Shown one piece after another: positions 1 to 64,000 of a stretch of 64,000 bases of DNA. The translations under genes and the position numbers were made by a program. Positions within the stretch are counted from its first letter, which is position 1; the number at the start of each line of letters is the position of its first letter. The DNA comes from a virus (lineage: Duplodnaviria; Heunggongvirae; Uroviricota; Caudoviricetes), in IMG/VR virus record IMGVR_UViG_3300044693_000272. One strand, 5' to 3'. The notes beneath the pieces are model-generated. The model saw only the letters and a list, made by a program, of their open reading frames with translations. It was not told where the DNA came from and made no database searches.

Positions 1-171
1 AACCACATATTGTTTGTACACCATGGCGCGAGTGTCATCACTCTCATCAGTTCGTCCGTTGAACTGATTTACACGTTCCGCGAATGCTTCAGCCACTGCT
101 TCGTTATCAAACATGCCATAGCTACGGTCCAGACAATAGTCACGTTCAGCAACGTTGTACAGTGTTTTCAT
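1..171 (-). CDS. hypothetical protein, 5'-complete but 3'-truncated by window edge (MKTLYNVAERDYCLDRSYGMFDNEAV...)
   Basis: ATG at 169-171 with GGAGGG SD 7 nt upstream and a copy of the conserved promoter motif at 185-240; the open frame runs to position 1. Confidence 0.45.
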   Translation of the reverse strand, partial: MKTLYNVAERDYCLDRSYGMFDNEAVAEAFAERVNQFNGRTDESDDTRAMVYKQYVV

Positions 172-184
172 CTAATCGCCCTCC

Positions 185-240
185 ATGTAATCAGTAACCA
201 AATGATAAACTCACCTGAGTCGCGTGTCAAACAATTTCAC
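185..240 (-). promoter_or_regulatory. conserved phage promoter/operator element: -35 TTGACA (225-230), 17-nt spacer, -10 TATCAT (202-207)
   Basis: Matches the repeated consensus; precedes the gene 1-171. Confidence 0.5.
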
Positions 241-565
241 CCTTGAATCGCCACATCATATTGCAAGCATGCATTTCATCTTTGAAGAAGAAAGCAGGTG
301 ACAGCCGGTTTTGGTCTTTCTTTTCGATACCGTGAGCGTAACACCAAAAGTAATCTGTGAATCCACGCATCTTCATCCATTCGAAGACATCGTACAACCA
401 CAATTCAAGCACTGTGTTTTGATCATGTACGGTCGGAAAAACTACAGCATGCCAACCATGGCATACACGACGTTCAAACTTGATTGTCGGTTCATCCTTC
501 TTAGCATCAAGCATATTGTGCTTTTGTTGTTTGGGTTGCTTCTGCTTTTGATCCTGTTCTGCCAT
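227..565 (-). CDS. hypothetical protein (112 aa)
   Basis: ORF track; GAGGT upstream of ATG; same strand and packing as neighbours. Confidence 0.45.
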   Translation of the reverse strand: MAEQDQKQKQPKQQKHNMLDAKKDEPTIKFERRVCHGWHAVVFPTVHDQNTVLELWLYDVFEWMKMRGFTDYFWCYAHGIEKKDQNRLSPAFFFKDEMHACNMMWRFKGEIV

Positions 566-587
566 GGTTACCTCAAGAATGAATGAT

Positions 588-612
588 AGCCAGATGTTAC
601 AACCATCTGGCT
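588..612 (-). terminator. hairpin terminator after gene 631-933
   Basis: agccagatg-ttacaac-catctggct stem-loop with T-rich flanks. Confidence 0.4.
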
Positions 613-630
613 ATTTCATCAATGCTTATC

Positions 631-933
631 TTACTTTTCAACATTCACGCAGAAACCATATATCTGTGATAGTGATGTCCAACCATTTGTCCCGCCACGA
701 TTGTTACCTATCAGCACACGTTTACCATCAACGGCTTTGACGAGGTGTAGATACTGCGCTCCCATCACTTTACAAAGTACAATGTCCCCTTTCTCAGGTA
801 TTCGTGTACCTCTGGGCTCAACTGTAACAAGGTCTCCATCATTTACTAGCCCAGTCATTGAATGACCTCTAGGTCGAAACTGAATAGTCTCACCCTGAAG
901 CAATTTGCCAATGTAAATTGTTGCCCAACCCAT
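631..933 (-). CDS. S24 family peptidase domain protein (LexA/UmuD-like catalytic domain)
   Basis: Motif RGHSMTGLVNDGDLVTVEP ... GDIVL ... K resembles the GDSM...GD...K Ser-Lys dyad region of LexA/UmuD/signal peptidases. Confidence 0.5.
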   Translation of the reverse strand: MGWATIYIGKLLQGETIQFRPRGHSMTGLVNDGDLVTVEPRGTRIPEKGDIVLCKVMGAQYLHLVKAVDGKRVLIGNNRGGTNGWTSLSQIYGFCVNVEK

Positions 934-936
934 GTA

Positions 937-1095
937 TCAACCGTACTTCGAATATAGAAGCCCAATCACATAAGCGATCATACGAAACGGGCCGGTGATA
1001 ACATAATCGAGCCACTTCGGCAGTTGAAAGTTTGAAAGAATCCAAATGAAACCAACGAATAACCATACTACTAAAGCAATTCCAATGTAAATCAT
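937..1095 (-). CDS. small hydrophobic membrane protein (52 aa)
   Basis: Not in the ORF track (<60 aa); ATG at 1093-1095 preceded by AAGGTGA; hydrophobic MIYIGIALVVWLFVGFIWIL...; stop overlaps the start of the next gene. Confidence 0.35.
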   Translation of the reverse strand: MIYIGIALVVWLFVGFIWILSNFQLPKWLDYVITGPFRMIAYVIGLLYSKYG

Positions 1096-1107
1096 TATTT
1101 CACCTTG

Positions 1108-2016
1108 TTATGTGATAGCAGGTTTATCGAGACTTCCGAAGCCGTTCAATGTCGCTTGTTGAATGCGCTTGCCAAGTTCGCGATTACGCCAGCGCATTGC
1201 ACGAAGCGATCCGCGCCCAAACGAGAATAGATCATTGTCGGCAGCGAAACCGTCAACAATGTCATCACTAATCGCTCGCAGCACATCTTCGAGGCTCCAT
1301 TCGTAGTTACCATTTTCTGGGTGCCGTACTTCTGCTGAATGCCCGATATTAGTAAAGAACGATGCTTCATCCTTCAAGTCAACAAAAACCAAAGGCTGGT
1401 TGTTGAAGAATTTATACACATTGCCCCGTTCGACCACCTCCAACTCTGCTTCATTGACGTAAGTTGATCCGTGCCCAGTCTGGCGATATTCGTCGACTAG
1501 ATCAACATGATATGACACATCACGTTCCGAATCGCCGATATTATAATCAATGCGACGAATGCGACCGAATTTATAATGATCACGCCAACGATCAGGCATC
1601 CGATACCGAATATAGTCGAGCTCCCATCCCTTCGTGACAGGTAGATCACCAATTCTCTCGGCATTTTCGTATTTGTCGTCACATGCCGTATAGCCGATCA
1701 GTGCCGTTTCTTCGCGACGTTGTTGTGCTCGCCGTTCGAATTCTTTTCGATTGACCATCTCCAACTTATATGCATTTGGAGTCGTCACTGAGCCGTCATG
1801 ATCCCATTTAACTTGGCATGAACCATCCCTCACCCAGATACCAGGCTCTCTTGATACGAAGCCGTAACGTTCTTCGATTCTGGTCACTCGATTTTTGCCG
1901 ACGACAACACCTTTCGCACGATCCATCGGCGGATCACCTGGAGTCGGATAGTAATCTTGGCCACGCTTGAATATGACAGTGTCATCGATACGGAACAAAC
2001 TTTCGGTGAAAGACAT
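1108..2016 (-). CDS. hypothetical protein (302 aa)
   Basis: Long ORF; AAGGAGAG SD before the ATG. Confidence 0.6.
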   Translation of the reverse strand: MSFTESLFRIDDTVIFKRGQDYYPTPGDPPMDRAKGVVVGKNRVTRIEERYGFVSREPGIWVRDGSCQVKWDHDGSVTTPNAYKLEMVNRKEFERRAQQRREETALIGYTACDDKYENAERIGDLPVTKGWELDYIRYRMPDRWRDHYKFGRIRRIDYNIGDSERDVSYHVDLVDEYRQTGHGSTYVNEAELEVVERGNVYKFFNNQPLVFVDLKDEASFFTNIGHSAEVRHPENGNYEWSLEDVLRAISDDIVDGFAADNDLFSFGRGSLRAMRWRNRELGKRIQQATLNGFGSLDKPAIT

Positions 2017-2027
2017 TTATACTCTCC

Positions 2028-2219
2028 TTATGCAAGGTCGTAAAACGATGGTTCCGTATCGATTGCATGCAAACCTTTGAGACGTGCATCAATTTCAGCA
2101 CAAGCAACATCATATAACGGATGCATCTCGTTGGCCTCGATCTTTGCAAGCTCCAAGTCTGTCATCTTTGCAACCGTTTCGTAGTGCTTGCGGGCCGCCG
2201 TCGTGATCACTTTTGTCAT
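2028..2219 (-). CDS. hypothetical protein (63 aa)
   Basis: Promoter motif copy 2229-2281 immediately upstream; AAGGAG SD. Confidence 0.5.
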   Translation of the reverse strand: MTKVITTAARKHYETVAKMTDLELAKIEANEMHPLYDVACAEIDARLKGLHAIDTEPSFYDLA

Positions 2220-2228
2220 CTCCTTGTT

Positions 2229-2281
2229 TGTTTACCATGTTCAAATGATACGTTCACCTGAGTGAACGTTCAAGCACTTTT
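2229..2281 (-). promoter_or_regulatory. conserved promoter/operator element: -35 TTGAAC (2268-2273), 17 nt, -10 TATCAT (2245-2250)
   Basis: Spacer is a perfect palindrome GTTCAC-TCAG-GTGAAC; followed by TTGAACATGGTAAACA and AAGGAG. Confidence 0.55.
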
Positions 2282-2849
2282 AGTCGTAGAGGCTATAGCT
2301 GTGGATGCGCTTGTGGACGGGGCGCTTTTTCTTCGTTGCGCCCAAGCGCACCAGGAACGCTTCCACCTCGTCAAACGTCCAGCCCATCTCGCCAGTCCAG
2401 CCGTCCGTATTAAAGGAAACCCCAGAGCACCAGTTTCCCCCGTTACGTTCATTCGGTCGCCACGCAAGTTTTTTCGGAGTGCGCTGGTAATACGTGCCGC
2501 CCAGCAAGCCAGTCTGCGGGTCAAAGGTAAACCGCACAGTGCAAATGCTTTCCATCTCCTTCAGCAACTCACGTTCTTTTTCCGTAAGCGAAACTCGGAT
2601 CGCCATCTGCGCTTGATCGATGTACTGGTGATCAGTGAAGCCGAAGTGCTCTTTGAACTTCTTCTCCCACTGGCTGTGCGTGATACGCTCCAGCTTTTTG
2701 TAGTCCTTGTCATTCAGGTAATTCAGGACGGGGATCGACTCGCAGTCGAGATAATCGGCGAGATAGTCGATCAATTCATGCGAGTCTCGCACTTCGTCCA
2801 TCAGGTATTCCAAAACTGTTGCAACGCCTTGTTCGAAAGTGATCTGCAT
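2280..2849 (-). CDS. hypothetical protein (about 189 aa; start trimmed to MQITFEQ)
   Basis: The ORF-track N-terminus MNMVNNGG is read-through of the promoter motif at 2877-2927; ATG at 2849 follows GGCGGAG. Confidence 0.5.
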   Translation of the reverse strand: MQITFEQGVATVLEYLMDEVRDSHELIDYLADYLDCESIPVLNYLNDKDYKKLERITHSQWEKKFKEHFGFTDHQYIDQAQMAIRVSLTEKERELLKEMESICTVRFTFDPQTGLLGGTYYQRTPKKLAWRPNERNGGNWCSGVSFNTDGWTGEMGWTFDEVEAFLVRLGATKKKRPVHKRIHSYSLYD

Positions 2850-2876
2850 GTTTTGCACTCCGCCGTTGTTTACCAT

Positions 2877-2927
2877 GTTCAAATGATAAGTTCACTTGAA
2901 CGTAGCGTCAAGCGTTTTTACAGTTGG
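2877..2927 (-). promoter_or_regulatory. conserved promoter/operator element: -35 TTGACG (2915-2920), -10 TATCAT (2892-2897)
   Basis: Consensus copy upstream of 2280-2849. Confidence 0.5.
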
Positions 2928-3235
2928 GTTTTCATCTTGCGCAACATCTGGGCGATTGAATTGCAACCAGCTTCACGAGCGTTTCGTTCTTGCATACCAA
3001 GTTTGCCACCGCCTCGTTGGCCGCTTCTAAATTCGTGCCCACGCTCTTGAGCAAGCTTTGCTGCTTCTTCGAGCAATAGCTCACTAAACTTACGGAGCTC
3101 ATGTTGAATCATGATGCGTTCTTTCACGCCCTGTTCTTCACCGTTGGCGTCGATGACTTTGTCATTTTTGGATACATCAAAACCGGCTTGCTTCGCCAGT
3201 TCGAAAATATCGATAGATTCTTGTTTCTTAATCAT
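2918..3235 (-). CDS. hypothetical protein (about 105 aa; start MIKKQES)
   Basis: Trimmed promoter-motif artefact; ACGGAG SD upstream of the ATG at 3235. Confidence 0.5.
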   Translation of the reverse strand: MIKKQESIDIFELAKQAGFDVSKNDKVIDANGEEQGVKERIMIQHELRKFSELLLEEAAKLAQERGHEFRSGQRGGGKLGMQERNAREAGCNSIAQMLRKMKTQL

Positions 3236-3290
3236 AATCATCTCCGTAACATTTACCATAAAGATATGGTATGTTCATATGAACATGATG

Positions 3291-3602
3291 TCAAGGCTTC
3301 GGGGCGGGTGGATTAGGATGCGGTGGGGCAGAACTATTCGATGGCCATCGAATAACATATGGTTGATCAAGATCGTATGAGGAAAATATTGTTTCTCGAT
3401 AGCCTTGAGCCCAATCAACGAAACGGTACCACCATACCCAAAACAACGCAGCCAAAGCAAATTGAATGAAGGTGTTGATAGCAGGTTTCTGCAGTAAGTA
3501 CAGAAATGTAGGATATGCGATCAGAAATATAGCGACTGGAGCAAAGCACATCACGTAATATCGACGGCTTCCAATAGTCGGGCGTTGCAACCAAGACATC
3601 AA
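3291..3602 (-). CDS. hypothetical membrane protein with proline-rich C-terminus
   Basis: Hydrophobic segments; ORF track. Confidence 0.45.
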   Translation of the reverse strand: MMSWLQRPTIGSRRYYVMCFAPVAIFLIAYPTFLYLLQKPAINTFIQFALAALFWVWWYRFVDWAQGYRETIFSSYDLDQPYVIRWPSNSSAPPHPNPPAPKP

Positions 3603-3659
3603 TGCCTCTTAATGAATTTACCAAATGTATGGTAAATTCACTAGAAGTATTTGTCAACG

Positions 3660-4559
3660 TTATGGCAAAATTGCATCAAGAATAGCAACACAAGCTTTGG
3701 CAGTGCGAAGGTCGCCAGAATCACGCTCTGGATTATATTCGACCAATTCGAAGCCAATCAACTTGCGTTTGTTCATACTTTCAAATGTCCTTACTACATC
3801 AGATAGCCACAACCCACCATCTTCTGGTGAACCAACTCCTGGTGCATCAATAGGATCCAGACTATCAATGTCAAATGTGATGCCATAACCAACAGTTTCT
3901 TTTGAAACTATTTCAATAGCTTCGTCTAAGCAAACATCGAAACCACGGTCATGCACTTCTTCAATTCGCATAACGCGAACGCCAAGGCTTTCTAGTAGAT
4001 CTTCTTCACCCTTTTCACTGCTCCGTGCTCCGATCACCACTACATTTTGAGGACGTAGCTTTCGAACAACATCGTGTATGGTGGTGAGATTGCGGCTGCC
4101 ATACCCTAGAAGGCAGGCTAGAGGCATACCATGAGGAGCACCGCTTTCAGATGTTTGTGGAGTATGACTGTCAAGATGAGCATCAATCCAGATTAGACCA
4201 ATATCACCCATTGTTCGATAGAAATTAGCTATTGCACTCCAAGTGCCAATTGCACAGGAATGATCACCGCCAATTACGAGAGGGAAACGTTCTTTTGAGA
4301 GTGTAGAATGTACGGCATTGGCAAGTCTTGGCATATATTCTTCGACCACCGCCAATTTACCGTGTTCCAGCAAAGAAGCATCACTGGTTATAAAAGATCC
4401 CCATTGAAGGGGAATAGGAAGCTTTGAAATATGTTCTCGGAGTGCAAGAGGCCCTGATTTGCACTCCATGATCTGGGCGCCTTCGCCGATTGCTGCTAAA
4501 GTAATTTCGATATGTTGCACGACAATCTCCAGAAAATAATTGGCAAATGGCACAGACAT
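3660..4559 (-). CDS. arginase/agmatinase/formiminoglutamase-family ureohydrolase
   Basis: Binuclear-Mn signature motifs of the arginase fold: VIGGDHSCAIG, IWIDAHLDSHTP, SGAPHGMPLA. Confidence 0.7.
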   Translation of the reverse strand: MSVPFANYFLEIVVQHIEITLAAIGEGAQIMECKSGPLALREHISKLPIPLQWGSFITSDASLLEHGKLAVVEEYMPRLANAVHSTLSKERFPLVIGGDHSCAIGTWSAIANFYRTMGDIGLIWIDAHLDSHTPQTSESGAPHGMPLACLLGYGSRNLTTIHDVVRKLRPQNVVVIGARSSEKGEEDLLESLGVRVMRIEEVHDRGFDVCLDEAIEIVSKETVGYGITFDIDSLDPIDAPGVGSPEDGGLWLSDVVRTFESMNKRKLIGFELVEYNPERDSGDLRTAKACVAILDAILP

Positions 4560-4628
4560 CTATTATACAATGCCCGTGCCAATTTTGTTTTGAAATATTT
4601 ATTTCATCTGGGATTGCTTTAACAACGT

Positions 4629-4823
4629 CTAGATTTCCAAAATCATTTTCGCAATCAATGGTAGCCACAATGCGAAGAACCATCCAGACCACACAAGAAA
4701 CAGGAAATTCGTTGGAATCTTATCATAAGCTAGAGCAAGGCCATAAATCACGCACATGATAGGACACCAGATCAGAGTATATAGAATCGTGAATAATTTT
4801 TCTTTGTTCATTATTATAACCAC
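4629..4823 (-). CDS. small membrane protein (64 aa)
   Basis: Two predicted TM helices; ORF track. Confidence 0.35.
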   Translation of the reverse strand: MVIIMNKEKLFTILYTLIWCPIMCVIYGLALAYDKIPTNFLFLVWSGWFFALWLPLIAKMILEI

Positions 4824-4859
4824 ATGAGAGATTTCGTATTATAGCACAATGGTATGGCA

Positions 4860-4882
4860 GAAAGGGCTCATTTAGCCCTTTC
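4860..4882. terminator. hairpin terminator-like structure
   Basis: gaaagggct-cattt-agccctttc. Confidence 0.35.
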
Positions 4883-4902
4883 TATCATAGCTTGTAATCA
4901 GT

Positions 4903-5142
4903 TTAGACTGCGCTATCGATTTCGTTTGAAAGAATATCGAAATGGTACACAATATGTGGCAATTCATAGCGAATGAGAGAAATCAACTTACCTTCGCAAG
5001 CCGTACCGTAATTCTGGTCCGTTGCTTTCATCCATTCAAGCATCTCTGGCTTGTTCAACAACTTCACTGCATCGGTTAGTTTCTTATATGCATCAGCGAA
5101 ATCTTCTGTGAAGTCAATACTACTTTCATATTGAGCAGCCAT
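4903..5142 (-). CDS. hypothetical protein (79 aa)
   Basis: Promoter motif copy 5160-5215 upstream; terminator-like hairpin 4860-4882 downstream. Confidence 0.5.
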   Translation of the reverse strand: MAAQYESSIDFTEDFADAYKKLTDAVKLLNKPEMLEWMKATDQNYGTACEGKLISLIRYELPHIVYHFDILSNEIDSAV

Positions 5143-5242
5143 TTAAACCTCCGTTGTGTTGTTCACCATATATCAAATAATACATTCATTTGGTAACAAG
5201 TCAAGCAATATCATTCGTACTCTATCGTCAATCGTTGTCATA

Positions 5243-5692
5243 TTATTGCTCAATTGTGAAAGTTTCATAATCAACAATTAGATATGTCAGCCGATGATTA
5301 CGATGAAACATGAATAACACTTGTTTGGCGTTACAGTCAATCATGAAGTCGAATATTTCAACACTTGACAATTCACGCATTGATTGTTTGGTTTTTAGTT
5401 GGAAAACCATTCTCTTGTAACCAATTTCATGACAGTCATAGTAATGAAACGCATCTACTTTGAACTTTATCAAGTAATCATTAACAATCCGTCGTGACGA
5501 AAAATCCTTAACGATGGCATCGTGCAATGAAAAGTAATTACCGTTTGCCCCGCCCATAAACGCATCCGTGTCTTTACGTAGGTTGTAATATTGGGACAAG
5601 AATGCGATGTATTCTTCATCGTCTTCGAGACTAGAATCTGTATTCTGATGCCATTTAATGGTTTTGATAGCGTATCGTTCAAGCATATTCAC
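5243..5692 (-). CDS. hypothetical protein (149 aa)
   Basis: ORF track; GAGGTG before ATG. Confidence 0.5.
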   Translation of the reverse strand: MNMLERYAIKTIKWHQNTDSSLEDDEEYIAFLSQYYNLRKDTDAFMGGANGNYFSLHDAIVKDFSSRRIVNDYLIKFKVDAFHYYDCHEIGYKRMVFQLKTKQSMRELSSVEIFDFMIDCNAKQVLFMFHRNHRLTYLIVDYETFTIEQ

Positions 5693-5738
5693 CTCGGATT
5701 GATGATCATATAATCATATGATAGCATGACTGGTATGG

Positions 5739-5762
5739 CAAAAGCCCCTTTCGGGGCTTTTG
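5739..5762. terminator. GC-rich hairpin after the solute-binding protein gene
   Basis: caaaagcccc-tttc-ggggcttttg. Confidence 0.45.
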
Positions 5763-5782
5763 CGTTGTTGAAAACTAACGGT

Positions 5783-6700
5783 TTACTTGAAGTCGTAGTA
5801 TGTCCACAACCCCTTGTTGCCTGCTTCGACCACTTGCCACTTCGGGTGCGTTCCAACAGTGTCCTTCAGATCAGGTAGTGCTTGTACTTCGCACTGGCGG
5901 AATCGCTTCAGACCATCGAGCATCTGAGCCGAACTGTAAACCCGCGAGACCATCAAAGCTTCCGTAGCAACCGTCGGTACACCACGCTGCCCAAGGTTAC
6001 CATAGCTGACACGCGCCGGCTTGTAAACCTTAGCCAGAATACCTTGTTGCTGCGGCGTGATCATGAGCAGCTTGAAGCGTTGATCAAGATTTGCGACGGT
6101 CGAGAGCGGTGCTCCACCGACAGCAATGAACGCGTCGATATTACCAGCTTGTAGCGCTTTCGAGGCTTCGTCGTTTGACGAGAACTTGACGATGTTGTAA
6201 TTGATCTTGGTCAACGCTTTGATCACTTCAGCAGTTAATGCTGATCCGCCGACGGCGCCAACGTTGTGACCATTCAGGTCACCAATGTTGTTGAAGATCA
6301 CTTGCTTGCCACCGATCGAGAAACCACCAAGGCTCACCCCACCTTCATGCACACCATCTGCTCGAGCGACGAAGTGGACTTCTTCGGGATACAAAGTAAA
6401 CAGGGTTCGCACATTGTTCAGATCATCTTCCGATCGCGAACGCCAGAATAGAGCATCAGTTTGCACGATCGCGGCGTTCACTTTGTTCTGTTCGAGCATG
6501 TCGAGGTTTGCATTCGAGCCATTAGAATTCACCTCACGCAGTGAAACACTCTGGCATCGGCCCGATAGTTCCTTGAACATCGTCGAGTATGTTAGCTTAG
6601 GATCGCCCGTTGCAACCACCAGCGACTGCGCTTGTGCAACCGATGAAAAGATGATCAGTGCTGTCAGCGAGCCGACGAGACTAGCGATGAAACGTTTCAT
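5783..6700 (-). CDS. secreted periplasmic solute-binding protein (PhnD/TAXI-like fold)
   Basis: N-terminal signal peptide MKRFIASLVGSLTALIIFSSVAQA; size about 305 aa and alternating beta/alpha pattern typical of type II SBPs; AAGGAG SD. Confidence 0.55.
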   Translation of the reverse strand: MKRFIASLVGSLTALIIFSSVAQAQSLVVATGDPKLTYSTMFKELSGRCQSVSLREVNSNGSNANLDMLEQNKVNAAIVQTDALFWRSRSEDDLNNVRTLFTLYPEEVHFVARADGVHEGGVSLGGFSIGGKQVIFNNIGDLNGHNVGAVGGSALTAEVIKALTKINYNIVKFSSNDEASKALQAGNIDAFIAVGGAPLSTVANLDQRFKLLMITPQQQGILAKVYKPARVSYGNLGQRGVPTVATEALMVSRVYSSAQMLDGLKRFRQCEVQALPDLKDTVGTHPKWQVVEAGNKGLWTYYDFK

Positions 6701-6726
6701 GTAAATCTTCTCCTTGAAGTTGTAAA

Positions 6727-6921
6727 TCAGTTGCGGTTGTTGATCGAAAAATTGCTCATGCCATTATCTTGTGGCGCAGGCGTAGGGGTAGCTTGAGTTT
6801 CAGTCGATGTCTGTGATTGTGCAATCGGAGTCACCGAACTAGAGGAGAGACCGCCTTTCAGCATGAACATACCGACAGCCACGATAATGGCAAGTGCGCT
6901 AAAAATCAAACGAAATTTCAT
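6727..6921 (-). CDS. small membrane-anchored protein with Ser/Thr/Pro-rich tail
   Basis: N-terminal TM/signal segment; AAGGAGTGG SD. Confidence 0.4.
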   Translation of the reverse strand: MKFRLIFSALAIIVAVGMFMLKGGLSSSSVTPIAQSQTSTETQATPTPAPQDNGMSNFSINNRN

Positions 6922-6932
6922 CTCACCACTCC

Positions 6933-7703
6933 TTAAACGGTTGTGCGTTGAACGTTAATCTGGCCAAGCTGATTAAGAACTTGGCTCGGATTATCGGCAA
7001 GTGCCAACATTGTTGGCATATCTTCAACCGTAACGTCAATCGTCTTGTAATCCATCGCGATGGCCGTATCAAGCTGTGCGAATGACTGATTGACTGCATT
7101 TTGCACCGATTGCAATGCCGTTTGCTGCTTCATGAATTCGATTGGATCAAGTTGTTCGAATTCGGCCGTCGCTTCGTTTGCAGCAATAGCCGCTTGTGCC
7201 ATCTCCCACTTGTCGGCAGTGATGCTAATCAAATCACGCAGCGAATCAAGATCTTTTGCCCCCTGTCGCAAGCCCGCCAGCTGTTTGCCCAGCGCATATT
7301 TCATCTGGTTGAGCTGATTGGTGTACATTTGTGCATCTTCTGGGTACTTCTTGATATATCCAGCGACCTTGTCTGCAAAAGTACGAGTTGCCGTGTTGAA
7401 AAGTGTTACCTTTTCGGCGCGCGTTTGAAGCTGTTTATGCTTGTCGATCCACTGGTTTTGAAGGGTTTCGACCGGGTTCTTTTTTGCTTCATGCTTGATT
7501 GCCTTAAGTCCCAAGTTCCTGAACTTCATCTCAACCCACGGTGCGAAGTTCACAATGGCCAAGCCGCCGACAATCGCAACCCCCAGAGCAACCACGCCCT
7601 GAGCGGCGGTGACGAGAACCGGCTCAAACACAGCTACGGCACCGATTGCAAGACCATACTTGAGAGCAGTGGCGAGCTTTGTCGGTTTTGGTTCAGCTGA
7701 CAC
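6933..7703 (-). CDS. membrane-anchored coiled-coil protein (probable GTG start)
   Basis: AGGAGGCAAT precedes an in-frame GTG (VSAEPKPTKL...); TM segments then a long predicted coiled coil. Confidence 0.5.
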   Translation of the reverse strand: MSAEPKPTKLATALKYGLAIGAVAVFEPVLVTAAQGVVALGVAIVGGLAIVNFAPWVEMKFRNLGLKAIKHEAKKNPVETLQNQWIDKHKQLQTRAEKVTLFNTATRTFADKVAGYIKKYPEDAQMYTNQLNQMKYALGKQLAGLRQGAKDLDSLRDLISITADKWEMAQAAIAANEATAEFEQLDPIEFMKQQTALQSVQNAVNQSFAQLDTAIAMDYKTIDVTVEDMPTMLALADNPSQVLNQLGQINVQRTTV

Positions 7704-7813
7704 ATTGCCTCCTAAAAATGTTAACTTTGTAACGCCATGCATGATACACGATGCCAGCCAATTTCAAAGACTGGCAAACCACATACCTGTTGTTGGCACA
7801 CTACAATGAAACT

Positions 7814-8446
7814 TTATTTGATTAATGGCAGTAATGCCGTGAATGCCTTCTTAATCTTGCCATCAGGAATTGCTAACGATGTAAGCGTATCAAAGCATTG
7901 CGAAATTTCTACTGAATCAACCATGTTATATTGTTTCAAGATTGAGTCTTTCAAAATTTGATGTCGTTCGGCAATTTTTGCCGCTTTGCTTACTTTTCGT
8001 GCTTCTTCATTCGCTCTTTTAGATTCAGCAGAATTAAGCTCTTGAATGATATTCTTTTCAAATATCTCCAAGAATGGTGGGAAATCACCTAAATTCTTTA
8101 CTGTGAATCGACGCTGGAGGTTCCAATGAGAAAAGAAACGATCATATTCTGTATAATGGTAGCCACCACGATAACCAGCTCGCGTTGATTTGACTTCAAT
8201 CATACCATTAGCAAATACATTCACGCGTAGGACAACATCAATCGTATCGTCTTCGTGTTTGAATGTATAACGGACATAGCAATCAACACCACGATGTGAT
8301 GGAGACAATCTAAATGAAGCAGAATCACGAATCTTCGCAATTTCAGTTACCACCCATTTCTGATCTTCAGACATGGGTTTACCGGTATTCTTTAATATTG
8401 CAGTAAGCAAGCTCTTTTCAGCTTTTGTCGATTTAGTTGTTATCAT
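7814..8446 (-). CDS. tandem paralog family A, member 1 (210 aa)
   Basis: N-terminus MITTKSTKAEKSLLTAIL and C-terminus ...AFTALLPLIK are shared with the next four genes. Confidence 0.5.
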   Translation of the reverse strand: MITTKSTKAEKSLLTAILKNTGKPMSEDQKWVVTEIAKIRDSASFRLSPSHRGVDCYVRYTFKHEDDTIDVVLRVNVFANGMIEVKSTRAGYRGGYHYTEYDRFFSHWNLQRRFTVKNLGDFPPFLEIFEKNIIQELNSAESKRANEEARKVSKAAKIAERHQILKDSILKQYNMVDSVEISQCFDTLTSLAIPDGKIKKAFTALLPLIK

Positions 8447-8447
8447 C

Positions 8448-9176
8448 TTATTTTGATTCATCCGCTTTGTACGGATCACCTTTCAGCAATTTGGCATATG
8501 TTTCGAATTGCTGTTTAACCACTCGCTTACCATGCCAACCGTATGATCGAAAGATCATATCATATGCCCAGTTCACGATTTCATTTTCAACGAAACCATG
8601 ACTTGCTAGGATGTCTTCTTTCATCTTTCGCAAGCGTTCTTTCTCTTTTTCTTCTCGGATTTTTATATCAACTATTCTTTTTTCAGCATCCTTGATTTCT
8701 CTTGCAACATTGGTGGTTAGTTCTTTAAACAGAGCATCCAAATCGATTTCGTCACGCTTTTCTGATTTGAACGTGTATGACACACTGGTATGTCCGGCGT
8801 AATAACATGAATCTGAGCCTTCGTAGAAATGTTGGCCGTCTTTGAAACCAGCTCGAATTGCTACTATGATTAATTGGCGAAAGTTCGGATTTCTACCAGG
8901 GCCCCAATACGGTTTATTTGATACTCTTACATTTAGAGTAACATTGATTGGAACTTTCTCTTTCTTTTTGCGATCGTAATATGACAGCTTTGTTGTGAAC
9001 GTCAATACTTCACAAATATTATTATTCCAAGGCATGTCCTGATCGGGATTGATGAACTTGAATTTACCAGTATGTTTTTCCGCCAATTGTTGAGCAACAT
9101 ATTTCAAGTCAGCGTCGATTGTGAAAGAAGAAGTAAGTACGGCAGTGAGCAAATCACCTTCAGTTTTTGATGCCAT
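8448..9176 (-). CDS. tandem paralog family A, member 2 (242 aa)
   Basis: MASKTEGDLLTAVL N-terminus; same architecture as neighbours. Confidence 0.5.
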   Translation of the reverse strand: MASKTEGDLLTAVLTSSFTIDADLKYVAQQLAEKHTGKFKFINPDQDMPWNNNICEVLTFTTKLSYYDRKKKEKVPINVTLNVRVSNKPYWGPGRNPNFRQLIIVAIRAGFKDGQHFYEGSDSCYYAGHTSVSYTFKSEKRDEIDLDALFKELTTNVAREIKDAEKRIVDIKIREEKEKERLRKMKEDILASHGFVENEIVNWAYDMIFRSYGWHGKRVVKQQFETYAKLLKGDPYKADESK

Positions 9177-9184
9177 GGTTATTA

Positions 9185-9817
9185 TTAGATTGAGGCTTTT
9201 AGCAAGGTCACAAGCTTCTTAAAGAGCTTTTCCTGCGCGGTTTTTTGTCGTTCGTATTTGGTGGCTATGTCAAATGCTAATTTAAAATCTTCATTATCTT
9301 TCAGATTATATGCCTTAATCCAAGTTTGTTTGCGTTGGATTTCTTCAGCTTCAATCTTGAGAATATAATCAATAAAACGTTTTGTTTTATCCTCAAATTC
9401 ATCAATCATTCCAATATAATTGACATTGGCTATTTCTGAGGCTTCAAGCAAATCATCTAGACAGCCGTAAACTGATCTACTATAACGTACTGGTCGATAT
9501 GATTGTTTACCAATCTTTAGTACATCAAGTATCATTTCAACTTTAGCTTCGTATTCGTCGTAATTGATGGCATGCAATGAACCATTCAATGTGTACTTGG
9601 CATCATTATAATTGAATTGATACTTGAATTTCACTTCTTCAAACCCAGAATTCTGATCGAATCCGTGGAGCGGCGTTTCGTCCCCTTCGGGGGCTATACT
9701 GAATATGAAATCACGATGCTTGATTAGTTCTTTTAGAACTGGGAAGAGATATTGATTGCCTTTTTCGGCACCTGATAGAATCAGTGCCAGCAATGCTGTT
9801 TCATGTTTCTTTGCCAT
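9185..9817 (-). CDS. tandem paralog family A, member 3 (210 aa)
   Basis: MAKKHETALLALIL ... KLVTLLKASI. Confidence 0.5.
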   Translation of the reverse strand: MAKKHETALLALILSGAEKGNQYLFPVLKELIKHRDFIFSIAPEGDETPLHGFDQNSGFEEVKFKYQFNYNDAKYTLNGSLHAINYDEYEAKVEMILDVLKIGKQSYRPVRYSRSVYGCLDDLLEASEIANVNYIGMIDEFEDKTKRFIDYILKIEAEEIQRKQTWIKAYNLKDNEDFKLAFDIATKYERQKTAQEKLFKKLVTLLKASI

Positions 9818-9885
9818 TTTGTATTTTTAAGTTGTCAGGCGTTGTGCGGCAAGTATAACATTTGCTAACACAAAGAAACAGACTT

Positions 9886-10569
9886 CTACTTCAGAAGTGG
9901 TAAGATCTTGCCAAATGCTTCACTGATTTTGTCAAAGGTACCAAGCTTACTAACTGCTTCGTACAAGGTTTCAATATTGGCTGGGGGCCTAGTGATGTGA
10001 ATATTGTACTTCTCGAAGACTTGTTGCTTCAAATTTATTGACTTCAGTGTACGAGCGTTTTTGCGTTGCTCGGTCTTGATTTTACGTGCTTTAGCATTGC
10101 TGCTGGCTACTGCGATCACGTCTTCTATATCATGTTCTTCAGCTAATCGAATTTTATTAAGCATCGTGCTAATAAGCCCTTGATATTCACCCAAAGATGT
10201 ACCAGGAATTATTGATTCCCAAACGTGCAGATGAAAATCGTAATGTGGCAAGCATTCACGGAATGCTTGCCCATCAACATAACCATATCTCTTGATGCTG
10301 AATATTAGACTACCAGAAAATCCTGCTACTTCTGCGGTGATGCGCACTTGTTTACCACTAGGGGTATCAAACGTGTAAGTGAAAGAGAGTTGTGAATCAC
10401 CTTCTTCGACAACCTTTGAAATCGATTTACCACTTCCTTTGATTTTGTGTAATTTGAACGACCCTTGAGGATTACGGGACGCCAACGCTTTACAGAACGC
10501 CTTCTCAAGGTCGTTTAGGTTATAGGAAAGGATTACTTTGACAAGTGAGGCTTCAGCTTTGCTGGCCAT
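9886..10569 (-). CDS. tandem paralog family A, member 4 (227 aa)
   Basis: ATG at 10569 (MASKAEASLVKVIL) after GGGGGT; C-terminus FGKILPLLK. Confidence 0.5.
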   Translation of the reverse strand: MASKAEASLVKVILSYNLNDLEKAFCKALASRNPQGSFKLHKIKGSGKSISKVVEEGDSQLSFTYTFDTPSGKQVRITAEVAGFSGSLIFSIKRYGYVDGQAFRECLPHYDFHLHVWESIIPGTSLGEYQGLISTMLNKIRLAEEHDIEDVIAVASSNAKARKIKTEQRKNARTLKSINLKQQVFEKYNIHITRPPANIETLYEAVSKLGTFDKISEAFGKILPLLK

Positions 10570-11275
10570 TTTTACCCCCAATCAATGGCAATAGCTCACC
10601 GAATGCTTTGCTGATTGCTTTTTCATTATTCAGCCTACTCAACACCTTGAACAGTAGTTCTGTTTCTGGTGTTGATGTGACATTGTGATTCTGAAACACC
10701 AATTGTTTCTTTCGATCTCGTGCAGAACTTCGTTGAACCCGTAAATTAGCACGTTGTTCTTCAGCTTCAGCCTTTTGCTGATCAAGCTTTTCCAAATAAG
10801 CTGGGATTTCATTCTCTGCTTTTTCAAACTTGGTGAAAACCGTTCTTATCGTGTCACCAAGTTTTATGGCATACACGTCATCAGAGCATCCTTCAGCACA
10901 CCAAAACGCGTCAGCACACCAAAATCTAGTGTGTCCTTGACTAATGTTGGTAATTGAAGGTTTGTTGCTTTTGTTGAAGCCACAAAAACTAATGCCCATA
11001 TGTGTGTTGATGTTTTTGGTGCTTTGTGGTGTCGCTACGACAACAACTTCAGCTTTATAGCTTTGACCGTCACGTTCAAATTTATATTTGAAACCGCACC
11101 TTGTACTCATCCTCGAGTTATACTTCCATTGACGGTCAGTGCTCGGATCGTATTCGTAAAACTCACCATCAGGATAACGCCGTGCCAATTCACCAGCCAG
11201 CATCTTCTCCAGACAATTGATGTCGATCGTAAGAGCCAATTTCAATAGGCTCTCTTCAGCTGCGGTAAGAATCAT
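10553..11275 (-). CDS. tandem paralog family A, member 5 (240 aa)
   Basis: MILTAAEESLLKLALT ... FGELLPLIGGK; its ATG overlaps the stop of the upstream gene (ATGA). Confidence 0.5.
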   Translation of the reverse strand: MILTAAEESLLKLALTIDINCLEKMLAGELARRYPDGEFYEYDPSTDRQWKYNSRMSTRCGFKYKFERDGQSYKAEVVVVATPQSTKNINTHMGISFCGFNKSNKPSITNISQGHTRFWCADAFWCAEGCSDDVYAIKLGDTIRTVFTKFEKAENEIPAYLEKLDQQKAEAEEQRANLRVQRSSARDRKKQLVFQNHNVTSTPETELLFKVLSRLNNEKAISKAFGELLPLIGGKNGQQS

Positions 11276-11943
11276 GCTGCAATGCCTTGAGCGTTTACGC
11301 TACGATAAATTCGTAGCTGAGTTGTAAGGTTGAATTTAATGTTTTCGTAAACTGGTTCTTGTTCAGGGAAATTGCGCCGTGCAGCTTTCAAGAACGGGAA
11401 GAAATGTTCTTCCGTTTCATCGCAGTAACTGATTTGCTTTTCCAGCTTGAACACACCAGCCATCGTTCGCATATTATGCACGCGATCGCTGCCTTTCACA
11501 ACAGACACACAGAAATTACCGGCCAGTGGTTCGAAGTATTCATCCGTGGTTTTCTTTTCACCTCGGTATTCTTTTGCAAGCAGACGACAATCAGCTTCGA
11601 TCACTGTGTCTGTTTTCTCACCGATTTCTTCGAAGCTGATTTGGTGACCATAGTCTTCACCGAGATCATGTAGCAGAGCGTCAGCGATTGTGCGTGGAGC
11701 GTCAATCAACAGTTTCTCCATGGTCAGGAGATACAGCGCGATTTCGATCTGATGTTGGAATTCAGGCGTTTTGCCGTCTTTGCGGAAACCTGTGTGGTAC
11801 AAGAGGCCTAGATCGAGTGCCTTGATTGCCACGTACCAAGCAGGATCACGAGAAGCTCGTCCCATCAACTGATAACGAAGAGCCATCTTCAACTTTTCGT
11901 AATGAAGGACTTCAGGTGTTACGAGCTTCTGGTGGGTTGCCAT
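11272..11943 (-). CDS. RelA/SpoT-family HD-domain (p)ppGpp hydrolase (small alarmone hydrolase, Mesh1-like)
   Basis: ALLHDLGEDYG matches the SpoT HD motif ALLHDVIEDT; VKGSDRVHNMRTM matches KLADRLHNMRTL; no synthetase domain. Confidence 0.65.
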   Translation of the reverse strand: MATHQKLVTPEVLHYEKLKMALRYQLMGRASRDPAWYVAIKALDLGLLYHTGFRKDGKTPEFQHQIEIALYLLTMEKLLIDAPRTIADALLHDLGEDYGHQISFEEIGEKTDTVIEADCRLLAKEYRGEKKTTDEYFEPLAGNFCVSVVKGSDRVHNMRTMAGVFKLEKQISYCDETEEHFFPFLKAARRNFPEQEPVYENIKFNLTTQLRIYRSVNAQGIAA

Positions 11944-12021
11944 CGTTGGCTCCTCGAAATCATTCTAGATATGGCGAATGATAGCTTCAAGGTGGCCAAT
12001 TTGCAAGTGAATCTTGCCAGA

Positions 12022-12384
12022 TCAGTTGCGATAAAGTCGAAAACGTGTTGACTTGCTTGACTTGAGCGGTTTGTATTTGATAGTGAATGAATGATTATTA
12101 CCGAGTTTTCCCGTACTGTACATACGCACACTGTAAGGTTTTAATTCAATCGATTCGAACGTTTCCTGTACTTCTTCCAGAGCAGCATCAAGGCTTCTGT
12201 AAGTTGTTTTTAAGGTGTACCATCTATTCGTACGATTGTCACGAATTACGGCATCCCACCATCCGTAAAGATCAAGCCAAAGTTTTATCCGATAATGCTT
12301 ATGTCTACGAATCAGTGTTTTCATAATGAACTCATAATCATTTTCAACAATTATACTTTCATCATATGTCATACGCAAGCTCAT
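12022..12384 (-). CDS. hypothetical protein (120 aa)
   Basis: ORF track. Confidence 0.45.
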   Translation of the reverse strand: MSLRMTYDESIIVENDYEFIMKTLIRRHKHYRIKLWLDLYGWWDAVIRDNRTNRWYTLKTTYRSLDAALEEVQETFESIELKPYSVRMYSTGKLGNNHSFTIKYKPLKSSKSTRFRLYRN

Positions 12385-12412
12385 AAATACCAGACATTTA
12401 TAGTGAGGGTTT

Positions 12413-12931
12413 ATGAAACATCCATTACTTGGCTATTTGGAATACGAAGCAAAGGTAAAACCAGCAATTGCTGAATTAGTTGCCAAAGTAGATTCGATGA
12501 CTGATGAAGAGATTGATGCGGCTGATACCCCATTGCCATGGTTTAAGACTGCATTAAAGATGCTGAAATACGAAAATATCCGTAAGGCTCAAGGTGTTGA
12601 AATGCTTGGTGTAACAATGGGTCACACACCTGATTCAATGGGTCAAGCTGCAATGTGGACAGACGGTGATATCTTCATTCAAGCATCTAGCAAAATGGCG
12701 GTTGAATTGAAAACCAACACCTTGGTCTGGTTTCCGGAAACCGGTGGGGTCTGGATTGAAAGTACATTCTGCAGGACCGTGGATCATCGCCTAGCAGATT
12801 TACCAATTACTGATGTGATGACAAAGAGTCAGTATATGGTTGCGTATAAAGAAGCACTCGCCAAACGTCACGGTGTCGTTATCAAGCAAGAACCGGAATC
12901 ACCAATTAAAGGGGTTAGGATTTATCGTTGA
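12413..12931 (+). CDS. hypothetical protein (172 aa), one of few plus-strand genes
   Basis: GTGAGGG SD before ATG; divergent from the 12022-12384 gene. Confidence 0.5.
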   Translation: MKHPLLGYLEYEAKVKPAIAELVAKVDSMTDEEIDAADTPLPWFKTALKMLKYENIRKAQGVEMLGVTMGHTPDSMGQAAMWTDGDIFIQASSKMAVELKTNTLVWFPETGGVWIESTFCRTVDHRLADLPITDVMTKSQYMVAYKEALAKRHGVVIKQEPESPIKGVRIYR

Positions 12932-13086
12932 AAAAATCACTCAACGCTTGTTTGTATCCTTTTATTCGTCGTTGTACTTGATCCAGTTGAAAAATATCTT
13001 CTGGTGTCATGATTTCCTTATAATAAATCAAGGATCGCTGAAGCATTTGTTCCAGACGAATGGCACTTATTTCAAATACAGTCATT

Positions 13087-13440
13087 TTATGTGCGTTTGG
13101 CGTTCTTTGAATTCAAAAAGCGTTTGGATACTACCGCATTAAATTTGGTCATCCAAAATTGCTCTCGTACTTTCAATACCTCTTCATCAGCAACATATTC
13201 TAGTATAATGCGTTCAAATTGAGTGATGCCATAATGCTCGAATATCTGTTTGAATAATTTACCAGATCCACGATAGTCGTCAGTGACTTTACCTTTGTGG
13301 CTACCAATATAAAATTTGTCTTCAGGAATACATCGCCACATATAAACGAATCCAGCATATTCATCAGGTTTTACTGCGTCCAAATTTTGGATATTTTCTA
13401 GTAGTGGATTTTTATGAGTAATTGAAACAATGGTCTTCAT
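13087..13440 (-). CDS. GIY-YIG domain nuclease-like protein (117 aa)
   Basis: GFVYMW...FYIGSHKG...Y.GSG spacing fits the GIY-(10-11)-YIG motif. Confidence 0.5.
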   Translation of the reverse strand: MKTIVSITHKNPLLENIQNLDAVKPDEYAGFVYMWRCIPEDKFYIGSHKGKVTDDYRGSGKLFKQIFEHYGITQFERIILEYVADEEVLKVREQFWMTKFNAVVSKRFLNSKNAKRT

Positions 13441-13475
13441 TCAACCATGTTACAGTAGCCATGTTTTAGTAGTCA

Positions 13476-13504
13476 AAATGGTGGGCTACTTAGCCCACCA
13501 TTTT
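13476..13504. terminator. hairpin terminator
   Basis: aaatggtgggct-actt-agcccaccattt followed by TTATC. Confidence 0.45.
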
Positions 13505-13515
13505 ATCACTACACC

Positions 13516-13758
13516 TCATCTCGAATTTGATTGTTTGATAATCTTAGAACGCAGATACATCGTTCCCATACCAGTAAGAACGACAATCATGTATATCAAG
13601 CCGAGACCGCCGATGAGCCACCAACCAAAAAGGAAAATTGCAAGGTTCTCGCCATCTTGTAAATATGCGCTTCTACATACTACAGGCATACCACCTGTTG
13701 CGATGAACAGCACTAATGCGATGCTACCGGCAAGTATCCAAAGAATGATGAATAGCAT
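13516..13758 (-). CDS. small membrane protein (80 aa)
   Basis: Two hydrophobic helices; hairpin terminator 13476-13504 downstream. Confidence 0.45.
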   Translation of the reverse strand: MLFIILWILAGSIALVLFIATGGMPVVCRSAYLQDGENLAIFLFGWWLIGGLGLIYMIVVLTGMGTMYLRSKIIKQSNSR

Positions 13759-13791
13759 TACTGCACTCCAGTATATGCTACTAACCTTGGA

Positions 13792-13986
13792 TTATTCATC
13801 ACGTTCCTTTAGCTTGATGCGTTTTGGTGGAGCATCAGAGCTGAGTAGGTAAATGCGAACTTCGCCGTAATTTTTCAAATCACGAGCATAGTTTTGTGCT
13901 TGCTCTTCTTCTGGAAAGAGTCGCATAGGATCAATGTGTAATGCACTGCGCCAAATCGTTGTTACGAAATACATTTGAAATTCCAA
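13792..13986 (-). CDS. hypothetical protein (64 aa)
   Basis: ORF track. Confidence 0.35.
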   Translation of the reverse strand: MEFQMYFVTTIWRSALHIDPMRLFPEEEQAQNYARDLKNYGEVRIYLLSSDAPPKRIKLKERDE

Positions 13987-14040
13987 TAGCGTTGATGCCG
14001 TATGCTAACACATATGGCATCAACATAATCTAAAACTGGC

Positions 14041-14403
14041 TTACTTTTGGCGGCCGCAGAGGGGAACCGTTTCTTTACCCATCGCAATACGTTTCGCATT
14101 CTGTTCTTCAGCAATCTCAGCTAGTTGGCGCCAGTAATGCATGATTCGACCGCGCACCTTCTGCAGATGATAGTCATCAAGCCGACCATTGCGCAACGCA
14201 AACTTGGCAGCCATCGTCATGTACTTTGCATCGTTTGCGCGGAAGCCTACTTCGTTATGGTGCTTCGTTTCTTCGCTGCGTTGCTCATCAGCCGTTTGGC
14301 GCTCGTAAATACGAACGAGAGCACGGACAACAGCACGATCATCCTTTGCGAGCAACGACTGAATCTGCTCTTTCTTCAGCTTCTGCGCTTGCGTCTTGTT
14401 CAT
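14041..14403 (-). CDS. hypothetical protein (about 120 aa; start MNKTQAQ)
   Basis: Promoter-motif artefact MVDKQEST trimmed; CAGGAGAGC SD. Confidence 0.5.
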   Translation of the reverse strand: MNKTQAQKLKKEQIQSLLAKDDRAVVRALVRIYERQTADEQRSEETKHHNEVGFRANDAKYMTMAAKFALRNGRLDDYHLQKVRGRIMHYWRQLAEIAEEQNAKRIAMGKETVPLCGRQK

Positions 14404-14536
14404 TGTGCTCTCCTGTTTGTCTACCATGTTCGTATATTACGTTCATTTGGTATAACAGTCAAGCACTAACTGAACATGGTTACTTCTTGCGTACCGGCTC
14501 GTAAAGGTCCCAACTGATGGTAGCGATGCCATATGC

Positions 14537-14577
14537 TTTAATTGAATGATTGATGGCCTCCATTTGGAGGCCATCAA
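14537..14577. terminator. palindromic hairpin of the ATGATGGCC ... GGCCATCAT family
   Basis: tgaatgattgatggcctcc-attt-ggaggccatcaatcattta. Confidence 0.45.
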
Positions 14578-14590
14578 TCATTTATTACAT

Positions 14591-15103
14591 TCACTTCAAC
14601 AATGTTATTGCGCCCCATTCTGAATTTGAAAATTCAACACGTCGTCCGTTCGAAAATTCAATCACCACATCTTCGGCATCGCAATTGAGTTGATAGCTTT
14701 CTTCATTTTCGAAGACGCTCACTCCTTTCTTTTCACAAGCGGCGACACGAACATAACCAGCTACCGCAATATCACCGAAGATTACTTTTGCAGCTTGGGT
14801 CACAACGTCATTTGACAGAAATATTTGCTGATTCAAATCCTTACCATGTCGAAAACCACCACGTTCAGCAATTCTCTCATCCATTTCACGACTCCTTTCT
14901 GCTTCGAAATATTCAGAGCGTATACCGATAAGAAACCACAATTCCTCGAAACCATCTTCAGTATCGAAGTCACTTTCGATACCAAGATCAATTAGCATCA
15001 TCGATAATTCTTGAAGTTGTGTTTCATTATAAAACCAAACGTCATGCGCTACTTCATCGGCACGCTTACCGTTAAGCAGCATCTGCCCGTATTCAACTTT
15101 CAT
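14591..15103 (-). CDS. hypothetical protein (170 aa)
   Basis: ACAGGAGCG SD; palindromic hairpin 14537-14577 downstream. Confidence 0.55.
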   Translation of the reverse strand: MKVEYGQMLLNGKRADEVAHDVWFYNETQLQELSMMLIDLGIESDFDTEDGFEELWFLIGIRSEYFEAERSREMDERIAERGGFRHGKDLNQQIFLSNDVVTQAAKVIFGDIAVAGYVRVAACEKKGVSVFENEESYQLNCDAEDVVIEFSNGRRVEFSNSEWGAITLLK

Positions 15104-15173
15104 GTTCGCTCCTGTTATTTAACTTAGAACAATAGTAACTTCATATGAATGAAACAGCAAGCGTAGAATGAAC

Positions 15174-15206
15174 GATGGCTCCCAAATTGGGAGCCATCAT
15201 ATTTTC
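15174..15206. terminator. palindromic hairpin of the GATGGC ... GCCATC family
   Basis: gatggctccc-aaatt-gggagccatc then ATATTTTC. Confidence 0.45.
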
Positions 15207-15216
15207 AGATCAAGTA

Positions 15217-15657
15217 TTACTTGAATACAGCAAGTGATGCTTTAACATTCAAGCCAATGTTATTCACTGATCGAACTAGCTCATTGTTCTCAAAGTGAGC
15301 AACATTCAGAACTGTGTAAAAACCCTTTGACGCATGAGTCTGATCATGGAATGCTTCGTAAGTCTTGCCTACTTTGTCATCGCCTTCTTGACCTGAGGAA
15401 TATACAAACAATATGCGCTGGCGACCATTCTCGTCTTTAGCACAAATGTAGATTGTACCGTCACCCCACTCTGACACCGCTTCTTGCAGCGTCACCACAC
15501 GCTTGCCATACAATGCCATAGTAGCTGGAAGGATAATCCAGCCTCGAGACATACGATCCCAATTCGCTTCATCAAGTTCTTTTTCGTTGTCGTTTACGCT
15601 ATTTGGCTGGTATCCGATGTCTTCTTGCAGGATTTTATAAAATTCATCAAAACGCAT
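15217..15657 (-). CDS. hypothetical protein (146 aa)
   Basis: AAAGGAGAA SD; hairpin 15174-15206 downstream. Confidence 0.55.
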   Translation of the reverse strand: MRFDEFYKILQEDIGYQPNSVNDNEKELDEANWDRMSRGWIILPATMALYGKRVVTLQEAVSEWGDGTIYICAKDENGRQRILFVYSSGQEGDDKVGKTYEAFHDQTHASKGFYTVLNVAHFENNELVRSVNNIGLNVKASLAVFK

Positions 15658-15962
15658 TGGAATTCTCCTTTGCGTTTATTTATCCTGAGCTTTAAAACTA
15701 CCGATTCAACATCCCGATAGTTGGCTAATAACACTCGAAGCAATGATATTTCTTGCCACTCGTTTTAATTGATTTTCATATGTGGCACGCAGATTTGCGC
15801 ATTTTGCCGTTGACCAAAGGTGGATTAACTCTACTACATCTTCAGCAGCAAGTGACATCTACGGTCTCCATTAAGTCACGTACTAACAACAAAACGTAGA
15901 TTAAAACTGATTATGCTCCACCGCAAGCACTTTTTACAGAAATTTTTGTAACCAAGTAAATT

Positions 15963-16253
15963 TTACTTAATCGACGGTGTAATGTGGATGAGGATCCCCA
16001 TCACCACAAAAGCAGCAATGGTAAATCCAATAAAAGACCAACCCCATATCGCGCGTTTTTCAGCATCTTTTGGGAGAATCGACCGTTCAAGCTTGACGTC
16101 AATTTCCTCTTCCCATACACCGTCAACAATTCGATTTACAGTAGTGGTGATGATTGTAAATTCTTCCCGAATGTGATATCGGTAATACATAACGTAGCAA
16201 ATGATCATCAATCCAACCATCACATATTGAATAACGACAAGCAGGTTATGCAT
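15963..16253 (-). CDS. small membrane protein (about 96 aa; start MHNLLVV)
   Basis: GGAGG SD 9 nt before the internal ATG; hydrophobic helices. Confidence 0.45.
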   Translation of the reverse strand: MHNLLVVIQYVMVGLMIICYVMYYRYHIREEFTIITTTVNRIVDGVWEEEIDVKLERSILPKDAEKRAIWGWSFIGFTIAAFVVMGILIHITPSIK

Positions 16254-16440
16254 CACCAGCCTCCCTCTTGTATTTGGCAAGAACCTCACACATCTTCAAC
16301 CCAGAAAAGTCTGGATACTCGAAGTTAGGAAACAATACTGACAAGGCAGTCCGAAAGTCAGGATCCTCATCATAGATCTCCCAAACTTCCATGGCAGGGT
16401 GGTACGCATCAACATAATCATATGCTTGTTTGATGTTCAT
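16246..16440 (-). CDS. hypothetical protein (64 aa)
   Basis: AAAGGGGGTGGT SD. Confidence 0.5.
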   Translation of the reverse strand: MNIKQAYDYVDAYHPAMEVWEIYDEDPDFRTALSVLFPNFEYPDFSGLKMCEVLAKYKREAGDA

Positions 16441-16450
16441 ACCACCCCCT

Positions 16451-16711
16451 TTAGATAAGCTGAATGTTATTGCAAATGAACGTATCTACCTGACTAAAAC
16501 CATGTTCCCGTTCTGCTTGAGCAATAAGGTTCTCAACCTCCCTACCCCGCTCCCCCAAAAACATAGACAAACGATTGGCATCCAAAACCAGCTCGACAGC
16601 TTCATCGTTCGAATCACATTCGTCAACATCAGGAGCAATCATACCCCACACTGATTGGATAGGACTACGAATCTTACCCAAAAACTCAGCGTCTAGCTTA
16701 ATAGCCATCAT
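16451..16711 (-). CDS. hypothetical protein (about 86 aa)
   Basis: Trimmed promoter-motif artefact; AGGGAGGTG SD. Confidence 0.5.
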   Translation of the reverse strand: MMAIKLDAEFLGKIRSPIQSVWGMIAPDVDECDSNDEAVELVLDANRLSMFLGERGREVENLIAQAEREHGFSQVDTFICNNIQLI

Positions 16712-16771
16712 CACCTCCCTGGTGTCTACCATGTACCAAATGATACGTTCATTTAACCATAGTAGCAAACA

Positions 16772-17401
16772 CTATTTTGAAGTCACATTTCGTTCGGCAT
16801 CACGCTCAATCATGTTCCAAGCATAGTCGAACAAATAATTGTGCGCGTTACCCTTGAGATTGTAAATCTGTTTCGACAAAGACAACTTAACAAATGTCCG
16901 GTACCCCGCCACGGCTCTTGTGGAGGTTCTGTGAACGATCTTGTTATCAAGTCTTAGTAACGTCTTGGGTAGATAGGTGATAATGTTACCTTCATCAGCT
17001 TGCGCAGTCATGTCAACAATCGACTGATGCTCATCTTCTGAAATATCAAATGCCTGATCGCAGAACTCAGTACTGTTTTCAGGAGCACCATCAGACCAAA
17101 TATAATTGATATCATCCGTCCCAAAACCATCAATATGCCACCCAGGTCGATTACCCAAATTCTCAGGAGTAACATACAAATGCTTGGCTGTGATATAAAT
17201 GTAATACTCATCATTAAAAGAGAAATAAGTCTCCTCAGCATCACGAATGACTCGATCAATCAACGGCTTGAAACACATCAGGTTATCCGGAATACGAAGA
17301 CCACATCCAGGCATTTGAATAGGCATATATTGAATAAACATCATCTCAGACGCATCACATTCAATAACACCCAAATTATGAGGAAGACCTCCTACTATCA
17401 T
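16772..17401 (-). CDS. hypothetical protein, possibly 2OG-Fe(II)/PhyH-like oxygenase
   Basis: AAGGGGGTG SD; PGWHIDG resembles the PhyH W-H-x-D motif, later His residues present. Weak. Confidence 0.4.
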   Translation of the reverse strand: MIVGGLPHNLGVIECDASEMMFIQYMPIQMPGCGLRIPDNLMCFKPLIDRVIRDAEETYFSFNDEYYIYITAKHLYVTPENLGNRPGWHIDGFGTDDINYIWSDGAPENSTEFCDQAFDISEDEHQSIVDMTAQADEGNIITYLPKTLLRLDNKIVHRTSTRAVAGYRTFVKLSLSKQIYNLKGNAHNYLFDYAWNMIERDAERNVTSK

Positions 17402-17560
17402 CACACACCCCCTTGTGGTATACCATATCATTATTTTATGTTCATATGAACCATTCCGCAAACAGATTGTTCATGGACAATTCATGGAGGTTATTAACTT
17501 TAACTAAGGAACTCTGTGATCCTATTAATGAAAGCTATCAAACCCAGGCAGAACTCTGAT

Positions 17561-17594
17561 AATATGATGGCCTCCAACTGGAGGCCATCATATT
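17561..17594. terminator. palindromic hairpin of the ATGATGGCC family
   Basis: aatatgatggcctcc-aact-ggaggccatcatatt. Confidence 0.45.
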
Positions 17595-17606
17595 AAAGAA
17601 ATCTGG

Positions 17607-17963
17607 TTAAAACGACTGCAATACTTGATTGCGATAGTTGTTGATCATGCCATTTACTGCAACCGAGGTTCTGGCACAAGCCAACATCGCTTCTTCCTTC
17701 TGTTCGGAAGTAAGACCATCTTTGAATGGTAACGTACTGTAATAAGCTGCAATCTTACCTTCGAGAATGCATCCTTCCTGCGAAACGGTAATCAGCATTT
17801 CCTGATTGCCATGTTTGCGTGCTTGTAGATAGTTGAACAGATGTCGCCGAATTAGGATCTTTAGATCACAACAAGCATCAACAGATGTTACAACGTTTGT
17901 GGGTGTAAAGGCAAAACGCTCAATGATCAAGTCTGCGTACTTCTCAAAAAACGAGTCAATCAT
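17607..17963 (-). CDS. hypothetical protein (118 aa)
   Basis: AAGGAGGAATAATG start overlapping upstream stop (TAATG). Confidence 0.5.
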   Translation of the reverse strand: MIDSFFEKYADLIIERFAFTPTNVVTSVDACCDLKILIRRHLFNYLQARKHGNQEMLITVSQEGCILEGKIAAYYSTLPFKDGLTSEQKEEAMLACARTSVAVNGMINNYRNQVLQSF

Positions 17964-18139
17964 TATTCCTCCTTATATTGTTTCAACGCATTATAAGTTT
18001 CAGAACAGCAGAAAGAGCAACAGACTGGCGCACCACACAACAGACACCCCATTCGAGGGTATGAATACACTGTGTTGTTACCACAATGCTCGCACTCTTC
18101 GCCAGTGCCCTTCTTGTCATCGTTTGCTGAGTTGATCAT
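17963..18139 (-). CDS. small Cys-rich zinc-ribbon protein (58 aa)
   Basis: Not in ORF track; MINSANDDKKGTGEECEHCGNN...CLLCGAPVCCSFCC; ATG overlaps upstream stop (ATGA); stop overlaps downstream ATG. Confidence 0.45.
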   Translation of the reverse strand: MINSANDDKKGTGEECEHCGNNTVYSYPRMGCLLCGAPVCCSFCCSETYNALKQYKEE

Positions 18140-18330
18140 GCATATTCCTTGAATGTGTAGAAGATGCCAAATTCATTCAACTGTTCGATATACGAACGAG
18201 CATCAAGCGTTGATACTTTGCCCTTGTTTTTCATGATGTGATCGTAAACACGAATATTGTCAGCATCTACCTTGAATTTCGACATTTGCTTCATGTTCAC
18301 CGATAGCAGACCAAACATTTTCACCTCCAC
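18136..18330 (-). CDS. hypothetical protein (64 aa)
   Basis: GGAGGTGAAA SD; promoter motif 18337-18385 upstream. Confidence 0.5.
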   Translation of the reverse strand: MEVKMFGLLSVNMKQMSKFKVDADNIRVYDHIMKNKGKVSTLDARSYIEQLNEFGIFYTFKEYA

Positions 18331-18336
18331 ATTTGC

Positions 18337-18385
18337 TTACCATGTTCAAATGATACATTCATCTGAACATGGTTGCAAGTGTTTT
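18337..18385 (-). promoter_or_regulatory. conserved promoter/operator element: -35 TTGCAA (18373-18378), -10 TATCAT (18350-18355)
   Basis: Near-consensus copy with CATGTTCA/TGAACATG inverted repeat. Confidence 0.55.
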
Positions 18386-18641
18386 ATTCGTCCTCGTCTT
18401 CTTCTTCGCCCTCGTCTCCATCTTCATCGTTTTCGTCACGAACGAGAGCGTTAAGGACGCATTCGTCACCATCGTAGTCAGGTGCTTCAACGCTCACTTC
18501 GAGCAGCGTTCCGTAGATGCCCGAGTCGTCACCCACTCCCGACCGACCTTTCACTTCCATATCCGGTGGAAGCGTCTTGAGGATGGCAAGCGCAGCTTCC
18601 AGTTGAGCGATCAGATCTTTGTTCAGCATTTGCTTTGCCAT
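18384..18641 (-). CDS. hypothetical acidic protein (about 85 aa) with poly-Asp/Glu C-terminus
   Basis: ACAGGAGAAC SD; promoter motif 18655-18706. Confidence 0.5.
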   Translation of the reverse strand: MAKQMLNKDLIAQLEAALAILKTLPPDMEVKGRSGVGDDSGIYGTLLEVSVEAPDYDGDECVLNALVRDENDEDGDEGEEEDEDE

Positions 18642-18654
18642 TGTGTTCTCCTGT

Positions 18655-18706
18655 TGTTTACCAATAGCCAAATGATACATTCACCTGAACATGGTTGCAA
18701 CACTTA
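18655..18706 (-). promoter_or_regulatory. conserved promoter/operator element: -35 TTGCAA (18695-18700), -10 TATCAT (18672-18677)
   Basis: Consensus copy. Confidence 0.5.
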
Positions 18707-19321
18707 TTTGAAGCGATCAGTTACTTCAATTAGACGTCCGTCTTTAATGGTGAATACTTTGAGGTTGTCGACTACCCGAGCAAAACCCCAATCGTATTCA
18801 ACGGGATAACCTAGCACATGTTCGGTCAGCAATTCATAGTAAGCGTTGCCGCGCGATTCCTCATTCATGTTTTGCTCAGGCGTCAGAGCCCACAGTGTCT
18901 TGGTATCAGGCGACAGCTTCTCCAAGTGACGATCAAAGAGATTGCGCATTACTTTTTCATATGCTTTGAAGTCATGCTCTTCGTTACCCATGCCAGGATC
19001 TTGGTGTGAATTTGCGCTGGTGAATATGCTAGTAAGCTCGATATAAAAGTCGAGATCATTCTCGGTGAGATTCCTGAGCACTTTCGTTCTGTAGTGATCA
19101 GCGTCATTTTCCCACGTTTCGATACACAGTTCGAACGTATCAGCCACATCTATGGTACTAAGCGGTGGAATATCACGACAAAAGCTGTCATTACCAGTTC
19201 GATCTCGTACCATCTTAATGATTTGTTCGGCAATATCACCATCCGGATAGCAACCTTCACGCCCTGCAACTTCATTCAGAATAGCTTGAACGATAAGGAA
19301 TTGTTCTTTAATTTCCATCAC
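18704..19321 (-). CDS. hypothetical protein (205 aa)
   Basis: GGGGAG SD. Confidence 0.55.
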   Translation of the reverse strand: MMEIKEQFLIVQAILNEVAGREGCYPDGDIAEQIIKMVRDRTGNDSFCRDIPPLSTIDVADTFELCIETWENDADHYRTKVLRNLTENDLDFYIELTSIFTSANSHQDPGMGNEEHDFKAYEKVMRNLFDRHLEKLSPDTKTLWALTPEQNMNEESRGNAYYELLTEHVLGYPVEYDWGFARVVDNLKVFTIKDGRLIEVTDRFK

Positions 19322-19386
19322 ACACTCCCCAAAAAGAAAACGCCATTTTAACTGAATGGCGTGGTTATGTATGACATAAATGAAAA

Positions 19387-19629
19387 TTATTTGCTATACA
19401 TGATTTCGGTTGCGCGCTTGCTGGATAAATTCTTGATGACCTTATCGAGACGTTCCTTCGCCTCACAGTACTCTTTCCATGCCGGGACCAATGTTATGAT
19501 GTCCGGGTCTGGGTGATTGTCGAATATCGACCAATCGACTGGAGGAACATACAAAACTTGCACTTGCGCATGCAATTTGAGCAAACGAGGAATCGAGACT
19601 TTCATTGATTCTTTAGCATTGCTTGTCAT
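19387..19629 (-). CDS. hypothetical protein (about 80 aa)
   Basis: AAGGGGAAAGTG SD before ATG at 19629. Confidence 0.5.
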   Translation of the reverse strand: MTSNAKESMKVSIPRLLKLHAQVQVLYVPPVDWSIFDNHPDPDIITLVPAWKEYCEAKERLDKVIKNLSSKRATEIMYSK

Positions 19630-19698
19630 CACTTTCCCCTTATTCATTTCATGAGTTTCACAAGTAGATGGTATATTCAGATGATGAATGAAGCAAGC

Positions 19699-19733
19699 GA
19701 AAAAAGAGCCACTAGGCGAGGGTCCTAGTGGCT
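19699..19733 (-). terminator. strong rho-independent terminator (minus orientation)
   Basis: Minus strand: gagccactagg-accctcg-cctagtggctc followed by TTTTTTCGC. Confidence 0.6.
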
Positions 19734-19822
19734 CTAAACGGGGAATTGTGCGAGAGACCAGTCAACGCACAGCCGCCAATACTATAGGATCACCTTTTAT
19801 ACGTCAAGACTTGATTCAAAAT

Positions 19823-19858
19823 GAAAAAAGAGGCCACGACCTGTAAGTCGTGGCCTCT
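19823..19858 (-). terminator. strong rho-independent terminator (minus orientation)
   Basis: Minus strand: agaggccacgac-ttacag-gtcgtggcctct followed by TTTTTTCAT. Confidence 0.6.
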
Positions 19859-19951
19859 AACTAGGGTCTTATGCCGTGTGCCCCGCCAAGACGGAAGCAC
19901 ACATCTATCATCATATTACAAACCGCACCGCATAGCAAGCGCTGGGAGACG

Positions 19952-20434
19952 TTACTCAAATTCCCCTTCAATTTCAATTACTATTTTTTCACCACACGCA
20001 TTTTCGATCCACAATGCAATCATTTTTACTTGAAGTTCGATTTCATATGGGAGGTGATTACAATCCTGCTTCACCTGCTCTAGGTACTCTAATTGAGAGC
20101 CAAGAACCCTGTCCTTGGCTTCTAACCAATTTTCAGGTGTGGCCGCAATTGAATTGCCAGGATGACGCTTATTCCAAGCAATCCGACGGGTCTCTGTATA
20201 TTCCTGTTCAATATAACTGTTCTGTTGCTTGTTCCAAGCTTCTAAAATGCAATCAACTAATGATCTTTCAGATATCGAACTATGCATATGGCCGTCATCA
20301 TACTTTTGCCATACTTCTTCATCATTCACAAATATGGTTGTTCTTTCAGAACTATGACTGCCACAATATTCGCACTCATGCATCGCACCAGTGAAGTTTA
20401 CAATTTTGATTGTTGTCGTCATTATCATTCCCAT
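19952..20434 (-). CDS. hypothetical protein with CxxC pair (160 aa)
   Basis: ORF track; two strong minus-oriented terminators follow at 19699-19858. Confidence 0.5.
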   Translation of the reverse strand: MGMIMTTTIKIVNFTGAMHECEYCGSHSSERTTIFVNDEEVWQKYDDGHMHSSISERSLVDCILEAWNKQQNSYIEQEYTETRRIAWNKRHPGNSIAATPENWLEAKDRVLGSQLEYLEQVKQDCNHLPYEIELQVKMIALWIENACGEKIVIEIEGEFE

Positions 20435-20470
20435 AAAAACAAAATGGCCTCAGTTAAAACTGAGGCCATT
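20435..20470 (-). terminator. rho-independent terminator (minus orientation) between the tRNA cluster and the next gene
   Basis: aatggcctcag-ttttaa-ctgaggccatt then TTTGTTTTTATGG on the minus strand. Confidence 0.5.
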
Positions 20471-20501
20471 ATCTGAAAGCACATAGCTAACAGGATGAAT
20501 T

Positions 20502-20579
20502 TGGTCTCCAGTGCAAGATTCGAACTTGCGTCCCATGGTCCCAAACCACGTATACTAACCAGACTATACTAACCGGAGA
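20502..20579 (-). tRNA. tRNA-Pro (anticodon UGG)
   Basis: Hand-folded cloverleaf on the minus strand: acceptor tctccgg/ctggaga, anticodon stem cgtgg/ccatg, loop tTTGGga, T-arm gcaag-ttcgaat-cttgc, 3' CCA encoded. Confidence 0.6.
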
Positions 20580-20619
20580 ACGGGGGCCAGCTTTCGCCAG
20601 CTGAGCTAATTCCCCAAAA
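20580..20619 (-). pseudogene. tRNA-like 5' fragment (acceptor plus D-arm only)
   Basis: Minus strand reads ggggaattagctcagctggcgaaagctgg..., a canonical tRNA 5' half with no matching 3' half before the next tRNA begins. Confidence 0.25.
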
Positions 20620-20694
20620 TGGTGCGTCTGGAGAGGGTTGAACTCCCGACCTTGGCCTTGTAAGGGCCCTGCTCTTCCACTGAGCTACAGACGC
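20620..20694 (-). tRNA. tRNA-Val (anticodon UAC)
   Basis: Hand-folded: acceptor gcgtctg/cagacgc, D-stem gctc/gagc, anticodon loop cTTACaa, T-arm gggag-ttcaacc-ctctc, CCA encoded. Confidence 0.65.
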
Positions 20695-20796
20695 AAATTC
20701 TTTCCACAACAACGTTTGCTGCTGTTCCGTAAGTGTTTCACATTCTATTTAGTACGGTGCCAATAGTCAACAATAATTTCTACTGGAATAACCACT

Positions 20797-21660
20797 TTAA
20801 AAGTGGATAAGCTTGCCCATACATTGTGTTAGCATGCCATGCACGATCATGTTCAGATCACGCTCAAGGTATGCAAGCTCTTCGCTAAGTTGGCGAGCAG
20901 TATAACGTTCTTGTGACTTCATGTAAAGATTATCAATTACTTGATAATGACTACGCACTAAATGCTGGCGATCCTTAACTGCATTCATGATATCGATGCG
21001 CTGGTCCCAACCTTCGACTGGTAGCAATGAAATCTTGCCAGTTATCACATATTGTGCCAGTAGTTCACCCAAAAAATCCAAATCACTGCTGATATTACAC
21101 ATACGAGCAGACCGCATTGTCATGAGAAGCATCAACAATGCTTCTAGATCCCGACCAAAGCCTTGGATTCGCCCTGATAACACTTTTGCCTTATCACCAG
21201 TCAATCGCTCATAGGCTTCAGCAAGCGTATCGATCAAAGACTGCTCGGATACGTAACCACGTGCTTGGTTGGCATGTGCCATGCGATGCACCATAATCCA
21301 AGCATTCATGGGGATATAGTTGCTGTTAGTAGTAACATTCGTCGTATGACAAACATTTATGGCAGTTGGATCAACCAATTGTTCGCTAGGAATGATTTTG
21401 TTTAATTTGTCAGAGTCAAAAACGGCATGCTTTTGCATGAGGATATTGATGTTGAAATCGAACGTCGTTTTGTCGAACGAGCGATAGATCTTTGCCAAAC
21501 CCTTTTCCGATTTGAGCAAGTCAACATCTTGTTGTTGCCATGAACCAGAACCTTGCTCCAGGCAAGCCATATCACAGTGAATACCAAGATTGCGCAAGCT
21601 CATCTTTTCCTCCGCTCTTGACCATAAACCAAGTTTACGTTCATTTGGTGAAGGAGTCAA
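20797..21660 (-). CDS. hypothetical protein (287 aa)
   Basis: AGCGGAGGAAAAG SD. Confidence 0.55.
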   Translation of the reverse strand: MTPSPNERKLGLWSRAEEKMSLRNLGIHCDMACLEQGSGSWQQQDVDLLKSEKGLAKIYRSFDKTTFDFNINILMQKHAVFDSDKLNKIIPSEQLVDPTAINVCHTTNVTTNSNYIPMNAWIMVHRMAHANQARGYVSEQSLIDTLAEAYERLTGDKAKVLSGRIQGFGRDLEALLMLLMTMRSARMCNISSDLDFLGELLAQYVITGKISLLPVEGWDQRIDIMNAVKDRQHLVRSHYQVIDNLYMKSQERYTARQLSEELAYLERDLNMIVHGMLTQCMGKLIHF

Positions 21661-21672
21661 CAGATGAATACC

Positions 21673-22269
21673 TCAAGGCATCATTTTGGCTAAGAAGTCA
21701 TGGTAGGAAAGTGTTTGATCGCAAGGACTCAATGTGAATATGATACGATCACCTTCGATGCCAGTAACACTATGAATGTCGGTTGCGTCCAATGCCCCCC
21801 AGGCCCCAAGTGGTGTGTCAAAAGTTGCTCTTATGGGAGCGTTGATTTCGTTGAAAAATGTATTGGCAACAGAAGCGGCAGGCTCATGAAAATGTAGTTT
21901 TACATTTTCACCACCACTTTGAAGAAGATAGTTAAGTGCAACACCACGTTTTCTATCAGTATGTGCTGGAAAGATAGCTTTTCTATTTGGCCGAATATTC
22001 CGCATAATAAACAATTGATAGGTGGCCTCAATTGGTAAAGCCGGTTCCATTATTGCTTTCAATTCACACAAATCAATATAGTCACCAATATTGAAACTGA
22101 TGCGTTCGACAATATTGTAATGATCAAGAATTTCAGTAGAGAATGGATATGGACGAGTGGTTATCCACTGACGTTGTAATTCTTCGTCATAAAATAGATC
22201 TTTAGCCAATTTAATTAACTTATCAGTCAACTCTGGTGAAAGCGTAGGTAAAGGAACTACTTGAAACAT
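21673..22269 (-). CDS. cupin/2OG-oxygenase-like protein, paralog 1 (retains HxD...H)
   Basis: PAHTDRKRG ... KLHFHE gives a candidate His-x-Asp...His facial triad; paralogous to 23348-23959. Confidence 0.45.
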   Translation of the reverse strand: MFQVVPLPTLSPELTDKLIKLAKDLFYDEELQRQWITTRPYPFSTEILDHYNIVERISFNIGDYIDLCELKAIMEPALPIEATYQLFIMRNIRPNRKAIFPAHTDRKRGVALNYLLQSGGENVKLHFHEPAASVANTFFNEINAPIRATFDTPLGAWGALDATDIHSVTGIEGDRIIFTLSPCDQTLSYHDFLAKMMP

Positions 22270-22347
22270 ATAATATCCTTGAACGTATTTGCAGGTATTT
22301 AGTTATGAAAATATAGTTAAATACCACTTTAAACCTTATAGAATATC

Positions 22348-23316
22348 ATGAATTCAGGTACACACAACGACCATTATCATTGGGGTTGGGACGACGGTTG
22401 GTATAATTTGCCAACGTCAACCGAGTCAACTTACAAAGTCCAATTTACAAGTGCTGGCACACACGATTCCTTTCATGTAGAAACAATTCGAGCAGCCACA
22501 TTAATGGCAAATGAATGGAAGAAACCATTTATAGTTGGGTTGTCTGCTGGATTAGATTCACAGATCGTTTGTTTGGCATTGAAAGAAATAAAGAAGGACT
22601 TCGAAGCCGTAACTATGGCTTGGTTAGATAACGACGGTAATATCATTAATGCCGATGACGTCAACTATGCAATTGAATTCTGCAAACTTCATAATATCAA
22701 ACATACCTGTGTCAAGTATTCGGTAGAAGCGTTTTTAGCTGGGCGCGGTACATATCTTGCACAAAAATATTGCATACACTTTTATCGTAAAATCGTGCAA
22801 GCTCATTTATTGGATCTTTACAAAGATACTCACACAATTTTAATAGGAGCCGGTAACCCAGTATTTGATATGGTCGGTGGTAAACTTATGATTGAAATCT
22901 CAGCCACTTACCTACAACGTTGTTATGTCAATGAAGGGGTAGAAGGCACATCAATCTTTTTTAAATACACACCCGAGCTCTATATGTCACAAATTGATAA
23001 TGTATTTTGTGATGCATTTTTGGCTGGTGCGTATAAGAGTATGTTTGATGCTTTTAAGGAAGATAGTAAAAATCCATATTGGACATGGCGCATGTTCACT
23101 TCATATTTCAAGCCACTTGTTTGTCAAGCGAATTGGGACGGTTTACTCCATAGAAGTAAACAGCATGGGTTTGAAACATATTCCAAAGATGATTATTGGA
23201 AAAAACAGATAGAATTACAACGTGCCGGTAGGAAGAATATTCTGTATGCGGATGCATTTGAGTTTACTGAATTTTTGAAACAGCCAAAAGGAACTCAACG
23301 ATTGTGGACAATCTAA
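22348..23316 (+). CDS. PP-loop (N-type) ATP pyrophosphatase superfamily protein
   Basis: FIVGLSAGLDSQIVCLA is the SGGxDS PP-loop signature (QueC/TilS/TtcA/asparagine synthetase-like); plus strand between two minus-strand paralogs. Confidence 0.55.
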   Translation: MNSGTHNDHYHWGWDDGWYNLPTSTESTYKVQFTSAGTHDSFHVETIRAATLMANEWKKPFIVGLSAGLDSQIVCLALKEIKKDFEAVTMAWLDNDGNIINADDVNYAIEFCKLHNIKHTCVKYSVEAFLAGRGTYLAQKYCIHFYRKIVQAHLLDLYKDTHTILIGAGNPVFDMVGGKLMIEISATYLQRCYVNEGVEGTSIFFKYTPELYMSQIDNVFCDAFLAGAYKSMFDAFKEDSKNPYWTWRMFTSYFKPLVCQANWDGLLHRSKQHGFETYSKDDYWKKQIELQRAGRKNILYADAFEFTEFLKQPKGTQRLWTI

Positions 23317-23349
23317 AAGGAAAACCCTGCATTTGCAGGGTTTTCCTTT
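23317..23349. terminator. bidirectional terminator between convergent genes (PP-loop ATPase and cupin-like paralog 2)
   Basis: aaaggaaaaccctgc-attt-gcagggttttccttt, a perfect 15-bp stem. Confidence 0.55.
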
Positions 23350-23959
23350 ATGCGTTTGGTGTATATGACGGTCCAAACAAACTAGGATGTTGTTGTAGTA
23401 AATCTGGGAATGTAATTGATGTATCAGTTGGAGCCAAACTGACTACAATACAAGTATCAGTAATCCCAGAAATTGAGCGTACCATGGTAGCATCAAATGC
23501 ATACCAAGAGCCAGCGGTCATAGTATATGACGACGTTGGTGTTAATGTTGGATCATATACGGTATTTGCTTGATTGACGGCTTCGTTAAAGAAGAAATTA
23601 TATAAGGTGCTGCCGCCAAGTTGAAGGTAATAATTGATTGCAACTGAACCAGCCAATCCACGGCTTGGTGGCATAAGGGCAGGAGTACTAGCTGTGGTGT
23701 TCTTCATAATAAAGAATTCATAATCCACAGCAAATGGTAGTGAAGACGAAATAGCTGCTGCCAAATCAGTGGGATCTGGAATCATACACCCCATACGTTC
23801 AACAATATTAGAAGCGGTCATTTGCGCACTTGTATATGGCCAAGGATGACGACTATTGAAGCTTGTAATATTATCAGCTGTGAACATATTTGTTGCTTGA
23901 GTTATCAAGCTTGATGTGAGTGTATCTGACAGCTTTGGCAGAGTTAAATTGTAAATCAT
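23348..23959 (-). CDS. cupin-like protein, paralog 2 (candidate metal ligands lost)
   Basis: Colinear with 21673-22269 (FIMKN..., INYYLQLGGS) but PPSRG and FFFNE replace the His/Asp positions. Confidence 0.45.
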   Translation of the reverse strand: MIYNLTLPKLSDTLTSSLITQATNMFTADNITSFNSRHPWPYTSAQMTASNIVERMGCMIPDPTDLAAAISSSLPFAVDYEFFIMKNTTASTPALMPPSRGLAGSVAINYYLQLGGSTLYNFFFNEAVNQANTVYDPTLTPTSSYTMTAGSWYAFDATMVRSISGITDTCIVVSLAPTDTSITFPDLLQQHPSLFGPSYTPNA

Positions 23960-23963
23960 ATGT

Positions 23964-24173
23964 TTACCGTTGTGGTGTGATCGATAGTTTTATGAGAATA
24001 GCATTCTGTCGCGCATTCTCTAATTCATAGATATCAGACTTGAAATTAAGTTCTGGTGTAGCTTCGCGCATCAAAAATTCGATGCATTCATCAACAAACT
24101 GGTCGATATCCTCAAATGTTACTGATTGGTCGTATGCCATATCACGGATACGATCTAGAATTTTATGCTGCAT
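23964..24173 (-). CDS. hypothetical protein (69 aa)
   Basis: ORF track; overlaps upstream stop. Confidence 0.4.
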   Translation of the reverse strand: MQHKILDRIRDMAYDQSVTFEDIDQFVDECIEFLMREATPELNFKSDIYELENARQNAILIKLSITPQR

Positions 24174-24648
24174 TTGTGAAGTTTTTCAGCTTTGTGGCTA
24201 ATTTAATGTTCGTAACCGTCAAGCCAAATGCTTGCGCAGATTTCGAAAGTTCCCCATATTTATAGCCTGCGAATCTAGTCAAAAGCGTGATCATGACGTG
24301 AACAAAGATACCACCGTGTTCACCACTATCAGTTTCATCTATGAAATTTGTCAAAGTATGAGCTAATTCATGCAAAACAATAATATTGTTTCTTGACCAT
24401 TTGGGGAGGTGAATTTCTTTACAATCACTACGAGCATAAATGCTGCCACGACCATCAATCACTTTTGGTGCTGGACCTTTCATATTGAGTTCCTTCCAGA
24501 CTTCTTTAATCAACTGCTGACATTGTTTCAGAGATAGAATGGTTTCGTTGCGACAGGTGAATCGTGAGAGTTCCCAGCCATAACAGAGTTGAGTTTGACC
24601 AGCAAAAAGACCAGCACTTAGGGAATTTTCGGCGCGCGGATTGCTCAT
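24163..24648 (-). CDS. HExxH zinc metallopeptidase (SprT/WLM/DUF45-like)
   Basis: IIVLHELAHTL motif with a downstream Glu/His region; ACAGGAGCC SD. Confidence 0.5.
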   Translation of the reverse strand: MSNPRAENSLSAGLFAGQTQLCYGWELSRFTCRNETILSLKQCQQLIKEVWKELNMKGPAPKVIDGRGSIYARSDCKEIHLPKWSRNNIIVLHELAHTLTNFIDETDSGEHGGIFVHVMITLLTRFAGYKYGELSKSAQAFGLTVTNIKLATKLKNFTNAA

Positions 24649-24729
24649 ATCACTGGCTCCTGTTATAATTTGGCATGCACCACAAAGTTATTTAGTGGTG
24701 TGTCAAACTAATTAACAGCGCACAAAGAA

Positions 24730-25059
24730 ATGAGCGATAAGAAACCTACGTCAATGTGGGACGCTGTGACTCATGCTATGGCGGCAAAAGATGATCCGCA
24801 CGGATCGAACATGCTACGTCGGTATGGTCCAGTCCAACCAGGAAGTGAAGAATTTGATAGTTTGCTGAAACGAACGGCGCATGCTATGCACAAAGTTGGC
24901 GATGCTGCGTATGGACTTCAGGGAATATATCGCCGAGACCTCACCAACACGCCAGAAGACGTTCTGGCGGCCATCCAGAGTTTAAAAGAAGCCCACAAGC
25001 TTCTTTTGGGCGCAGAGGCTGTATTGCGCTCTGCGCATGTCCGGGCTAAGAAAAAGTGA
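24730..25059 (+). CDS. hypothetical protein (109 aa), plus strand
   Basis: Divergent from the metallopeptidase gene; ORF track. Confidence 0.4.
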   Translation: MSDKKPTSMWDAVTHAMAAKDDPHGSNMLRRYGPVQPGSEEFDSLLKRTAHAMHKVGDAAYGLQGIYRRDLTNTPEDVLAAIQSLKEAHKLLLGAEAVLRSAHVRAKKK

Positions 25060-25174
25060 AAGTTTGGTTAAAGAAATTAGCCCCACAAAAGGCAAGAGAT
25101 TACTTTGGACTGATTGCAGGATGTTTTGCTATTCCTGCAATCTTGCTATTGATTTATGCTGAATTATTTTTGAA

Positions 25175-25399
25175 ATGAAATCTAGAATTGATATTCGTGT
25201 TAGTGGTCCTGGATCAACTATCCATTGCGAGATAGCAGTGATTCACAAAGCATTGAAAGAAGCAGGCTTTAACGTTTGTGTGGTCGATAGTCATCCCTGT
25301 CCGGATGACTATAATCCACTAAACGAAAAAGCGATGGAATTGGCTCGTGAGAATAAGGTGATCTGTATTATCGCAGACCACCAACCATGGGGTGGTTAA
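25175..25399 (+). CDS. hypothetical protein (74 aa), plus strand
   Basis: ORF track. Confidence 0.35.
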   Translation: MKSRIDIRVSGPGSTIHCEIAVIHKALKEAGFNVCVVDSHPCPDDYNPLNEKAMELARENKVICIIADHQPWGG

Positions 25400-25684
25400 T
25401 TACTTAATGGGGAAAGGCATGATGCCGTTGGGCTCACCATCATCAACAACTCCTCCCAAATATTCGGGATATAGAACTTTCATTTCGACCAGTTGTTGGC
25501 CGAGTTGATCATTGGTTAGCCTATGTAATCCTACGCTCTTAGGGTCAGAATGCAATTGCTTACCCAAGAGTGATAGTGCTACTTCCCTTGCGAATACCCA
25601 TTTGTAACCAGCTGGGATACTCATAGGAATAGAGTCAGGATATACTGGTTCGTTTAAAAAATCGGCTCGTCTTTCAACATTCAT
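25400..25684 (-). CDS. small protein, tandem paralog pair B member 1
   Basis: AGYKWVFAREVALSLLG ... GGVVDDGEPNG is paralogous to the next gene. Confidence 0.5.
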   Translation of the reverse strand: MNVERRADFLNEPVYPDSIPMSIPAGYKWVFAREVALSLLGKQLHSDPKSVGLHRLTNDQLGQQLVEMKVLYPEYLGGVVDDGEPNGIMPFPIK

Positions 25685-25692
25685 AGTATCAC

Positions 25693-25965
25693 CTATGTTA
25701 TTTGAACTGCTTGAATGAAACCGTTTGGAGCACCATCAACGACAACTCCACCGAATACACTATCATGTATGGCTCCTGCCGCAAGGAGACATTCACCTAG
25801 TTCTACGTTATCCATTGTGGTGTATTCAAGTTGCTCATCTTCGTCTACATCTTCCTGCAACATATTCAATACAAAGATAGCAACGCTTCGGGCAAACACA
25901 AATCGCCCACCTTTATGCACTTTCACTGGTATTGCGGCTGGATACACTAATTCATAGCTGTCCAA
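25693..25965 (-). CDS. small protein, tandem paralog pair B member 2
   Basis: KGGRFVFARSVAIFVLN ... GGVVVDGAPNG. Confidence 0.5.
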   Translation of the reverse strand: MDSYELVYPAAIPVKVHKGGRFVFARSVAIFVLNMLQEDVDEDEQLEYTTMDNVELGECLLAAGAIHDSVFGGVVVDGAPNGFIQAVQIT

Positions 25966-25985
25966 CTCACCACCTCAATGAAACA

Positions 25986-26014
25986 AAGGCTAACCCCTTT
26001 AAGGGGTTAGCCTT
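25986..26014 (-). terminator. rho-independent terminator after the H1-like protein gene
   Basis: aaggctaacccc-ttta-aggggttagcctt then TTTGTTTCATTG on the minus strand. Confidence 0.55.
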
Positions 26015-26034
26015 GATTATTGCGTAACATTAAC

Positions 26035-26865
26035 TTACGCTTGCGCTTCCTTCTTGTCTTGGCCCTTCTTGGAAGTCGACGCTTTCTTCACGGCAGCGGT
26101 TGTATTTTTTGCTTCGGCTGCCGCAGCGGGTGTCTGGCCTTCGACTTGTGCATCACCAGCCGGTGCATTCGTCGTTTCGCCTGTTGCTTGCTCGCCGTTG
26201 CTTTCAGCGCCGAAGTGCTGCATCAGTGCCTCTGCCGAGCTCGTGTCTTGTGCTTCACCAGCCGTCGCACTGGGTTGCTCTGTCGTTACACCACCCGTCG
26301 CCCCAGCGTTCGTTTCGGGTTGAGCGTTGGTTGGCTCAGTCGGCGCTTCGGGCTGTGCTTCAACTTGCTTCGACTTGCCCTTGCGTTCAGCTTTCGGCTT
26401 GTCAGCTTTTGCTGCCTTGGGTAATTTGTCGGGCTTGGGCAGTTTGTCGGCCTTGGCTTGCTTCGGTTCTTTTGCCGGTTCTTCAGCCTTTGCATCGGAC
26501 AGGGTCGCTGTCTTCATCAACGCGCTGTCCGCAACGATCAAAGTGGGGGTCGATTCGGCTGCATCGTCCGGAAGATCACGCAAGGTGAACCATCCGTAGC
26601 CGTCGTTGTGGAACAGGAATGATGTGCCGAGCTCGGGGCGAGGATACTTGAGGTCTTTGATGAAACTTGCGGGAATTTCAACCAGCGTTGCTCCGCTTTC
26701 AGCTTTTGCCGTGCGCGCTTGCATGTTTTTACCCGAAACGCGGTAGCTGGGGCGCAGGGCCAGGTATTCAACGCCCCCACGCTTCATCGTCTTGACACGA
26801 AGACGGGTGATACCATGGAGCAGCTCGACCGCCGCCCCGTTGAATTGCAGAACCAACGAAGACAT
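26035..26865 (-). CDS. protein with globular N-domain and long Ala/Lys/Pro/Glu-rich, histone H1-like low-complexity C-terminal tail
   Basis: AAAGGAGAA SD; tail PKPDKLPKAAKADKPKAERKGKS...; hairpin terminator 25986-26014 downstream. Confidence 0.55.
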   Translation of the reverse strand: MSSLVLQFNGAAVELLHGITRLRVKTMKRGGVEYLALRPSYRVSGKNMQARTAKAESGATLVEIPASFIKDLKYPRPELGTSFLFHNDGYGWFTLRDLPDDAAESTPTLIVADSALMKTATLSDAKAEEPAKEPKQAKADKLPKPDKLPKAAKADKPKAERKGKSKQVEAQPEAPTEPTNAQPETNAGATGGVTTEQPSATAGEAQDTSSAEALMQHFGAESNGEQATGETTNAPAGDAQVEGQTPAAAAEAKNTTAAVKKASTSKKGQDKKEAQA

Positions 26866-27022
26866 ATGAAATTCTCCTTTACTTCAAGTGAGTTTTTGAT
26901 CTAATCTTTCCACAAAACTGCTTGTGTAAATGAACTCTAACATCACCTGCTCACCTATACAAGCATTTTATGCTTATTCATCTTAAAAGAATACCACGTT
27001 TCATTTAAATCTGGTTTACGCC

Positions 27023-27700
27023 TTATTCTACAATGAACCGCATTTTTGCTTCATTAATCCCGAGAACCTCAATGCCTTCACGGGTCTTGGGAATATTGAA
27101 AATGCCAATTGCGGAGAAGGGGTTTGTATTATCAACTTCTTGCTCAGCATTTTCATCAAAAAGCCACCGCATAGCAAATCGATAATTATGTCCAACTATC
27201 CTGTAATTCATTACCGTAATAGACGGATCATAACCAGACCAAACCATTCTTGCAAACTGTTTGGGTTCAACTAGAGCCACTCTCGTGAATGCTTGTGGCG
27301 ATATTACCCCGCGATATCCGCAAGTGCCCAACACTTTTAGGCTTCCTTCCCAAGAGTATTGATCAGCACGTTCGCGATAAAACATGGTTCGCTTATGCAT
27401 ATCCCAAGCTTTCGGCAGTTTGTCCTGGCCGCGAGTTGCTTGCTCAATCGCGTCTTCATCAGCGACAAACTTATACTGATTCATCTTACTAGTGTCGATT
27501 TCTAGAACGACAAGCTGCTCATCAACTTTGCTTGCTTGAGCTGCAAAGTATAGAGCATACGCATCAGTCAGGTATACTGTTTGAGCATTGCTGGGGATAC
27601 TATGATCCCAGTTACTCATCTCGTTTTGATTGCGCGGCGTCAGACCATCAGCCAGAATTGAAGGTAGGTGCCGACTCGTGGTGCCATGAAAGAGCTTCAT
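27023..27700 (-). CDS. ADP-ribosyltransferase-fold protein with PARP-like catalytic signature
   Basis: MKLFHGTTSRHLPSILADGL parallels the PARP beta1-alpha motif LWHGSR..N...ILSQGL (H-Y-E class). Confidence 0.5.
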   Translation of the reverse strand: MKLFHGTTSRHLPSILADGLTPRNQNEMSNWDHSIPSNAQTVYLTDAYALYFAAQASKVDEQLVVLEIDTSKMNQYKFVADEDAIEQATRGQDKLPKAWDMHKRTMFYRERADQYSWEGSLKVLGTCGYRGVISPQAFTRVALVEPKQFARMVWSGYDPSITVMNYRIVGHNYRFAMRWLFDENAEQEVDNTNPFSAIGIFNIPKTREGIEVLGINEAKMRFIVE

Positions 27701-28035
27701 GCTGCTTGCCTCTTCTCGAATAGTTCAAGAGCCTTAACATCAAGCACGCAGAGATCGCCTTCTGGGAAATCCTGGTTCGCTCGGTTAAGCATCCTCGAGC
27801 AATCGTAGCAGTAATACGCATACGAACCACGGTTCCACCAAACTGCACCAGGTTCCTGGCAGGCGGTACGATTGCAACTTCCCGCCATCTTGCCCTTATC
27901 TGCCTTCAGCACGGGTTCTGTCTGACCACCGTATAGCGTTACCGCCACAGGCGAAGATTCGAAGGGATGGCCCATACGACGAGCACGTCGCTTCATCAAT
28001 ATTCGTTGTTCGATGCTCCCCGGGCGGGCCATCAC
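27697..28035 (-). CDS. Cys-rich zinc-finger protein (112 aa)
   Basis: ACAGGAGAA SD; CNRTAC ... CYDC. Confidence 0.5.
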   Translation of the reverse strand: MMARPGSIEQRILMKRRARRMGHPFESSPVAVTLYGGQTEPVLKADKGKMAGSCNRTACQEPGAVWWNRGSYAYYCYDCSRMLNRANQDFPEGDLCVLDVKALELFEKRQAA

Positions 28036-28103
28036 CTGATTCTCCTGTTCGTTTACCTATCGCAGATAGTATGTTCGCATGAATTTGATGTAAAGCGATG
28101 TTT

Positions 28104-28478
28104 TCACGCGCTTTGTGCCAAGATGATCGCGTACAATTTTGGGCTCACCATACGAAGCTGGTCAGCATCAACCTTCAAGCGGGCAAGAGCACTGACAATA
28201 TTGTTACTCTCCATATCACGAGCCGCCATCACCACAACCGTGTAGTCTTGTAGATCTTCACGATCAAGTTCATCAAGCAAATCGTAATATTGCGTTGACG
28301 TTAGCTTGTAACCTTGCTTCTGAATACGATACAGACACCAGAAATGGTGTCTGTTGATGTCACCGTTGATCTGTGGATCCGAAAGTTTACAAGACGAGCA
28401 GCAATAATAAGGATTATCACCTCCGATCGGTTCATTCGGATAATCGCTATCGTAAACCATATTTCCTCCACTGTTCAT
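28104..28478 (-). CDS. hypothetical protein with CCSSC motif (124 aa)
   Basis: GTGGAGGAAAT SD. Confidence 0.5.
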   Translation of the reverse strand: MNSGGNMVYDSDYPNEPIGGDNPYYCCSSCKLSDPQINGDINRHHFWCLYRIQKQGYKLTSTQYYDLLDELDREDLQDYTVVVMAARDMESNNIVSALARLKVDADQLRMVSPKLYAIILAQSA

Positions 28479-28599
28479 TTAATGCTGGCCCCCAACCAAT
28501 GCCTCTACATGGGATGATACTCAAATGCCCAAACGCACTTCTTACATGGATTCGCCAGTACTAACTGAACTGTTTGAGGGGCTGTCGCCCCTCACCCGC

Positions 28600-28971
28600 T
28601 TACTTCTTCGTCTTGTAGGTCTTGACTTTCTTGCGGCGCGCCGCGATACGAGGACGCTTGACCTTCACGTCGCGAACATCGAACGACAACTTGATCTTCG
28701 CAGCGTCTTCTTCGCTCGACAAGTACACTTTGTCGACGTAGATGATCTGGTTTTCGAATTCCTTCGGCCGACCCTTGACGCGCGTGGAATCCTTGTGCGT
28801 GTAGCACACCACCTTGTAGTAGCCCTTTGCATTTTCACGCAGCCACGTCAACACATCTTCCGGTGTGAGCTGGCTGTTGCCAAACCAGAAACGCACAGGA
28901 AATGCGTAGTAGTGGCTGATGTCACCGAAACGTTCGCTGTGGCGACCGAAATCTTTGATCGTTGTGGACAT
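28600..28971 (-). CDS. hypothetical protein with basic C-terminal tail (123 aa)
   Basis: GAGGAGGGAAAC SD; promoter motif 28993-29040. Confidence 0.5.
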   Translation of the reverse strand: MSTTIKDFGRHSERFGDISHYYAFPVRFWFGNSQLTPEDVLTWLRENAKGYYKVVCYTHKDSTRVKGRPKEFENQIIYVDKVYLSSEEDAAKIKLSFDVRDVKVKRPRIAARRKKVKTYKTKK

Positions 28972-28992
28972 CTCGTTTCCCTCCTCACGTTG

Positions 28993-29040
28993 TTTACCGT
29001 ACGTCAGATGATAAGTTCACCTGAATGTGGCGTCAATTGA
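28993..29040 (-). promoter_or_regulatory. conserved promoter/operator element: -35 TTGACG (29031-29036), -10 TATCAT (29008-29013)
   Basis: Consensus copy. Confidence 0.5.
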
Positions 29041-29043
29041 ATT

Positions 29044-29592
29044 TCATTCCACAAGCTTCAGATACTTTGCATCTACGGCATCAACCAGCCACACATCATT
29101 TGCTGACTTGTAGAAATCAACTTTATCAGCCAGCATAGCTTTAGAGTCAACTTCAATTACTACAGTTTTTCGAAACCGTTTCCGAGCCAGTTCAATGTCA
29201 GCAGTGAGATGAACGTGAGTACGTGTCATCTTATTGAGACCTTTCTTCTTGATGATCTCCCAAGCTTCGCTTGAAGTGCCGTGATACAAGATCACTGGCG
29301 GCACTGCTTTTTGCAACCCAGGATCAACATTAATGGAATGTCCTTGGTTTGCCCGAATTTTGGTGAAGTCTTCATTGAATGAATAACGGCCCTTCTGATC
29401 GTTAGCAACAATTCCTTTCAGGATTTCAAGATCAAATTCATAACCTGCTTTCTTGCCCGCCGCTATCACATCGTCTACTAGGATGAATGCTTGTTTGTCA
29501 ATTTTGACTTTTTGTTCTTTCGCACCATGTCGCAGCAAGTACGACAACCAAATACTATGCTTTTTGTACTTTTTATTGAAGTCTTCATTCAT
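29044..29592 (-). CDS. kptA: RNA 2'-phosphotransferase Tpt1/KptA
   Basis: Start at internal ATG (MNEDF), TAATG-coupled; motifs LSYLLRH, IRANQGHS, LYHGTSS, THVHL match the Tpt1 Arg-His-Arg-Arg and HGT signatures. Confidence 0.8.
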   Translation of the reverse strand: MNEDFNKKYKKHSIWLSYLLRHGAKEQKVKIDKQAFILVDDVIAAGKKAGYEFDLEILKGIVANDQKGRYSFNEDFTKIRANQGHSINVDPGLQKAVPPVILYHGTSSEAWEIIKKKGLNKMTRTHVHLTADIELARKRFRKTVVIEVDSKAMLADKVDFYKSANDVWLVDAVDAKYLKLVE

Positions 29593-29825
29593 TATTTTGG
29601 TATCCCATCTGTATATCCGAACACACCATAGCCACGCACACTCACCAAGTAAGTATCCCAACCAATGCGTTCATCTTTTCCTTGATGAAGGAATGCAATG
29701 TCGTCATGGCAAAAATGTGTCCCCATGCGTTCGTTAATTTCCGTCAACAAGTCTTCCTTCGTTTCGAAATTGAAGACCGTAGCCAGTGATTCGGCCAATC
29801 CACCACGATGTTCACGTGCTCGCAT
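29592..29825 (-). CDS. hypothetical protein (77 aa)
   Basis: GAGGGATATC SD; stop overlaps the Tpt1 start. Confidence 0.45.
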   Translation of the reverse strand: MRAREHRGGLAESLATVFNFETKEDLLTEINERMGTHFCHDDIAFLHQGKDERIGWDTYLVSVRGYGVFGYTDGIPK

Positions 29826-29829
29826 ATTC

Positions 29830-30990
29830 AGATATCCCTCTTGTTCGTTTTCATTGCGCGCTCAACTTCACGCTTGCCCTCACGTTCTTTTTCCGCTGTT
29901 CGCTTGTCATGTTGTTTCTTTCCCTTCGCCTCGCTGGAGCGTTATGCGCTCGTCGTCTTCGTTTCGCCGAACGCGATCGAACGTGCGCTCGGCGCAGTCC
30001 CCGGTTTCGCTTGGCCAGACTCCGTGCCGATCGGCGTGGTCGGGCCGGGCAGCGTGGCCGAACTGGCGCGGCAATGCCGTGCCGCGCCGAGGCATCAGGT
30101 CATCGCGCCCGCGGGGGCCGACGTGGGGAATGCGGCGCATCCTTTGCCGTTGCGTCGACTGGCTGCGCTTCATGAGCGGGCTTCAACGCGGGCTGATGGA
30201 CTGGCATCTCGCTCGCTTCTGGCAAAGCGATTTCGTCATCGACCCGGTGCCGGGAAACCGGAGTAGCCGTCCAGCGAGCAAGCCGATCAGGAAGTATTCC
30301 GCCGCGCGGCGCCGAGAGCGCCAGCGGATCGTATTGCTCCGTCCACCACAGGCCATCGATGTCGGGACAATGACGCTCGACGAAAATCATCAGGGCCATA
30401 TCCGTGCTCTCGGTCTGATTCAAACCGACTCGACCGACGGCCGATTCGAGGGCGGGCGTGCCAACCCATTGGCAGATCGGTTCGATGTACGGTTTCCCGT
30501 CGGGCCCAGGCGCATCGTCGGGCGAATCGAATTCGCCGGTATCGATCTCGCTCCATGCGGCTTCGCGCGAGTCGGCGACGAAGTAGTGCCATTCATCGCT
30601 ATCGGTGTCGAGATACCAGGCGCGGTATTGTTGCTCCGGTCGGAGCAGACCTTCGGACTGCGCCCACGAGCGTAATGCGGCTGTCCGGGTTTCGTCGGCC
30701 AGCAGTGCCAGGACGTCGACGAAGTTCGCATCGTGGTTCGTCAGCTCAAACCACGGCCGACCGCCGATGGTGGCGATCTCCTCCCATGCGTGGGGTGTCG
30801 TGGAGACCGACAGCGCATGTCCTTCGAGGCTTTGCCCGGTACTGTCGCGCGCGGCGGGGTTCATCTCGCCGATGTGAGTGACGCGTTCAATCGCGACGAC
30901 GGGGAGGTATGTAGGGCCGTGAGGCGCGATCGCCGGGCCGTCATCGCGCAGCGCGGGAGGACGCTGCTCAACAAAATGGAATTGTGCGTC
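29830..30990. other. compositional island at about 65% GC, against roughly 45% for the rest of the window
   Basis: By eye the segment is dominated by GC-rich runs (gcgcgccgaggcatcaggtcatcgcgcccgcgggggccgacgtgggg) and produces long open frames on both strands, which is typical of high-GC DNA. Confidence 0.6.
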
Positions 30991-31197
30991 GAGCTCCAGA
31001 AGGCGTGCCGCATAAGCACGACCACGATTGTTGACGACAGGCTCAAGCTTGCCAGTGATTTCGTTAATGTTGGCAACAGGAACATCGCCAAAAGTCTTGA
31101 TAAACGAGAAACGACGGCGAGACTTGGCGCCAGTAAGCGCACGAATGTGAACCTGTTTTTCGATGATGGGAACAGCAATATCCTTCCAAATAACCAT
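30100..31197 (-). CDS. chimeric hypothetical protein: phage-like N-terminus fused to a GC-rich (about 65% GC) body
   Basis: Start trimmed to MVIWKD (AGGAGATAAAAATG) after promoter motif 31214-31262; from about codon 70 the composition switches to high GC. Confidence 0.4.
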   Translation of the reverse strand: MVIWKDIAVPIIEKQVHIRALTGAKSRRRFSFIKTFGDVPVANINEITGKLEPVVNNRGRAYAARLLELDAQFHFVEQRPPALRDDGPAIAPHGPTYLPVVAIERVTHIGEMNPAARDSTGQSLEGHALSVSTTPHAWEEIATIGGRPWFELTNHDANFVDVLALLADETRTAALRSWAQSEGLLRPEQQYRAWYLDTDSDEWHYFVADSREAAWSEIDTGEFDSPDDAPGPDGKPYIEPICQWVGTPALESAVGRVGLNQTESTDMALMIFVERHCPDIDGLWWTEQYDPLALSAPRGGILPDRLARWTATPVSRHRVDDEIALPEASEMPVHQPALKPAHEAQPVDATAKDAPHSPRRPPRAR

Positions 31198-31213
31198 TTT
31201 TATCTCCTGTTCT

Positions 31214-31262
31214 TTACCATGTTCAAATGATACATTCACCTGAACATGGTGTCAACTGTTTT
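31214..31262 (-). promoter_or_regulatory. conserved promoter/operator element: -35 TTGACA (31250-31255), -10 TATCAT (31227-31232)
   Basis: Consensus copy preceding the chimeric GC-rich gene. Confidence 0.55.
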
Positions 31263-31464
31263 ATGGTGTTGCCGGATCCAAGTCACATGCTGCAACTTCG
31301 ATCACATCGATAAAAGGCACTCTACCAATGCGAACTTGGTAATAATCAACACCGTTCTTACGCATGCATTTCATCTTGATAGTACCCGTCCGACCAAGCA
31401 TCAAACCATAGTCTTTCTTCGTGTCTCGAGCAATTTTTACAACAGCATTGTCTGTGAATTGCAT
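31261..31464 (-). CDS. hypothetical protein (67 aa)
   Basis: ACAGGAGAATAG SD. Confidence 0.5.
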   Translation of the reverse strand: MQFTDNAVVKIARDTKKDYGLMLGRTGTIKMKCMRKNGVDYYQVRIGRVPFIDVIEVAACDLDPATP

Positions 31465-31583
31465 GAACTATTCTCCTGTTGTGTCTACCATGTATCGTAT
31501 TCTGCATTCATATGAATGAATTGTCAACGACCAAATGAATGGTTGGGCCTAGGAATCCTAGGCCCAACCACAGGAGAGCAGCG

Positions 31584-32414
31584 TTATTGCTTGGTGCTCA
31601 CATCGACTACTTTTGTGACACCACCAATATTTTCAGCTTGTGTTTGAGCTGCGTTGGCATTGCGCCAAGCGATCACTTCTTCAGGTGTAAGGTGAGCAGC
31701 ATCAGCTGCTGCTCTCAGAGCCTCTGCATCGATCGTAGCTTTCTTGCTTGCAAGTTCTTTGCGTTGCGCAATCAGCGCCAGCTCGGCCTTGTTGCGTTCT
31801 GCCTCGGCATTAAATGCCGCAACTGCGTTCACTTGTTGTTGAATCGAATCGGGCAACTTGAAATGCAACGTGAGGACCGATACCGACTCGAACGCGTTCG
31901 GGTATCGCGCATCAAGCACACGTTTGAATTCAGCGGAAGCTTTTTCGTCATACGCTTTCGTATTCTTCGCAATGGCTACCGGATCATCAGTTTCTGTTGC
32001 GGTTTGCATCACACCAGGGGCCAATTGCTTGATTGCTTCGAGCCCGATCGTGGTGTATTCACGCCCACTGCCGTCTTTGTATGTATCAAGTTCATGCGTG
32101 CTGGTGTAGAACTGTGCCACATACGTGGCGTTGAGCTTGTATGTGACAACGATATCCAAGTCATTTACAGGAACACCGTTGGCATCTTTGGGCGTGAGGT
32201 TGTTCACGGCCACTCTCGTCGGTGTCGTATCCACCTCTGCGAGCAGAGAATCAAAGACCATAGGGTGAAAGCCAGGATCTGCAACTTCAGGGTCAACTTT
32301 GCCGCCCCAGTGCTTGACAATGCCGACATTGCCAGATTCAATGCGCGTGCATCCGCTCATCGTCATCATTGCACCGATAGCCAATGCAACAATAAAGCCA
32401 ATCGTACGTTTCAT
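31584..32414 (-). CDS. SPFH/band-7 domain lipoprotein
   Basis: Signal peptide with lipobox (MMTMSGC); IESGNVGIVKHWGGKV...PGFH matches the SPFH N-terminal core; ACGGAGGGT SD. Confidence 0.6.
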   Translation of the reverse strand: MKRTIGFIVALAIGAMMTMSGCTRIESGNVGIVKHWGGKVDPEVADPGFHPMVFDSLLAEVDTTPTRVAVNNLTPKDANGVPVNDLDIVVTYKLNATYVAQFYTSTHELDTYKDGSGREYTTIGLEAIKQLAPGVMQTATETDDPVAIAKNTKAYDEKASAEFKRVLDARYPNAFESVSVLTLHFKLPDSIQQQVNAVAAFNAEAERNKAELALIAQRKELASKKATIDAEALRAAADAAHLTPEEVIAWRNANAAQTQAENIGGVTKVVDVSTKQ

Positions 32415-32454
32415 TTACCCTCCGTAGGTTGTTTGGTGCGCCAATTATACTATG

Positions 32455-32487
32455 GCAAAAAGAAAGCGGGAGTAAATTCTCCCGCTT
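32455..32487 (-). terminator. rho-independent terminator
   Basis: aagcgggag-aattta-ctcccgctt then TTCTTTTTGCC on the minus strand. Confidence 0.55.
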
Positions 32488-32503
32488 CGTAGCCAGATAT
32501 TAC

Positions 32504-33151
32504 TTACCAGCCAAAGCGATCACGCAGTTCCTTCTTGCGAGCTCGCGTTTCAGCACGCTTTGCACCAACATCCGCAGCTTCGGCCTTGTGCGCGTTGTAG
32601 CAAGCATCCAGCGACACATCGAACGCGTTCTTTTGCTTCAGCTTGACGGTAACGTCAGGATGCTTGTAGTTTGCCCATCCCATGCGAGAACCAACGCGCG
32701 TATACGAGGTTTCGACGTTAAAGCCCTTCAAGCGACCCTTAGCGAAATCGATCTCGCATACTTTAAAGTCGTAGTTTTTATTGGGGGTAGTGATCGTAAC
32801 AATATCACCAGGTTGGATGTTTTGCGTGATAATCACGTCCTTGTATGCAGCATAGTCACGCTCGTTTAGATCGCGTTGCTTGTCGGCGGCTTTTTTCGTC
32901 GTTTCTGCTGTGGCCTTTTTTGCAACGCTGGCATACGTCGCAAGTCGATTGCAAGCGCCATCCAGGTAATCACGGAACTTCCAGTGCCACGTTTTGCCAG
33001 TTGCGACGGATTCGAAGTGGAACGTGGTGTTTGCGCTGCGAGGAGCACGTTCAATGTTGATGATACGTGAACGACCAAATTTCTTTGCTTGACTAGCATC
33101 TTTAAGATCGATTTCCGCACCAACGACGAACAGTTCTACATTCTTCGACAT
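32504..33151 (-). CDS. hypothetical protein (about 215 aa; start MSKNVELF)
   Basis: ACAGGAGAGCAACAAATG; promoter motif upstream; terminator 32455-32487 downstream. Confidence 0.5.
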   Translation of the reverse strand: MSKNVELFVVGAEIDLKDASQAKKFGRSRIINIERAPRSANTTFHFESVATGKTWHWKFRDYLDGACNRLATYASVAKKATAETTKKAADKQRDLNERDYAAYKDVIITQNIQPGDIVTITTPNKNYDFKVCEIDFAKGRLKGFNVETSYTRVGSRMGWANYKHPDVTVKLKQKNAFDVSLDACYNAHKAEAADVGAKRAETRARKKELRDRFGW

Positions 33152-33225
33152 TTGTTGCTCTCCTGTGTTGTCTACCATATTCCTATTCTGCATTCATTTG
33201 GTTAGGAACGCAAGCGCTAAATGAA

Positions 33226-33411
33226 CTAACGCTTCAAAACCAGGTCCTGTCGCTCTGCTATATCGTTACGCCAACCACCACGATCAAGTTCGTGGCCATT
33301 AGCATCGAGAAGAACCCAGTCACCCTCTTCCGGTTTGCGCTCCAGAATGTAGCCATCAGCGGATTCATAACGTTCGTCACGCTTGACTACTTCCATTACC
33401 TTCTTGTTCAT
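33226..33411 (-). CDS. hypothetical protein (about 61 aa)
   Basis: Trimmed motif artefact; ACAGGAGACAGC SD. Confidence 0.45.
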   Translation of the reverse strand: MNKKVMEVVKRDERYESADGYILERKPEEGDWVLLDANGHELDRGGWRNDIAERQDLVLKR

Positions 33412-33528
33412 TGCTGTCTCCTGTTTGTCCACCACGTTCTTATAATAAGTTCATTTGAAAATAATATCAAGCGTTAAATGAACGAAGACCTCACAATTGT
33501 GAGGTCTTCAGTTTACTGCTTTTGTCGC

Positions 33529-33927
33529 TTATTTCAGCAGATCAGCAAGATCGTCGAAATAGTTCGCTACTTCTTGGAATCCAGAGCTATGGCCGTAATC
33601 CCAAGCAAGTTGAAATGCGCGTTCTGCTTTGGGGTGGCCTGTCACTCCATGCTGATCGAACAGATCACGCTTGAATTCAGCTTCGAGCGCAAAACGTGCT
33701 TCATGGTATTTGCGCATTTCAGTATGGTGCGCGTTTTTATCGATGTCTTCTTCGATAGTGTAACCCTTGGTTTGGTAATCGCGCATGTCTTCGTCACTGA
33801 TTTGACTGCGTAGAACACCATTCACGATCGTTTTGCCTTTGCTGTATACAAAGACTTTCTTGAAGTCATTCCGCGCTGGATACGGAACCGAAACAGTCTT
33901 GTAGTAATCGAATGCTTTGAGACCCAT
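33529..33927 (-). CDS. hypothetical protein (132 aa)
   Basis: ACGGAGAG SD. Confidence 0.5.
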   Translation of the reverse strand: MGLKAFDYYKTVSVPYPARNDFKKVFVYSKGKTIVNGVLRSQISDEDMRDYQTKGYTIEEDIDKNAHHTEMRKYHEARFALEAEFKRDLFDQHGVTGHPKAERAFQLAWDYGHSSGFQEVANYFDDLADLLK

Positions 33928-33995
33928 TTAAACTCTCCGTGTGTTTGCTTACCATGCTCAGATGGTAAGTTCACTTGGTAGATGAGTCAACACTT

Positions 33996-34304
33996 TTACA
34001 TGTGATCAAGACGTTCATCTCGTGTTTGGTATTTGTTTGCTTCAGGGTTCCAGCTTGCACCAAGAGCAGTAGCCATCACCCAGCCAAACAGTGTTCGATC
34101 ATCAGTGATCATTTCGATGTCACGTGAAAAACCAAGCACATTGAATGCTGCTTGAATAGCCTCCTGGCATTCAGGCAGAGGAAGTTGATTTAATTCATTT
34201 GCAAACCTTTTGTTGAATTTACCAGATGTTTTGGCATTGTAGTAAAGCACCAATACCTTCTCATGAGGTGCCCACTTCTGTTCTTGAATGTCGCTCATAT
34301 TCAA
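33996..34304 (-). CDS. hypothetical protein (102 aa)
   Basis: GAGGATTGAAT SD. Confidence 0.5.
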   Translation of the reverse strand: MNMSDIQEQKWAPHEKVLVLYYNAKTSGKFNKRFANELNQLPLPECQEAIQAAFNVLGFSRDIEMITDDRTLFGWVMATALGASWNPEANKYQTRDERLDHM

Positions 34305-34537
34305 TCCTCAATAGGAAAATCACGTTGATCTTTGAATTCCGTAGCTGACCAAAACTTTGCGGAACTACCACCGTTGGCATCTCGCTTGCGTTTGTTGATC
34401 AGTTTGCTTGGACGGTTTCGAATAGTCTGAGGATGCGTTACCTTACCAACCCATTCGGTAGGAATCTCAACCAGCTTCCCGCGACGTTTGCGATAAAACT
34501 TACCGTAAATTTCAATCCGTTTGCTCATTATTCTCAC
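34301..34537 (-). CDS. small basic protein (78 aa)
   Basis: ORF track; ATGA-coupled. Confidence 0.45.
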   Translation of the reverse strand: MRIMSKRIEIYGKFYRKRRGKLVEIPTEWVGKVTHPQTIRNRPSKLINKRKRDANGGSSAKFWSATEFKDQRDFPIED

Positions 34538-34964
34538 TCAGTTTTTCTACTAGTTTTTGTTCTTCTAGACCTTTTCTCCAATTACATGGACCACAGCTAG
34601 TTACTGCATTCTCCAAGTCATTTGGAGCCCCACCAAGAGCACGGGCTAGAACATGATCATGCGTGAATAGAACCTCTTCGCCATCAGGACCAATACCCCA
34701 TAGGTTGATATGGTAGGGTCGGCCTTTTTCTTCATCTGCAAGACTGCGCTCAACTGCAAAATATTGGGCTGGCAATTTGCAATACTCACAGATTGTACCT
34801 TTGTTTGCGAAACAACGTAGACGCAAACTAGAAAGCTTGACCATTACACCGCCTAGTTCGACACGCGAATTAGAACGAACTCCTTCCTGCTCTTTAATAG
34901 CAAGAATCACCAAATCAATCGGAAGAGTCGTCAATCGAGCATACTTAGGTGATTTAAAGTTCAT
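34512..34964 (-). CDS. HNH endonuclease
   Basis: FTHDHVLARALGG ... N ... CGPCNWRKG, the His-Asn-His with CxxC zinc knuckle. Confidence 0.6.
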   Translation of the reverse strand: MNFKSPKYARLTTLPIDLVILAIKEQEGVRSNSRVELGGVMVKLSSLRLRCFANKGTICEYCKLPAQYFAVERSLADEEKGRPYHINLWGIGPDGEEVLFTHDHVLARALGGAPNDLENAVTSCGPCNWRKGLEEQKLVEKLSENNEQTD

Positions 34965-35019
34965 TGTCTTCTTATTTCGTTTATAGAAAATGCTATGATG
35001 CGCTCATTTGAATTCACAG

Positions 35020-35292
35020 TCAACTGCTGACTATGTCGGTGAATGTTAGCCTAAACTGCATTGCTACAACATCATCTTTGAAGTGAACGGTTGATGCCAA
35101 CCACACATATTCATCGCTGGTGGCATTGTTCAGCAACCAATCTGTAGCTTCAGCTATGAGCTGCTTTTGCTCAGTTGTATTGCGCATGAGTTTGAACTTG
35201 AACGGAAACAATCGTTTGAGCATCACTTCACTACTATCGGTTGATTTCCTGTCCAACGATTGCAGTAATTCAACCCATTCAATGGCATTCAT
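35020..35292 (-). CDS. C-terminal FKLTWG-motif family member (90 aa)
   Basis: Ends VVAMQFRLTFTDIVSS. Confidence 0.45.
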   Translation of the reverse strand: MNAIEWVELLQSLDRKSTDSSEVMLKRLFPFKFKLMRNTTEQKQLIAEATDWLLNNATSDEYVWLASTVHFKDDVVAMQFRLTFTDIVSS

Positions 35293-35567
35293 CAGTGTTC
35301 ATATCCATACGTTAGTTTGAACTGCAATGCTTCCATCTCATTTTCGAAAAAGTAATACAAACCCGGTGGCACTGGCTGTTCTTCCCACGTATAGGGAGAA
35401 TCTACATTTTCATCCAACCAAGTATATCGCTCGAATACTTCACCAGCCGTTTTGGGCGGACGGCACTGTACTACGAAGTTGATGGGCCATTTGAAATCTT
35501 TAAAATGAAAATGCCAGACCATCCGATCAACATCCGACATTTCAGCAAGCCATGTACTGTATTTCAT
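35292..35567 (-). CDS. C-terminal FKLTWG-motif family member (91 aa)
   Basis: Ends EMEALQFKLTYGYEH. Confidence 0.5.
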   Translation of the reverse strand: MKYSTWLAEMSDVDRMVWHFHFKDFKWPINFVVQCRPPKTAGEVFERYTWLDENVDSPYTWEEQPVPPGLYYFFENEMEALQFKLTYGYEH

Positions 35568-35884
35568 TATTCAACACCGTACATGAGCTTGAACATTGCT
35601 GCATCACCAAGGTCCTCGAAACACCAGATTGCATTTATGCCAGGTGCTGAAGTGACAATAGCACCAAACTGCCCGCTAGTATTATTATCAAGCCATTCAT
35701 CCAAGTCTTTTGTTTTGTAGCCTTTCGAGCGGAAGTTGTCTCGATGAATGTTGGTAAGCACCACGTAGCCATCAGGAACAAACTCGAGATCGTCAACGCC
35801 TCGAATGATTCCTGGCCAAAAGGCGTTCGGGATTTTCGCGTTTTCGAGCACTGCTTCAAGCTTTTGCACTTGACTACGCTTCAT
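35567..35884 (-). CDS. C-terminal FKLTWG-motif family member (105 aa)
   Basis: Ends GDAAMFKLMYGVE. Confidence 0.5.
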   Translation of the reverse strand: MKRSQVQKLEAVLENAKIPNAFWPGIIRGVDDLEFVPDGYVVLTNIHRDNFRSKGYKTKDLDEWLDNNTSGQFGAIVTSAPGINAIWCFEDLGDAAMFKLMYGVE

Positions 35885-35940
35885 GTTAATCTCCTGCTAT
35901 CATCTATCTAACCAAATGATAGCTTCATATGAAGGCAAAA

Positions 35941-36282
35941 TCAAGCACACCAGGTGAGTCTGAAGCCAATAGCGTCGGTTTCTCGTTCAAATCCCCAAAG
36001 GCGACACTTTAAACCGAATAGGATATCAGGATTTGCCACTTCAACGATAGCACCGTAATCATCGGACCAGCGAACGATATCGTGTTTCGAAAAATAGCGT
36101 AAGCCATTTGCCTGGTCAGTTTTCAATTCGTCTGTCATCCGATCATACGCTTCATAGCTTTGAATAACAAAATATTCAACATTTGGTCCCTCAAATGAGT
36201 GAGCAGTTGAATGCTCAACTCTAGTTTTAGTTTCATTGATCGCCCGATCAATTGCCATTTTCATCAATTCATCATATTTCAT
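35941..36282 (-). CDS. C-terminal FKLTWG-motif family member (113 aa)
   Basis: Ends TDAIGFRLTWCA. Confidence 0.5.
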   Translation of the reverse strand: MKYDELMKMAIDRAINETKTRVEHSTAHSFEGPNVEYFVIQSYEAYDRMTDELKTDQANGLRYFSKHDIVRWSDDYGAIVEVANPDILFGLKCRLWGFERETDAIGFRLTWCA

Positions 36283-36283
36283 A

Positions 36284-36634
36284 TCAGCACCAAGTTAGTT
36301 TGAATAAAACAGCATCATGTTCATTCTGGAAACACAGCAACCTTGAAATACCAGAGCCAATCCGTTCTGTTGCTTGCTCGATTCTTAATACTGAAAACCG
36401 ACCACTCATGTTTTGATGAAGCCAATTCATAATTGAGCCATCGAATTTTTTACGTTCAGACATGATTTTTTCAAGATGTTTGAAATTAAAAATAAAAAAT
36501 GCTGTTGGATTATAATCAAACATATTCACTTTTGTTTCAAACAACTTGATAATATGGTCTCGATCGGCTTCTTTCTTTTGGACATCATCCCTAGCATTAT
36601 AATGCTCACTAATAACGTCGTGAAGTGTTTTCAT
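36284..36634 (-). CDS. C-terminal FKLTWG-motif family member (116 aa)
   Basis: Ends HDAVLFKLTWC. Confidence 0.5.
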   Translation of the reverse strand: MKTLHDVISEHYNARDDVQKKEADRDHIIKLFETKVNMFDYNPTAFFIFNFKHLEKIMSERKKFDGSIMNWLHQNMSGRFSVLRIEQATERIGSGISRLLCFQNEHDAVLFKLTWC

Positions 36635-36894
36635 TTTTCTAGCGCCAATTTACAAGCAATTGCATCTGCCATAGATTCAAAATAAATGGCATTACAAAAT
36701 ATTGGTTTAAAATATGCGCCAGCCGTATTTTTAATGAACCACTCTAGGTTCTCGCGCACTAGGGCAGAAGCCGCCACTCCTTTGGTACGCAGCACACAAG
36801 CTGGTGTGAATTTGAGTTTGTTGTAGACGCGACGCCGAACTTCCTGATTTTGCTCAGTAATGAAGTCGTGAACGGTCATGATGATCAATTGCAT
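36631..36894 (-). CDS. divergent C-terminal-motif family member (87 aa)
   Basis: Ends MADAIACKLALEK. Confidence 0.4.
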   Translation of the reverse strand: MQLIIMTVHDFITEQNQEVRRRVYNKLKFTPACVLRTKGVAASALVRENLEWFIKNTAGAYFKPIFCNAIYFESMADAIACKLALEK

Positions 36895-36960
36895 ATGAAA
36901 TAAGGGGAACGCTGTTCCCCTTATTGTAGCACCGTTTGGTGAGTTAGTGCCAATTCTGGC

Positions 36961-37320
36961 TTAGTGATTCGTATTAACCTTGCCCTTTGCAAGATCGCTA
37001 TAGAAGTGCTTCGTGACATCTTGTACGAGACGCGGACACAGCGTCATTTGCATCGTTGCCGAGAGAATCGGCGTGTATACGTCACCACCATCCGTGCGGC
37101 CACCAATCTTTTCGGCCCACTTTTCCATGACCTTACCCATCTCGCTGAGATAACGCGTCTTGAACTTCAGCTTGCCGTTGCGGCGACCCCAGAAGTTGAC
37201 CAACTTACCGTCGATCTTAGCAATTCCCCAGATTTTATCGTTGCTTGCTGCACCGCCTGCGTTGCCACGTGCGCCTTCGTTGTAGAAGTGACCAAACTTG
37301 ATGATTTCGACGTTTGCCAT
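36961..37320 (-). CDS. WGR-domain protein (about 119 aa)
   Basis: Start trimmed to MANVEIIKFGH; KLVNFWGRRNGKLKFKT plus downstream A...F...K..KG pattern fit the WGR domain. Confidence 0.55.
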   Translation of the reverse strand: MANVEIIKFGHFYNEGARGNAGGAASNDKIWGIAKIDGKLVNFWGRRNGKLKFKTRYLSEMGKVMEKWAEKIGGRTDGGDVYTPILSATMQMTLCPRLVQDVTKHFYSDLAKGKVNTNH

Positions 37321-37541
37321 TTCGATCTCCTGTAAAGTTTGTTGCGTTGTCTTCACTGCTTACCATGTATCACATTCTAGGTTCATCTAAAGATGGCGTC
37401 AAGCAAATTTAAGGAGATTTTTAGATAAACTCGATCACGTCGATAGTTACAGTGCAAGCTGAATTGTGTGCCTCAAAGTGATTTATGTAGCCTAATGAAA
37501 GGTGGTGCAAGCAAAACTCGCACCACCTGGTTGCAAGGTTT

Positions 37542-37835
37542 TTAGTAAGGGCCGCTCAAGTCACCAATATCTTCTAGTTCAGTTGAACTAAGATGCTCGA
37601 TACGATCATTGAAAGCCCACAGGGTGGCGCCGTAACGCACGCCTTCGTTGCTAATAGCAGACAAATACAAAGTTTCATGCCTACCTTGCTGCTGCATTCT
37701 GAAATCGTTTCCGAGCCAGTCAATAAGCAGTTTTCGCACATCTTTAGGGTCGATGCTGCTCACTGTACCCACAAAGTCATGAGCGCCGCCAGGGCCCACT
37801 TGCCCGTCCGAAACCTTAATGAATACTAGCACCAT
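37542..37835 (-). CDS. hypothetical protein (97 aa)
   Basis: AGGGAGTTCGT SD. Confidence 0.5.
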   Translation of the reverse strand: MVLVFIKVSDGQVGPGGAHDFVGTVSSIDPKDVRKLLIDWLGNDFRMQQQGRHETLYLSAISNEGVRYGATLWAFNDRIEHLSSTELEDIGDLSGPY

Positions 37836-37899
37836 ACGAACTCCCTATTCATTTACCATATTCTTATGGTAAATTCAAATGAGCAAGAAGTAAAGCGTT

Positions 37900-38028
37900 T
37901 TCAACGGCCGTAAAATTCATGTTCTCTTGAGGCAGGAAACTCATATTTCATGTTTTTCACCATCAAGGGAATTAGCATAAAAACAACAAAACCGATACCG
38001 AACAGTAACCCAATCAACAAATCGTACA
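37900..38028 (-). CDS. very small hydrophobic protein (42 aa)
   Basis: Not in ORF track; GGGGG SD then ATG; MYDLLIGLLFGIGFVVFMLIPLMV. Confidence 0.3.
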
Positions 38029-38080
38029 TATAAACCCCCTATCATTCTATGTACGATTATTTTAAATATGGATCAAATCT

Positions 38081-38398
38081 TCAGCACCATGTTAGTTTGA
38101 ATATGGCTGCGTCTGCTTCATCTTGAAAGCACCACAGCTCATAAATTGGAGACTTGACTTCCGATGTCAAAAACGCAGCAAACGCACCACGCACATTATT
38201 GCCACACCATTCATGTATGCTCTGAACGTAGTCGGAGCGGCGCTTGCGATGTGTCTCGGAAAACACGACGAATGCTTTTGGCTTGAAGGGAAGGTTCTTG
38301 ATGTCTTTGCAGAAATTTTCCTCTTCGTAGTCACGGCTGCTCCACTGTGTAGGTTTGCAGCCATAAAATTCGTTTAATGTTTCACTAAGCGTCTTCAT
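38081..38398 (-). CDS. C-terminal FKLTWG-motif family member (about 105 aa)
   Basis: Start at internal MKTLSETL; ends ADAAIFKLTWC. Confidence 0.45.
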   Translation of the reverse strand: MKTLSETLNEFYGCKPTQWSSRDYEEENFCKDIKNLPFKPKAFVVFSETHRKRRSDYVQSIHEWCGNNVRGAFAAFLTSEVKSPIYELWCFQDEADAAIFKLTWC

Positions 38399-38777
38399 GA
38401 GAAAGCATGCTGCCACCAAACAGATAATGGTAAAAGGCCGCACCACAATCGAGGTTGACATAGTCTGGGCCTTGCATACCCATTTCGGAATAGCTAATCG
38501 CCGCAGCACCGTCAGCCGGAACATAACATTGAGCAATGAGTGCCCGCCGAAATGTTGCTAACCACGTGTCATCAGTGTAGATGCGGCCGTCGTCAATATC
38601 CCAGGTGTTAGGATCAAAGTAAGCGTTCACCGACGCAAACTTGGACTCGTGATCCACATAAGCTACTTCAAGTCGAACGATGTTGACATCACGTGCAACC
38701 TTGGACCAAAGACCTTTCCCATCGGTCTTGGTGTTCATAGGAAAACCGTGTGGGGGTCGAATAGCTAAATTATTCAT
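38385..38777 (-). CDS. hypothetical protein (130 aa)
   Basis: ORF track. Confidence 0.45.
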   Translation of the reverse strand: MNNLAIRPPHGFPMNTKTDGKGLWSKVARDVNIVRLEVAYVDHESKFASVNAYFDPNTWDIDDGRIYTDDTWLATFRRALIAQCYVPADGAAAISYSEMGMQGPDYVNLDCGAAFYHYLFGGSMLSHEDA

Positions 38778-38887
38778 ATTTGCTTCATGATTACAGCACT
38801 TTCGCAGCCATCATTTCGTCAACATGACTTCATGAATGTCGAAACCGACCACATCAATGCGATCAAAACGGCTGATAGTAGGCTTAT

Positions 38888-39097
38888 TCATTCTATCACA
38901 GTCGCATATTTGCAGAACAGTGATTGAAAGACGAGCTTCTCACCACCTTGACTATCCCGCATTAGAACATGCGGTTTGTCATATGCAGTTCCATTCTCAC
39001 GGTGAGTTCTCACTCCCACGAAAGTGACGCGTTTATATGCGCCATATGAAACGGGAGTACCATCCGGAAGTGCTTTTAGTTGTTCTACAGTGATCAT
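38888..39097 (-). CDS. hypothetical protein (69 aa)
   Basis: ACAGGAGCG SD. Confidence 0.5.
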   Translation of the reverse strand: MITVEQLKALPDGTPVSYGAYKRVTFVGVRTHRENGTAYDKPHVLMRDSQGGEKLVFQSLFCKYATVIE

Positions 39098-39166
39098 TTT
39101 CGCTCCTGTCGAATGCCATACTCATATAGTATATTCATATTAGTACGGCATCAACAGGTAAATGAA

Positions 39167-39379
39167 TCAGTCAAGTACTTCGATTGTTACTCGCACACGC
39201 TTACCAATCAAGTTGTCAAAATCCGGATGTTCTCCTTCTTCTGACCAGCTCTGCACTCGAACGAACATACCTTCCTCTGCTCCTGTACCGTCATCATCTA
39301 TGTCAAGAATCTTTGCACAGCCACCGTCTTCCTCTGAAACGTCTCTTGCGGACACCGTTTGTTCAAATACTTTTTTCAT
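39167..39379 (-). CDS. hypothetical acidic protein (70 aa)
   Basis: AAAGAGGTCAC SD. Confidence 0.5.
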   Translation of the reverse strand: MKKVFEQTVSARDVSEEDGGCAKILDIDDDGTGAEEGMFVRVQSWSEEGEHPDFDNLIGKRVRVTIEVLD

Positions 39380-39410
39380 AGTGACCTCTTTGTTGAAACC
39401 GCTAGTTTAA

Positions 39411-39442
39411 AGCAAAAAGGTACCTGTTTGTAGGTACCTTTT
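39411..39442 (-). terminator. rho-independent terminator
   Basis: aaaggtacct-acaaac-aggtaccttt then TTTGCTTTAAA on the minus strand. Confidence 0.5.
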
Positions 39443-39558
39443 ACACGACTAGTCTGTTTATTACTCAGCTGTAAGCTTTGTTACCAGGATTACAGTGCCA
39501 TATTTTAAGAGCGTGACTTTGCTAGAGCACGTTGTTTCCAGTGTTACTGCGTTACTGC

Positions 39559-39960
39559 TTACGCTTCAACTGCCTTCGCCAGTTCCACTTTGAAGTGGGC
39601 TAGTTTCGCTTCATGATCCTTCACACGGAGGCGCGCATATCCAAGTTCACGTTCTTCATTTGCGATCTTCTCGTTCAAGCCCCAGACTGTCGCAGCTTTG
39701 ATGGGGTCTGCTGCGTCGAGCAAGTTTACCGGAAACACATAGTCGCTCGTGTTTTCGCAGCCACGGACCGACCAACTCGTTTCGATACGCACGTTCTCTC
39801 CGTAAAAATCGATCGATTCGACTGTGTCATGCGCAATGCTGCCCAAGCCAGCCGCTTCTATAATCTTATTAAGTCGGTTCTTGGCTTCGTCAATGTTTGG
39901 GTGTTTGTACATCGAAAGGTCCGACGCGGCTTGCGCAACGAGTTCCCGAAGTGTAGACAT
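39559..39960 (-). CDS. hypothetical protein (133 aa)
   Basis: ACAAGGAGAAC SD; promoter motif upstream. Confidence 0.55.
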   Translation of the reverse strand: MSTLRELVAQAASDLSMYKHPNIDEAKNRLNKIIEAAGLGSIAHDTVESIDFYGENVRIETSWSVRGCENTSDYVFPVNLLDAADPIKAATVWGLNEKIANEERELGYARLRVKDHEAKLAHFKVELAKAVEA

Positions 39961-40067
39961 TTTGTTCTCCTTGTTTGTTTACCATGTTCCTATGGAAAGT
40001 TCATTTGAATATGATTACGACAGAAGAATGAAGAGGCCATAAAAGCCTCTTAAATATTCAAAATTGA

Positions 40068-40307
40068 TTAAAAATCAGCTGGATGGATGACTTGGGTACC
40101 CTTACCATCAGCCTGCACATCTTTTTCACACAGAACAACACTAACCATGTGCTGTTTACTTTTGGGCACTTTGAACAATGCAATGGCTTGCTTCTTTGCA
40201 TCAACTAGACTATCAGCATAGATGTCAGATTGCTTACCATTGTAAAATCCTTTATAACCATGCATTATTTTCTCCTTTTCATTACTATATTCGTATATTA
40301 TGTTCAA
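40068..40307 (-). CDS. hypothetical protein (79 aa)
   Basis: AAAAGGAGAAAAT SD. Confidence 0.5.
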   Translation of the reverse strand: MNIIYEYSNEKEKIMHGYKGFYNGKQSDIYADSLVDAKKQAIALFKVPKSKQHMVSVVLCEKDVQADGKGTQVIHPADF

Positions 40308-40377
40308 ATGGATATAAAATCAAGCATCAAATGAATGATGACCGCTTTTGGGCGGTCATCATGTTGTGTGTTATTGC

Positions 40378-40923
40378 TTACGCTTGCACTTCACGACGTG
40401 CTGCAAGCTGCCATGCGTTGCTTGCGTTCACTAGGATCAGGATTGCAAGGCCGCCAAGGCTCAGTGCTTCATGATGCGCAAAAACAAGCGTACCTTCAAG
40501 CAACACTGTGAAGCCCCATGCCTTGATTTGATGACCGCACCATTTATTTGCCCAGCTTGCCACCGACGGGGCCGAGAACATAAGCGCGGCAGCTACCAAA
40601 ATCCAGAGAAGCGGTTGGGATGCGGCTTCTTGATGAGCAATCACAAAGCTTGCAATCGGGAGAAAACCGCTTGCGATTGCAGCAACAAACTGGCCGATCG
40701 TTCGCTTCTGGGCAGCCGACACCTTGATCGGAGCAGCCGTCGGGAGTGCCCGCGGCTTTGCTGCCTTCTTTGCTACCTTCGCTTCGCCTACTTGCGGCGT
40801 TGTCTTTGCATCCTTCAATGCTTGCGTAGCAGCACGACGAGCACGACTACGAACAGCACTGGGTGACATCGAGAGTTGTTTTTCAGACTTTACGATCTCA
40901 ACCACGTTCGTTGCGTTTGCCAT
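40378..40923 (-). CDS. membrane protein with basic N-terminal region and 3-4 TM helices (about 181 aa)
   Basis: Start trimmed to MANATNVV (AAGGAGTTAACAAC ATG). Confidence 0.5.
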   Translation of the reverse strand: MANATNVVEIVKSEKQLSMSPSAVRSRARRAATQALKDAKTTPQVGEAKVAKKAAKPRALPTAAPIKVSAAQKRTIGQFVAAIASGFLPIASFVIAHQEAASQPLLWILVAAALMFSAPSVASWANKWCGHQIKAWGFTVLLEGTLVFAHHEALSLGGLAILILVNASNAWQLAARREVQA

Positions 40924-40942
40924 GTTGTTAACTCCTTTGTTG

Positions 40943-40990
40943 TTTACCATGTATCAAATTATGCATTCATTTGATCTTGGTTGCAAGCGT
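40943..40990 (-). promoter_or_regulatory. conserved promoter/operator element: -35 TTGCAA, -10 CATAAT variant
   Basis: Consensus-like copy upstream of 40378-40923. Confidence 0.45.
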
Positions 40991-41069
40991 TATATGAACA
41001 TTTTATGATTCAACTTCAAAAGAAATGGCCACCTTGGTGGCCATTTTCACTCTTGCTTATTGCCCTTGT

Positions 41070-41441
41070 TTAGTACGCAAGGACAATATCAAAATGCCGT
41101 TTGTGTTGTTCGACTGACTTCACAATCGCCTTCGGAAACTTGAACACACGCACCGTCCATTCGGTGTCACGAACTTTCGTGCTTTTGGTACGAGACTGAA
41201 GGCCGATACCACCATGACGATTGACAATGGTTTTCTTCTGCGCGAATTTTGCTCGTTTCTTTTCGATGTGATATACGAAGATGTGATCATGGTCTCGGCC
41301 TTCGCTCAGGTATGAACCTTTGTTCCCCATCGTATGGGCGAGAACGCCACGATAAGCGTCGTTATAACTGATCTGATGATTGCGTGTCATGCTTGCAACA
41401 CGAAAATCATTCATCTTTGGCTTACGAGAAATGATAGCCAT
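41070..41441 (-). CDS. hypothetical basic protein (about 124 aa; start MAIISRKP)
   Basis: Trimmed MSISFEHGKQ artefact; ACAAGGAGAATAAAG ATG. Confidence 0.5.
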   Translation of the reverse strand: MAIISRKPKMNDFRVASMTRNHQISYNDAYRGVLAHTMGNKGSYLSEGRDHDHIFVYHIEKKRAKFAQKKTIVNRHGGIGLQSRTKSTKVRDTEWTVRVFKFPKAIVKSVEQHKRHFDIVLAY

Positions 41442-41460
41442 CTTTATTCTCCTTGTTTGT

Positions 41461-41510
41461 TTACCATGTTCAAATGATATGCTCATCTGAACATGATTGC
41501 AAGCACTTTT
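41461..41510 (-). promoter_or_regulatory. conserved promoter/operator element: -35 TTGCAA (41497-41502), -10 TATCAT (41474-41479)
   Basis: Consensus copy. Confidence 0.55.
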
Positions 41511-41697
41511 ATTCTTCAAATCGATCAAGGAACGAATCCAAGTTTTCGATGTCAATTGCTTGTACACTGTAATCGTCACTAATATTTTCGACGTGTTTAC
41601 GAACAGTTTCAAGATCTGCGCACTCTCCATCAATCACAGCAAGCAGGGCTTCACTCGGCACGGCGGAAAAATCAGTCACTACATAAACAGTTGTCAT
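41509..41697 (-). CDS. hypothetical acidic protein (about 63 aa; start MTTVYVV)
   Basis: Trimmed MNLSFEHGKQ artefact. Confidence 0.45.
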   Translation of the reverse strand: MTTVYVVTDFSAVPSEALLAVIDGECADLETVRKHVENISDDYSVQAIDIENLDSFLDRFEE

Positions 41698-41716
41698 CTT
41701 TATTCTCCTTGTTTGT

Positions 41717-41765
41717 TTACCATGTTCAAATGATAAATTCACCTAACCACCTTCGCAAGCACTTT
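41717..41765 (-). promoter_or_regulatory. conserved promoter/operator element: -35 TTGCGA (41753-41758), -10 TATCAT (41730-41735)
   Basis: Consensus copy. Confidence 0.5.
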
Positions 41766-41786
41766 TTGAATGTGGTTATCATTCTT

Positions 41787-42506
41787 TTACATGACAAGCA
41801 ACATCTTCTTTATGATCGTAATCAGCTGCTTTTCCGTATAGTCATCGATCTTGTAGAGATGCTTAGATGCGTGCCGAATATTGCATGCAATTTCAAAGAT
41901 CATCTCACGCTTGCGGTGTCGCGTCAGGCCAGTCTTCTCGAAAATGCGCTGTTTGACTTGTTCATTGAAAGCCACGCGTTCTCGGTTTTGCTGTTCTTTT
42001 TCCTGCTTTGCCTTTTCAGCTCGTTCTTCGTCAGTGCCATGTTCAGCAATAAACTTTGTTCGAGCATTTTCATTGTTGATAACAACTCGAGTAGCATATG
42101 TTTCCCAATCCGCAAGGCGCTCGATTAGCTTTGTTTCGAACGTATTCCATTCGCTTTCACCAATGGCGAGTTTGAAACGCTTGGGGTTGTGTGATGGCGA
42201 GATCATGTTTTGACTAATCGAGTCGGGATCAACACCATTAAATCCAACCAACTCAATGCGAAAGATGTTTTCAGCAGCCCGAAGCCCGCCCCCATAAACC
42301 TTGTAATATACTTTCAGGTTGATCTTACGGCCCTTGTTTTCAAATTCATAATTCGCCCTAGTGTACGGTACATAAATCGACTTATCAATTTCAAACATTG
42401 CTCCTTTCGCAAGCAATATATTGGCAGCAGTTGTTTCAACGCTAGAATACGTATAACCAAGTTCAATCAAGCGTGCCATAATCTCTGCGGTCGTTTGCAA
42501 GATCAT
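41787..42506 (-). CDS. hypothetical protein (about 239 aa)
   Basis: AAGGAG ATG ATC start. Confidence 0.5.
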   Translation of the reverse strand: MILQTTAEIMARLIELGYTYSSVETTAANILLAKGAMFEIDKSIYVPYTRANYEFENKGRKINLKVYYKVYGGGLRAAENIFRIELVGFNGVDPDSISQNMISPSHNPKRFKLAIGESEWNTFETKLIERLADWETYATRVVINNENARTKFIAEHGTDEERAEKAKQEKEQQNRERVAFNEQVKQRIFEKTGLTRHRKREMIFEIACNIRHASKHLYKIDDYTEKQLITIIKKMLLVM

Positions 42507-42640
42507 CTCCTTGTCATTTACCATATATCAAATTATACATTCATTTGGCTACAGTGCAAGCATTATTTGATATGGTTATTCCTTCCTCCATAAACAAAAA
42601 GCCACCTCCACGTGGCTTTTTGTTTATTTGCGTTTTTGCT

Positions 42641-42916
42641 TTAGCTCAAATAAAAAGTGTACATGTTGCCAGTCATTTCATCGAAGCAATATGCATGATC
42701 ACCATCAATACTAACTGTCACTTCATCTTCTTCAAGCTCATCGGCTAGTTCGTGCTCAGCAAGATCAACTTCCAGCACTTCGATCATGAACTTCACGATC
42801 ATGTCAAAGCACTCTTCTTCCTGCATCGTATCGCAGTCGGGACCAACAACGTGTTTGATTTTACCGTCAAAGCGGTGATTGACATCGCGAATAACAGCAA
42901 TCATGTTCAATTTCAT
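42641..42916 (-). CDS. hypothetical protein (about 92 aa; start MKLNMIAV)
   Basis: ACGGAGAGAACA ATG. Confidence 0.45.
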   Translation of the reverse strand: MKLNMIAVIRDVNHRFDGKIKHVVGPDCDTMQEEECFDMIVKFMIEVLEVDLAEHELADELEEDEVTVSIDGDHAYCFDEMTGNMYTFYLS

Positions 42917-42932
42917 TGTTCTCTCCGTTTGT

Positions 42933-43184
42933 TTACAAAAGGTTGTTGACGTTGATCCCGCTTTGAACCATTTGCTCATTCAATATCGAGTTAAATCGCT
43001 CGCTTGCATCGATAAAGAGCTTCCATTCAGTTAGGAATTTCACCACTTCGGGATCGTTCATATCGAAGTGCTCTGCAATGTATTGATCCCAGTTCTGGGC
43101 ATCGCTTGCACCAGGATAACTACCATTAAGAACGCCGCCGATGATGTGAGCACGGAGCAATTGTTGCATCGTAGTCTTTGCCAT
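42933..43184 (-). CDS. hypothetical protein (about 83 aa; start MAKTTMQQ)
   Basis: ACAAGGAGTTGAAA ATG. Confidence 0.5.
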   Translation of the reverse strand: MAKTTMQQLLRAHIIGGVLNGSYPGASDAQNWDQYIAEHFDMNDPEVVKFLTEWKLFIDASERFNSILNEQMVQSGINVNNLL

Positions 43185-43275
43185 TTTCAACTCCTTGTGT
43201 TTGTTTACCATGTATCAAATAATACATTCATTTGGTTAAAGTATCAAATGAATAATGATTTTTTCATGAAGTGGA

Positions 43276-43315
43276 AATGATGATGGCCAGGGCAGATGCC
43301 CTGGCCATCATCATT
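43276..43315. terminator. perfect extended palindrome of the ATGATGGCC family after the WGR gene 43324-43875
   Basis: aaatgatgatggccagggc-agat-gccctggccatcatcatt. Confidence 0.5.
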
Positions 43316-43323
43316 GAGAGTTA

Positions 43324-43875
43324 TTACTCTTGTGTGCTGGAGGGAATAGTGGTCGTTGGGTACGGCCAGCTAAAAGGAGCCGTGTTGGTTGGCGCAGTCT
43401 GAGCCGGTGGCGTTTCGGGAGCCTTTGATTCGGCCTTGGGTTTTCCCTTAGCTTTACCAGCTGCTTTCGGATCCTCAGCCTTCGGCTCCGCAACTTCGCC
43501 ATCAGCTTCGTCATCGACCTTCGCAATGCGGTAGTCGATCTTGCCTTCAGCAAGCGCTGCTTCATACTTTTCGCAAAGCTCTTGCGAGAAGTTGGTCCCA
43601 AGCAGCTCAGCCTGCTTGTCGGCATCGAGATCATCGTGCTTCAGCTTCTTTGCATCAGTGCCATCTAGCTTCTGCTGGTACAGCTTGAGCGCTGCTTCGA
43701 GCTCGCTGATCGGTTCTTGTTTGAACCTAATCGATCCGCCGCGCCGCCCGAAGAACTTGATGACTGCCTCATCAGTGCGCATCAGCCCCCAGAGAGAATC
43801 CTTTTTCGGCTTGTCGTTAGCAAACTTACCCTTGATGAAGGCATGACCAACTTTAAGAATGACCAAGTTACTCAA
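43324..43875 (-). CDS. WGR-domain protein with Lys/Ala/Pro-rich H1-like tail (183 aa)
   Basis: MSNLVILKVGHAFIKGK ... VIKFFGRRGGSIRFKQE ... then AEPKAEDPKAAGKAKGKPKAESK tail. Confidence 0.55.
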   Translation of the reverse strand: MSNLVILKVGHAFIKGKFANDKPKKDSLWGLMRTDEAVIKFFGRRGGSIRFKQEPISELEAALKLYQQKLDGTDAKKLKHDDLDADKQAELLGTNFSQELCEKYEAALAEGKIDYRIAKVDDEADGEVAEPKAEDPKAAGKAKGKPKAESKAPETPPAQTAPTNTAPFSWPYPTTTIPSSTQE

Positions 43876-43941
43876 TTCCGTTCTCCTGTTGTTGTTTACC
43901 GTATGCTTATTGTGTGCTCATCTGAATTTGGTGTCAAGACC

Positions 43942-44106
43942 AATCAGTTACTATTTGAACCTAGCGATCATGTATTCAATCAAGCAGCTATGATCGTCGT
44001 GCCCTGCATCAAACGCTTGCAAAATCGTGTGCTTACCAAGCACACGACGCCCACAACCCCATGGACCGTTGAGATACATTGTCTTGTAGCAGAGCCGCCG
44101 AACTCG
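43942..44106 (-). CDS. small Cys-containing protein (54 aa)
   Basis: Not in ORF track; ATG overlaps the upstream stop (ATGA). Confidence 0.3.
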
Positions 44107-44111
44107 AACCT

Positions 44112-44426
44112 TCATTGCGAATCCATCAACTTTAACGCTTCAAGCGTACCGTCAGCCTTACGACGTCGAACTTCACTCTTGGAGATGCCATACTTCGCAG
44201 CAATTTCAGCAACAGTTCCCATCTCGTGAGGTTGTTGATTCTTGCGCATCTGATTCAGCATTTCTTGGTGCCGAGTCTGATCTGCTTGTCGATCTGCTTC
44301 ATCAGCCGTGCGAAATATTTCTTGTACAACACCACGGAAGTGATTTTTGATTCGCTCGAGCCCTGCAAGTACCTCAGGAGTTTCGAGATCAGCTTCAGTT
44401 GCAGGTGATTGAAATTTGTCTTTCAT
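44112..44426 (-). CDS. small HTH DNA-binding protein (104 aa)
   Basis: MGTVAEIAAKYGISKSEVRRRKADGTL is a helix-turn-helix (sigma region 4 / excisionase-like). Confidence 0.5.
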   Translation of the reverse strand: MKDKFQSPATEADLETPEVLAGLERIKNHFRGVVQEIFRTADEADRQADQTRHQEMLNQMRKNQQPHEMGTVAEIAAKYGISKSEVRRRKADGTLEALKLMDSQ

Positions 44427-44605
44427 GCCAAAGACTGCACATTTGATCTGGAGATCAAAATGACCGGCAACGATAAGTGCAACAGTTTGAATGGTCTGTC
44501 GCGCCGATCACCGACAAACCAGTCAATGCTTTGCTTGCATAACCTTCCATCCTGTCCTCTCAAGTAGTTGCCATATTCATATTGTATCTTCAAATGAATA
44601 TGGAG

Positions 44606-44821
44606 TCAACCAAAAAGCATCACAAAAAACATAATGACGAGAACAACAGCGGAAATCATTGCAATAATTACAATCACCCAAGCACAAATATCAACGCCAT
44701 TAATGCTATGACCCTCAGCAGAGGCATGGCCACCGCCACCATGACCTCCACCTCCGCCACCCCCTCGTGCGAAGGCAACAGTAGCAAACAGCTTCAAAAG
44801 CACAGCAAGAAATCGTTTCAT
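44606..44821 (-). CDS. small Gly/His-rich membrane protein with signal peptide (71 aa)
   Basis: N-terminal signal peptide, GGGGGGGHGGGGH tract, C-terminal TM helix. Confidence 0.45.
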   Translation of the reverse strand: MKRFLAVLLKLFATVAFARGGGGGGGHGGGGHASAEGHSINGVDICAWVIVIIAMISAVVLVIMFFVMLFG

Positions 44822-44882
44822 GAATATTCTTTAAAAAGATCGAAAAGCCATATGGTACGGCTTTTTCTTCACAACCACAAGG

Positions 44883-45173
44883 TTATTTGGTTACTTCGTT
44901 TAAAATCACGTCGAGTGCTTTGAGAAATTCGTCCGAAAGCATTTGATCAGAGCCACGCATCAGTTTCACTGTGATGATGGCATCTTCGAGAGGAGAGTTT
45001 TTGTATTCGACACCGTTCCAATTTGCAGCAGCACCAATCTGAGTTTCGTGAGGAGCCGCTTGATGCCCGCAATAATGGCACTTGGCAAAGAATTTGCCAA
45101 TTTGATGTATATGAATCGTTTGGGTATTCTTGCAGTTGGGGCAAGCATTGAGATTGAGGGACACGTTTTTCAC
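44883..45173 (-). CDS. zinc-ribbon protein (96 aa), apparent GTG start
   Basis: CPNCKN ... CHYCGH. Confidence 0.4.
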   Translation of the reverse strand: MKNVSLNLNACPNCKNTQTIHIHQIGKFFAKCHYCGHQAAPHETQIGAAANWNGVEYKNSPLEDAIITVKLMRGSDQMLSDEFLKALDVILNEVTK

Positions 45174-45285
45174 CTAAGGAATTGCCATGTCCCTCATAAT
45201 AGTACTTGCCAATTTTGGCATCAAGTGTTACTTGATGTATTTGGCAATAAGTTGCATCAACTTTTCACGTGCTCATTGCTTCTCC

Positions 45286-45498
45286 TTATGCAGTTATACG
45301 ATTGTAGGCGTCACGTGCTTCTGCTTCAGTCTTGAAAACTCCGTAATCGTCACCCTTCTTGTTGCTCACCCTGAACCACATTACTAGGCTAGTATTGGTG
45401 TAAGGAGTGCATGAACGCAGTAGATAAGCCTTATCACATTCTTCAAGAATAGCAGTTGTGTCTTCGGTCACAATTTCATAACCATCTATTGTCTTCAT
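45286..45498 (-). CDS. hypothetical protein (about 70 aa; start MKTIDGY)
   Basis: GAAGGGAGATTGTG ATG. Confidence 0.5.
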   Translation of the reverse strand: MKTIDGYEIVTEDTTAILEECDKAYLLRSCTPYTNTSLVMWFRVSNKKGDDYGVFKTEAEARDAYNRITA

Positions 45499-45610
45499 CA
45501 CAATCTCCCTTCGTTTGTCATGTTCATATGGTATACTCAAATACATCAACAGTAAAGGACCAAATGAGCAACGGCCACCTTTCGGTGGCCGTGTACGTTC
45601 CGTTAAATGC

Positions 45611-45943
45611 TCACTTAAAGACCCAGACGGGTGCTTTAGAGCTAAGGTACAGATGATTTTCTTTGTTGATTACCTGGCCGTTTTCTACGTCGATGATGTT
45701 GACGATCTCGTAATAACCATAGCTGGCACCAGTTTGATCATGCTGAATACGGTGATTTGTGCCAACCTTGAATTTATTACTAAGGCGCCCAGAGCTTACG
45801 AAAAACACAACCTTGTCTTGATCGTTCCGGCCAACGTATACGGTGTTCTTGTACCACACTTCATTGAGGCGAGACAGCGGAATCTTGTTTGCATTGAACA
45901 GGCAGCTCGTAGCGGGAAGCAGAGCAACACCATTGCGACTCAT
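45611..45943 (-). CDS. hypothetical protein (about 110 aa; start MSRNGVAL)
   Basis: ACAAGGAGATAAAG ATG. Confidence 0.5.
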   Translation of the reverse strand: MSRNGVALLPATSCLFNANKIPLSRLNEVWYKNTVYVGRNDQDKVVFFVSSGRLSNKFKVGTNHRIQHDQTGASYGYYEIVNIIDVENGQVINKENHLYLSSKAPVWVFK

Positions 45944-46009
45944 CTTTATCTCCTTGTGGTTGTTTACCATGTTAAAATGAATGTATCAGTTGAACATGAT
46001 TGCGAGAGT

Positions 46010-46495
46010 TTATTTACTGCGTGAAGTGCGCGCATTCGAACTGCGAGCGCACATACCTTCCCACTTGTAAAGCTGGGCAACAACTTCACTTTCCAAATTG
46101 GTGTCACCAAATTGAGTAACAATGTGTTCCCGACATTCATACGGCTTTTTCTGGAAGGATTGCTGATGGCCGACTTTACCGTATTCTTTCAATTCAAGTG
46201 AGATACCTGCATTTTGGCTGTAACGGGGCGACCATGATTCATGAAAAAATCGAAATTCTATTATCATCCAGTATTTGGTAGCATTGTAAATGTACTCATA
46301 TCGATAATGAAAGATAGGTGCAGCCTCATAACTTCCGCCGTAAACGTTGTCAGAACGTTTACCAGCAGTAACCGTGAATTCTCCTCTCTTAGGTAACAAT
46401 AAAGAAATCACTTTCAGCTCTTCTTTGTTGGCCGGAAGCCCAAGCGTTGCCAATTGTTCTAGAACAGATCTACTCACAACGTTCTCCTTTGTCAT
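46010..46495 (-). CDS. hypothetical protein (about 155-161 aa; true start may be GTG at 46477)
   Basis: AAGGAG lies inside the annotated N-terminus followed by GTG 6 nt later. Confidence 0.45.
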   Translation of the reverse strand: MTKENVVSRSVLEQLATLGLPANKEELKVISLLLPKRGEFTVTAGKRSDNVYGGSYEAAPIFHYRYEYIYNATKYWMIIEFRFFHESWSPRYSQNAGISLELKEYGKVGHQQSFQKKPYECREHIVTQFGDTNLESEVVAQLYKWEGMCARSSNARTSRSK

Positions 46496-46545
46496 TTACC
46501 ATATTCAAATATTATATTCATTTGAATATAGCCGCAAGCTTTTTA
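46494..46545 (-). promoter_or_regulatory. conserved promoter/operator element: -35 TTGCGG (46532-46537), -10 TAATAT (46509-46514)
   Basis: Consensus-like copy. Confidence 0.45.
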
Positions 46546-46773
46546 GATCGTTTTGAGCTTACGTGTGAGGTCGATGCCAACTTTGGTATGATGTAAGGTG
46601 ATACTGGCGGAGAATGCCTTGCTCATACGCCGAGCCATGACTTTTTGTTTGTGGGAACCATGGCGCAATATGCTGTTGAGCTTTCGCAATGCCAACGCTT
46701 CACGCGGTTTGATAACATTTTCCTCTTCCCACGATATTTCTTCAGGTAGCAGGAATTGTTCTGCAGTCATCAA
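46543..46773 (-). CDS. hypothetical protein (76 aa)
   Basis: TAGGAGCGATTG ATG. Confidence 0.5.
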   Translation of the reverse strand: MMTAEQFLLPEEISWEEENVIKPREALALRKLNSILRHGSHKQKVMARRMSKAFSASITLHHTKVGIDLTRKLKTI

Positions 46774-46831
46774 TCGCTCCTAATGTTTACCATGTCCTTA
46801 TGGTAAATTCACTTGAATAGAACGTCAAGAC

Positions 46832-47941
46832 TCATTCACTTGGAGTGACTATCAAACTTTTCTGATTGAACTTTGAATCAACCCAAGAATTGATTCGTTT
46901 ACGTATTGGTGTCTCTACTCGCATATTGAGAATATGTGCTGAGACAATTGATAATGTAATATACAACACAGCAGCAATTACACGTTCAATAGTACCTGTT
47001 GTTATGGCAATAAACGTCGCAAAAGCCATAACTATGGCGGCATGGCTCAAATATAATGAATAAGAAATTCTACCCAAATATTGAGCAAAGCGACTATTGA
47101 GTAAAAGTGTCACTGGTCCGTTATTCATAGTTAGTGTCGCTATGAATAATGCAAACAATAATGGCGCAACACATGCTAAGCCTGGAATGCTATCAGCGAT
47201 TAGAATAAAGAGTAATGTACCGGTAAATATCGCTAATTGTATATTTGGTTTACAAAGACTGATCACAAATCGATGATTGCGATATTCGGCAAGCAGAGCA
47301 CCAATGAAGAAGCCAACTAGACCGCGTCCCCATCCAAAGTAATAGGTTTGTTCAAAACATCCGCCCTTAGTCAAACATGAACTAACAATTATCGACTGCC
47401 ATAAAGCAATCGAATAACCAAAAAGAGCAAATGCGATAAACGCAGCCGTTCTAATTTTTCCATGTAGGGAAATACAGAGTAGTGCGAATATACAGTAGAT
47501 CCAAAATTCAACACTGGCACTCCAACTTACTGCAATACCAATTACATTCGTGATAGCCAAACCTTGAAGAAACGTCGCAACACCTAATAGTTGAATAATG
47601 CTTGGTAATCGATATTCATGAAAGCTTGCGAGATATTGTAAGAAAAAATAAATGAAATTCGCAATCATGAATGCTGGCCACAATCTCCCAATTCGACGCA
47701 ATATAAAAGCACCAAAATCAGAATTATTTCTCAGCTTCGCTTTATATGAATCATATATTACGAAACCACTCAATACGAAGAACAAATCAACAGCCAAATA
47801 ACCGTTCTTTGAAAAAGAAAAGAAACTTGCGGCAGCACGAGAATTCGGTACAGCTTGCAATGACATATAAACATGAAGGAAGACAACAATTAAAGCGGCA
47901 AACCCGCGCAAGCCTTCAAGGCTATGAAGTCGGCCGCCCAT
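46832..47941 (-). CDS. acyltransferase family 3 integral membrane protein (OafA/YrhL-like)
   Basis: LEGLRGFAALIVVFLHV ... FFVLSGFVI plus about 10 TM helices; GAGGAGATGACAT ATG. Confidence 0.65.
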   Translation of the reverse strand: MGGRLHSLEGLRGFAALIVVFLHVYMSLQAVPNSRAAASFFSFSKNGYLAVDLFFVLSGFVIYDSYKAKLRNNSDFGAFILRRIGRLWPAFMIANFIYFFLQYLASFHEYRLPSIIQLLGVATFLQGLAITNVIGIAVSWSASVEFWIYCIFALLCISLHGKIRTAAFIAFALFGYSIALWQSIIVSSCLTKGGCFEQTYYFGWGRGLVGFFIGALLAEYRNHRFVISLCKPNIQLAIFTGTLLFILIADSIPGLACVAPLLFALFIATLTMNNGPVTLLLNSRFAQYLGRISYSLYLSHAAIVMAFATFIAITTGTIERVIAAVLYITLSIVSAHILNMRVETPIRKRINSWVDSKFNQKSLIVTPSE

Positions 47942-47944
47942 ATG

Positions 47945-48199
47945 TCATCTCCTCAAGATTTGTAGATGGTTGAACGCTGCTCGATCGAATGATCGATCAT
48001 CAGCCTTGCATTGTTTGGCATGATTGAATCTAACGAGTAAGCATACATACTCGATCTCTTTTGCCGTCAGCTTGAGGCGCGATCCATCGTATGCCAACCC
48101 TGCTATTCTTAGCAGTCGGAGCAGTTCATCATCGGTGAATGTATGGTTGGTCCTGATGTTACGTACTTCGATCGAACCAACGAATTGGTAATCGTTCAT
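47945..48199 (-). CDS. hypothetical protein (84 aa)
   Basis: ORF track. Confidence 0.45.
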   Translation of the reverse strand: MNDYQFVGSIEVRNIRTNHTFTDDELLRLLRIAGLAYDGSRLKLTAKEIEYVCLLVRFNHAKQCKADDRSFDRAAFNHLQILRR

Positions 48200-48411
48200 T
48201 TCCGATTGTGACGCATTAACGCATTACGGAATGCGTCACCCATGTTGGTAACTGCAAATCGATCACCACGGCGCTCGATTTCGCGTCTGGAGCGTTCTCG
48301 TTCTGCTGCATCGGCTTTATAAGCCTCGATTTCGTCATCCATGGCACGAAAATCATCCTCATCTAGTTGATGATCGTTGAACATGTATAGTGTGGGATCT
48401 TCGTAGAACAT
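48196..48411 (-). CDS. hypothetical protein (71 aa)
   Basis: AAGGAGAGGAAATG start. Confidence 0.45.
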   Translation of the reverse strand: MFYEDPTLYMFNDHQLDEDDFRAMDDEIEAYKADAAERERSRREIERRGDRFAVTNMGDAFRNALMRHNRK

Positions 48412-48527
48412 TTCCTCTCCTTGTTGTCTTCACATTCATATTGTTCGTTCGTATGAACTTGAAGTCAAGCAGCCATTCAGCAAAAGAGCGGGGGATCGCT
48501 CACCCCGCCTTTTGCGCCAATCATGGC

Positions 48528-48923
48528 TTATGCTTCAGCTTCAGCAGCCTTGCGGGCGCCCTTCGTCGAACGCGTGTTCACCTTGCCTTCACGCACAGCC
48601 GCGTAGTAGCCCTTGCTTACATCTTCGACGATCGACGGGCACGTTTCCTTGATCCCCTTCGCGCTCGACACGTCGACGTACTTGATGCCCTTCACGTCCT
48701 TGCCGGCCAGCTTTTCTTCGAACAGTGCCAGCGCTTCGTCGAGTGCGGCCTTCTTTTCCGTCTTGAAGCGCAGCTTGCCACCACGACGGCCGTAGAACTT
48801 GACGAGTGCGTTGCCGACGTATGCGATACCCCAGACGCTGTCCTTCGACGGCTTGCCACCCTTTTCGCCGCGTTCGCCTTCGATCAGTGCGTGACCCAGC
48901 TTGATGATTTCGACCTTTGCCAT
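48528..48923 (-). CDS. WGR-domain protein (131 aa)
   Basis: MAKVEIIKLGH ... LVKFYGRRGGKLRFKTEKKAALDEALALFEEKLAGKDVKGIKY reproduces the WGR core and C-terminal KGY. Confidence 0.6.
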   Translation of the reverse strand: MAKVEIIKLGHALIEGERGEKGGKPSKDSVWGIAYVGNALVKFYGRRGGKLRFKTEKKAALDEALALFEEKLAGKDVKGIKYVDVSSAKGIKETCPSIVEDVSKGYYAAVREGKVNTRSTKGARKAAEAEA

Positions 48924-49073
48924 GTGTTTCTCCTTGAAAAGTTACTACGTTGCGTTGTCTGTCAGTTACTGCTCACCACATGTCAAATGATAGGATCACT
49001 TAAATGTGGCGTCAACAGTTTTTCTAACTTTTTGAACGTGAGTAGCTAGGAATCAGAACTGGTGAAGGTATGG

Positions 49074-49334
49074 TTAATTGTACGTAAAGTCGAACAGGAG
49101 AGCATCTCGCACCTCTTCAAAAACCACAACTAACATATTGTCAGTAGGAATGTGATGAGTCCAAAACTTACCTACACACTGCTCAACTAGATTGGCTCTG
49201 AGCTCTTCAATAGTCTGATTGCCCATCAAGACCATAAAATTGCATTCATCTAACGACAAGTTACCAATTGTTGTGGCCATATAGGCTGCACGTTTTGCTA
49301 TTTTGTCTGTTGTATTTTTGCAACTGTATATCAT
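49074..49334 (-). CDS. C-terminal-motif family member (86 aa)
   Basis: Ends VRDALLFDFTYN. Confidence 0.45.
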   Translation of the reverse strand: MIYSCKNTTDKIAKRAAYMATTIGNLSLDECNFMVLMGNQTIEELRANLVEQCVGKFWTHHIPTDNMLVVVFEEVRDALLFDFTYN

Positions 49335-49335
49335 T

Positions 49336-49635
49336 TTATTGGCCGAATGTTAGATAGAACGCCAAAGCATCGTTGTATTTTTCATACATAGTGACAACGA
49401 CCATACCGAACTGTCGCCAGTTCAATTTGATTTTTTGTTCCTTGTGCCAAAGCCTTACAGCCTGATCTCGCTCAGACTTAACGAGACCGTCAGACATGAC
49501 TATATACCCTGACGGTAGTTTGTTAACTTCTTCGAAGTCCGCCCTTAATGACTGGCGAATCACATATTCGACAGCACTGTGCAATTCATCATCTTTCATG
49601 GCGAACCATCTTTCCATTTCACGAATAATAGCCAT
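49336..49635 (-). CDS. C-terminal-motif family member (99 aa)
   Basis: Ends NDALAFYLTFGQ. Confidence 0.5.
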   Translation of the reverse strand: MAIIREMERWFAMKDDELHSAVEYVIRQSLRADFEEVNKLPSGYIVMSDGLVKSERDQAVRLWHKEQKIKLNWRQFGMVVVTMYEKYNDALAFYLTFGQ

Positions 49636-49638
49636 CCC

Positions 49639-49929
49639 TTAACCCCAAGTCAGGAAATAGTTCAGCGCGTCTTGGTAGTTCGAGAATAAACCAAGTACGG
49701 TTGTTTTGAGCAGTATTATTGAATAATCATACTCAATATTGAGCTTTGCCCAACGGCGAGATGCCATTATATTACTATTGGTAATGGCAATGTCTACAGC
49801 ATATAGATACATATGGAATTCAATGGCTTCGCGATCATCAACTATGCGTTGACGAAACAGTTCATGTGAGCCACTTATATGCTCCTCACTGCCATTCTTG
49901 ATCCAATCTTGAACTGTTCGAAGTGGCAT
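49639..49929 (-). CDS. C-terminal-motif family member (about 96 aa)
   Basis: Start at internal MPLRTV; ends QDALNYFLTWG. Confidence 0.45.
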   Translation of the reverse strand: MPLRTVQDWIKNGSEEHISGSHELFRQRIVDDREAIEFHMYLYAVDIAITNSNIMASRRWAKLNIEYDYSIILLKTTVLGLFSNYQDALNYFLTWG

Positions 49930-49930
49930 A

Positions 49931-50203
49931 TCAGCACCACGTAAGGTAGAATGCCAAAGCATTTTTGTAGTCAGTGAAGAAACACATCATCACATTTAGC
50001 TTGCCATCGAGCGTGAAACAACCGTCATATTCATTTTTGACGGTATCGATTATATGTGTAAAGCTGTTTGGCAAATCAAATGTAACAACATATGGATGGT
50101 TCTTCTTTGAAGAGCGATAGTGTTCTATTAATAGATTGGCACGCTTGCCCTGTTCGGGCCCTTCAATATCCAACCATTCTTTTGTTGTTTGTAATTTAGC
50201 CAT
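49931..50203 (-). CDS. C-terminal-motif family member (90 aa)
   Basis: Ends KNALAFYLTWC. Confidence 0.5.
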   Translation of the reverse strand: MAKLQTTKEWLDIEGPEQGKRANLLIEHYRSSKKNHPYVVTFDLPNSFTHIIDTVKNEYDGCFTLDGKLNVMMCFFTDYKNALAFYLTWC

Positions 50204-50213
50204 GCTGACACCA

Positions 50214-50537
50214 TCACACTTTGTCGCCGTGTGTCATGTAAAACTTGATTGCGTCAATTTCGCGTTCGAAAAACACGGCCATAACGCCGCTACCGTTCTT
50301 CGTACGCATTATTGGAAGTTGGTCTCCCTCGCACTCGGATTCAAGCCATTCGCATAGCTCGATCCATGTCCAACGACGTTTGGAATCGAACATGATGATC
50401 ATTGCACACGCGATGTGAAATTCAGCTGATTCGATACCATTCTTGAACCAGCTACCGGCCTCGTGTAAGTCACCGTATAGCTTATCGAGCTTACTCAGCT
50501 CGTTGAAGACGTGTGGTTTGAATATTTGTGCATTCAT
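50214..50537 (-). CDS. C-terminal-motif family member (107 aa)
   Basis: Ends IDAIKFYMTHGDKV. Confidence 0.5.
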   Translation of the reverse strand: MNAQIFKPHVFNELSKLDKLYGDLHEAGSWFKNGIESAEFHIACAMIIMFDSKRRWTWIELCEWLESECEGDQLPIMRTKNGSGVMAVFFEREIDAIKFYMTHGDKV

Positions 50538-50731
50538 TTTGCTGGATATGGGCTAAACCATAACCCCTCATGTTGTTTGTTTAACTTACCAGCCCTGTAC
50601 AATGCTCCCTGTTCGCTATATCCGATGAATGCTTCCTCCGAATTTGGGCTGAGCCATTTTTCACCTGCCTTACCTGTGTAATACAGAGTTTCGCCCTTCT
50701 GATTCTGGACCATAATGCCATGCGTGCTCAT
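50534..50731 (-). CDS. hypothetical protein (65 aa)
   Basis: ATGA-coupled to downstream gene. Confidence 0.45.
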   Translation of the reverse strand: MSTHGIMVQNQKGETLYYTGKAGEKWLSPNSEEAFIGYSEQGALYRAGKLNKQHEGLWFSPYPAK

Positions 50732-50790
50732 GTGATTCTCCGACTTTCGTAGTACAAGAACTCACATGATACGTTCATATGAACCGTAAG

Positions 50791-51066
50791 TCAACCCCAA
50801 GCCAGCAACCAGGCAACCGCATCAGTTTCATGCTGAAAATAAATTGCTGGTGGTATGAAATCTACTGCTGGGTTGAAACCGATCTTCCCCTTCACATTTT
50901 CAGTGCGCCAATCAGGATCCACTTCATAGAAGTGATCGTGTTTATCAGATAGTAATACTGAGCCAGGAAGGAAACGAACATTTCCCATTGTTCGAGACAT
51001 CCAGTTTCGAACTCGATCTTCGCCATATCTGGCTTGGAAGGCTGCGAATGAGAGTAACTGCATCAA
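50791..51066 (-). CDS. C-terminal-motif family member (91 aa)
   Basis: Ends TDAVAWLLAWG. Confidence 0.45.
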   Translation of the reverse strand: MMQLLSFAAFQARYGEDRVRNWMSRTMGNVRFLPGSVLLSDKHDHFYEVDPDWRTENVKGKIGFNPAVDFIPPAIYFQHETDAVAWLLAWG

Positions 51067-51305
51067 TCACCTTTCTTACCAAGTCGTATGACAAAGCGAT
51101 CACCAAACTTTTCAATCTCGAAAGTTTCTCCCTGAAAATAACTTATGTAGTCGGCGGGAACTTCAAGCTTCATTTCGGTTTCATAGACCGAGGTGTACGG
51201 TTGATAACCGTACCGATCATTTTCGGCTGTTGTAATTACTTCGATCTGGGTGTCTTCAGGAAATTGATCCAACCAGCGTTGCAATTCGACTCGAGTAGTC
51301 ATCAT
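51063..51305 (-). CDS. hypothetical protein (80 aa)
   Basis: ATGA-coupled. Confidence 0.45.
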   Translation of the reverse strand: MMTTRVELQRWLDQFPEDTQIEVITTAENDRYGYQPYTSVYETEMKLEVPADYISYFQGETFEIEKFGDRFVIRLGKKGD

Positions 51306-51362
51306 AATCTCCTGAAGTAATCATGCTCATATGGTACGTTCATATGAGCATGATATCAAGAG

Positions 51363-51641
51363 CTATGCGACCAAATGAACCGTAAGATAATCTATAAAGC
51401 TTTTGAAATACACTTGATATGGTCTTCTATCATTAGATCGCTCACAGATCACATCGCCGCGCAATCCTCGATATAAAAGGTGAAAAGCATGGTTATCGAA
51501 CCTAAAACCTTCGCTGAAAGTCAAACGAACAATGACTTCAGGTTTGAAACCATGCTCTAGTTCAAAGTCATGAATCTTCTGTTGACGACCCAGAAAGGCA
51601 AGTGTGGGATCGAGATATTCTTCAAGAGTCCAAGCAATCAT
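51363..51641 (-). CDS. divergent C-terminal-motif family member (92 aa)
   Basis: Ends FIDYLTVHLVA. Confidence 0.4.
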   Translation of the reverse strand: MIAWTLEEYLDPTLAFLGRQQKIHDFELEHGFKPEVIVRLTFSEGFRFDNHAFHLLYRGLRGDVICERSNDRRPYQVYFKSFIDYLTVHLVA

Positions 51642-52150
51642 ACATTCGCCCGATCTGCTAACGCCTGAAGAACAAATGGGTGAATGTATTTTGCCACTTT
51701 TTCTTCCCAGTTGTTAATTCCGACAAACCCTCGCACAGCTGATGAGCTGATACGCGTGATATCTTCGGGAGGAATTACAAAGACATGGTCGATGCTATTT
51801 TCAATATCTGCGTTGAAACCCTGAATATCTTTCTCGTAACCAAAGTCAACAGCATTGCGAATGCCACGCATGATGGTGGTAACACCTAGATGCTTCGCCA
51901 CGCTGACCGTGAATTCATTTTCAATCACTACAAACTTCAACTTTTCGAACAGCTCAGATGTGAGTGAGTCAGCCAACACTCGCCGTGCCAGTTCCTCACG
52001 TTCGATCGAATTGAACATTCCCTTCTTTGCTGGATTGTAAGCAATCGCAAAGTAGACTTCATCGAATGTGCGACAAGCACGCTCGACCATCCATTCATGC
52101 CCTCGTGTGATTGGATCGAACGACCCAGTAACCATACCGATCGTATACAT
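51638..52150 (-). CDS. CoaD-like nucleotidyltransferase (phosphopantetheine adenylyltransferase family)
   Basis: GSFDPITRGHEWMV matches the (H/T)xGH motif GTFDPITNGH; RGIRNAVDFGYE matches RGLRAVADFEYE; start chosen at the ATG that TAATG-overlaps the upstream stop. Confidence 0.6.
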   Translation of the reverse strand: MYTIGMVTGSFDPITRGHEWMVERACRTFDEVYFAIAYNPAKKGMFNSIEREELARRVLADSLTSELFEKLKFVVIENEFTVSVAKHLGVTTIMRGIRNAVDFGYEKDIQGFNADIENSIDHVFVIPPEDITRISSSAVRGFVGINNWEEKVAKYIHPFVLQALADRANV

Positions 52151-53385
52151 TAGACCCAACGCTCCCATTTCTTGATAAGTGTGTCCAAGTTTGCACGTGC
52201 ATTATCTTCGAGATGTGCAAAGTGCGATGATTGAAAAACTTTTGGTCGACGCAAAAATGTCTTCAATACAGAAACCCGGCCTCTAGCAAATGTTCGAATT
52301 TCATACTCATTTTTGAACTCCTGATATACTGCGTCATCAAATGCTTCAGCCTCCTCGGGAGTTCCACCCAACATCATCAAGTCCACATCAAGAAACAATT
52401 CACAATCGTTTTTCAACTTAGGATTGGCTTTCAAGAAATGCGAAGAAGCCGAATGCGTTTTCGTACTCATGATGTATTCAGCAGCAACTGCGAGTGATGG
52501 GATACCATCTTCAATTTCAAATCGCAATGCTTCTGGCATAATTGCTTTGAATTGATCAATCATGAACTTAACGCTTTGAGATTCATTATGTGGATACAGA
52601 GTCTTATACGTACTGTATACCACATCATGATAGATAATCGCAATACCGGCAATGCTAGGATAGTTGAATTTGTCAAGATTCGACATAAACCATCGATACA
52701 TAGCAAGTGGGTGATCTGCATTATGCCAGTGCCGATCAAAACCGTGATATTGTTTCATCGCATTGTCGAACAATTCACCAGCTTCCTTTTCTTTTTTGTA
52801 AAAAGCGCTTTGGAAGAATAAACGTAGATCTTTTCGAGCAATGTTACCAGCAATGCGTTTAGCTTCAGTTTCAAGCTCTTCAAGCGAAACATTAGTGTCA
52901 ATTGTTTCATCCGACATTGCCGACTTCACAATAGTACTGAGTTGCGCACCACGAATCTTTGCGATTTTTTCGGCAGTGAAGCCATCACGTGCAATCACAC
53001 GTTTTTCTTGCGTCTCATCGTCGCACATACACGTGATGATGAAATCGTATTTGTCATTATTGCACATTTCAAACAACAGAGGAAATTCAACTACGATGTG
53101 ATTCTGACTGTCGATTTTTATCATTCGCAACCGCATGTGCGTTTTCACCAAATCTTCAAGCCATTTACGTTGCTCTGGGTCGTTGAATACGATATCCGAT
53201 ATTTGCTTGCGATCATCCGTTCCGAATTGTTCCTTCAGTTCTTTAGCAAATTCGGTGTTCTTATAAAGCTCGTGAACCATCTCATCGATGCTTGCTTGAG
53301 TGTAATTTGGTGTAAGATGTTTCACCAATAGTTTCGTGAATGTGGATTTTCCACAGCCAATGTTACCGGTAATCGCGATCCGCAT
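52150..53385 (-). CDS. two-domain protein: N-terminal CoaE-like P-loop kinase and C-terminal HD-domain phosphohydrolase
   Basis: MRIAITGNIGCGKSTF is a Walker A as in dephospho-CoA kinase (LTGGIGSGKST); C-terminal RHWHNADH ... IIYHDVVYS ... DVDLMMLG carries the HD-domain His/Asp pattern. Confidence 0.55.
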   Translation of the reverse strand: MRIAITGNIGCGKSTFTKLLVKHLTPNYTQASIDEMVHELYKNTEFAKELKEQFGTDDRKQISDIVFNDPEQRKWLEDLVKTHMRLRMIKIDSQNHIVVEFPLLFEMCNNDKYDFIITCMCDDETQEKRVIARDGFTAEKIAKIRGAQLSTIVKSAMSDETIDTNVSLEELETEAKRIAGNIARKDLRLFFQSAFYKKEKEAGELFDNAMKQYHGFDRHWHNADHPLAMYRWFMSNLDKFNYPSIAGIAIIYHDVVYSTYKTLYPHNESQSVKFMIDQFKAIMPEALRFEIEDGIPSLAVAAEYIMSTKTHSASSHFLKANPKLKNDCELFLDVDLMMLGGTPEEAEAFDDAVYQEFKNEYEIRTFARGRVSVLKTFLRRPKVFQSSHFAHLEDNARANLDTLIKKWERWV

Positions 53386-53483
53386 TGATGCTCCTTTATT
53401 CGTTTTTGATGATCAAGCTACCATAAGCCATTCATTTATTCATTGTATGACAAATCATACCAAATGTAAAGCCGCCAAATGGC

Positions 53484-53510
53484 AGATGGCCCCATATGGG
53501 GCCATCTTTT
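53484..53510. terminator. hairpin of the GATGGCC family after the ligase-like gene
   Basis: agatggcccc-atat-ggggccatct then TTTTAC. Confidence 0.45.
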
Positions 53511-53515
53511 ACAGC

Positions 53516-54085
53516 TTAGTACGGAAAGTCAGCTTTCTTGATTTTCACAAGGCGACCATCTTCGTGATGCCAAACAATGCCTTCGATAGGCTTGTCTCGC
53601 AACCATTCTTTGATGCCATCAAACGTGCGCGGGCAATCTTCTAAGATATCCTTACCGTGAGGAACAAGAATGTGTTCGGTCAAACCTTCAGGATTAGCAC
53701 CGTGACGTGTCCCAATTTTGGGACCACACGCTTCATATGTGCCATCAGGGATTCCACCGGCAAACTTGTTCTTCTGCGCCCATTCGACAGCTTCTCGAAT
53801 GTACTTCGATTCCGGGCCTTCAGCGGGAACCCAACCAGGCCAGTGCCCGCTTTTCGGATCAGGGTTAGGTTGGGCAGGAATGAAGTCAACGGGAGGTGTT
53901 CTCCCAGTCTTAGCGTCGTAACGCTTAAAGACTTGACCATCCTTTACCAACACAGCCACGCCATCCCATTTACGAGTAGCGTAACCTTCACCCTGAACAA
54001 CCCATTCAGCACCCGGAGTAACTTCGTCACGAACCTTACGATCCCCTTCGTAGTTACGTTGAAACAACGACATGATTTTCTTCAT
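53516..54085 (-). CDS. minimal covalent nucleotidyltransferase (ATP-dependent RNA/DNA ligase-like)
   Basis: Start trimmed to MKKIMSLFQ (AAGGAGCAGTTC ATG); ATRKWDGVAVLVKDG is motif I (KxDG), EGIVWHHEDGRLVKIKK resembles motifs IV/V. Confidence 0.55.
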   Translation of the reverse strand: MKKIMSLFQRNYEGDRKVRDEVTPGAEWVVQGEGYATRKWDGVAVLVKDGQVFKRYDAKTGRTPPVDFIPAQPNPDPKSGHWPGWVPAEGPESKYIREAVEWAQKNKFAGGIPDGTYEACGPKIGTRHGANPEGLTEHILVPHGKDILEDCPRTFDGIKEWLRDKPIEGIVWHHEDGRLVKIKKADFPY

Positions 54086-54136
54086 GAACTGCTCCTTAAA
54101 AGTGATGAGATAGTTTTCGAGTCCCATCAACGCCAC

Positions 54137-54200
54137 CTTAAGGTTTACTGCAACTACTAAGCCATATTGTATTGCAAGTACACTATGGCGTCAAACACTT
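54137..54200 (-). promoter_or_regulatory. sigma70-like promoter variant: -35 TTGACG, 17 nt, -10 TACAAT, upstream of the ligase-like gene
   Basis: Reverse complement of 54140-54185 reads TTGACGccatagtgtacttgcaaTACAAT. Confidence 0.4.
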
Positions 54201-54206
54201 TTGCGC

Positions 54207-54524
54207 TTATTCTCCTGCCTTCTTAACAGACCAGAGGTTCTTCGAATTTCCCCTTACCCACATACGGTTACCATCTGTGCAATCGATCACCACTTCATAC
54301 GCGTAATCATGCGTATGGTGAGCCCTGACAAAAGCAACCACCCCTTCTTTGACGACCTTATTGGAAGCCTTATATCGCACTGTGCAGCCAGCAGAATAAC
54401 CGGAAAGCTCGGCGTGTCCTTGGGCGTAAGCTTCACGCAGTTCACCGCGCCGTTGCTCCAGATCTCGGATCTGTTGGTTAACTGCATTCAGTTCATCATC
54501 AATTGCGCCAAGTTCTTGCCGGTT
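54207..54524 (-). CDS. hypothetical protein (about 105 aa; start MNRQELG)
   Basis: Promoter-motif artefact trimmed; probable coiled coil. Confidence 0.5.
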   Translation of the reverse strand, partial: NRQELGAIDDELNAVNQQIRDLEQRRGELREAYAQGHAELSGYSAGCTVRYKASNKVVKEGVVAFVRAHHTHDYAYEVVIDCTDGNRMWVRGNSKNLWSVKKAGE

Positions 54525-54546
54525 CATACTAGACTCCGTGTTTGTT

Positions 54547-54598
54547 TTACCATGTTCAGATGGTACATTCACCTGAACATGGTTACAAGCACTTTTTA
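54547..54598 (-). promoter_or_regulatory. conserved promoter/operator element: -35 TTGTAA (54583-54588), -10 TACCAT (54560-54565)
   Basis: 10-bp inverted repeat CCATGTTCAG ... CTGAACATGG brackets the -10 hexamer. Confidence 0.5.
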
Positions 54599-55066
54599 GC
54601 ACTTGACCTCGAATGATGCACCGTACTGCACAACCACAAACGTGACACGAACAGAAGTGCGCGTTTCTGCCTCCTTCTCCGTTTCCGCATCGCCGATGAA
54701 GTCGATAGCAACGTTCACACCAATTCCCGCGAGACGTTTGATTGCCGAGAAATTGATGTCGAAATCATCGAAGCCATGCACTTGCGATTGTGGCACGATG
54801 TATTGGCGCATACGCAGCAGAAGTTCGTCGATTTCTTCTTTGCTGTAGAGCTTTCCGAACGCCTTTTCGGAATCCAGGAAAACATGGTTGAACATCGAAC
54901 AAAAAGGAGCGTCAGGCAAGACTTCCTTGTATGCTTGGCAAAGCTGGCGAATGAGCTCGTCGTTCTCGGACAAATAGCTGAGCACCGTGCAGAGATTATC
55001 GAAAGTCTCGATACCCAGTGCGGCTTCGAACTGATCTTTGGTTGCGTTGATGTCGGCGATACGCAT
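54596..55066 (-). CDS. hypothetical protein (about 156 aa; start MRIADINA)
   Basis: CAGGAGCAAACAA ATG. Confidence 0.5.
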   Translation of the reverse strand: MRIADINATKDQFEAALGIETFDNLCTVLSYLSENDELIRQLCQAYKEVLPDAPFCSMFNHVFLDSEKAFGKLYSKEEIDELLLRMRQYIVPQSQVHGFDDFDINFSAIKRLAGIGVNVAIDFIGDAETEKEAETRTSVRVTFVVVQYGASFEVKC

Positions 55067-55181
55067 TTGTTTGCTCCTGTTGTTAACCATAATCATATGG
55101 TAAGTTCAAATGAACAAAACATCAACACCAGAAATGACGATGGCTAGGGTAAAACCTAGCCATTGTATTACGCGTTACTGC

Positions 55182-55679
55182 TTACGCAGCAGCCTTATCG
55201 GCCTTTGCCGCCTTCTTGGCTGCCTTTTCGGCTGCCGCAGCGGCAGCCGCCACCGAAGCTTGCGTCGGGAACGCGAACACCTTCTTCGGGTTCGGTGCCT
55301 TGTACTTCGGAGCTTGCGGCTTCGTCGAACGCGTGTTCAGCTTGCCGTTGCCCATCGCCTTGTAGAACATCTTGCCGAGGTTTGCTTCAAAATCGGCACC
55401 GAGCGTTTCGACCTGAGCCGCAGCATCGAGATCCTTATACGCAAAACCCTTGTCCTTGCCCGTCAGCTTTTTCGCGTAAAATGCGAGTACGCTTTCGAGT
55501 GCATCTTTCTTGTATGTCTTGAAACGCAGCATGCCACCACGGCGGCCACCGAACGTCACGAGGTTGCCTTGTACCTTTGCCACACCGAACACGCTGTCCT
55601 TCGACGGAGCACCACCGTTATCACCACGCTTGCCAGCGATCAGTGCATGACCAACACGCAGAATTTCGACCTTTGCCAT
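55182..55679 (-). CDS. WGR-domain protein with Ala/Lys-rich tail (165 aa)
   Basis: MAKVEILRVGH ... LVTFGGRRGGMLRFKTYKKDALESVLAFYAKKLTGKDKGFAY; tail AAAAAAEKAAKKAAKADKAAA; AGAGGAGATTACAA ATG. Confidence 0.6.
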   Translation of the reverse strand: MAKVEILRVGHALIAGKRGDNGGAPSKDSVFGVAKVQGNLVTFGGRRGGMLRFKTYKKDALESVLAFYAKKLTGKDKGFAYKDLDAAAQVETLGADFEANLGKMFYKAMGNGKLNTRSTKPQAPKYKAPNPKKVFAFPTQASVAAAAAAAEKAAKKAAKADKAAA

Positions 55680-55896
55680 TTGTAATCTCCTTTAAAGTTT
55701 TTACCATTTTGCAGTGCTTTCTTTGCACTGCGCGTCTACCATGTATCACATTCTGTGTTCATTTGATACTTGAGTCAACAGCTAAATGAACAAATTTTTC
55801 AACTTTTTGATTCGTTGCTTTGATGCAACATGGCGGAAAACCACTTTGACAAGAGATTGTCAGTGTAAAATGGCAACCTATTATGTGAGGATCGAT

Positions 55897-56163
55897 ATGA
55901 TCGGATTTTTGATTTTGTTTCTTGTGATTACGCTTGCGGCCGTATGCGTCGCATACTTACCGATTTGGCTCGGTGTGCTTATCGTTGTGCTGTACGTATT
56001 TGGTATTGGTGCAACGTTTGGAGTGTTCCGACACTTAGTGACTGGGGATGGTACTCTCAGCGGGGATGATGAGCTTGATTTTTGCTTGATTATGTTGTGG
56101 CCGTTGACCTTGTTTGTTACGATTGCCTATCGATGTGGTTTACTGATAGCCAAGCTGTTTTAA
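55897..56163 (+). CDS. small membrane protein (about 88 aa), plus strand
   Basis: GAGGA SD before the internal ATG; three hydrophobic helices. The ORF-track start at 55786 is less likely. Confidence 0.35.
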   Translation: MIGFLILFLVITLAAVCVAYLPIWLGVLIVVLYVFGIGATFGVFRHLVTGDGTLSGDDELDFCLIMLWPLTLFVTIAYRCGLLIAKLF

Positions 56164-56165
56164 TT

Positions 56166-56492
56166 CTATTCATATTCGTTACCAAACCTGAAGTAGAATG
56201 CAAGTGCGTCTGAATGATGTTTGAAGAAGTAATAGCCCATAGCACTCACCGCAGTATATCCTAAGCGTGCATGGGGATATTGCTTTACCACTTTATGCTG
56301 AACATTGTCTAGCAGCCACTCGAACATGGTATAAACCGCAGCGTTCTTTGTCACATCGTTGCCCGTGATAGACACCAGATAAAAGGGGACTTCGTCAAGG
56401 GTATTGATGCGCTGGCGTACTGCTTTCTTGATGTCTTTGTCGAACTGGTTCAAAAACGCTTCGACATCAGTTATTTCGACAATGCTAGACAA
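56166..56492 (-). CDS. C-terminal-motif family member (108 aa)
   Basis: Ends SDALAFYFRFGNEYE. Confidence 0.5.
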   Translation of the reverse strand: MSSIVEITDVEAFLNQFDKDIKKAVRQRINTLDEVPFYLVSITGNDVTKNAAVYTMFEWLLDNVQHKVVKQYPHARLGYTAVSAMGYYFFKHHSDALAFYFRFGNEYE

Positions 56493-56775
56493 AGCGATCT
56501 CCCCACGTTAGGTAAAACTGCATAGCATCGACGTGGCTTTGAAAGAAAAACATGCCAACGGCAATGTCGGAAACATAGTCGTCCTTTGTATTTTCTTTCA
56601 ACCAAGATATTACTTCATCTTGATTGCTTGTCGTCCAATTTCTTATATCCAGATCAACAAGATATATTGGTTTCTTAAACGAACGCAAGCTTGCTTTGAT
56701 GACTCCCCTTTCAACATAAAATGTTGAAAGGAATGTATTTAGCGAACCTTCGTCGAGCTCTTCAATAACACTCAT
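56485..56775 (-). CDS. C-terminal-motif family member (96 aa)
   Basis: Ends VDAMQFYLTWGDRFV. Confidence 0.5.
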   Translation of the reverse strand: MSVIEELDEGSLNTFLSTFYVERGVIKASLRSFKKPIYLVDLDIRNWTTSNQDEVISWLKENTKDDYVSDIAVGMFFFQSHVDAMQFYLTWGDRFV

Positions 56776-56990
56776 GAGATTGCTTTTTGTAAGGCCACGA
56801 TCATCATCTGAACGCGTTCTTTAGATTGGTAACGTGCAAGAAGAGCAGCAGCTTGTTCCATGTGAATCTTTGCCGTTTGCTCACTGGTTTCGAAGATCTC
56901 GAAACCATATTCTTGAAATTCAAGGAGAGCACGTTCAGTTTCAACACGACGTTCTTGTTGACGTGCCTTGTAACGTTCTGCGCTGTTCAT
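56772..56990 (-). CDS. hypothetical coiled-coil protein (about 72 aa; start MNSAERY)
   Basis: Promoter-motif artefact trimmed; GGAGAAGGAG ATG. Confidence 0.45.
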   Translation of the reverse strand: MNSAERYKARQQERRVETERALLEFQEYGFEIFETSEQTAKIHMEQAAALLARYQSKERVQMMIVALQKAIS

Positions 56991-57007
56991 CTCCTTCTCC
57001 TGTCTGT

Positions 57008-57055
57008 CTACCATGTTTCGCATGATATGTTCAGATGAACATGGTATCAAGTGTT
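57008..57055 (-). promoter_or_regulatory. conserved promoter/operator element: -35 TTGATA, -10 TATCAT (57023-57028)
   Basis: Consensus-like copy with GAACATGG repeat. Confidence 0.45.
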
Positions 57056-57151
57056 TTTCACTCGACGTAGTATTCTTTCCACACGTCATTGTCCCACTTC
57101 GCGCTCGTTGGCATCGAGCAATTCAATCTTGATGACTTTCACGTGAACACC

Positions 57152-57451
57152 TTAGGAGCAGTCGGTTGCCTTCAGAATGTCTTCTTCGAAGGACACGCCC
57201 ATACGACGCAGCATGACCGGCAAAGCATTGTAGACAGAATATGCATCTTCTTCGCTGATCTCCCACGAGATGAAGCCACCTTCACCGTCGCGGTCACGAT
57301 CGGACTTGTCTGCGCCACCCCAGCAGCACACCAGATCCAGGAACTTCTTGAAGGTCTGGAAACGATCGTACAGCTTTTCCAGTTCAACGTCGCGGGCGCG
57401 AACATAAATGCGTTGTGTCCTATATGCCGTCTTCGTCATGCCGATGTACAT
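57152..57451 (-). CDS. hypothetical protein (99 aa)
   Basis: AAGGAGTTCACG ATG. Confidence 0.5.
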   Translation of the reverse strand: MYIGMTKTAYRTQRIYVRARDVELEKLYDRFQTFKKFLDLVCCWGGADKSDRDRDGEGGFISWEISEEDAYSVYNALPVMLRRMGVSFEEDILKATDCS

Positions 57452-57520
57452 CGTGAACTCCTTGCAGTTGTTTAACCATGTTCAGATGGTAAGTTCATAT
57501 GAAACATGAATCAAGAGATT

Positions 57521-57751
57521 CTAGTCACAATCGCTGAAATCGACGTCAGCGACACTGAAGCCCAGCGCCTTACGGACAGCCTTCTCGGGCACTTCATCGA
57601 CCCGAATCGCAAAGCCATACCCACAGTGCCGCCCATTCTCGCCTTCCATCACAAGTGCTTGCTTGATGAGCTGCATGAGGTTGTGAAATTCGCGCGAATC
57701 GTCGCACCACACTTCCATTTCCAGCTTGATCTTCTTGACAATAGCAGTCAT
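57521..57751 (-). CDS. hypothetical protein (76 aa)
   Basis: ACGGGAGCAGAAC ATG. Confidence 0.5.
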   Translation of the reverse strand: MTAIVKKIKLEMEVWCDDSREFHNLMQLIKQALVMEGENGRHCGYGFAIRVDEVPEKAVRKALGFSVADVDFSDCD

Positions 57752-57767
57752 GTTCTGCTCCCGTTAA

Positions 57768-57974
57768 TTAAAGCTGTTGCATCTGCTTGACAACACCGTG
57801 CAGCACATTCAGCGTGTTGTGTGCCTTTTCGACATCTTCGAACGTAACAAAGCGCTGTTCCGTTTGCAGCGGATGGAAATTGCGCTGCGGGTTCATGTGC
57901 GGATAGCCTTTGTGGTCTACCACTTCACCTTCAGTGTTGACAACTTTAATTTCAACGACCACCGTGTAGCTCAT
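57768..57974 (-). CDS. hypothetical protein (68 aa)
   Basis: AAAGGAGATTCAA ATG. Confidence 0.5.
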   Translation of the reverse strand: MSYTVVVEIKVVNTEGEVVDHKGYPHMNPQRNFHPLQTEQRFVTFEDVEKAHNTLNVLHGVVKQMQQL

Positions 57975-58030
57975 TTGAATCTCCTTTGCTGTTCACCATA
58001 CAAAGATGATACGTTCATATGAACCAAGTA

Positions 58031-58447
58031 TCAAGCGTTTTTGTCTTTTGCTGCTCTACGTTTGGCTGCGCGTTCAGTTGCTTCATGGGAAGTTTTGGCA
58101 GTATGACATGGTTCGCATAGCGTCTGCAAGTTTGGTAGTCGCCAGTAGTCCAAGTTTCCTTGAGCTTCCACGAGTGGTTTGATGTGATCCATGTGCCAAG
58201 GATTCTGGTAACGGTCGCACTTGGCACCACATTGATTACACTTTGCTCGATCGCGTTTGTACACTGCGCGACGGGTAGTGGCGGGCCAGAACAACAGTTT
58301 GTATTCAGCTAGACAGGCAGGATGCCAGCGTGATTTGCTTTGCTTGCCCTTAGGCGTTAGACCAACTTCTTGATTGCACCAACGACAAGTGCCTTCTGGC
58401 ACTGTATCGAAATATGGTGGCTTTGGAGGTGTACGGTGAGCACCCAT
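58031..58447 (-). CDS. HNH endonuclease
   Basis: CRWC ... HMDHIKP ... NLQTLCEPCHTAKT. Confidence 0.6.
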   Translation of the reverse strand: MGAHRTPPKPPYFDTVPEGTCRWCNQEVGLTPKGKQSKSRWHPACLAEYKLLFWPATTRRAVYKRDRAKCNQCGAKCDRYQNPWHMDHIKPLVEAQGNLDYWRLPNLQTLCEPCHTAKTSHEATERAAKRRAAKDKNA

Positions 58448-58494
58448 GAAAAATCCCCTAACTAGTAGGGGATATTTATTGTGGCGGCGAAGAA

Positions 58495-58863
58495 TTAGCC
58501 TGCGTGACGTGTAACGAAATTAATTCGAGTACGTTGTGGAGCAAAATACTTGTTAACCATGTCGATCACTGTTTGCTGATCATATTCTCGACAGGAAAAT
58601 ACGTCGAAGTAAGCAGTGCCATCGAGGTCCATAAAATGCCCGCAAATGTTGGAGGTCGTGATGAGCTGCATCAGGCTATAGCCCTGCTTTGGATCGCCTG
58701 GCAACAGATATTCGATGATAGGCTCGCCGTGCGCTTCCATATCGATAGCGACGACTAGTTCCTTGATGAAGTTGTAGATTGCTTCCTTGCTACCAATGCC
58801 ACCGTCAACTTTACAACCTGCACAGTCCAGCATGAGGTGATAACCCCAGAATTTGTTATCCAT
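58495..58863 (-). CDS. S-adenosylmethionine decarboxylase-like protein (SpeH/SpeD class 1 fold)
   Basis: WGYHLMLDCAGC ... EAHGEPII ... LITTSNICGHFMD ... YFDVFSC parallels bacterial AdoMetDC (G.HL..ELYGC ... LLAESHITIHTWPE ... IDIFTCG); the Glu-Ser cleavage pair is Thr-Ser here. Confidence 0.5.
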   Translation of the reverse strand: MDNKFWGYHLMLDCAGCKVDGGIGSKEAIYNFIKELVVAIDMEAHGEPIIEYLLPGDPKQGYSLMQLITTSNICGHFMDLDGTAYFDVFSCREYDQQTVIDMVNKYFAPQRTRINFVTRHAG

Positions 58864-58916
58864 AATAATCCCGTCCGAGTTAAGGAATGTGTTAATACCG
58901 TTCGGAACTATTTATG

Positions 58917-58950
58917 AAAAGATTAAGGGGCCATTTAGCCCCTTAATCTT
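58917..58950. terminator. hairpin terminator
   Basis: aaaagattaagggg-ccattta-gccccttaatcttt. Confidence 0.45.
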
Positions 58951-59198
58951 TAGTCGAGTTCTGGGGACCAATCGTAGCGCTTCACTTCAACTTTTACATC
59001 ACGGAAGCTTGCACCATTTTCACGTGCTTTGCGTTTAAGATAATTCAATTTTTCAGGTTTCGCTTCACCAATCCATATGATGTGATCGTAAGTGTGAGTA
59101 CCAATAATCGGGCGAGGTTCGGTTACAATAACTCGATAAAACTCACGCACTACTTCTTCACCCAGAACTTCGATGTTATGCTCAAGTTTTGTGGCCAT
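58950..59198 (-). CDS. hypothetical protein (about 82 aa; start MATKLEHN)
   Basis: ACGGAGCGTTCGAAA ATG. Confidence 0.5.
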   Translation of the reverse strand: MATKLEHNIEVLGEEVVREFYRVIVTEPRPIIGTHTYDHIIWIGEAKPEKLNYLKRKARENGASFRDVKVEVKRYDWSPELD

Positions 59199-59256
59199 TT
59201 TCGAACGCTCCGTGTTGTTCATCATATTCAAATGATAGTTTCACTTGAACATGATG

Positions 59257-59448
59257 TCAACACCTATTTGCTTTGACGTGCGTAGCAAGAGTGTCCGCGA
59301 TTGATTGCAAATCACTAACACGAATCAACTTAGTGTTTGCAACAATTTGTCGCATGATTTGCTCAAGATGAGATTCGCATTCAAAATGAATGTCTTTGAA
59401 TTCAGGCGCACGGTCATTCGGAAAGAGATAAATTTTTGTCGTTACCAT
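59257..59448 (-). CDS. hypothetical protein (about 63 aa)
   Basis: AAGGAGTAGCGATATG start. Confidence 0.45.
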   Translation of the reverse strand: MVTTKIYLFPNDRAPEFKDIHFECESHLEQIMRQIVANTKLIRVSDLQSIADTLATHVKANRC

Positions 59449-59506
59449 ATCGCTACTCCTTATGCTGTTTTCATGTTTCAAATGATACGGCCAGTTGAAC
59501 GAGGAG

Positions 59507-60271
59507 TCAATGCTGGCGATACGTAAGGTTATTGTAAATCTCGTTATCGCAGATGTCTTCGCCTACATTGCGAAACACATAGACATTTCTACCCGAAAAG
59601 AACATTTCCATAGCTATGTCATCTACACGTGGATGTACGATAGCACCGTTAGGCGTGAGGAATGGGTTAAGAATGAAGTCCCAATCATTATGTCCCCAAT
59701 GCTTAAGGTGGGTAATATCGCCAGGAGTATCATTCAATCCTTCACGCAATACATAGTTGATTCTAATTTTGGAGAACGATGCGTAATGCATGGATACGGA
59801 TTCCAAAATCCGATAAATCGGATCAGATTTTGGAATCATCTTATCACGAATCGACTGATTAAAAGTGTGCATCGACACCTGTAACTCAGCAGGGAAAGTG
59901 GTAGTATCAAGAAAACGTATCCGGCGGGATGCAACCCCACTTATCGAATAACGAACTGATGTGATCGGTATGCTAAGAGTGTAGAGGGTTGATAAAGCAT
60001 TGCTCACATTCTCGGTGTTAAAGAGAACATCACCCTCGCCAGTAAATGAAAGAACAAATGGGTGATTTGGTGCATTTTTGACCACCAAATCAACAATCTC
60101 ATCAGCAGTGAGATTACGAACAAATTTATTGGTAGTTGATACGCAAAATGAACAACCGACCGGACAACCAATCTGCGTTGGAACACTTAGGACATTTTTA
60201 TTACCAGCACTGACATTCAGTACTGGCACGCTGATGTCTTTGATTGGTATGTGCCGAAGATAAACGCTCAC
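59507..60271 (-). CDS. radical SAM domain protein (254 aa), GTG start
   Basis: GCPVGCSFC is the CxxxCxxC cluster motif; SFTGEGDVLF is a glycine-rich SAM-binding segment; the start is GTG 3 nt after the upstream stop. Confidence 0.55.
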   Translation of the reverse strand: MSVYLRHIPIKDISVPVLNVSAGNKNVLSVPTQIGCPVGCSFCVSTTNKFVRNLTADEIVDLVVKNAPNHPFVLSFTGEGDVLFNTENVSNALSTLYTLSIPITSVRYSISGVASRRIRFLDTTTFPAELQVSMHTFNQSIRDKMIPKSDPIYRILESVSMHYASFSKIRINYVLREGLNDTPGDITHLKHWGHNDWDFILNPFLTPNGAIVHPRVDDIAMEMFFSGRNVYVFRNVGEDICDNEIYNNLTYRQH

Positions 60272-60274
60272 TTA

Positions 60275-60448
60275 TTACGGTTTCCCATCGATTTTTGCTA
60301 GAGCATCTTCTTGATTGTGAACACCAAGATGCTTGTAAATGGCATGAAGGTTACGGTGATTGCTACCAAACCACTTGTCGAATTTCATACCAACGTAGAT
60401 ACCGAGAGCCAGAATTGCGATACCGCCTAGATCGAGAAGGAAAAACAT
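60275..60448 (-). CDS. small membrane protein (57 aa)
   Basis: Not in ORF track; MFFLLDLGGIAILALGIYVGMKF...; fills the gap between 60451-60855 and the radical SAM gene. Confidence 0.4.
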   Translation of the reverse strand: MFFLLDLGGIAILALGIYVGMKFDKWFGSNHRNLHAIYKHLGVHNQEDALAKIDGKP

Positions 60449-60450
60449 AA

Positions 60451-60855
60451 TCAGACCTTTTTGTTGAGTTGGTTTTGTAGTTGATCAAATGATTCTAGGT
60501 CAAGACGCACATTACGCTCGTCAAGATCAGTATCAAGCATCTGATCTAGTTCAATAGCCGTTCTAATTGCACCAGCACCATAGAATGCGTCAAATGCAAT
60601 ATCACCATTATCGTGTTCTAGATAGTAACGTATCAATTGATACCGTTGTGAATTTTCCAAATGTGGTTGCATGGCATTACGCAATGCCAAATCGGCTTTA
60701 TTACGTTCAGTTACTGCGTCAGCCAATTTATCCAGCTCAGGCTCGATTTCATCTTGAGCGTAGTCGTATCCGACTTGACGACCAACCACATATCCAAAAA
60801 TCATCCCAAGAATTGTAAGCGCTATTATAATGCTGGCAATCAAATAGAAATCCAT
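60451..60855 (-). CDS. membrane-anchored protein (134 aa)
   Basis: N-terminal TM helix. Confidence 0.5.
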   Translation of the reverse strand: MDFYLIASIIIALTILGMIFGYVVGRQVGYDYAQDEIEPELDKLADAVTERNKADLALRNAMQPHLENSQRYQLIRYYLEHDNGDIAFDAFYGAGAIRTAIELDQMLDTDLDERNVRLDLESFDQLQNQLNKKV

Positions 60856-60866
60856 GTTTATTCTTC

Positions 60867-61235
60867 TTATTCAAAAAGTAAAATCGTCTGAGTTGCCACC
60901 AACATAGCAGCAAGTAATGGGTGGTGCGCGCAAAACAACATCAAATATGTTTCCACTAATGTGAAAGCTAAATGGAATAAAAAATCAATTGGTGTGGCCG
61001 GAGCAAAAGAAATATCAGGCTGTTCACCATTACTTGCTGCCCAACGCAAATAGTAATTACGAGCAATGACACCAATAATCGTAATGCCCAGCATAGTTAT
61101 TACCAGCCAAACCCATACTACCTCGGCCCAGGCGATATCCAAGCCCAACCACATAATTGGAAGTGCAATGTGCGCAGTCCATATGATCCTGGTCAATGCG
61201 GTAGTTTTTTCGTTGATTTCAGACATTGAATACAT
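60867..61235 (-). CDS. integral membrane protein (122 aa)
   Basis: Four hydrophobic helices. Confidence 0.5.
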   Translation of the reverse strand: MYSMSEINEKTTALTRIIWTAHIALPIMWLGLDIAWAEVVWVWLVITMLGITIIGVIARNYYLRWAASNGEQPDISFAPATPIDFLFHLAFTLVETYLMLFCAHHPLLAAMLVATQTILLFE

Positions 61236-61662
61236 ACTCCATTTTACCAGGTCGGTATAAACCTTTTTCCACCTTACTCAAGATGAAGTCGAAATGATTA
61301 ATGAATGCTCGACTATACATATGAAACATTTCTTCGGCAACAGTACAACTTGGTTTGTCATTATCAAGTAGCTTCAACATCCGCTCAATCAAATGCAATC
61401 CTGTTCCTTTATTTTGATATTCAGGTAAAACTCGAACACACCGCAGCTTTGTTTCTTCAGCTGTCTGCTTGCCTAGAGCAACACCAATCACCCTACCATT
61501 ATCCTTTGATAACAACATAATGTCATTGCCTGTAACCAGGCCTGGCATCATCTGGTTGATATACCAGTATTCAAAGTCAGGGTAAAGTTGATCCAATCCT
61601 TTCAACAACGGAAGCACACTAAATGCTTCAACAAAGGACTTTGAATTGTGATACTCAATCAT
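61219..61662 (-). CDS. GNAT family N-acetyltransferase
   Basis: VRVLPEYQNKGTGLHLIERM matches GNAT motif A (V.P.YQ.KGIG..L). Confidence 0.5.
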   Translation of the reverse strand: MIEYHNSKSFVEAFSVLPLLKGLDQLYPDFEYWYINQMMPGLVTGNDIMLLSKDNGRVIGVALGKQTAEETKLRCVRVLPEYQNKGTGLHLIERMLKLLDNDKPSCTVAEEMFHMYSRAFINHFDFILSKVEKGLYRPGKMEYVFNV

Positions 61663-61963
61663 TTTCGGCAGGGTTGATTTCGATCGGTCGGTTTGGTTGA
61701 CGCGTTGTCAAGAAGTCGACTATATTTGTCGCATCACTTGGTTGCATGACAAAGGGTACTATTTCCCATTCATCACCAATAACGTATACAGCATGAACGT
61801 TGTTACCAACCACTCGCTGTTCAGTATACAGTGCTAGATGTGACATGAGAGCAGCCATTGAGGTGAACATTTTTCCGTTCTTTGACCATTTTGTATGACT
61901 CGTAGCGAGCTTATACAGTCCTGTTCGCTTGTTCCGGATTTTGTAGTGAACGCACTCAGCCAT
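61655..61963 (-). CDS. hypothetical protein (about 103 aa; start MAECVHYK). The ORF-track GTG start at 61999 lies inside a terminator hairpin
   Basis: Hairpin 61978-62004 overlaps the annotated start; the first in-frame ATG is at 61963. Confidence 0.4.
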   Translation of the reverse strand: MAECVHYKIRNKRTGLYKLATSHTKWSKNGKMFTSMAALMSHLALYTEQRVVGNNVHAVYVIGDEWEIVPFVMQPSDATNIVDFLTTRQPNRPIEINPAEND

Positions 61964-61977
61964 GATGGGCTCAAAAT

Positions 61978-62004
61978 AAAAGGTGCCATATTGTGGCACC
62001 TTTT
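61978..62004. terminator. hairpin terminator after 62024-62212
   Basis: aaaaggtgcca-tatt-gtggcacctttt. Confidence 0.45.
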
Positions 62005-62023
62005 ATTACTGGCAACAAGTTCG

Positions 62024-62212
62024 CTATGCCACGTTCCGCAGCTTGATGGGTTCGCGCACTTCAGTTTGAGCAATTGATACTGCTTCCGAAGTCAACTGTT
62101 GTACTGCGATTTCACGGAAGAATCCTTCCAGGTCTTGGCGGCGCATCGCCTCGTAGTATTTGTTACGAATCTCTTTGATTCGAGCAAGAACTGCGGTGTG
62201 ACTGACGGTCAT
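62024..62212 (-). CDS. hypothetical protein (62 aa)
   Basis: ORF track; GGGGAAATAAC ATG. Confidence 0.45.
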   Translation of the reverse strand: MTVSHTAVLARIKEIRNKYYEAMRRQDLEGFFREIAVQQLTSEAVSIAQTEVREPIKLRNVA

Positions 62213-62321
62213 GTTATTTCCCCTTGGAAAGTTGACACAACCCTATTATACAATCACATGAAAGCCCCTCGTTCATATGTGCCAAATAGCAACAAAACGA
62301 GGGGCTAAAGAAAGCAATCTA

Positions 62322-62528
62322 TTACGTCAACGATCGTTTTTGGAAAGATTGGTGGTCTTCTAGTTTACAGAGCTTACCAAATTGGACCTGTTGGTCCGGC
62401 AAACCCTCAGTTATCTGTCGAACGCGACATTTGATATACATCATGCAGGTAGTCCAACCTGCTTCACCGACTTCCTCAACCGCCTGACGAAAAGCAATAA
62501 GCTCTGTTCGTTCATCCTTAGTCAACAT
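62322..62528 (-). CDS. hypothetical protein (68 aa)
   Basis: AGAGGGAGACGACCTG ATG. Confidence 0.45.
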   Translation of the reverse strand: MLTKDERTELIAFRQAVEEVGEAGWTTCMMYIKCRVRQITEGLPDQQVQFGKLCKLEDHQSFQKRSLT

Positions 62529-62915
62529 CAGGTCGTCTCCCTCTTGTGAGACCGCGCTTGCGGCAGTTACGAGTGTAAATGTAAACCATTACAAGTGCTT
62601 GATTCATCAAAAATATATTTGCTTCCAGCAACAATTTGTTTCGTCAGGATGTCCTCATATGCTAATTGCTAATACCACCACGTTCAGCCGTGATGAACCA
62701 TTCATCCCTGGTTCGGGATAACACTAATAGTGGACAGTCAGATTAGATGCTCGGGTATATTTCCGAGCTTTGGATAGAATTGGTAGTCAATTCAAATTTG
62801 AGGACTTCTGCCTGGGTTTGATGTCGTCCATGAAGGGCTAAAGCCCTGACACGATTCTTCATCCCCATGAATTGTCCGTGAACAATGATCATTACGAGCT
62901 CTCAGTTAGGTGGTG

Positions 62916-63167
62916 TTATTCTTTAGTTGAAAGACTTGTGAAGATATTGCTAATTGTTTCTAGTATGTCTGGTGTGAAGGACGAATCTATTATTGTTAGT
63001 GGTTTAAACTGTGTATTGTAAGTTAATGTTTTAAGGGTATGAGTTTTTATATCGATGGTTAAAAAGTTGCGTGAATCCCACAATGCTACGGACGCCCATA
63101 TGCCTTGTGTGTTTGAGCCTTCTCCGTAGTACCACGCATTCTTTTTAAGGTCATCGAGTTTAATCAT
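62916..63167 (-). CDS. hypothetical protein (83 aa) in AT-rich segment
   Basis: ORF track; ATGA-coupled. Confidence 0.4.
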   Translation of the reverse strand: MIKLDDLKKNAWYYGEGSNTQGIWASVALWDSRNFLTIDIKTHTLKTLTYNTQFKPLTIIDSSFTPDILETISNIFTSLSTKE

Positions 63168-63625
63168 GCTGTATTCGTGATTCGTTGTTTGTTCATTTCA
63201 GTATCTAACCAGTGTTTGAATTTCACTATATCGAATTCTTTTGGATCGCCGAATTCGAGTTTCACTACTGCGAGCGCTTGTAGATCCAGGTAACCGCCAT
63301 TTCGTTTCAGGAAGTGTTGAAGTAGGAAAGTAAGGCGATTGTGATCTTGGAGGCATTCTTTTGCGAATAGTTCTTGAGCAGCGTGTTGAGCTTCTGCTGT
63401 TCTAATTCGTTCCAGAGTGATCCGTTGATCGAGATCTTCTGCGTCCCATCCTTCATACCACATTTCCTTTGCGAAATCAGCATAGGATTTCTTGCTGTAC
63501 TTAGTGTAAAACAGGCGCTGGATGAATGTGAGCTTTATTCCTGTTTTGTAAGGGTTGGTGTTACGGTTTTGATCTTTCTTGCGAGCCTCAATGCCTTCGG
63601 TGAAGAATTTGTTCACTACTATCAT
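63164..63625 (-). CDS. hypothetical protein (153 aa)
   Basis: ORF track. Confidence 0.45.
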   Translation of the reverse strand: MIVVNKFFTEGIEARKKDQNRNTNPYKTGIKLTFIQRLFYTKYSKKSYADFAKEMWYEGWDAEDLDQRITLERIRTAEAQHAAQELFAKECLQDHNRLTFLLQHFLKRNGGYLDLQALAVVKLEFGDPKEFDIVKFKHWLDTEMNKQRITNTA

Positions 63626-63629
63626 TTTG

Positions 63630-63956
63630 TTATCCTTGTGTGTAGCCTCTGGAGATTAACCATTCTTCAACTTGATGACGATGGAAGATCGGTCCTGATC
63701 TAAGGTCAGCCACGGGTTTCGGGAACTTCAAGTCTCTCGCTCTCCAGTTGCTTACCGCTTGTCGTGAGGTATTACAAAAATCAGCTATCTCTGCAATTCC
63801 CACGAGATTCAACTGACCGATTTCGTCGTCTAAGCGTTCTTCAAGTTTTCGATATTCCGTATACTCGACATAGTCACCTAGTCGGCTTTCATCCATTTCA
63901 AATGGGCGGTACATTGATGGAGCGTAGCGTTTAACCATACTTCCCCTTAGCGTCAT
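63630..63956 (-). CDS. HTH DNA-binding protein (108 aa)
   Basis: GIAEIADFCNTSRQAVSNWRAR is a helix-turn-helix (AlpA/excisionase/MerR-like). Confidence 0.5.
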   Translation of the reverse strand: MTLRGSMVKRYAPSMYRPFEMDESRLGDYVEYTEYRKLEERLDDEIGQLNLVGIAEIADFCNTSRQAVSNWRARDLKFPKPVADLRSGPIFHRHQVEEWLISRGYTQG

Positions 63957-64000
63957 TATATGACGGCGTGGTGCTTACCATAAGCGACCAGACATTCCGT

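What the first reader, a model, noticed from the sequence alone, without database searches (positions are those of the whole stretch)
51638..54085. Contiguous nucleotidyltransferase, kinase-HD fusion and minimal ligase: CoA salvage or RNA-repair cassette?
Three adjacent, translationally coupled genes are present. The first is a CoaD-like (H/T)xGH nucleotidyltransferase with the CoaD-specific RG.R..DF.YE motif. The second is a 411-aa fusion of a CoaE-like P-loop kinase with an HD phosphohydrolase domain. The third is a minimal KxDG covalent nucleotidyltransferase (ligase or capping-type motifs I, IV, V). Read at face value, the first two give the last two steps of coenzyme A synthesis, which is unusual cargo for a phage. 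Alternatively, kinase plus HD phosphoesterase plus ligase, with the Tpt1 at 29044-29592 and the phage tRNAs, is the composition of an RNA healing and sealing pathway used by phages to counter anticodon nucleases.
Basis: partly seen in the sequence, partly recalled or inferred. Interest (0 to 1): 0.7.

Follow-up and report, generated by a model that had tools for sequence, protein, structure and literature searches.

The report
Phage coenzyme A module plus ligase
A roughly 520-kb phage carries the enzymes for the last two steps of coenzyme A synthesis as a coupled gene pair fused to an uncharacterised phosphodiesterase-like domain, while the RNA ligase gene next door is a separate, already known kind of gene.

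Summary
All three genes are real and lie on the minus strand at the stated coordinates.

- **CoaD (51638-52150).** It scores above NCBI's curated cut-off for pantetheine-phosphate adenylyltransferase and keeps every catalytic residue I checked.
- **CoaE-HD fusion (52150-53385).** The N-terminal half is a dephospho-CoA kinase, also above the cut-off, with a P-loop and the catalytic Asp. The C-terminal half is an intact HD-superfamily domain with no Pfam model. Its predicted fold is closest to class I cyclic-nucleotide phosphodiesterases.
- **Ligase (53516-54085).** It belongs to the RLIG1 (C12orf29) family of 5'-P/3'-OH RNA ligases.

Only the kinase fusion and CoaD are translationally coupled (TAATG overlap). 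The ligase is separated from them by a strong hairpin and has its own promoter.

In every related locus examined, the fusion sits next to a CoaD gene. The three domains also recur in other arrangements:
- CoaE plus a CoaD-HD fusion in CPR bacteria.
- A separate HD gene plus a CoaD-CoaE fusion in a viral contig.

The ligase travels alone in other phages.

Best reading: a two-step CoA salvage module with an accessory phosphoesterase of unknown substrate, next to an unrelated RNA ligase. The idea that the kinase-HD protein is an RNA end-healing enzyme is not supported.

The parts
54166..54194 (-). Sigma-70-like promoter (TTGACG-17-TACAAT) upstream of the RNA ligase gene
   Evidence: Scores 10 of 12 in the promoter scan. 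One of 3 window-wide matches to TTKAC-N18-TACAAT against 0.04 expected.
53516..54085 (-). RLIG1-family 5'-P/3'-OH RNA ligase, 189 aa. A neighbour of the CoA module, not part of it.
   Evidence: phrog_14301 1e-86 over the full length. PF17720 scores 41.4 bits against a cut-off of 25. PDB 9c6l aligns with K39 on the catalytic K73. The AF2 model (pLDDT 90.7) has significant Foldseek hits only to 9c6l/9c6m, TM 0.78. K39, D41, G42, E118, E168, G169 and K181 are invariant and K183 is nearly invariant.
53484..53507 (-). G+C-rich hairpin directly after the ligase stop codon. It resembles a terminator but lacks a clean U tract.
   Evidence: RNA fold -26.3 kcal/mol, z -3.77, and none of 200 shuffles folds as well. 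Sequence read.
53442..53470 (-). Sigma-70-like promoter (TTTACA-17-TACAAT) upstream of the CoaE-HD gene
   Evidence: Scores 10 of 12. The motif is enriched in the window.
52846..53385 (-). Dephospho-CoA kinase (CoaE) domain, residues 1 to about 180 of the 411-aa fusion
   Evidence: TIGR00152 scores 89 bits against a cut-off of 65.55, and PF01121 scores 85.5 against 27. All 13 PDB sequence hits are DPCKs. D34 aligns with the second Asp of the DxD motif, which I recall to be the catalytic base. The P-loop residues G12, K13, T15 and D34 are invariant in 21 fusions and S14 is nearly so.
52150..52800 (-). HD-superfamily phosphoesterase domain, residues about 196-411 of the fusion. It belongs to the 'predicted metal-dependent HD superfamily phosphohydrolase' family, which has no Pfam model. 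The range includes the stop codon.
51638..52150 (-). Pantetheine-phosphate adenylyltransferase (CoaD), 170 aa from the ATG that overlaps the fusion's TAA. An alternative ATG lies at 52168.
   Evidence: TIGR01510 scores 132.8 bits against a cut-off of 103.3. Of 35 PDB hits, 34 are PPATs, with NadR the weakest at E 7e-4. G9, D12, T15, G17, H18, K42, R95, G96, R98, E106, N113 and S135-137 are invariant with E. coli CoaD and seven partner genes. The JGI gene call on the 99%-identical contig uses the same start.
51363..51641 (-). 92-aa ORF of unknown function, coupled to CoaD by an ATGA overlap. Its membership of the module is uncertain.
   Evidence: The overlap was read. It has no Pfam match. A 92-aa gene is called at the same place on the 99%-identical contig.

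Best explanation
The unit is a two-gene operon with its own promoter: CoaE-HD followed by CoaD. It supplies the last two steps of coenzyme A synthesis.

1. CoaD adenylylates 4'-phosphopantetheine with ATP to give dephospho-CoA.
2. The CoaE domain phosphorylates the adenosine 3'-OH of dephospho-CoA to give CoA.

The pair would let the phage turn the host's 4'-phosphopantetheine into CoA independently of the host's feedback-controlled enzymes. This parallels the known CoA salvage from 4'-phosphopantetheine by animal COASY.

The fused HD domain is an intact metal-dependent phosphoesterase with a phosphodiesterase-like fold, and it belongs to the same pathway. Its substrate is unknown. My two guesses, both inference only, are:
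- It frees 4'-phosphopantetheine from a phosphodiester-linked carrier such as holo-ACP. That would be an analogue of AcpH, not a homologue.
- It acts on the 3'-phosphoadenosine moiety of CoA or 3',5'-ADP as a counter-activity or clean-up activity to the kinase, much as the HD hydrolase and the synthetase oppose each other in RelA/SpoT.

The adjacent RLIG1-type RNA ligase is an independent gene. It probably seals broken RNA that carries 5'-phosphate and 3'-OH ends.

What is shown: family membership, residue conservation, gene coupling and the conserved three-domain linkage. What is inferred: the enzyme activities, the role of the HD domain and the benefit to the phage.
For: **Family membership.**
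- CoaD and CoaE pass NCBI's curated equivalog cut-offs.
- Their solved-structure relatives are PPATs and DPCKs almost exclusively.
- Catalytic and substrate-binding residues are kept.

**Gene organisation.**
- A TAATG overlap couples the fusion to CoaD.
- The fusion has its own promoter.

**Conserved linkage.**
- In all 8 loci carrying a homologue of the fusion at 32-64% identity, a CoaD gene lies directly beside it.
- The same holds on IMG/VR contigs of 524 kb and 292 kb.
- The three domains also recur in other arrangements:
  - CoaE plus a CoaD-HD fusion in five CPR bacterial MAGs.
  - A separate HD gene plus a CoaD-CoaE fusion on a 112-kb viral contig.
  - CoaD beside HD in a Limisphaerales MAG.
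  - CoaE plus CoaD without HD on two viral contigs of more than 350 kb and in a DPANN archaeon.
- Among the proteins collected, 60 are CoaE-HD and 3 are CoaD-HD.
- The HD domains of CoaD-HD fusions are nearer to stand-alone HDs than to those of CoaE-HD fusions. The fusions therefore arose more than once.

**HD domain.** It keeps the H...HD...D metal ligands and folds like a phosphodiesterase.

**Possible demand for CoA.** The window also encodes two acetyl-CoA-type acyltransferases: Acyl_transf_3 at 46832-47941 and a GNAT at 61219-61662.
Against: - No activity has been measured.
- The HD family has no characterised member, no Pfam model and no close solved structure. The best Foldseek E-value is 0.03.
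- It shows no detectable homology to E. coli AcpH (hhalign probability 0.3%). The guess that it releases 4'-phosphopantetheine therefore rests on chemistry alone.
- Stand-alone HD homologues in Alphaproteobacteria have no CoA-related neighbours in the two loci examined.
- Several related loci carry RNA-repair-type genes (RNA ligase PF09414, metallophosphoesterase, RtcB, AlkB, an HD-Pnk-like gene) within 3-8 kb of the module. A link to RNA metabolism is therefore not excluded.
- I found no published reason why a phage would need extra CoA, and no CoA-depleting defence system in the searchable literature.
Confidence: 0.7

Rival explanations
1. RNA healing-and-sealing cassette. The P-loop kinase phosphorylates 5'-OH RNA ends. 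The HD domain removes 2',3'-cyclic or 3'-phosphates. The RLIG1 ligase then seals the ends, helped by Tpt1, to undo damage by anticodon nucleases.
For: - The ligase is a true RLIG1-family RNA ligase that needs 5'-P and 3'-OH ends. PMC11494293 reports that several bacterial and viral homologues ligated tRNA halves.
- It lies 130 nt upstream of the fusion, both here and in the 64%-identical relative.
- The HD domain has a phosphodiesterase-like fold.
- From my own knowledge, HD-kinase end-healing enzymes exist (Runella HD-Pnk).
- Tpt1 and tRNA genes are in the window.
- RNA-repair genes lie within a few kb of the module in L004, L007 and L009.
Against: - The kinase scores as CoaE above the equivalog cut-off and only 17.6 bits on the tRNA-ligase kinase model, below its 22.7 cut-off.
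- All its PDB relatives are DPCKs.
- The constant partner is a full CoaD, which has no role in end healing.
- The ligase has its own promoter and a hairpin after its stop codon.
- The ligase is found without the module in four other phages. Outside the closest relative, the module is found without RLIG1.
- L009 carries a separate HD+AAA_33 gene with the real HD-Pnk architecture.
- The same three domains occur in CPR bacteria. There, by inference, they are most simply housekeeping CoA enzymes.
Confidence: 0.07
2. The pair has taken on a new function. The CoaD-like and CoaE-like enzymes and the HD domain would make or destroy a different adenosine-containing small molecule. Examples are a CoA-like cofactor, a dephospho-CoA RNA cap precursor or an immune signalling nucleotide. 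In the last case the HD domain would act as a cyclic-nucleotide phosphodiesterase against host defence signals.
For: - The phage proteins are only about 25-35% identical to cellular CoaD and CoaE.
- The module sits in an accessory region full of unknown genes.
Against: - Both enzymes pass curated equivalog thresholds and keep the residues I recall as contacting 4'-phosphopantetheine in E. coli PPAT, K42 and N106.
- The HD domain has Tyr where, from memory, the class I PDE signature has its second His after HD. PDEase_I gives no Pfam match.
- The three-domain set is shared with CPR bacteria and, without HD, with a DPANN archaeon. An anti-defence role makes little sense there.
Confidence: 0.12
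3. Chance neighbours with no current function: cargo genes recently picked up from a cell and now decaying.
For: No near-identical DNA exists in the cultured phage collection.
Against: - The ORFs are intact and all catalytic residues are kept.
- The arrangement is held between phages whose fusion proteins are only 64% identical, and down to 32% identity in other contigs.
- Translational coupling and a consensus-like promoter are present.
Confidence: 0.03

Closest known systems
Bacterial CoaD (PPAT, TIGR01510) and CoaE (DPCK, TIGR00152), the last two steps of CoA biosynthesis
   Same: Both phage proteins pass the curated family cut-offs. They keep the TxGH His, K42, RGxR, N106 and SSS in CoaD, and the P-loop and catalytic Asp in CoaE. 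Their solved relatives are PPATs and DPCKs.
   Different: To my knowledge, coaD and coaE are usually unlinked in bacteria and neither carries an HD domain. Here they are translationally coupled, phage-borne, and the kinase is fused to an uncharacterised HD domain.
Animal COASY, a bifunctional PPAT-DPCK that salvages CoA from 4'-phosphopantetheine (from my own knowledge)
   Same: It provides the same two activities as one unit and makes CoA from 4'-phosphopantetheine without the upstream pathway. A CoaD-CoaE fusion in the same domain order occurs on viral contig L097.
   Different: COASY has no HD domain. The phage version splits the activities differently, as CoaE-HD plus CoaD.
Phage NAD+ salvage and reconstitution genes (NadV/NatV, NARP pathways; from my own knowledge and the review PMC7824862)
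   Same: Large phages carry the terminal steps of a cofactor pathway, including a HIGH-motif nucleotidyltransferase.
   Different: The cofactor is different. A CoA-depleting host defence that would parallel NAD+ depletion is not known. The jumbo-phage review does not mention CoA, pantetheine, CoaD or CoaE at all.
RLIG1 / C12orf29 RNA ligases (PF17720; Yasminevirus structure 9c6l; PMC11494293)
   Same: The ligase shares the fold (TM 0.78), the catalytic Lys position and the conserved Glu and Lys motifs. PMC11494293 reports that several bacterial and viral homologues it tested ligated tRNA halves, and it cloned a 'C. phage' homologue.
   Different: It is shorter, at 189 aa against 277 for the Yasminevirus protein and, from memory, about 325 for the human one. 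Pfam matches only its C-terminal third. It is 24% identical to the solved protein.
Class I 3',5'-cyclic nucleotide phosphodiesterases (best structural match of the HD domain)
   Different: Identity is 11-18%. There is no PDEase_I Pfam match. The domain is about 100 residues smaller than PDE catalytic domains. The second His of the PDE signature is Tyr here.
Runella slithyformis HD-Pnk and T4 Pnkp RNA end-healing enzymes (from my own knowledge)
   Same: A P-loop kinase and a phosphoesterase in one polypeptide, next to a ligase gene.
   Different: The domain order is reversed. The kinase belongs to the CoaE family, not the Pnk/AAA_33 family. The conserved partner is CoaD rather than a ligase.

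Membership tests
CoaD / pantetheine-phosphate adenylyltransferase (TIGR01510) | Whole-protein score above the curated equivalog cut-off | tested here: met
   132.8 bits against a cut-off of 103.3. NadD/NMNAT models score 25 bits or less, far below their cut-offs.
CoaD / pantetheine-phosphate adenylyltransferase (TIGR01510) | (T/H)xGH motif with the catalytic His, plus K42, RGxR (R88/R91), E99, N106 and the ISSS motif (E. coli numbering, recalled from the PPAT literature) | tested here: met
   All are invariant in the alignment with E. coli CoaD and seven partner genes of fusion homologues.
CoaD / pantetheine-phosphate adenylyltransferase (TIGR01510) | Adenylyl transfer from ATP to 4'-phosphopantetheine | not testable with these tools
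   Needs an enzyme assay or complementation of a coaD mutant.
CoaE / dephospho-CoA kinase (TIGR00152, PF01121) | Score above the curated cut-offs | tested here: met
   TIGR00152 scores 89 bits against 65.55. PF01121 scores 85.5 against 27 over residues 3-169.
CoaE / dephospho-CoA kinase (TIGR00152, PF01121) | P-loop GxxGxGK[ST] and the Asp that activates the 3'-OH (second Asp of DxD; its role is recalled from the H. influenzae structure) | tested here: met
   The P-loop is GNIGCGKST. D34 aligns with the second Asp in the Aquifex and Thermus DPCK structures and is invariant in 21 fusions. The first Asp of DxD is not kept.
CoaE / dephospho-CoA kinase (TIGR00152, PF01121) | Phosphorylation of dephospho-CoA | not testable with these tools
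   Needs an enzyme assay.
HD superfamily metal-dependent phosphohydrolases | H...HD...D metal-binding residues on an all-helical fold | tested here: met
Class I cyclic-nucleotide phosphodiesterase (PF00233) | Match to the sequence family, including the signature HD[LIVMFY]xHx[AG]xx[NQ] (recalled from PROSITE) | tested here: not met
   No PDEase_I match at E<0.1. The sequence after HD is VVYSTYKT, with Tyr in place of His. Only the fold is similar.
AcpH acyl carrier protein phosphodiesterase (PF04336) | Detectable sequence homology to E. coli AcpH | tested here: not met
   hhalign of the 42-sequence HD profile against E. coli AcpH gives probability 0.3%. There is no Pfam match. A functional analogy remains possible but is untested.
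Polynucleotide kinase-phosphatase / HD-Pnk RNA end-healing enzymes | Kinase domain of the Pnk / tRNA-ligase kinase / AAA_33 type | tested here: not met
   PF08303 scores 17.6 bits against a cut-off of 22.7, in the P-loop region only. There is no AAA_33 match, and all PDB relatives are DPCKs.
Polynucleotide kinase-phosphatase / HD-Pnk RNA end-healing enzymes | Conserved operon link to a polynucleotide ligase | tested here: not met
   RLIG1 is adjacent only in the window and its 64% relative. Eight of eight loci have CoaD instead. The ligase has its own promoter and a hairpin after its stop codon.
RLIG1 / C12orf29 RNA ligase (PF17720) | Family score above the cut-off and the RLIG1 fold | tested here: met
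   PF17720 scores 41.4 bits against 25, matching residues 124-184 only. phrog_14301 matches the full length at 1e-86. Foldseek hits 9c6l at E 4.5e-10, TM 0.78, the only significant PDB family.
RLIG1 / C12orf29 RNA ligase (PF17720) | Catalytic Lys of KxDG that is adenylylated | tested here: met
   K39 aligns with K73 of Yasminevirus RLIG1, the residue mutated in 9c6m. It is invariant in 12 homologues down to 42% identity.
RLIG1 / C12orf29 RNA ligase (PF17720) | ATP-dependent joining of 5'-P and 3'-OH RNA ends | not testable with these tools
   PMC11494293 reports this activity for several bacterial and viral homologues. It was not measured for this protein.

The most novel reading that the evidence does not exclude
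The uncharacterised HD family ('predicted metal-dependent HD superfamily phosphohydrolase', about 2600 representative clusters) is a missing enzyme of CoA salvage or turnover. One candidate activity is a phosphodiesterase that strips 4'-phosphopantetheine from holo-carrier proteins. Another is a 3'-phosphoesterase acting on CoA or 3',5'-ADP. Huge phages would use a CoaE-HD plus CoaD module to re-route the host's phosphopantetheine pool into CoA during infection. That would make CoA a second cofactor, after NAD+, that phages rebuild for themselves.
Probability: 0.2. Interest if true: 0.75.

Novelty: new variant of a known kind. Interest (0 to 1): 0.55.

Why it matters
CoA-synthesis genes are not recognised phage cargo. 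A broad review of jumbo-phage genomes does not mention them, and my literature searches found nothing relevant.

The comparative pattern found here makes a concrete, testable prediction. The same three domains are joined in at least three different ways, in huge phages and in CPR bacteria, through independent fusions. This predicts that a widespread uncharacterised HD/phosphodiesterase-like family works in CoA metabolism.

If confirmed, three things would follow:
- A large protein family would gain a function.
- It could explain how genome-reduced CPR bacteria, which are thought to lack most biosynthetic pathways, obtain CoA.
- CoA would join NAD+ among the cofactors that phages rebuild or boost during infection.

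The RNA ligase itself is ordinary. It belongs to a family described in 2023-2024.

Tried and rejected
**Searches that found nothing useful**
- A near-identity DNA search of 51000-55000 against cultured phages found nothing.
- The afdb50 fold library was unavailable. I could not obtain UniProt-annotated structural neighbours.
- Pfam scans of ten relatives of the HD domain gave no HD-family name. Seven stand-alone proteins had no meaningful match, and three larger fusions matched only through their other domains. Cluster look-ups gave only 'predicted metal-dependent HD superfamily phosphohydrolase'. A literature search for COG4339 returned nothing.
- The contexts of two stand-alone HD genes, in Sphingomonas and Brevundimonas, were uninformative. 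So were the neighbours of the CPR module, which are TrmB-type regulators, SIMPL and mannitol dehydrogenase.
- Literature searches for a CoA-depleting anti-phage system, for CoaE in RNA repair and for DPCK in CPR bacteria found nothing relevant. The Burroughs and Aravind 2016 RNA-repair paper is not held.
- Scans of 30 further window ORFs found no polynucleotide kinase, RtcB or other end-healing enzyme. Only 64 kb of a roughly 520-kb genome is in view.

**Ideas rejected**
- AcpH homology: rejected by hhalign, probability 0.3%.
- NadD/NMNAT identity for the nucleotidyltransferase: rejected on scores.
- Pnk/Clp1 identity for the kinase: rejected on scores.


Full report
**1. What is in the sequence**

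The region holds three minus-strand genes (sequence). In order of transcription they are:

- A 189-aa ligase-like gene at 54085-53516. Its ATG is preceded by AAGGAG.
- A 411-aa gene at 53385-52150.
- A CoaD-like gene that ends at 51638.

The stop codon of the 411-aa gene overlaps an ATG of the CoaD-like gene (TAATG, ATG at 52150-52148). This gives a 170-aa product that begins MYTIGM, as its homologues do. It is also the start called on a 99%-identical metagenomic contig. The upstream ATG at 52168 has no better support. CoaD's stop in turn overlaps the ATG of a 92-aa ORF at 51641-51363.

The ligase is not coupled to the other two. A 130-nt spacer separates it from the 411-aa gene. The spacer holds a 10-bp G+C-rich hairpin (-26.3 kcal/mol, z -3.8) and a TTTACA-17-TACAAT site. 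A TTGACG-17-TACAAT site precedes the ligase. These two are the best promoter-like sites on that strand in the region. The motif TTKAC-N18-TACAAT occurs three times in the 64-kb window, always on the minus strand, against 0.04 expected.

**2. What the proteins are**

*The nucleotidyltransferase.* It scores 132.8 bits on TIGR01510, the pantetheine-phosphate adenylyltransferase equivalog model, whose cut-off is 103.3. NadD and NMNAT models score 25 bits or less. Of its 35 PDB sequence relatives, 34 are PPATs. It shares these residues with E. coli CoaD and with seven partner genes from other loci: G9, D12, T15, G17, H18, K42, R95, G96, R98, E106, N113 and S135-137. In E. coli numbering these correspond to the TxGH His, K42, the RGxR arginines, E99, N106 and the SSS motif.

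*The N-terminal half of the 411-aa protein.* It scores 89 bits on TIGR00152, the dephospho-CoA kinase model, whose cut-off is 65.55. It scores 85.5 bits on PF01121. The tRNA-ligase kinase model reaches only 17.6 bits, below its cut-off of 22.7. All 13 PDB relatives are dephospho-CoA kinases. D34 aligns with the second Asp of the DxD motif in the Aquifex and Thermus enzymes, and I recall that residue to be the catalytic base. D34 and the P-loop residues G12, K13 and T15 are invariant in 21 homologous fusions, and S14 is nearly so.

*The C-terminal half (residues about 196-411).* It has no Pfam match and no PDB sequence relative. It matches phrog_19425, annotated 'phosphohydrolase'. It keeps an invariant H221-x3-H225 ... 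H253-D254 ... N267-E268 ... H311 ... D333-x-D335 pattern.

The family is large. It has 2595 representative clusters at E<=1e-3. Most are stand-alone proteins of about 200 aa that JGI calls 'predicted metal-dependent HD superfamily phosphohydrolase', and Alphaproteobacteria are among the named sources. I found no characterised member.

*The ligase.* It matches phrog_14301 ('RNA ligase', 1e-86, full length) and PF17720 RLIG1. Its K39 aligns with K73 of Yasminevirus RLIG1, the residue mutated in PDB 9c6m. An AlphaFold model (pLDDT 90.7) has significant PDB matches only to that protein, with TM 0.78. K39, D41, G42, E118, E168, G169 and K181 are invariant across homologues down to 42% identity, and K183 is nearly invariant. 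RLIG1 enzymes join 5'-phosphate and 3'-OH RNA ends, and several bacterial and viral homologues ligated tRNA halves in vitro (PMC11494293). The family is abundant and well conserved: 1516 hits, and the 120 best listed are about 190-aa proteins at 63-86% identity, apart from one 99% match.

**3. Which genes belong together**

Homologues of the whole fusion exist at 32-64% identity. I looked at eight loci that carry one. In every one a CoaD-type gene lies directly beside it: downstream in seven and upstream in one. Two IMG/VR contigs, of 524 kb and 292 kb, show the same arrangement.

I built HMMs for the three domains and scanned all fetched loci. The same three parts recur in other arrangements:

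- CoaE followed by a CoaD-HD fusion in five CPR bacterial MAGs (Patescibacteria, Paceibacterota, Saccharibacteria).
- A stand-alone HD gene followed by a CoaD-CoaE fusion on a 112-kb viral contig. Pfam confirms the fusion.
- CoaD beside HD in a Limisphaerales MAG.
- CoaE beside CoaD without HD on two viral contigs of more than 350 kb and in a DPANN archaeon.

Among the proteins collected, 60 are CoaE-HD and 3 are CoaD-HD. The HD domains of the CoaD-HD fusions are closer to stand-alone HDs than to those of the CoaE-HD fusions. The link to CoA enzymes therefore arose more than once. Repeated independent fusion and adjacency is strong evidence that the HD domain works in the same pathway as CoaD and CoaE.

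The ligase behaves differently. RLIG1 lies next to the module only in the window and in its 64%-identical relative. In Ralstonia phage RP12, Burkholderia phage FLC9, mycobacteriophage Paola and Cellulophaga phage phi10:1, the ligase stands among unrelated genes.

**4. How it most likely works**

The simplest account is a two-step CoA salvage operon. CoaD makes dephospho-CoA from 4'-phosphopantetheine and ATP, and the CoaE domain makes CoA. The family assignments and the linkage are shown. The activities are inferred.

The same two-step route from 4'-phosphopantetheine is what animal COASY does (my own knowledge). By inference, it would also suit genome-reduced CPR bacteria.

For the phage, the benefit may be a supply of CoA that escapes host feedback control. 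The window also encodes two acyltransferases of acetyl-CoA-using types: Acyl_transf_3 at 46832-47941 and a GNAT at 61219-61662. That link is circumstantial.

The role of the HD domain is open. Its intact metal site and its phosphodiesterase-like fold suggest one of two activities:

- Release of 4'-phosphopantetheine from a phosphodiester-linked carrier such as holo-ACP. E. coli AcpH does this and, to my recollection, is an HD-family enzyme. The two show no detectable homology, however (hhalign probability 0.3%).
- Cleavage at the adenosine 3'-phosphate of CoA or 3',5'-ADP. This would oppose or tidy up after the kinase, as the HD hydrolase opposes the synthetase in RelA/SpoT proteins.

Both are guesses.

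**5. The rival reading: an RNA repair cassette**

It has some appeal. The ligase needs healed ends. A P-loop kinase fused to a phosphoesterase recalls HD-Pnk and T4 Pnkp. Tpt1 (29044-29661) and two tRNA genes are present. Several related loci carry RNA ligase, metallophosphoesterase, RtcB or AlkB genes a few kb from the module.

The tests that bear on it go the other way:

- The kinase is a CoaE, not a Pnk.
- Its constant partner is a complete CoaD.
- The ligase is a separate transcription unit and travels alone.
- One related contig, L009, has a separate HD+AAA_33 gene with the true HD-Pnk architecture.

I give this reading about 7%. A new function on some other adenosine-containing molecule, or an anti-signalling role for the HD domain, gets about 12%.

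**6. Novelty**

- The CoaD and CoaE assignments are ordinary enzymology.
- The ligase belongs to a family described in 2023-2024.
- The less ordinary part is the packaging: a coupled CoA module in huge phages, and an uncharacterised HD family tied to CoA enzymes by several independent fusions.
- A wide review of jumbo-phage genomes never mentions CoA, pantetheine, CoaD or CoaE. My other literature searches found nothing on the subject. The held library is incomplete, so prior description cannot be excluded.

I rate the finding a new variant of a known kind, of moderate interest. It is a good target for a simple biochemical test.

**7. Limits**

- Only 64 kb of a roughly 520-kb genome is visible, so an end-healing enzyme may lie elsewhere.
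- The host is unknown.
- Some related contigs (L004, L005) carry efflux-pump genes and may be cellular rather than viral.
- All functional statements rest on homology and gene context.

Noticed in passing
window 49074-51066 and 56166-56775 (weaker copies at 35295-35570 and 36287-36649): A family of at least 8 small paralogous proteins (86-108 aa) ends in a shared motif like DALxFYLTWG. The copies lie in tandem on the minus strand on both sides of the CoA/ligase genes. Members also occur beside the module in the 64% relative (L002/L093) and in L010, where the module is followed by about 27 consecutive small genes. Function unknown, no Pfam match.
   Followed up: partly
window 3660-4559 and 58495-58863: There are polyamine-type genes: an arginase/agmatinase-family protein (PF00491, 2e-56) and an S-adenosylmethionine decarboxylase (PF02675, 1.5e-16). 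The related phage locus L002 also has an AdoMet decarboxylase.
   Followed up: no
window 46832-47941 and 61219-61662: Two acyltransferases of families that typically use acetyl-CoA: a membrane Acyl_transf_3 protein (1e-27) and a GNAT (2e-6). They may create a demand for CoA, but the link is circumstantial.
   Followed up: no
window 44581-44609, 53442-53470, 54166-54194 (minus strand): The promoter-like motif TTKAC-N18-TACAAT occurs three times, always on the coding strand, against 0.04 expected. This suggests a set of genes read by a host-type sigma-70 polymerase.
   Followed up: partly
window 29044-29661: A Tpt1/KptA RNA 2'-phosphotransferase is confirmed (PF01885, 7e-43). It lies 22 kb from the ligase, and the larger neighbouring ORFs I scanned (27023-27700, 30100-31239) had no informative match.
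   Followed up: partly
window 20502-20694: tRNA-Pro(TGG) and tRNA-Val(TAC) lie side by side on the minus strand. They are the only tRNA genes in the window.
   Followed up: no
window 55182-55679: A 165-aa ORF ends in an Ala/Lys-rich tail (AAAAAAEKAAKKAAKADKAAA) that recalls histone H1-like DNA-binding tails. No Pfam match.
   Followed up: no
window 58031-58447 and 59507-60271: An HNH endonuclease (9e-10) and a radical SAM protein (7.5e-8) flank the AdoMet decarboxylase gene.
   Followed up: no
window 30001-32000: G+C rises to 0.556 here against about 0.44 elsewhere in the window. The 379-aa ORF at 30100-31239 has no Pfam or PHROG match.
   Followed up: no
L009 14108-15373; L004 13415-17218; L007 15539-17750: Related contigs that carry the CoA module also carry RNA-repair-type genes a few kb away. 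These are an HD+AAA_33 (HD-Pnk-like) protein; RNA ligase PF09414 with an R2K ATP-grasp protein, a metallophosphoesterase and RtcB; and RNA ligase PF09414 with a metallophosphoesterase.
   Followed up: partly
protein P0130 (598 aa): In this protein the same HD domain is fused at the N-terminus to a tetrapyrrole-methylase-type domain and a second methyltransferase domain. This architecture has nothing to do with CoA enzymes.
   Followed up: no
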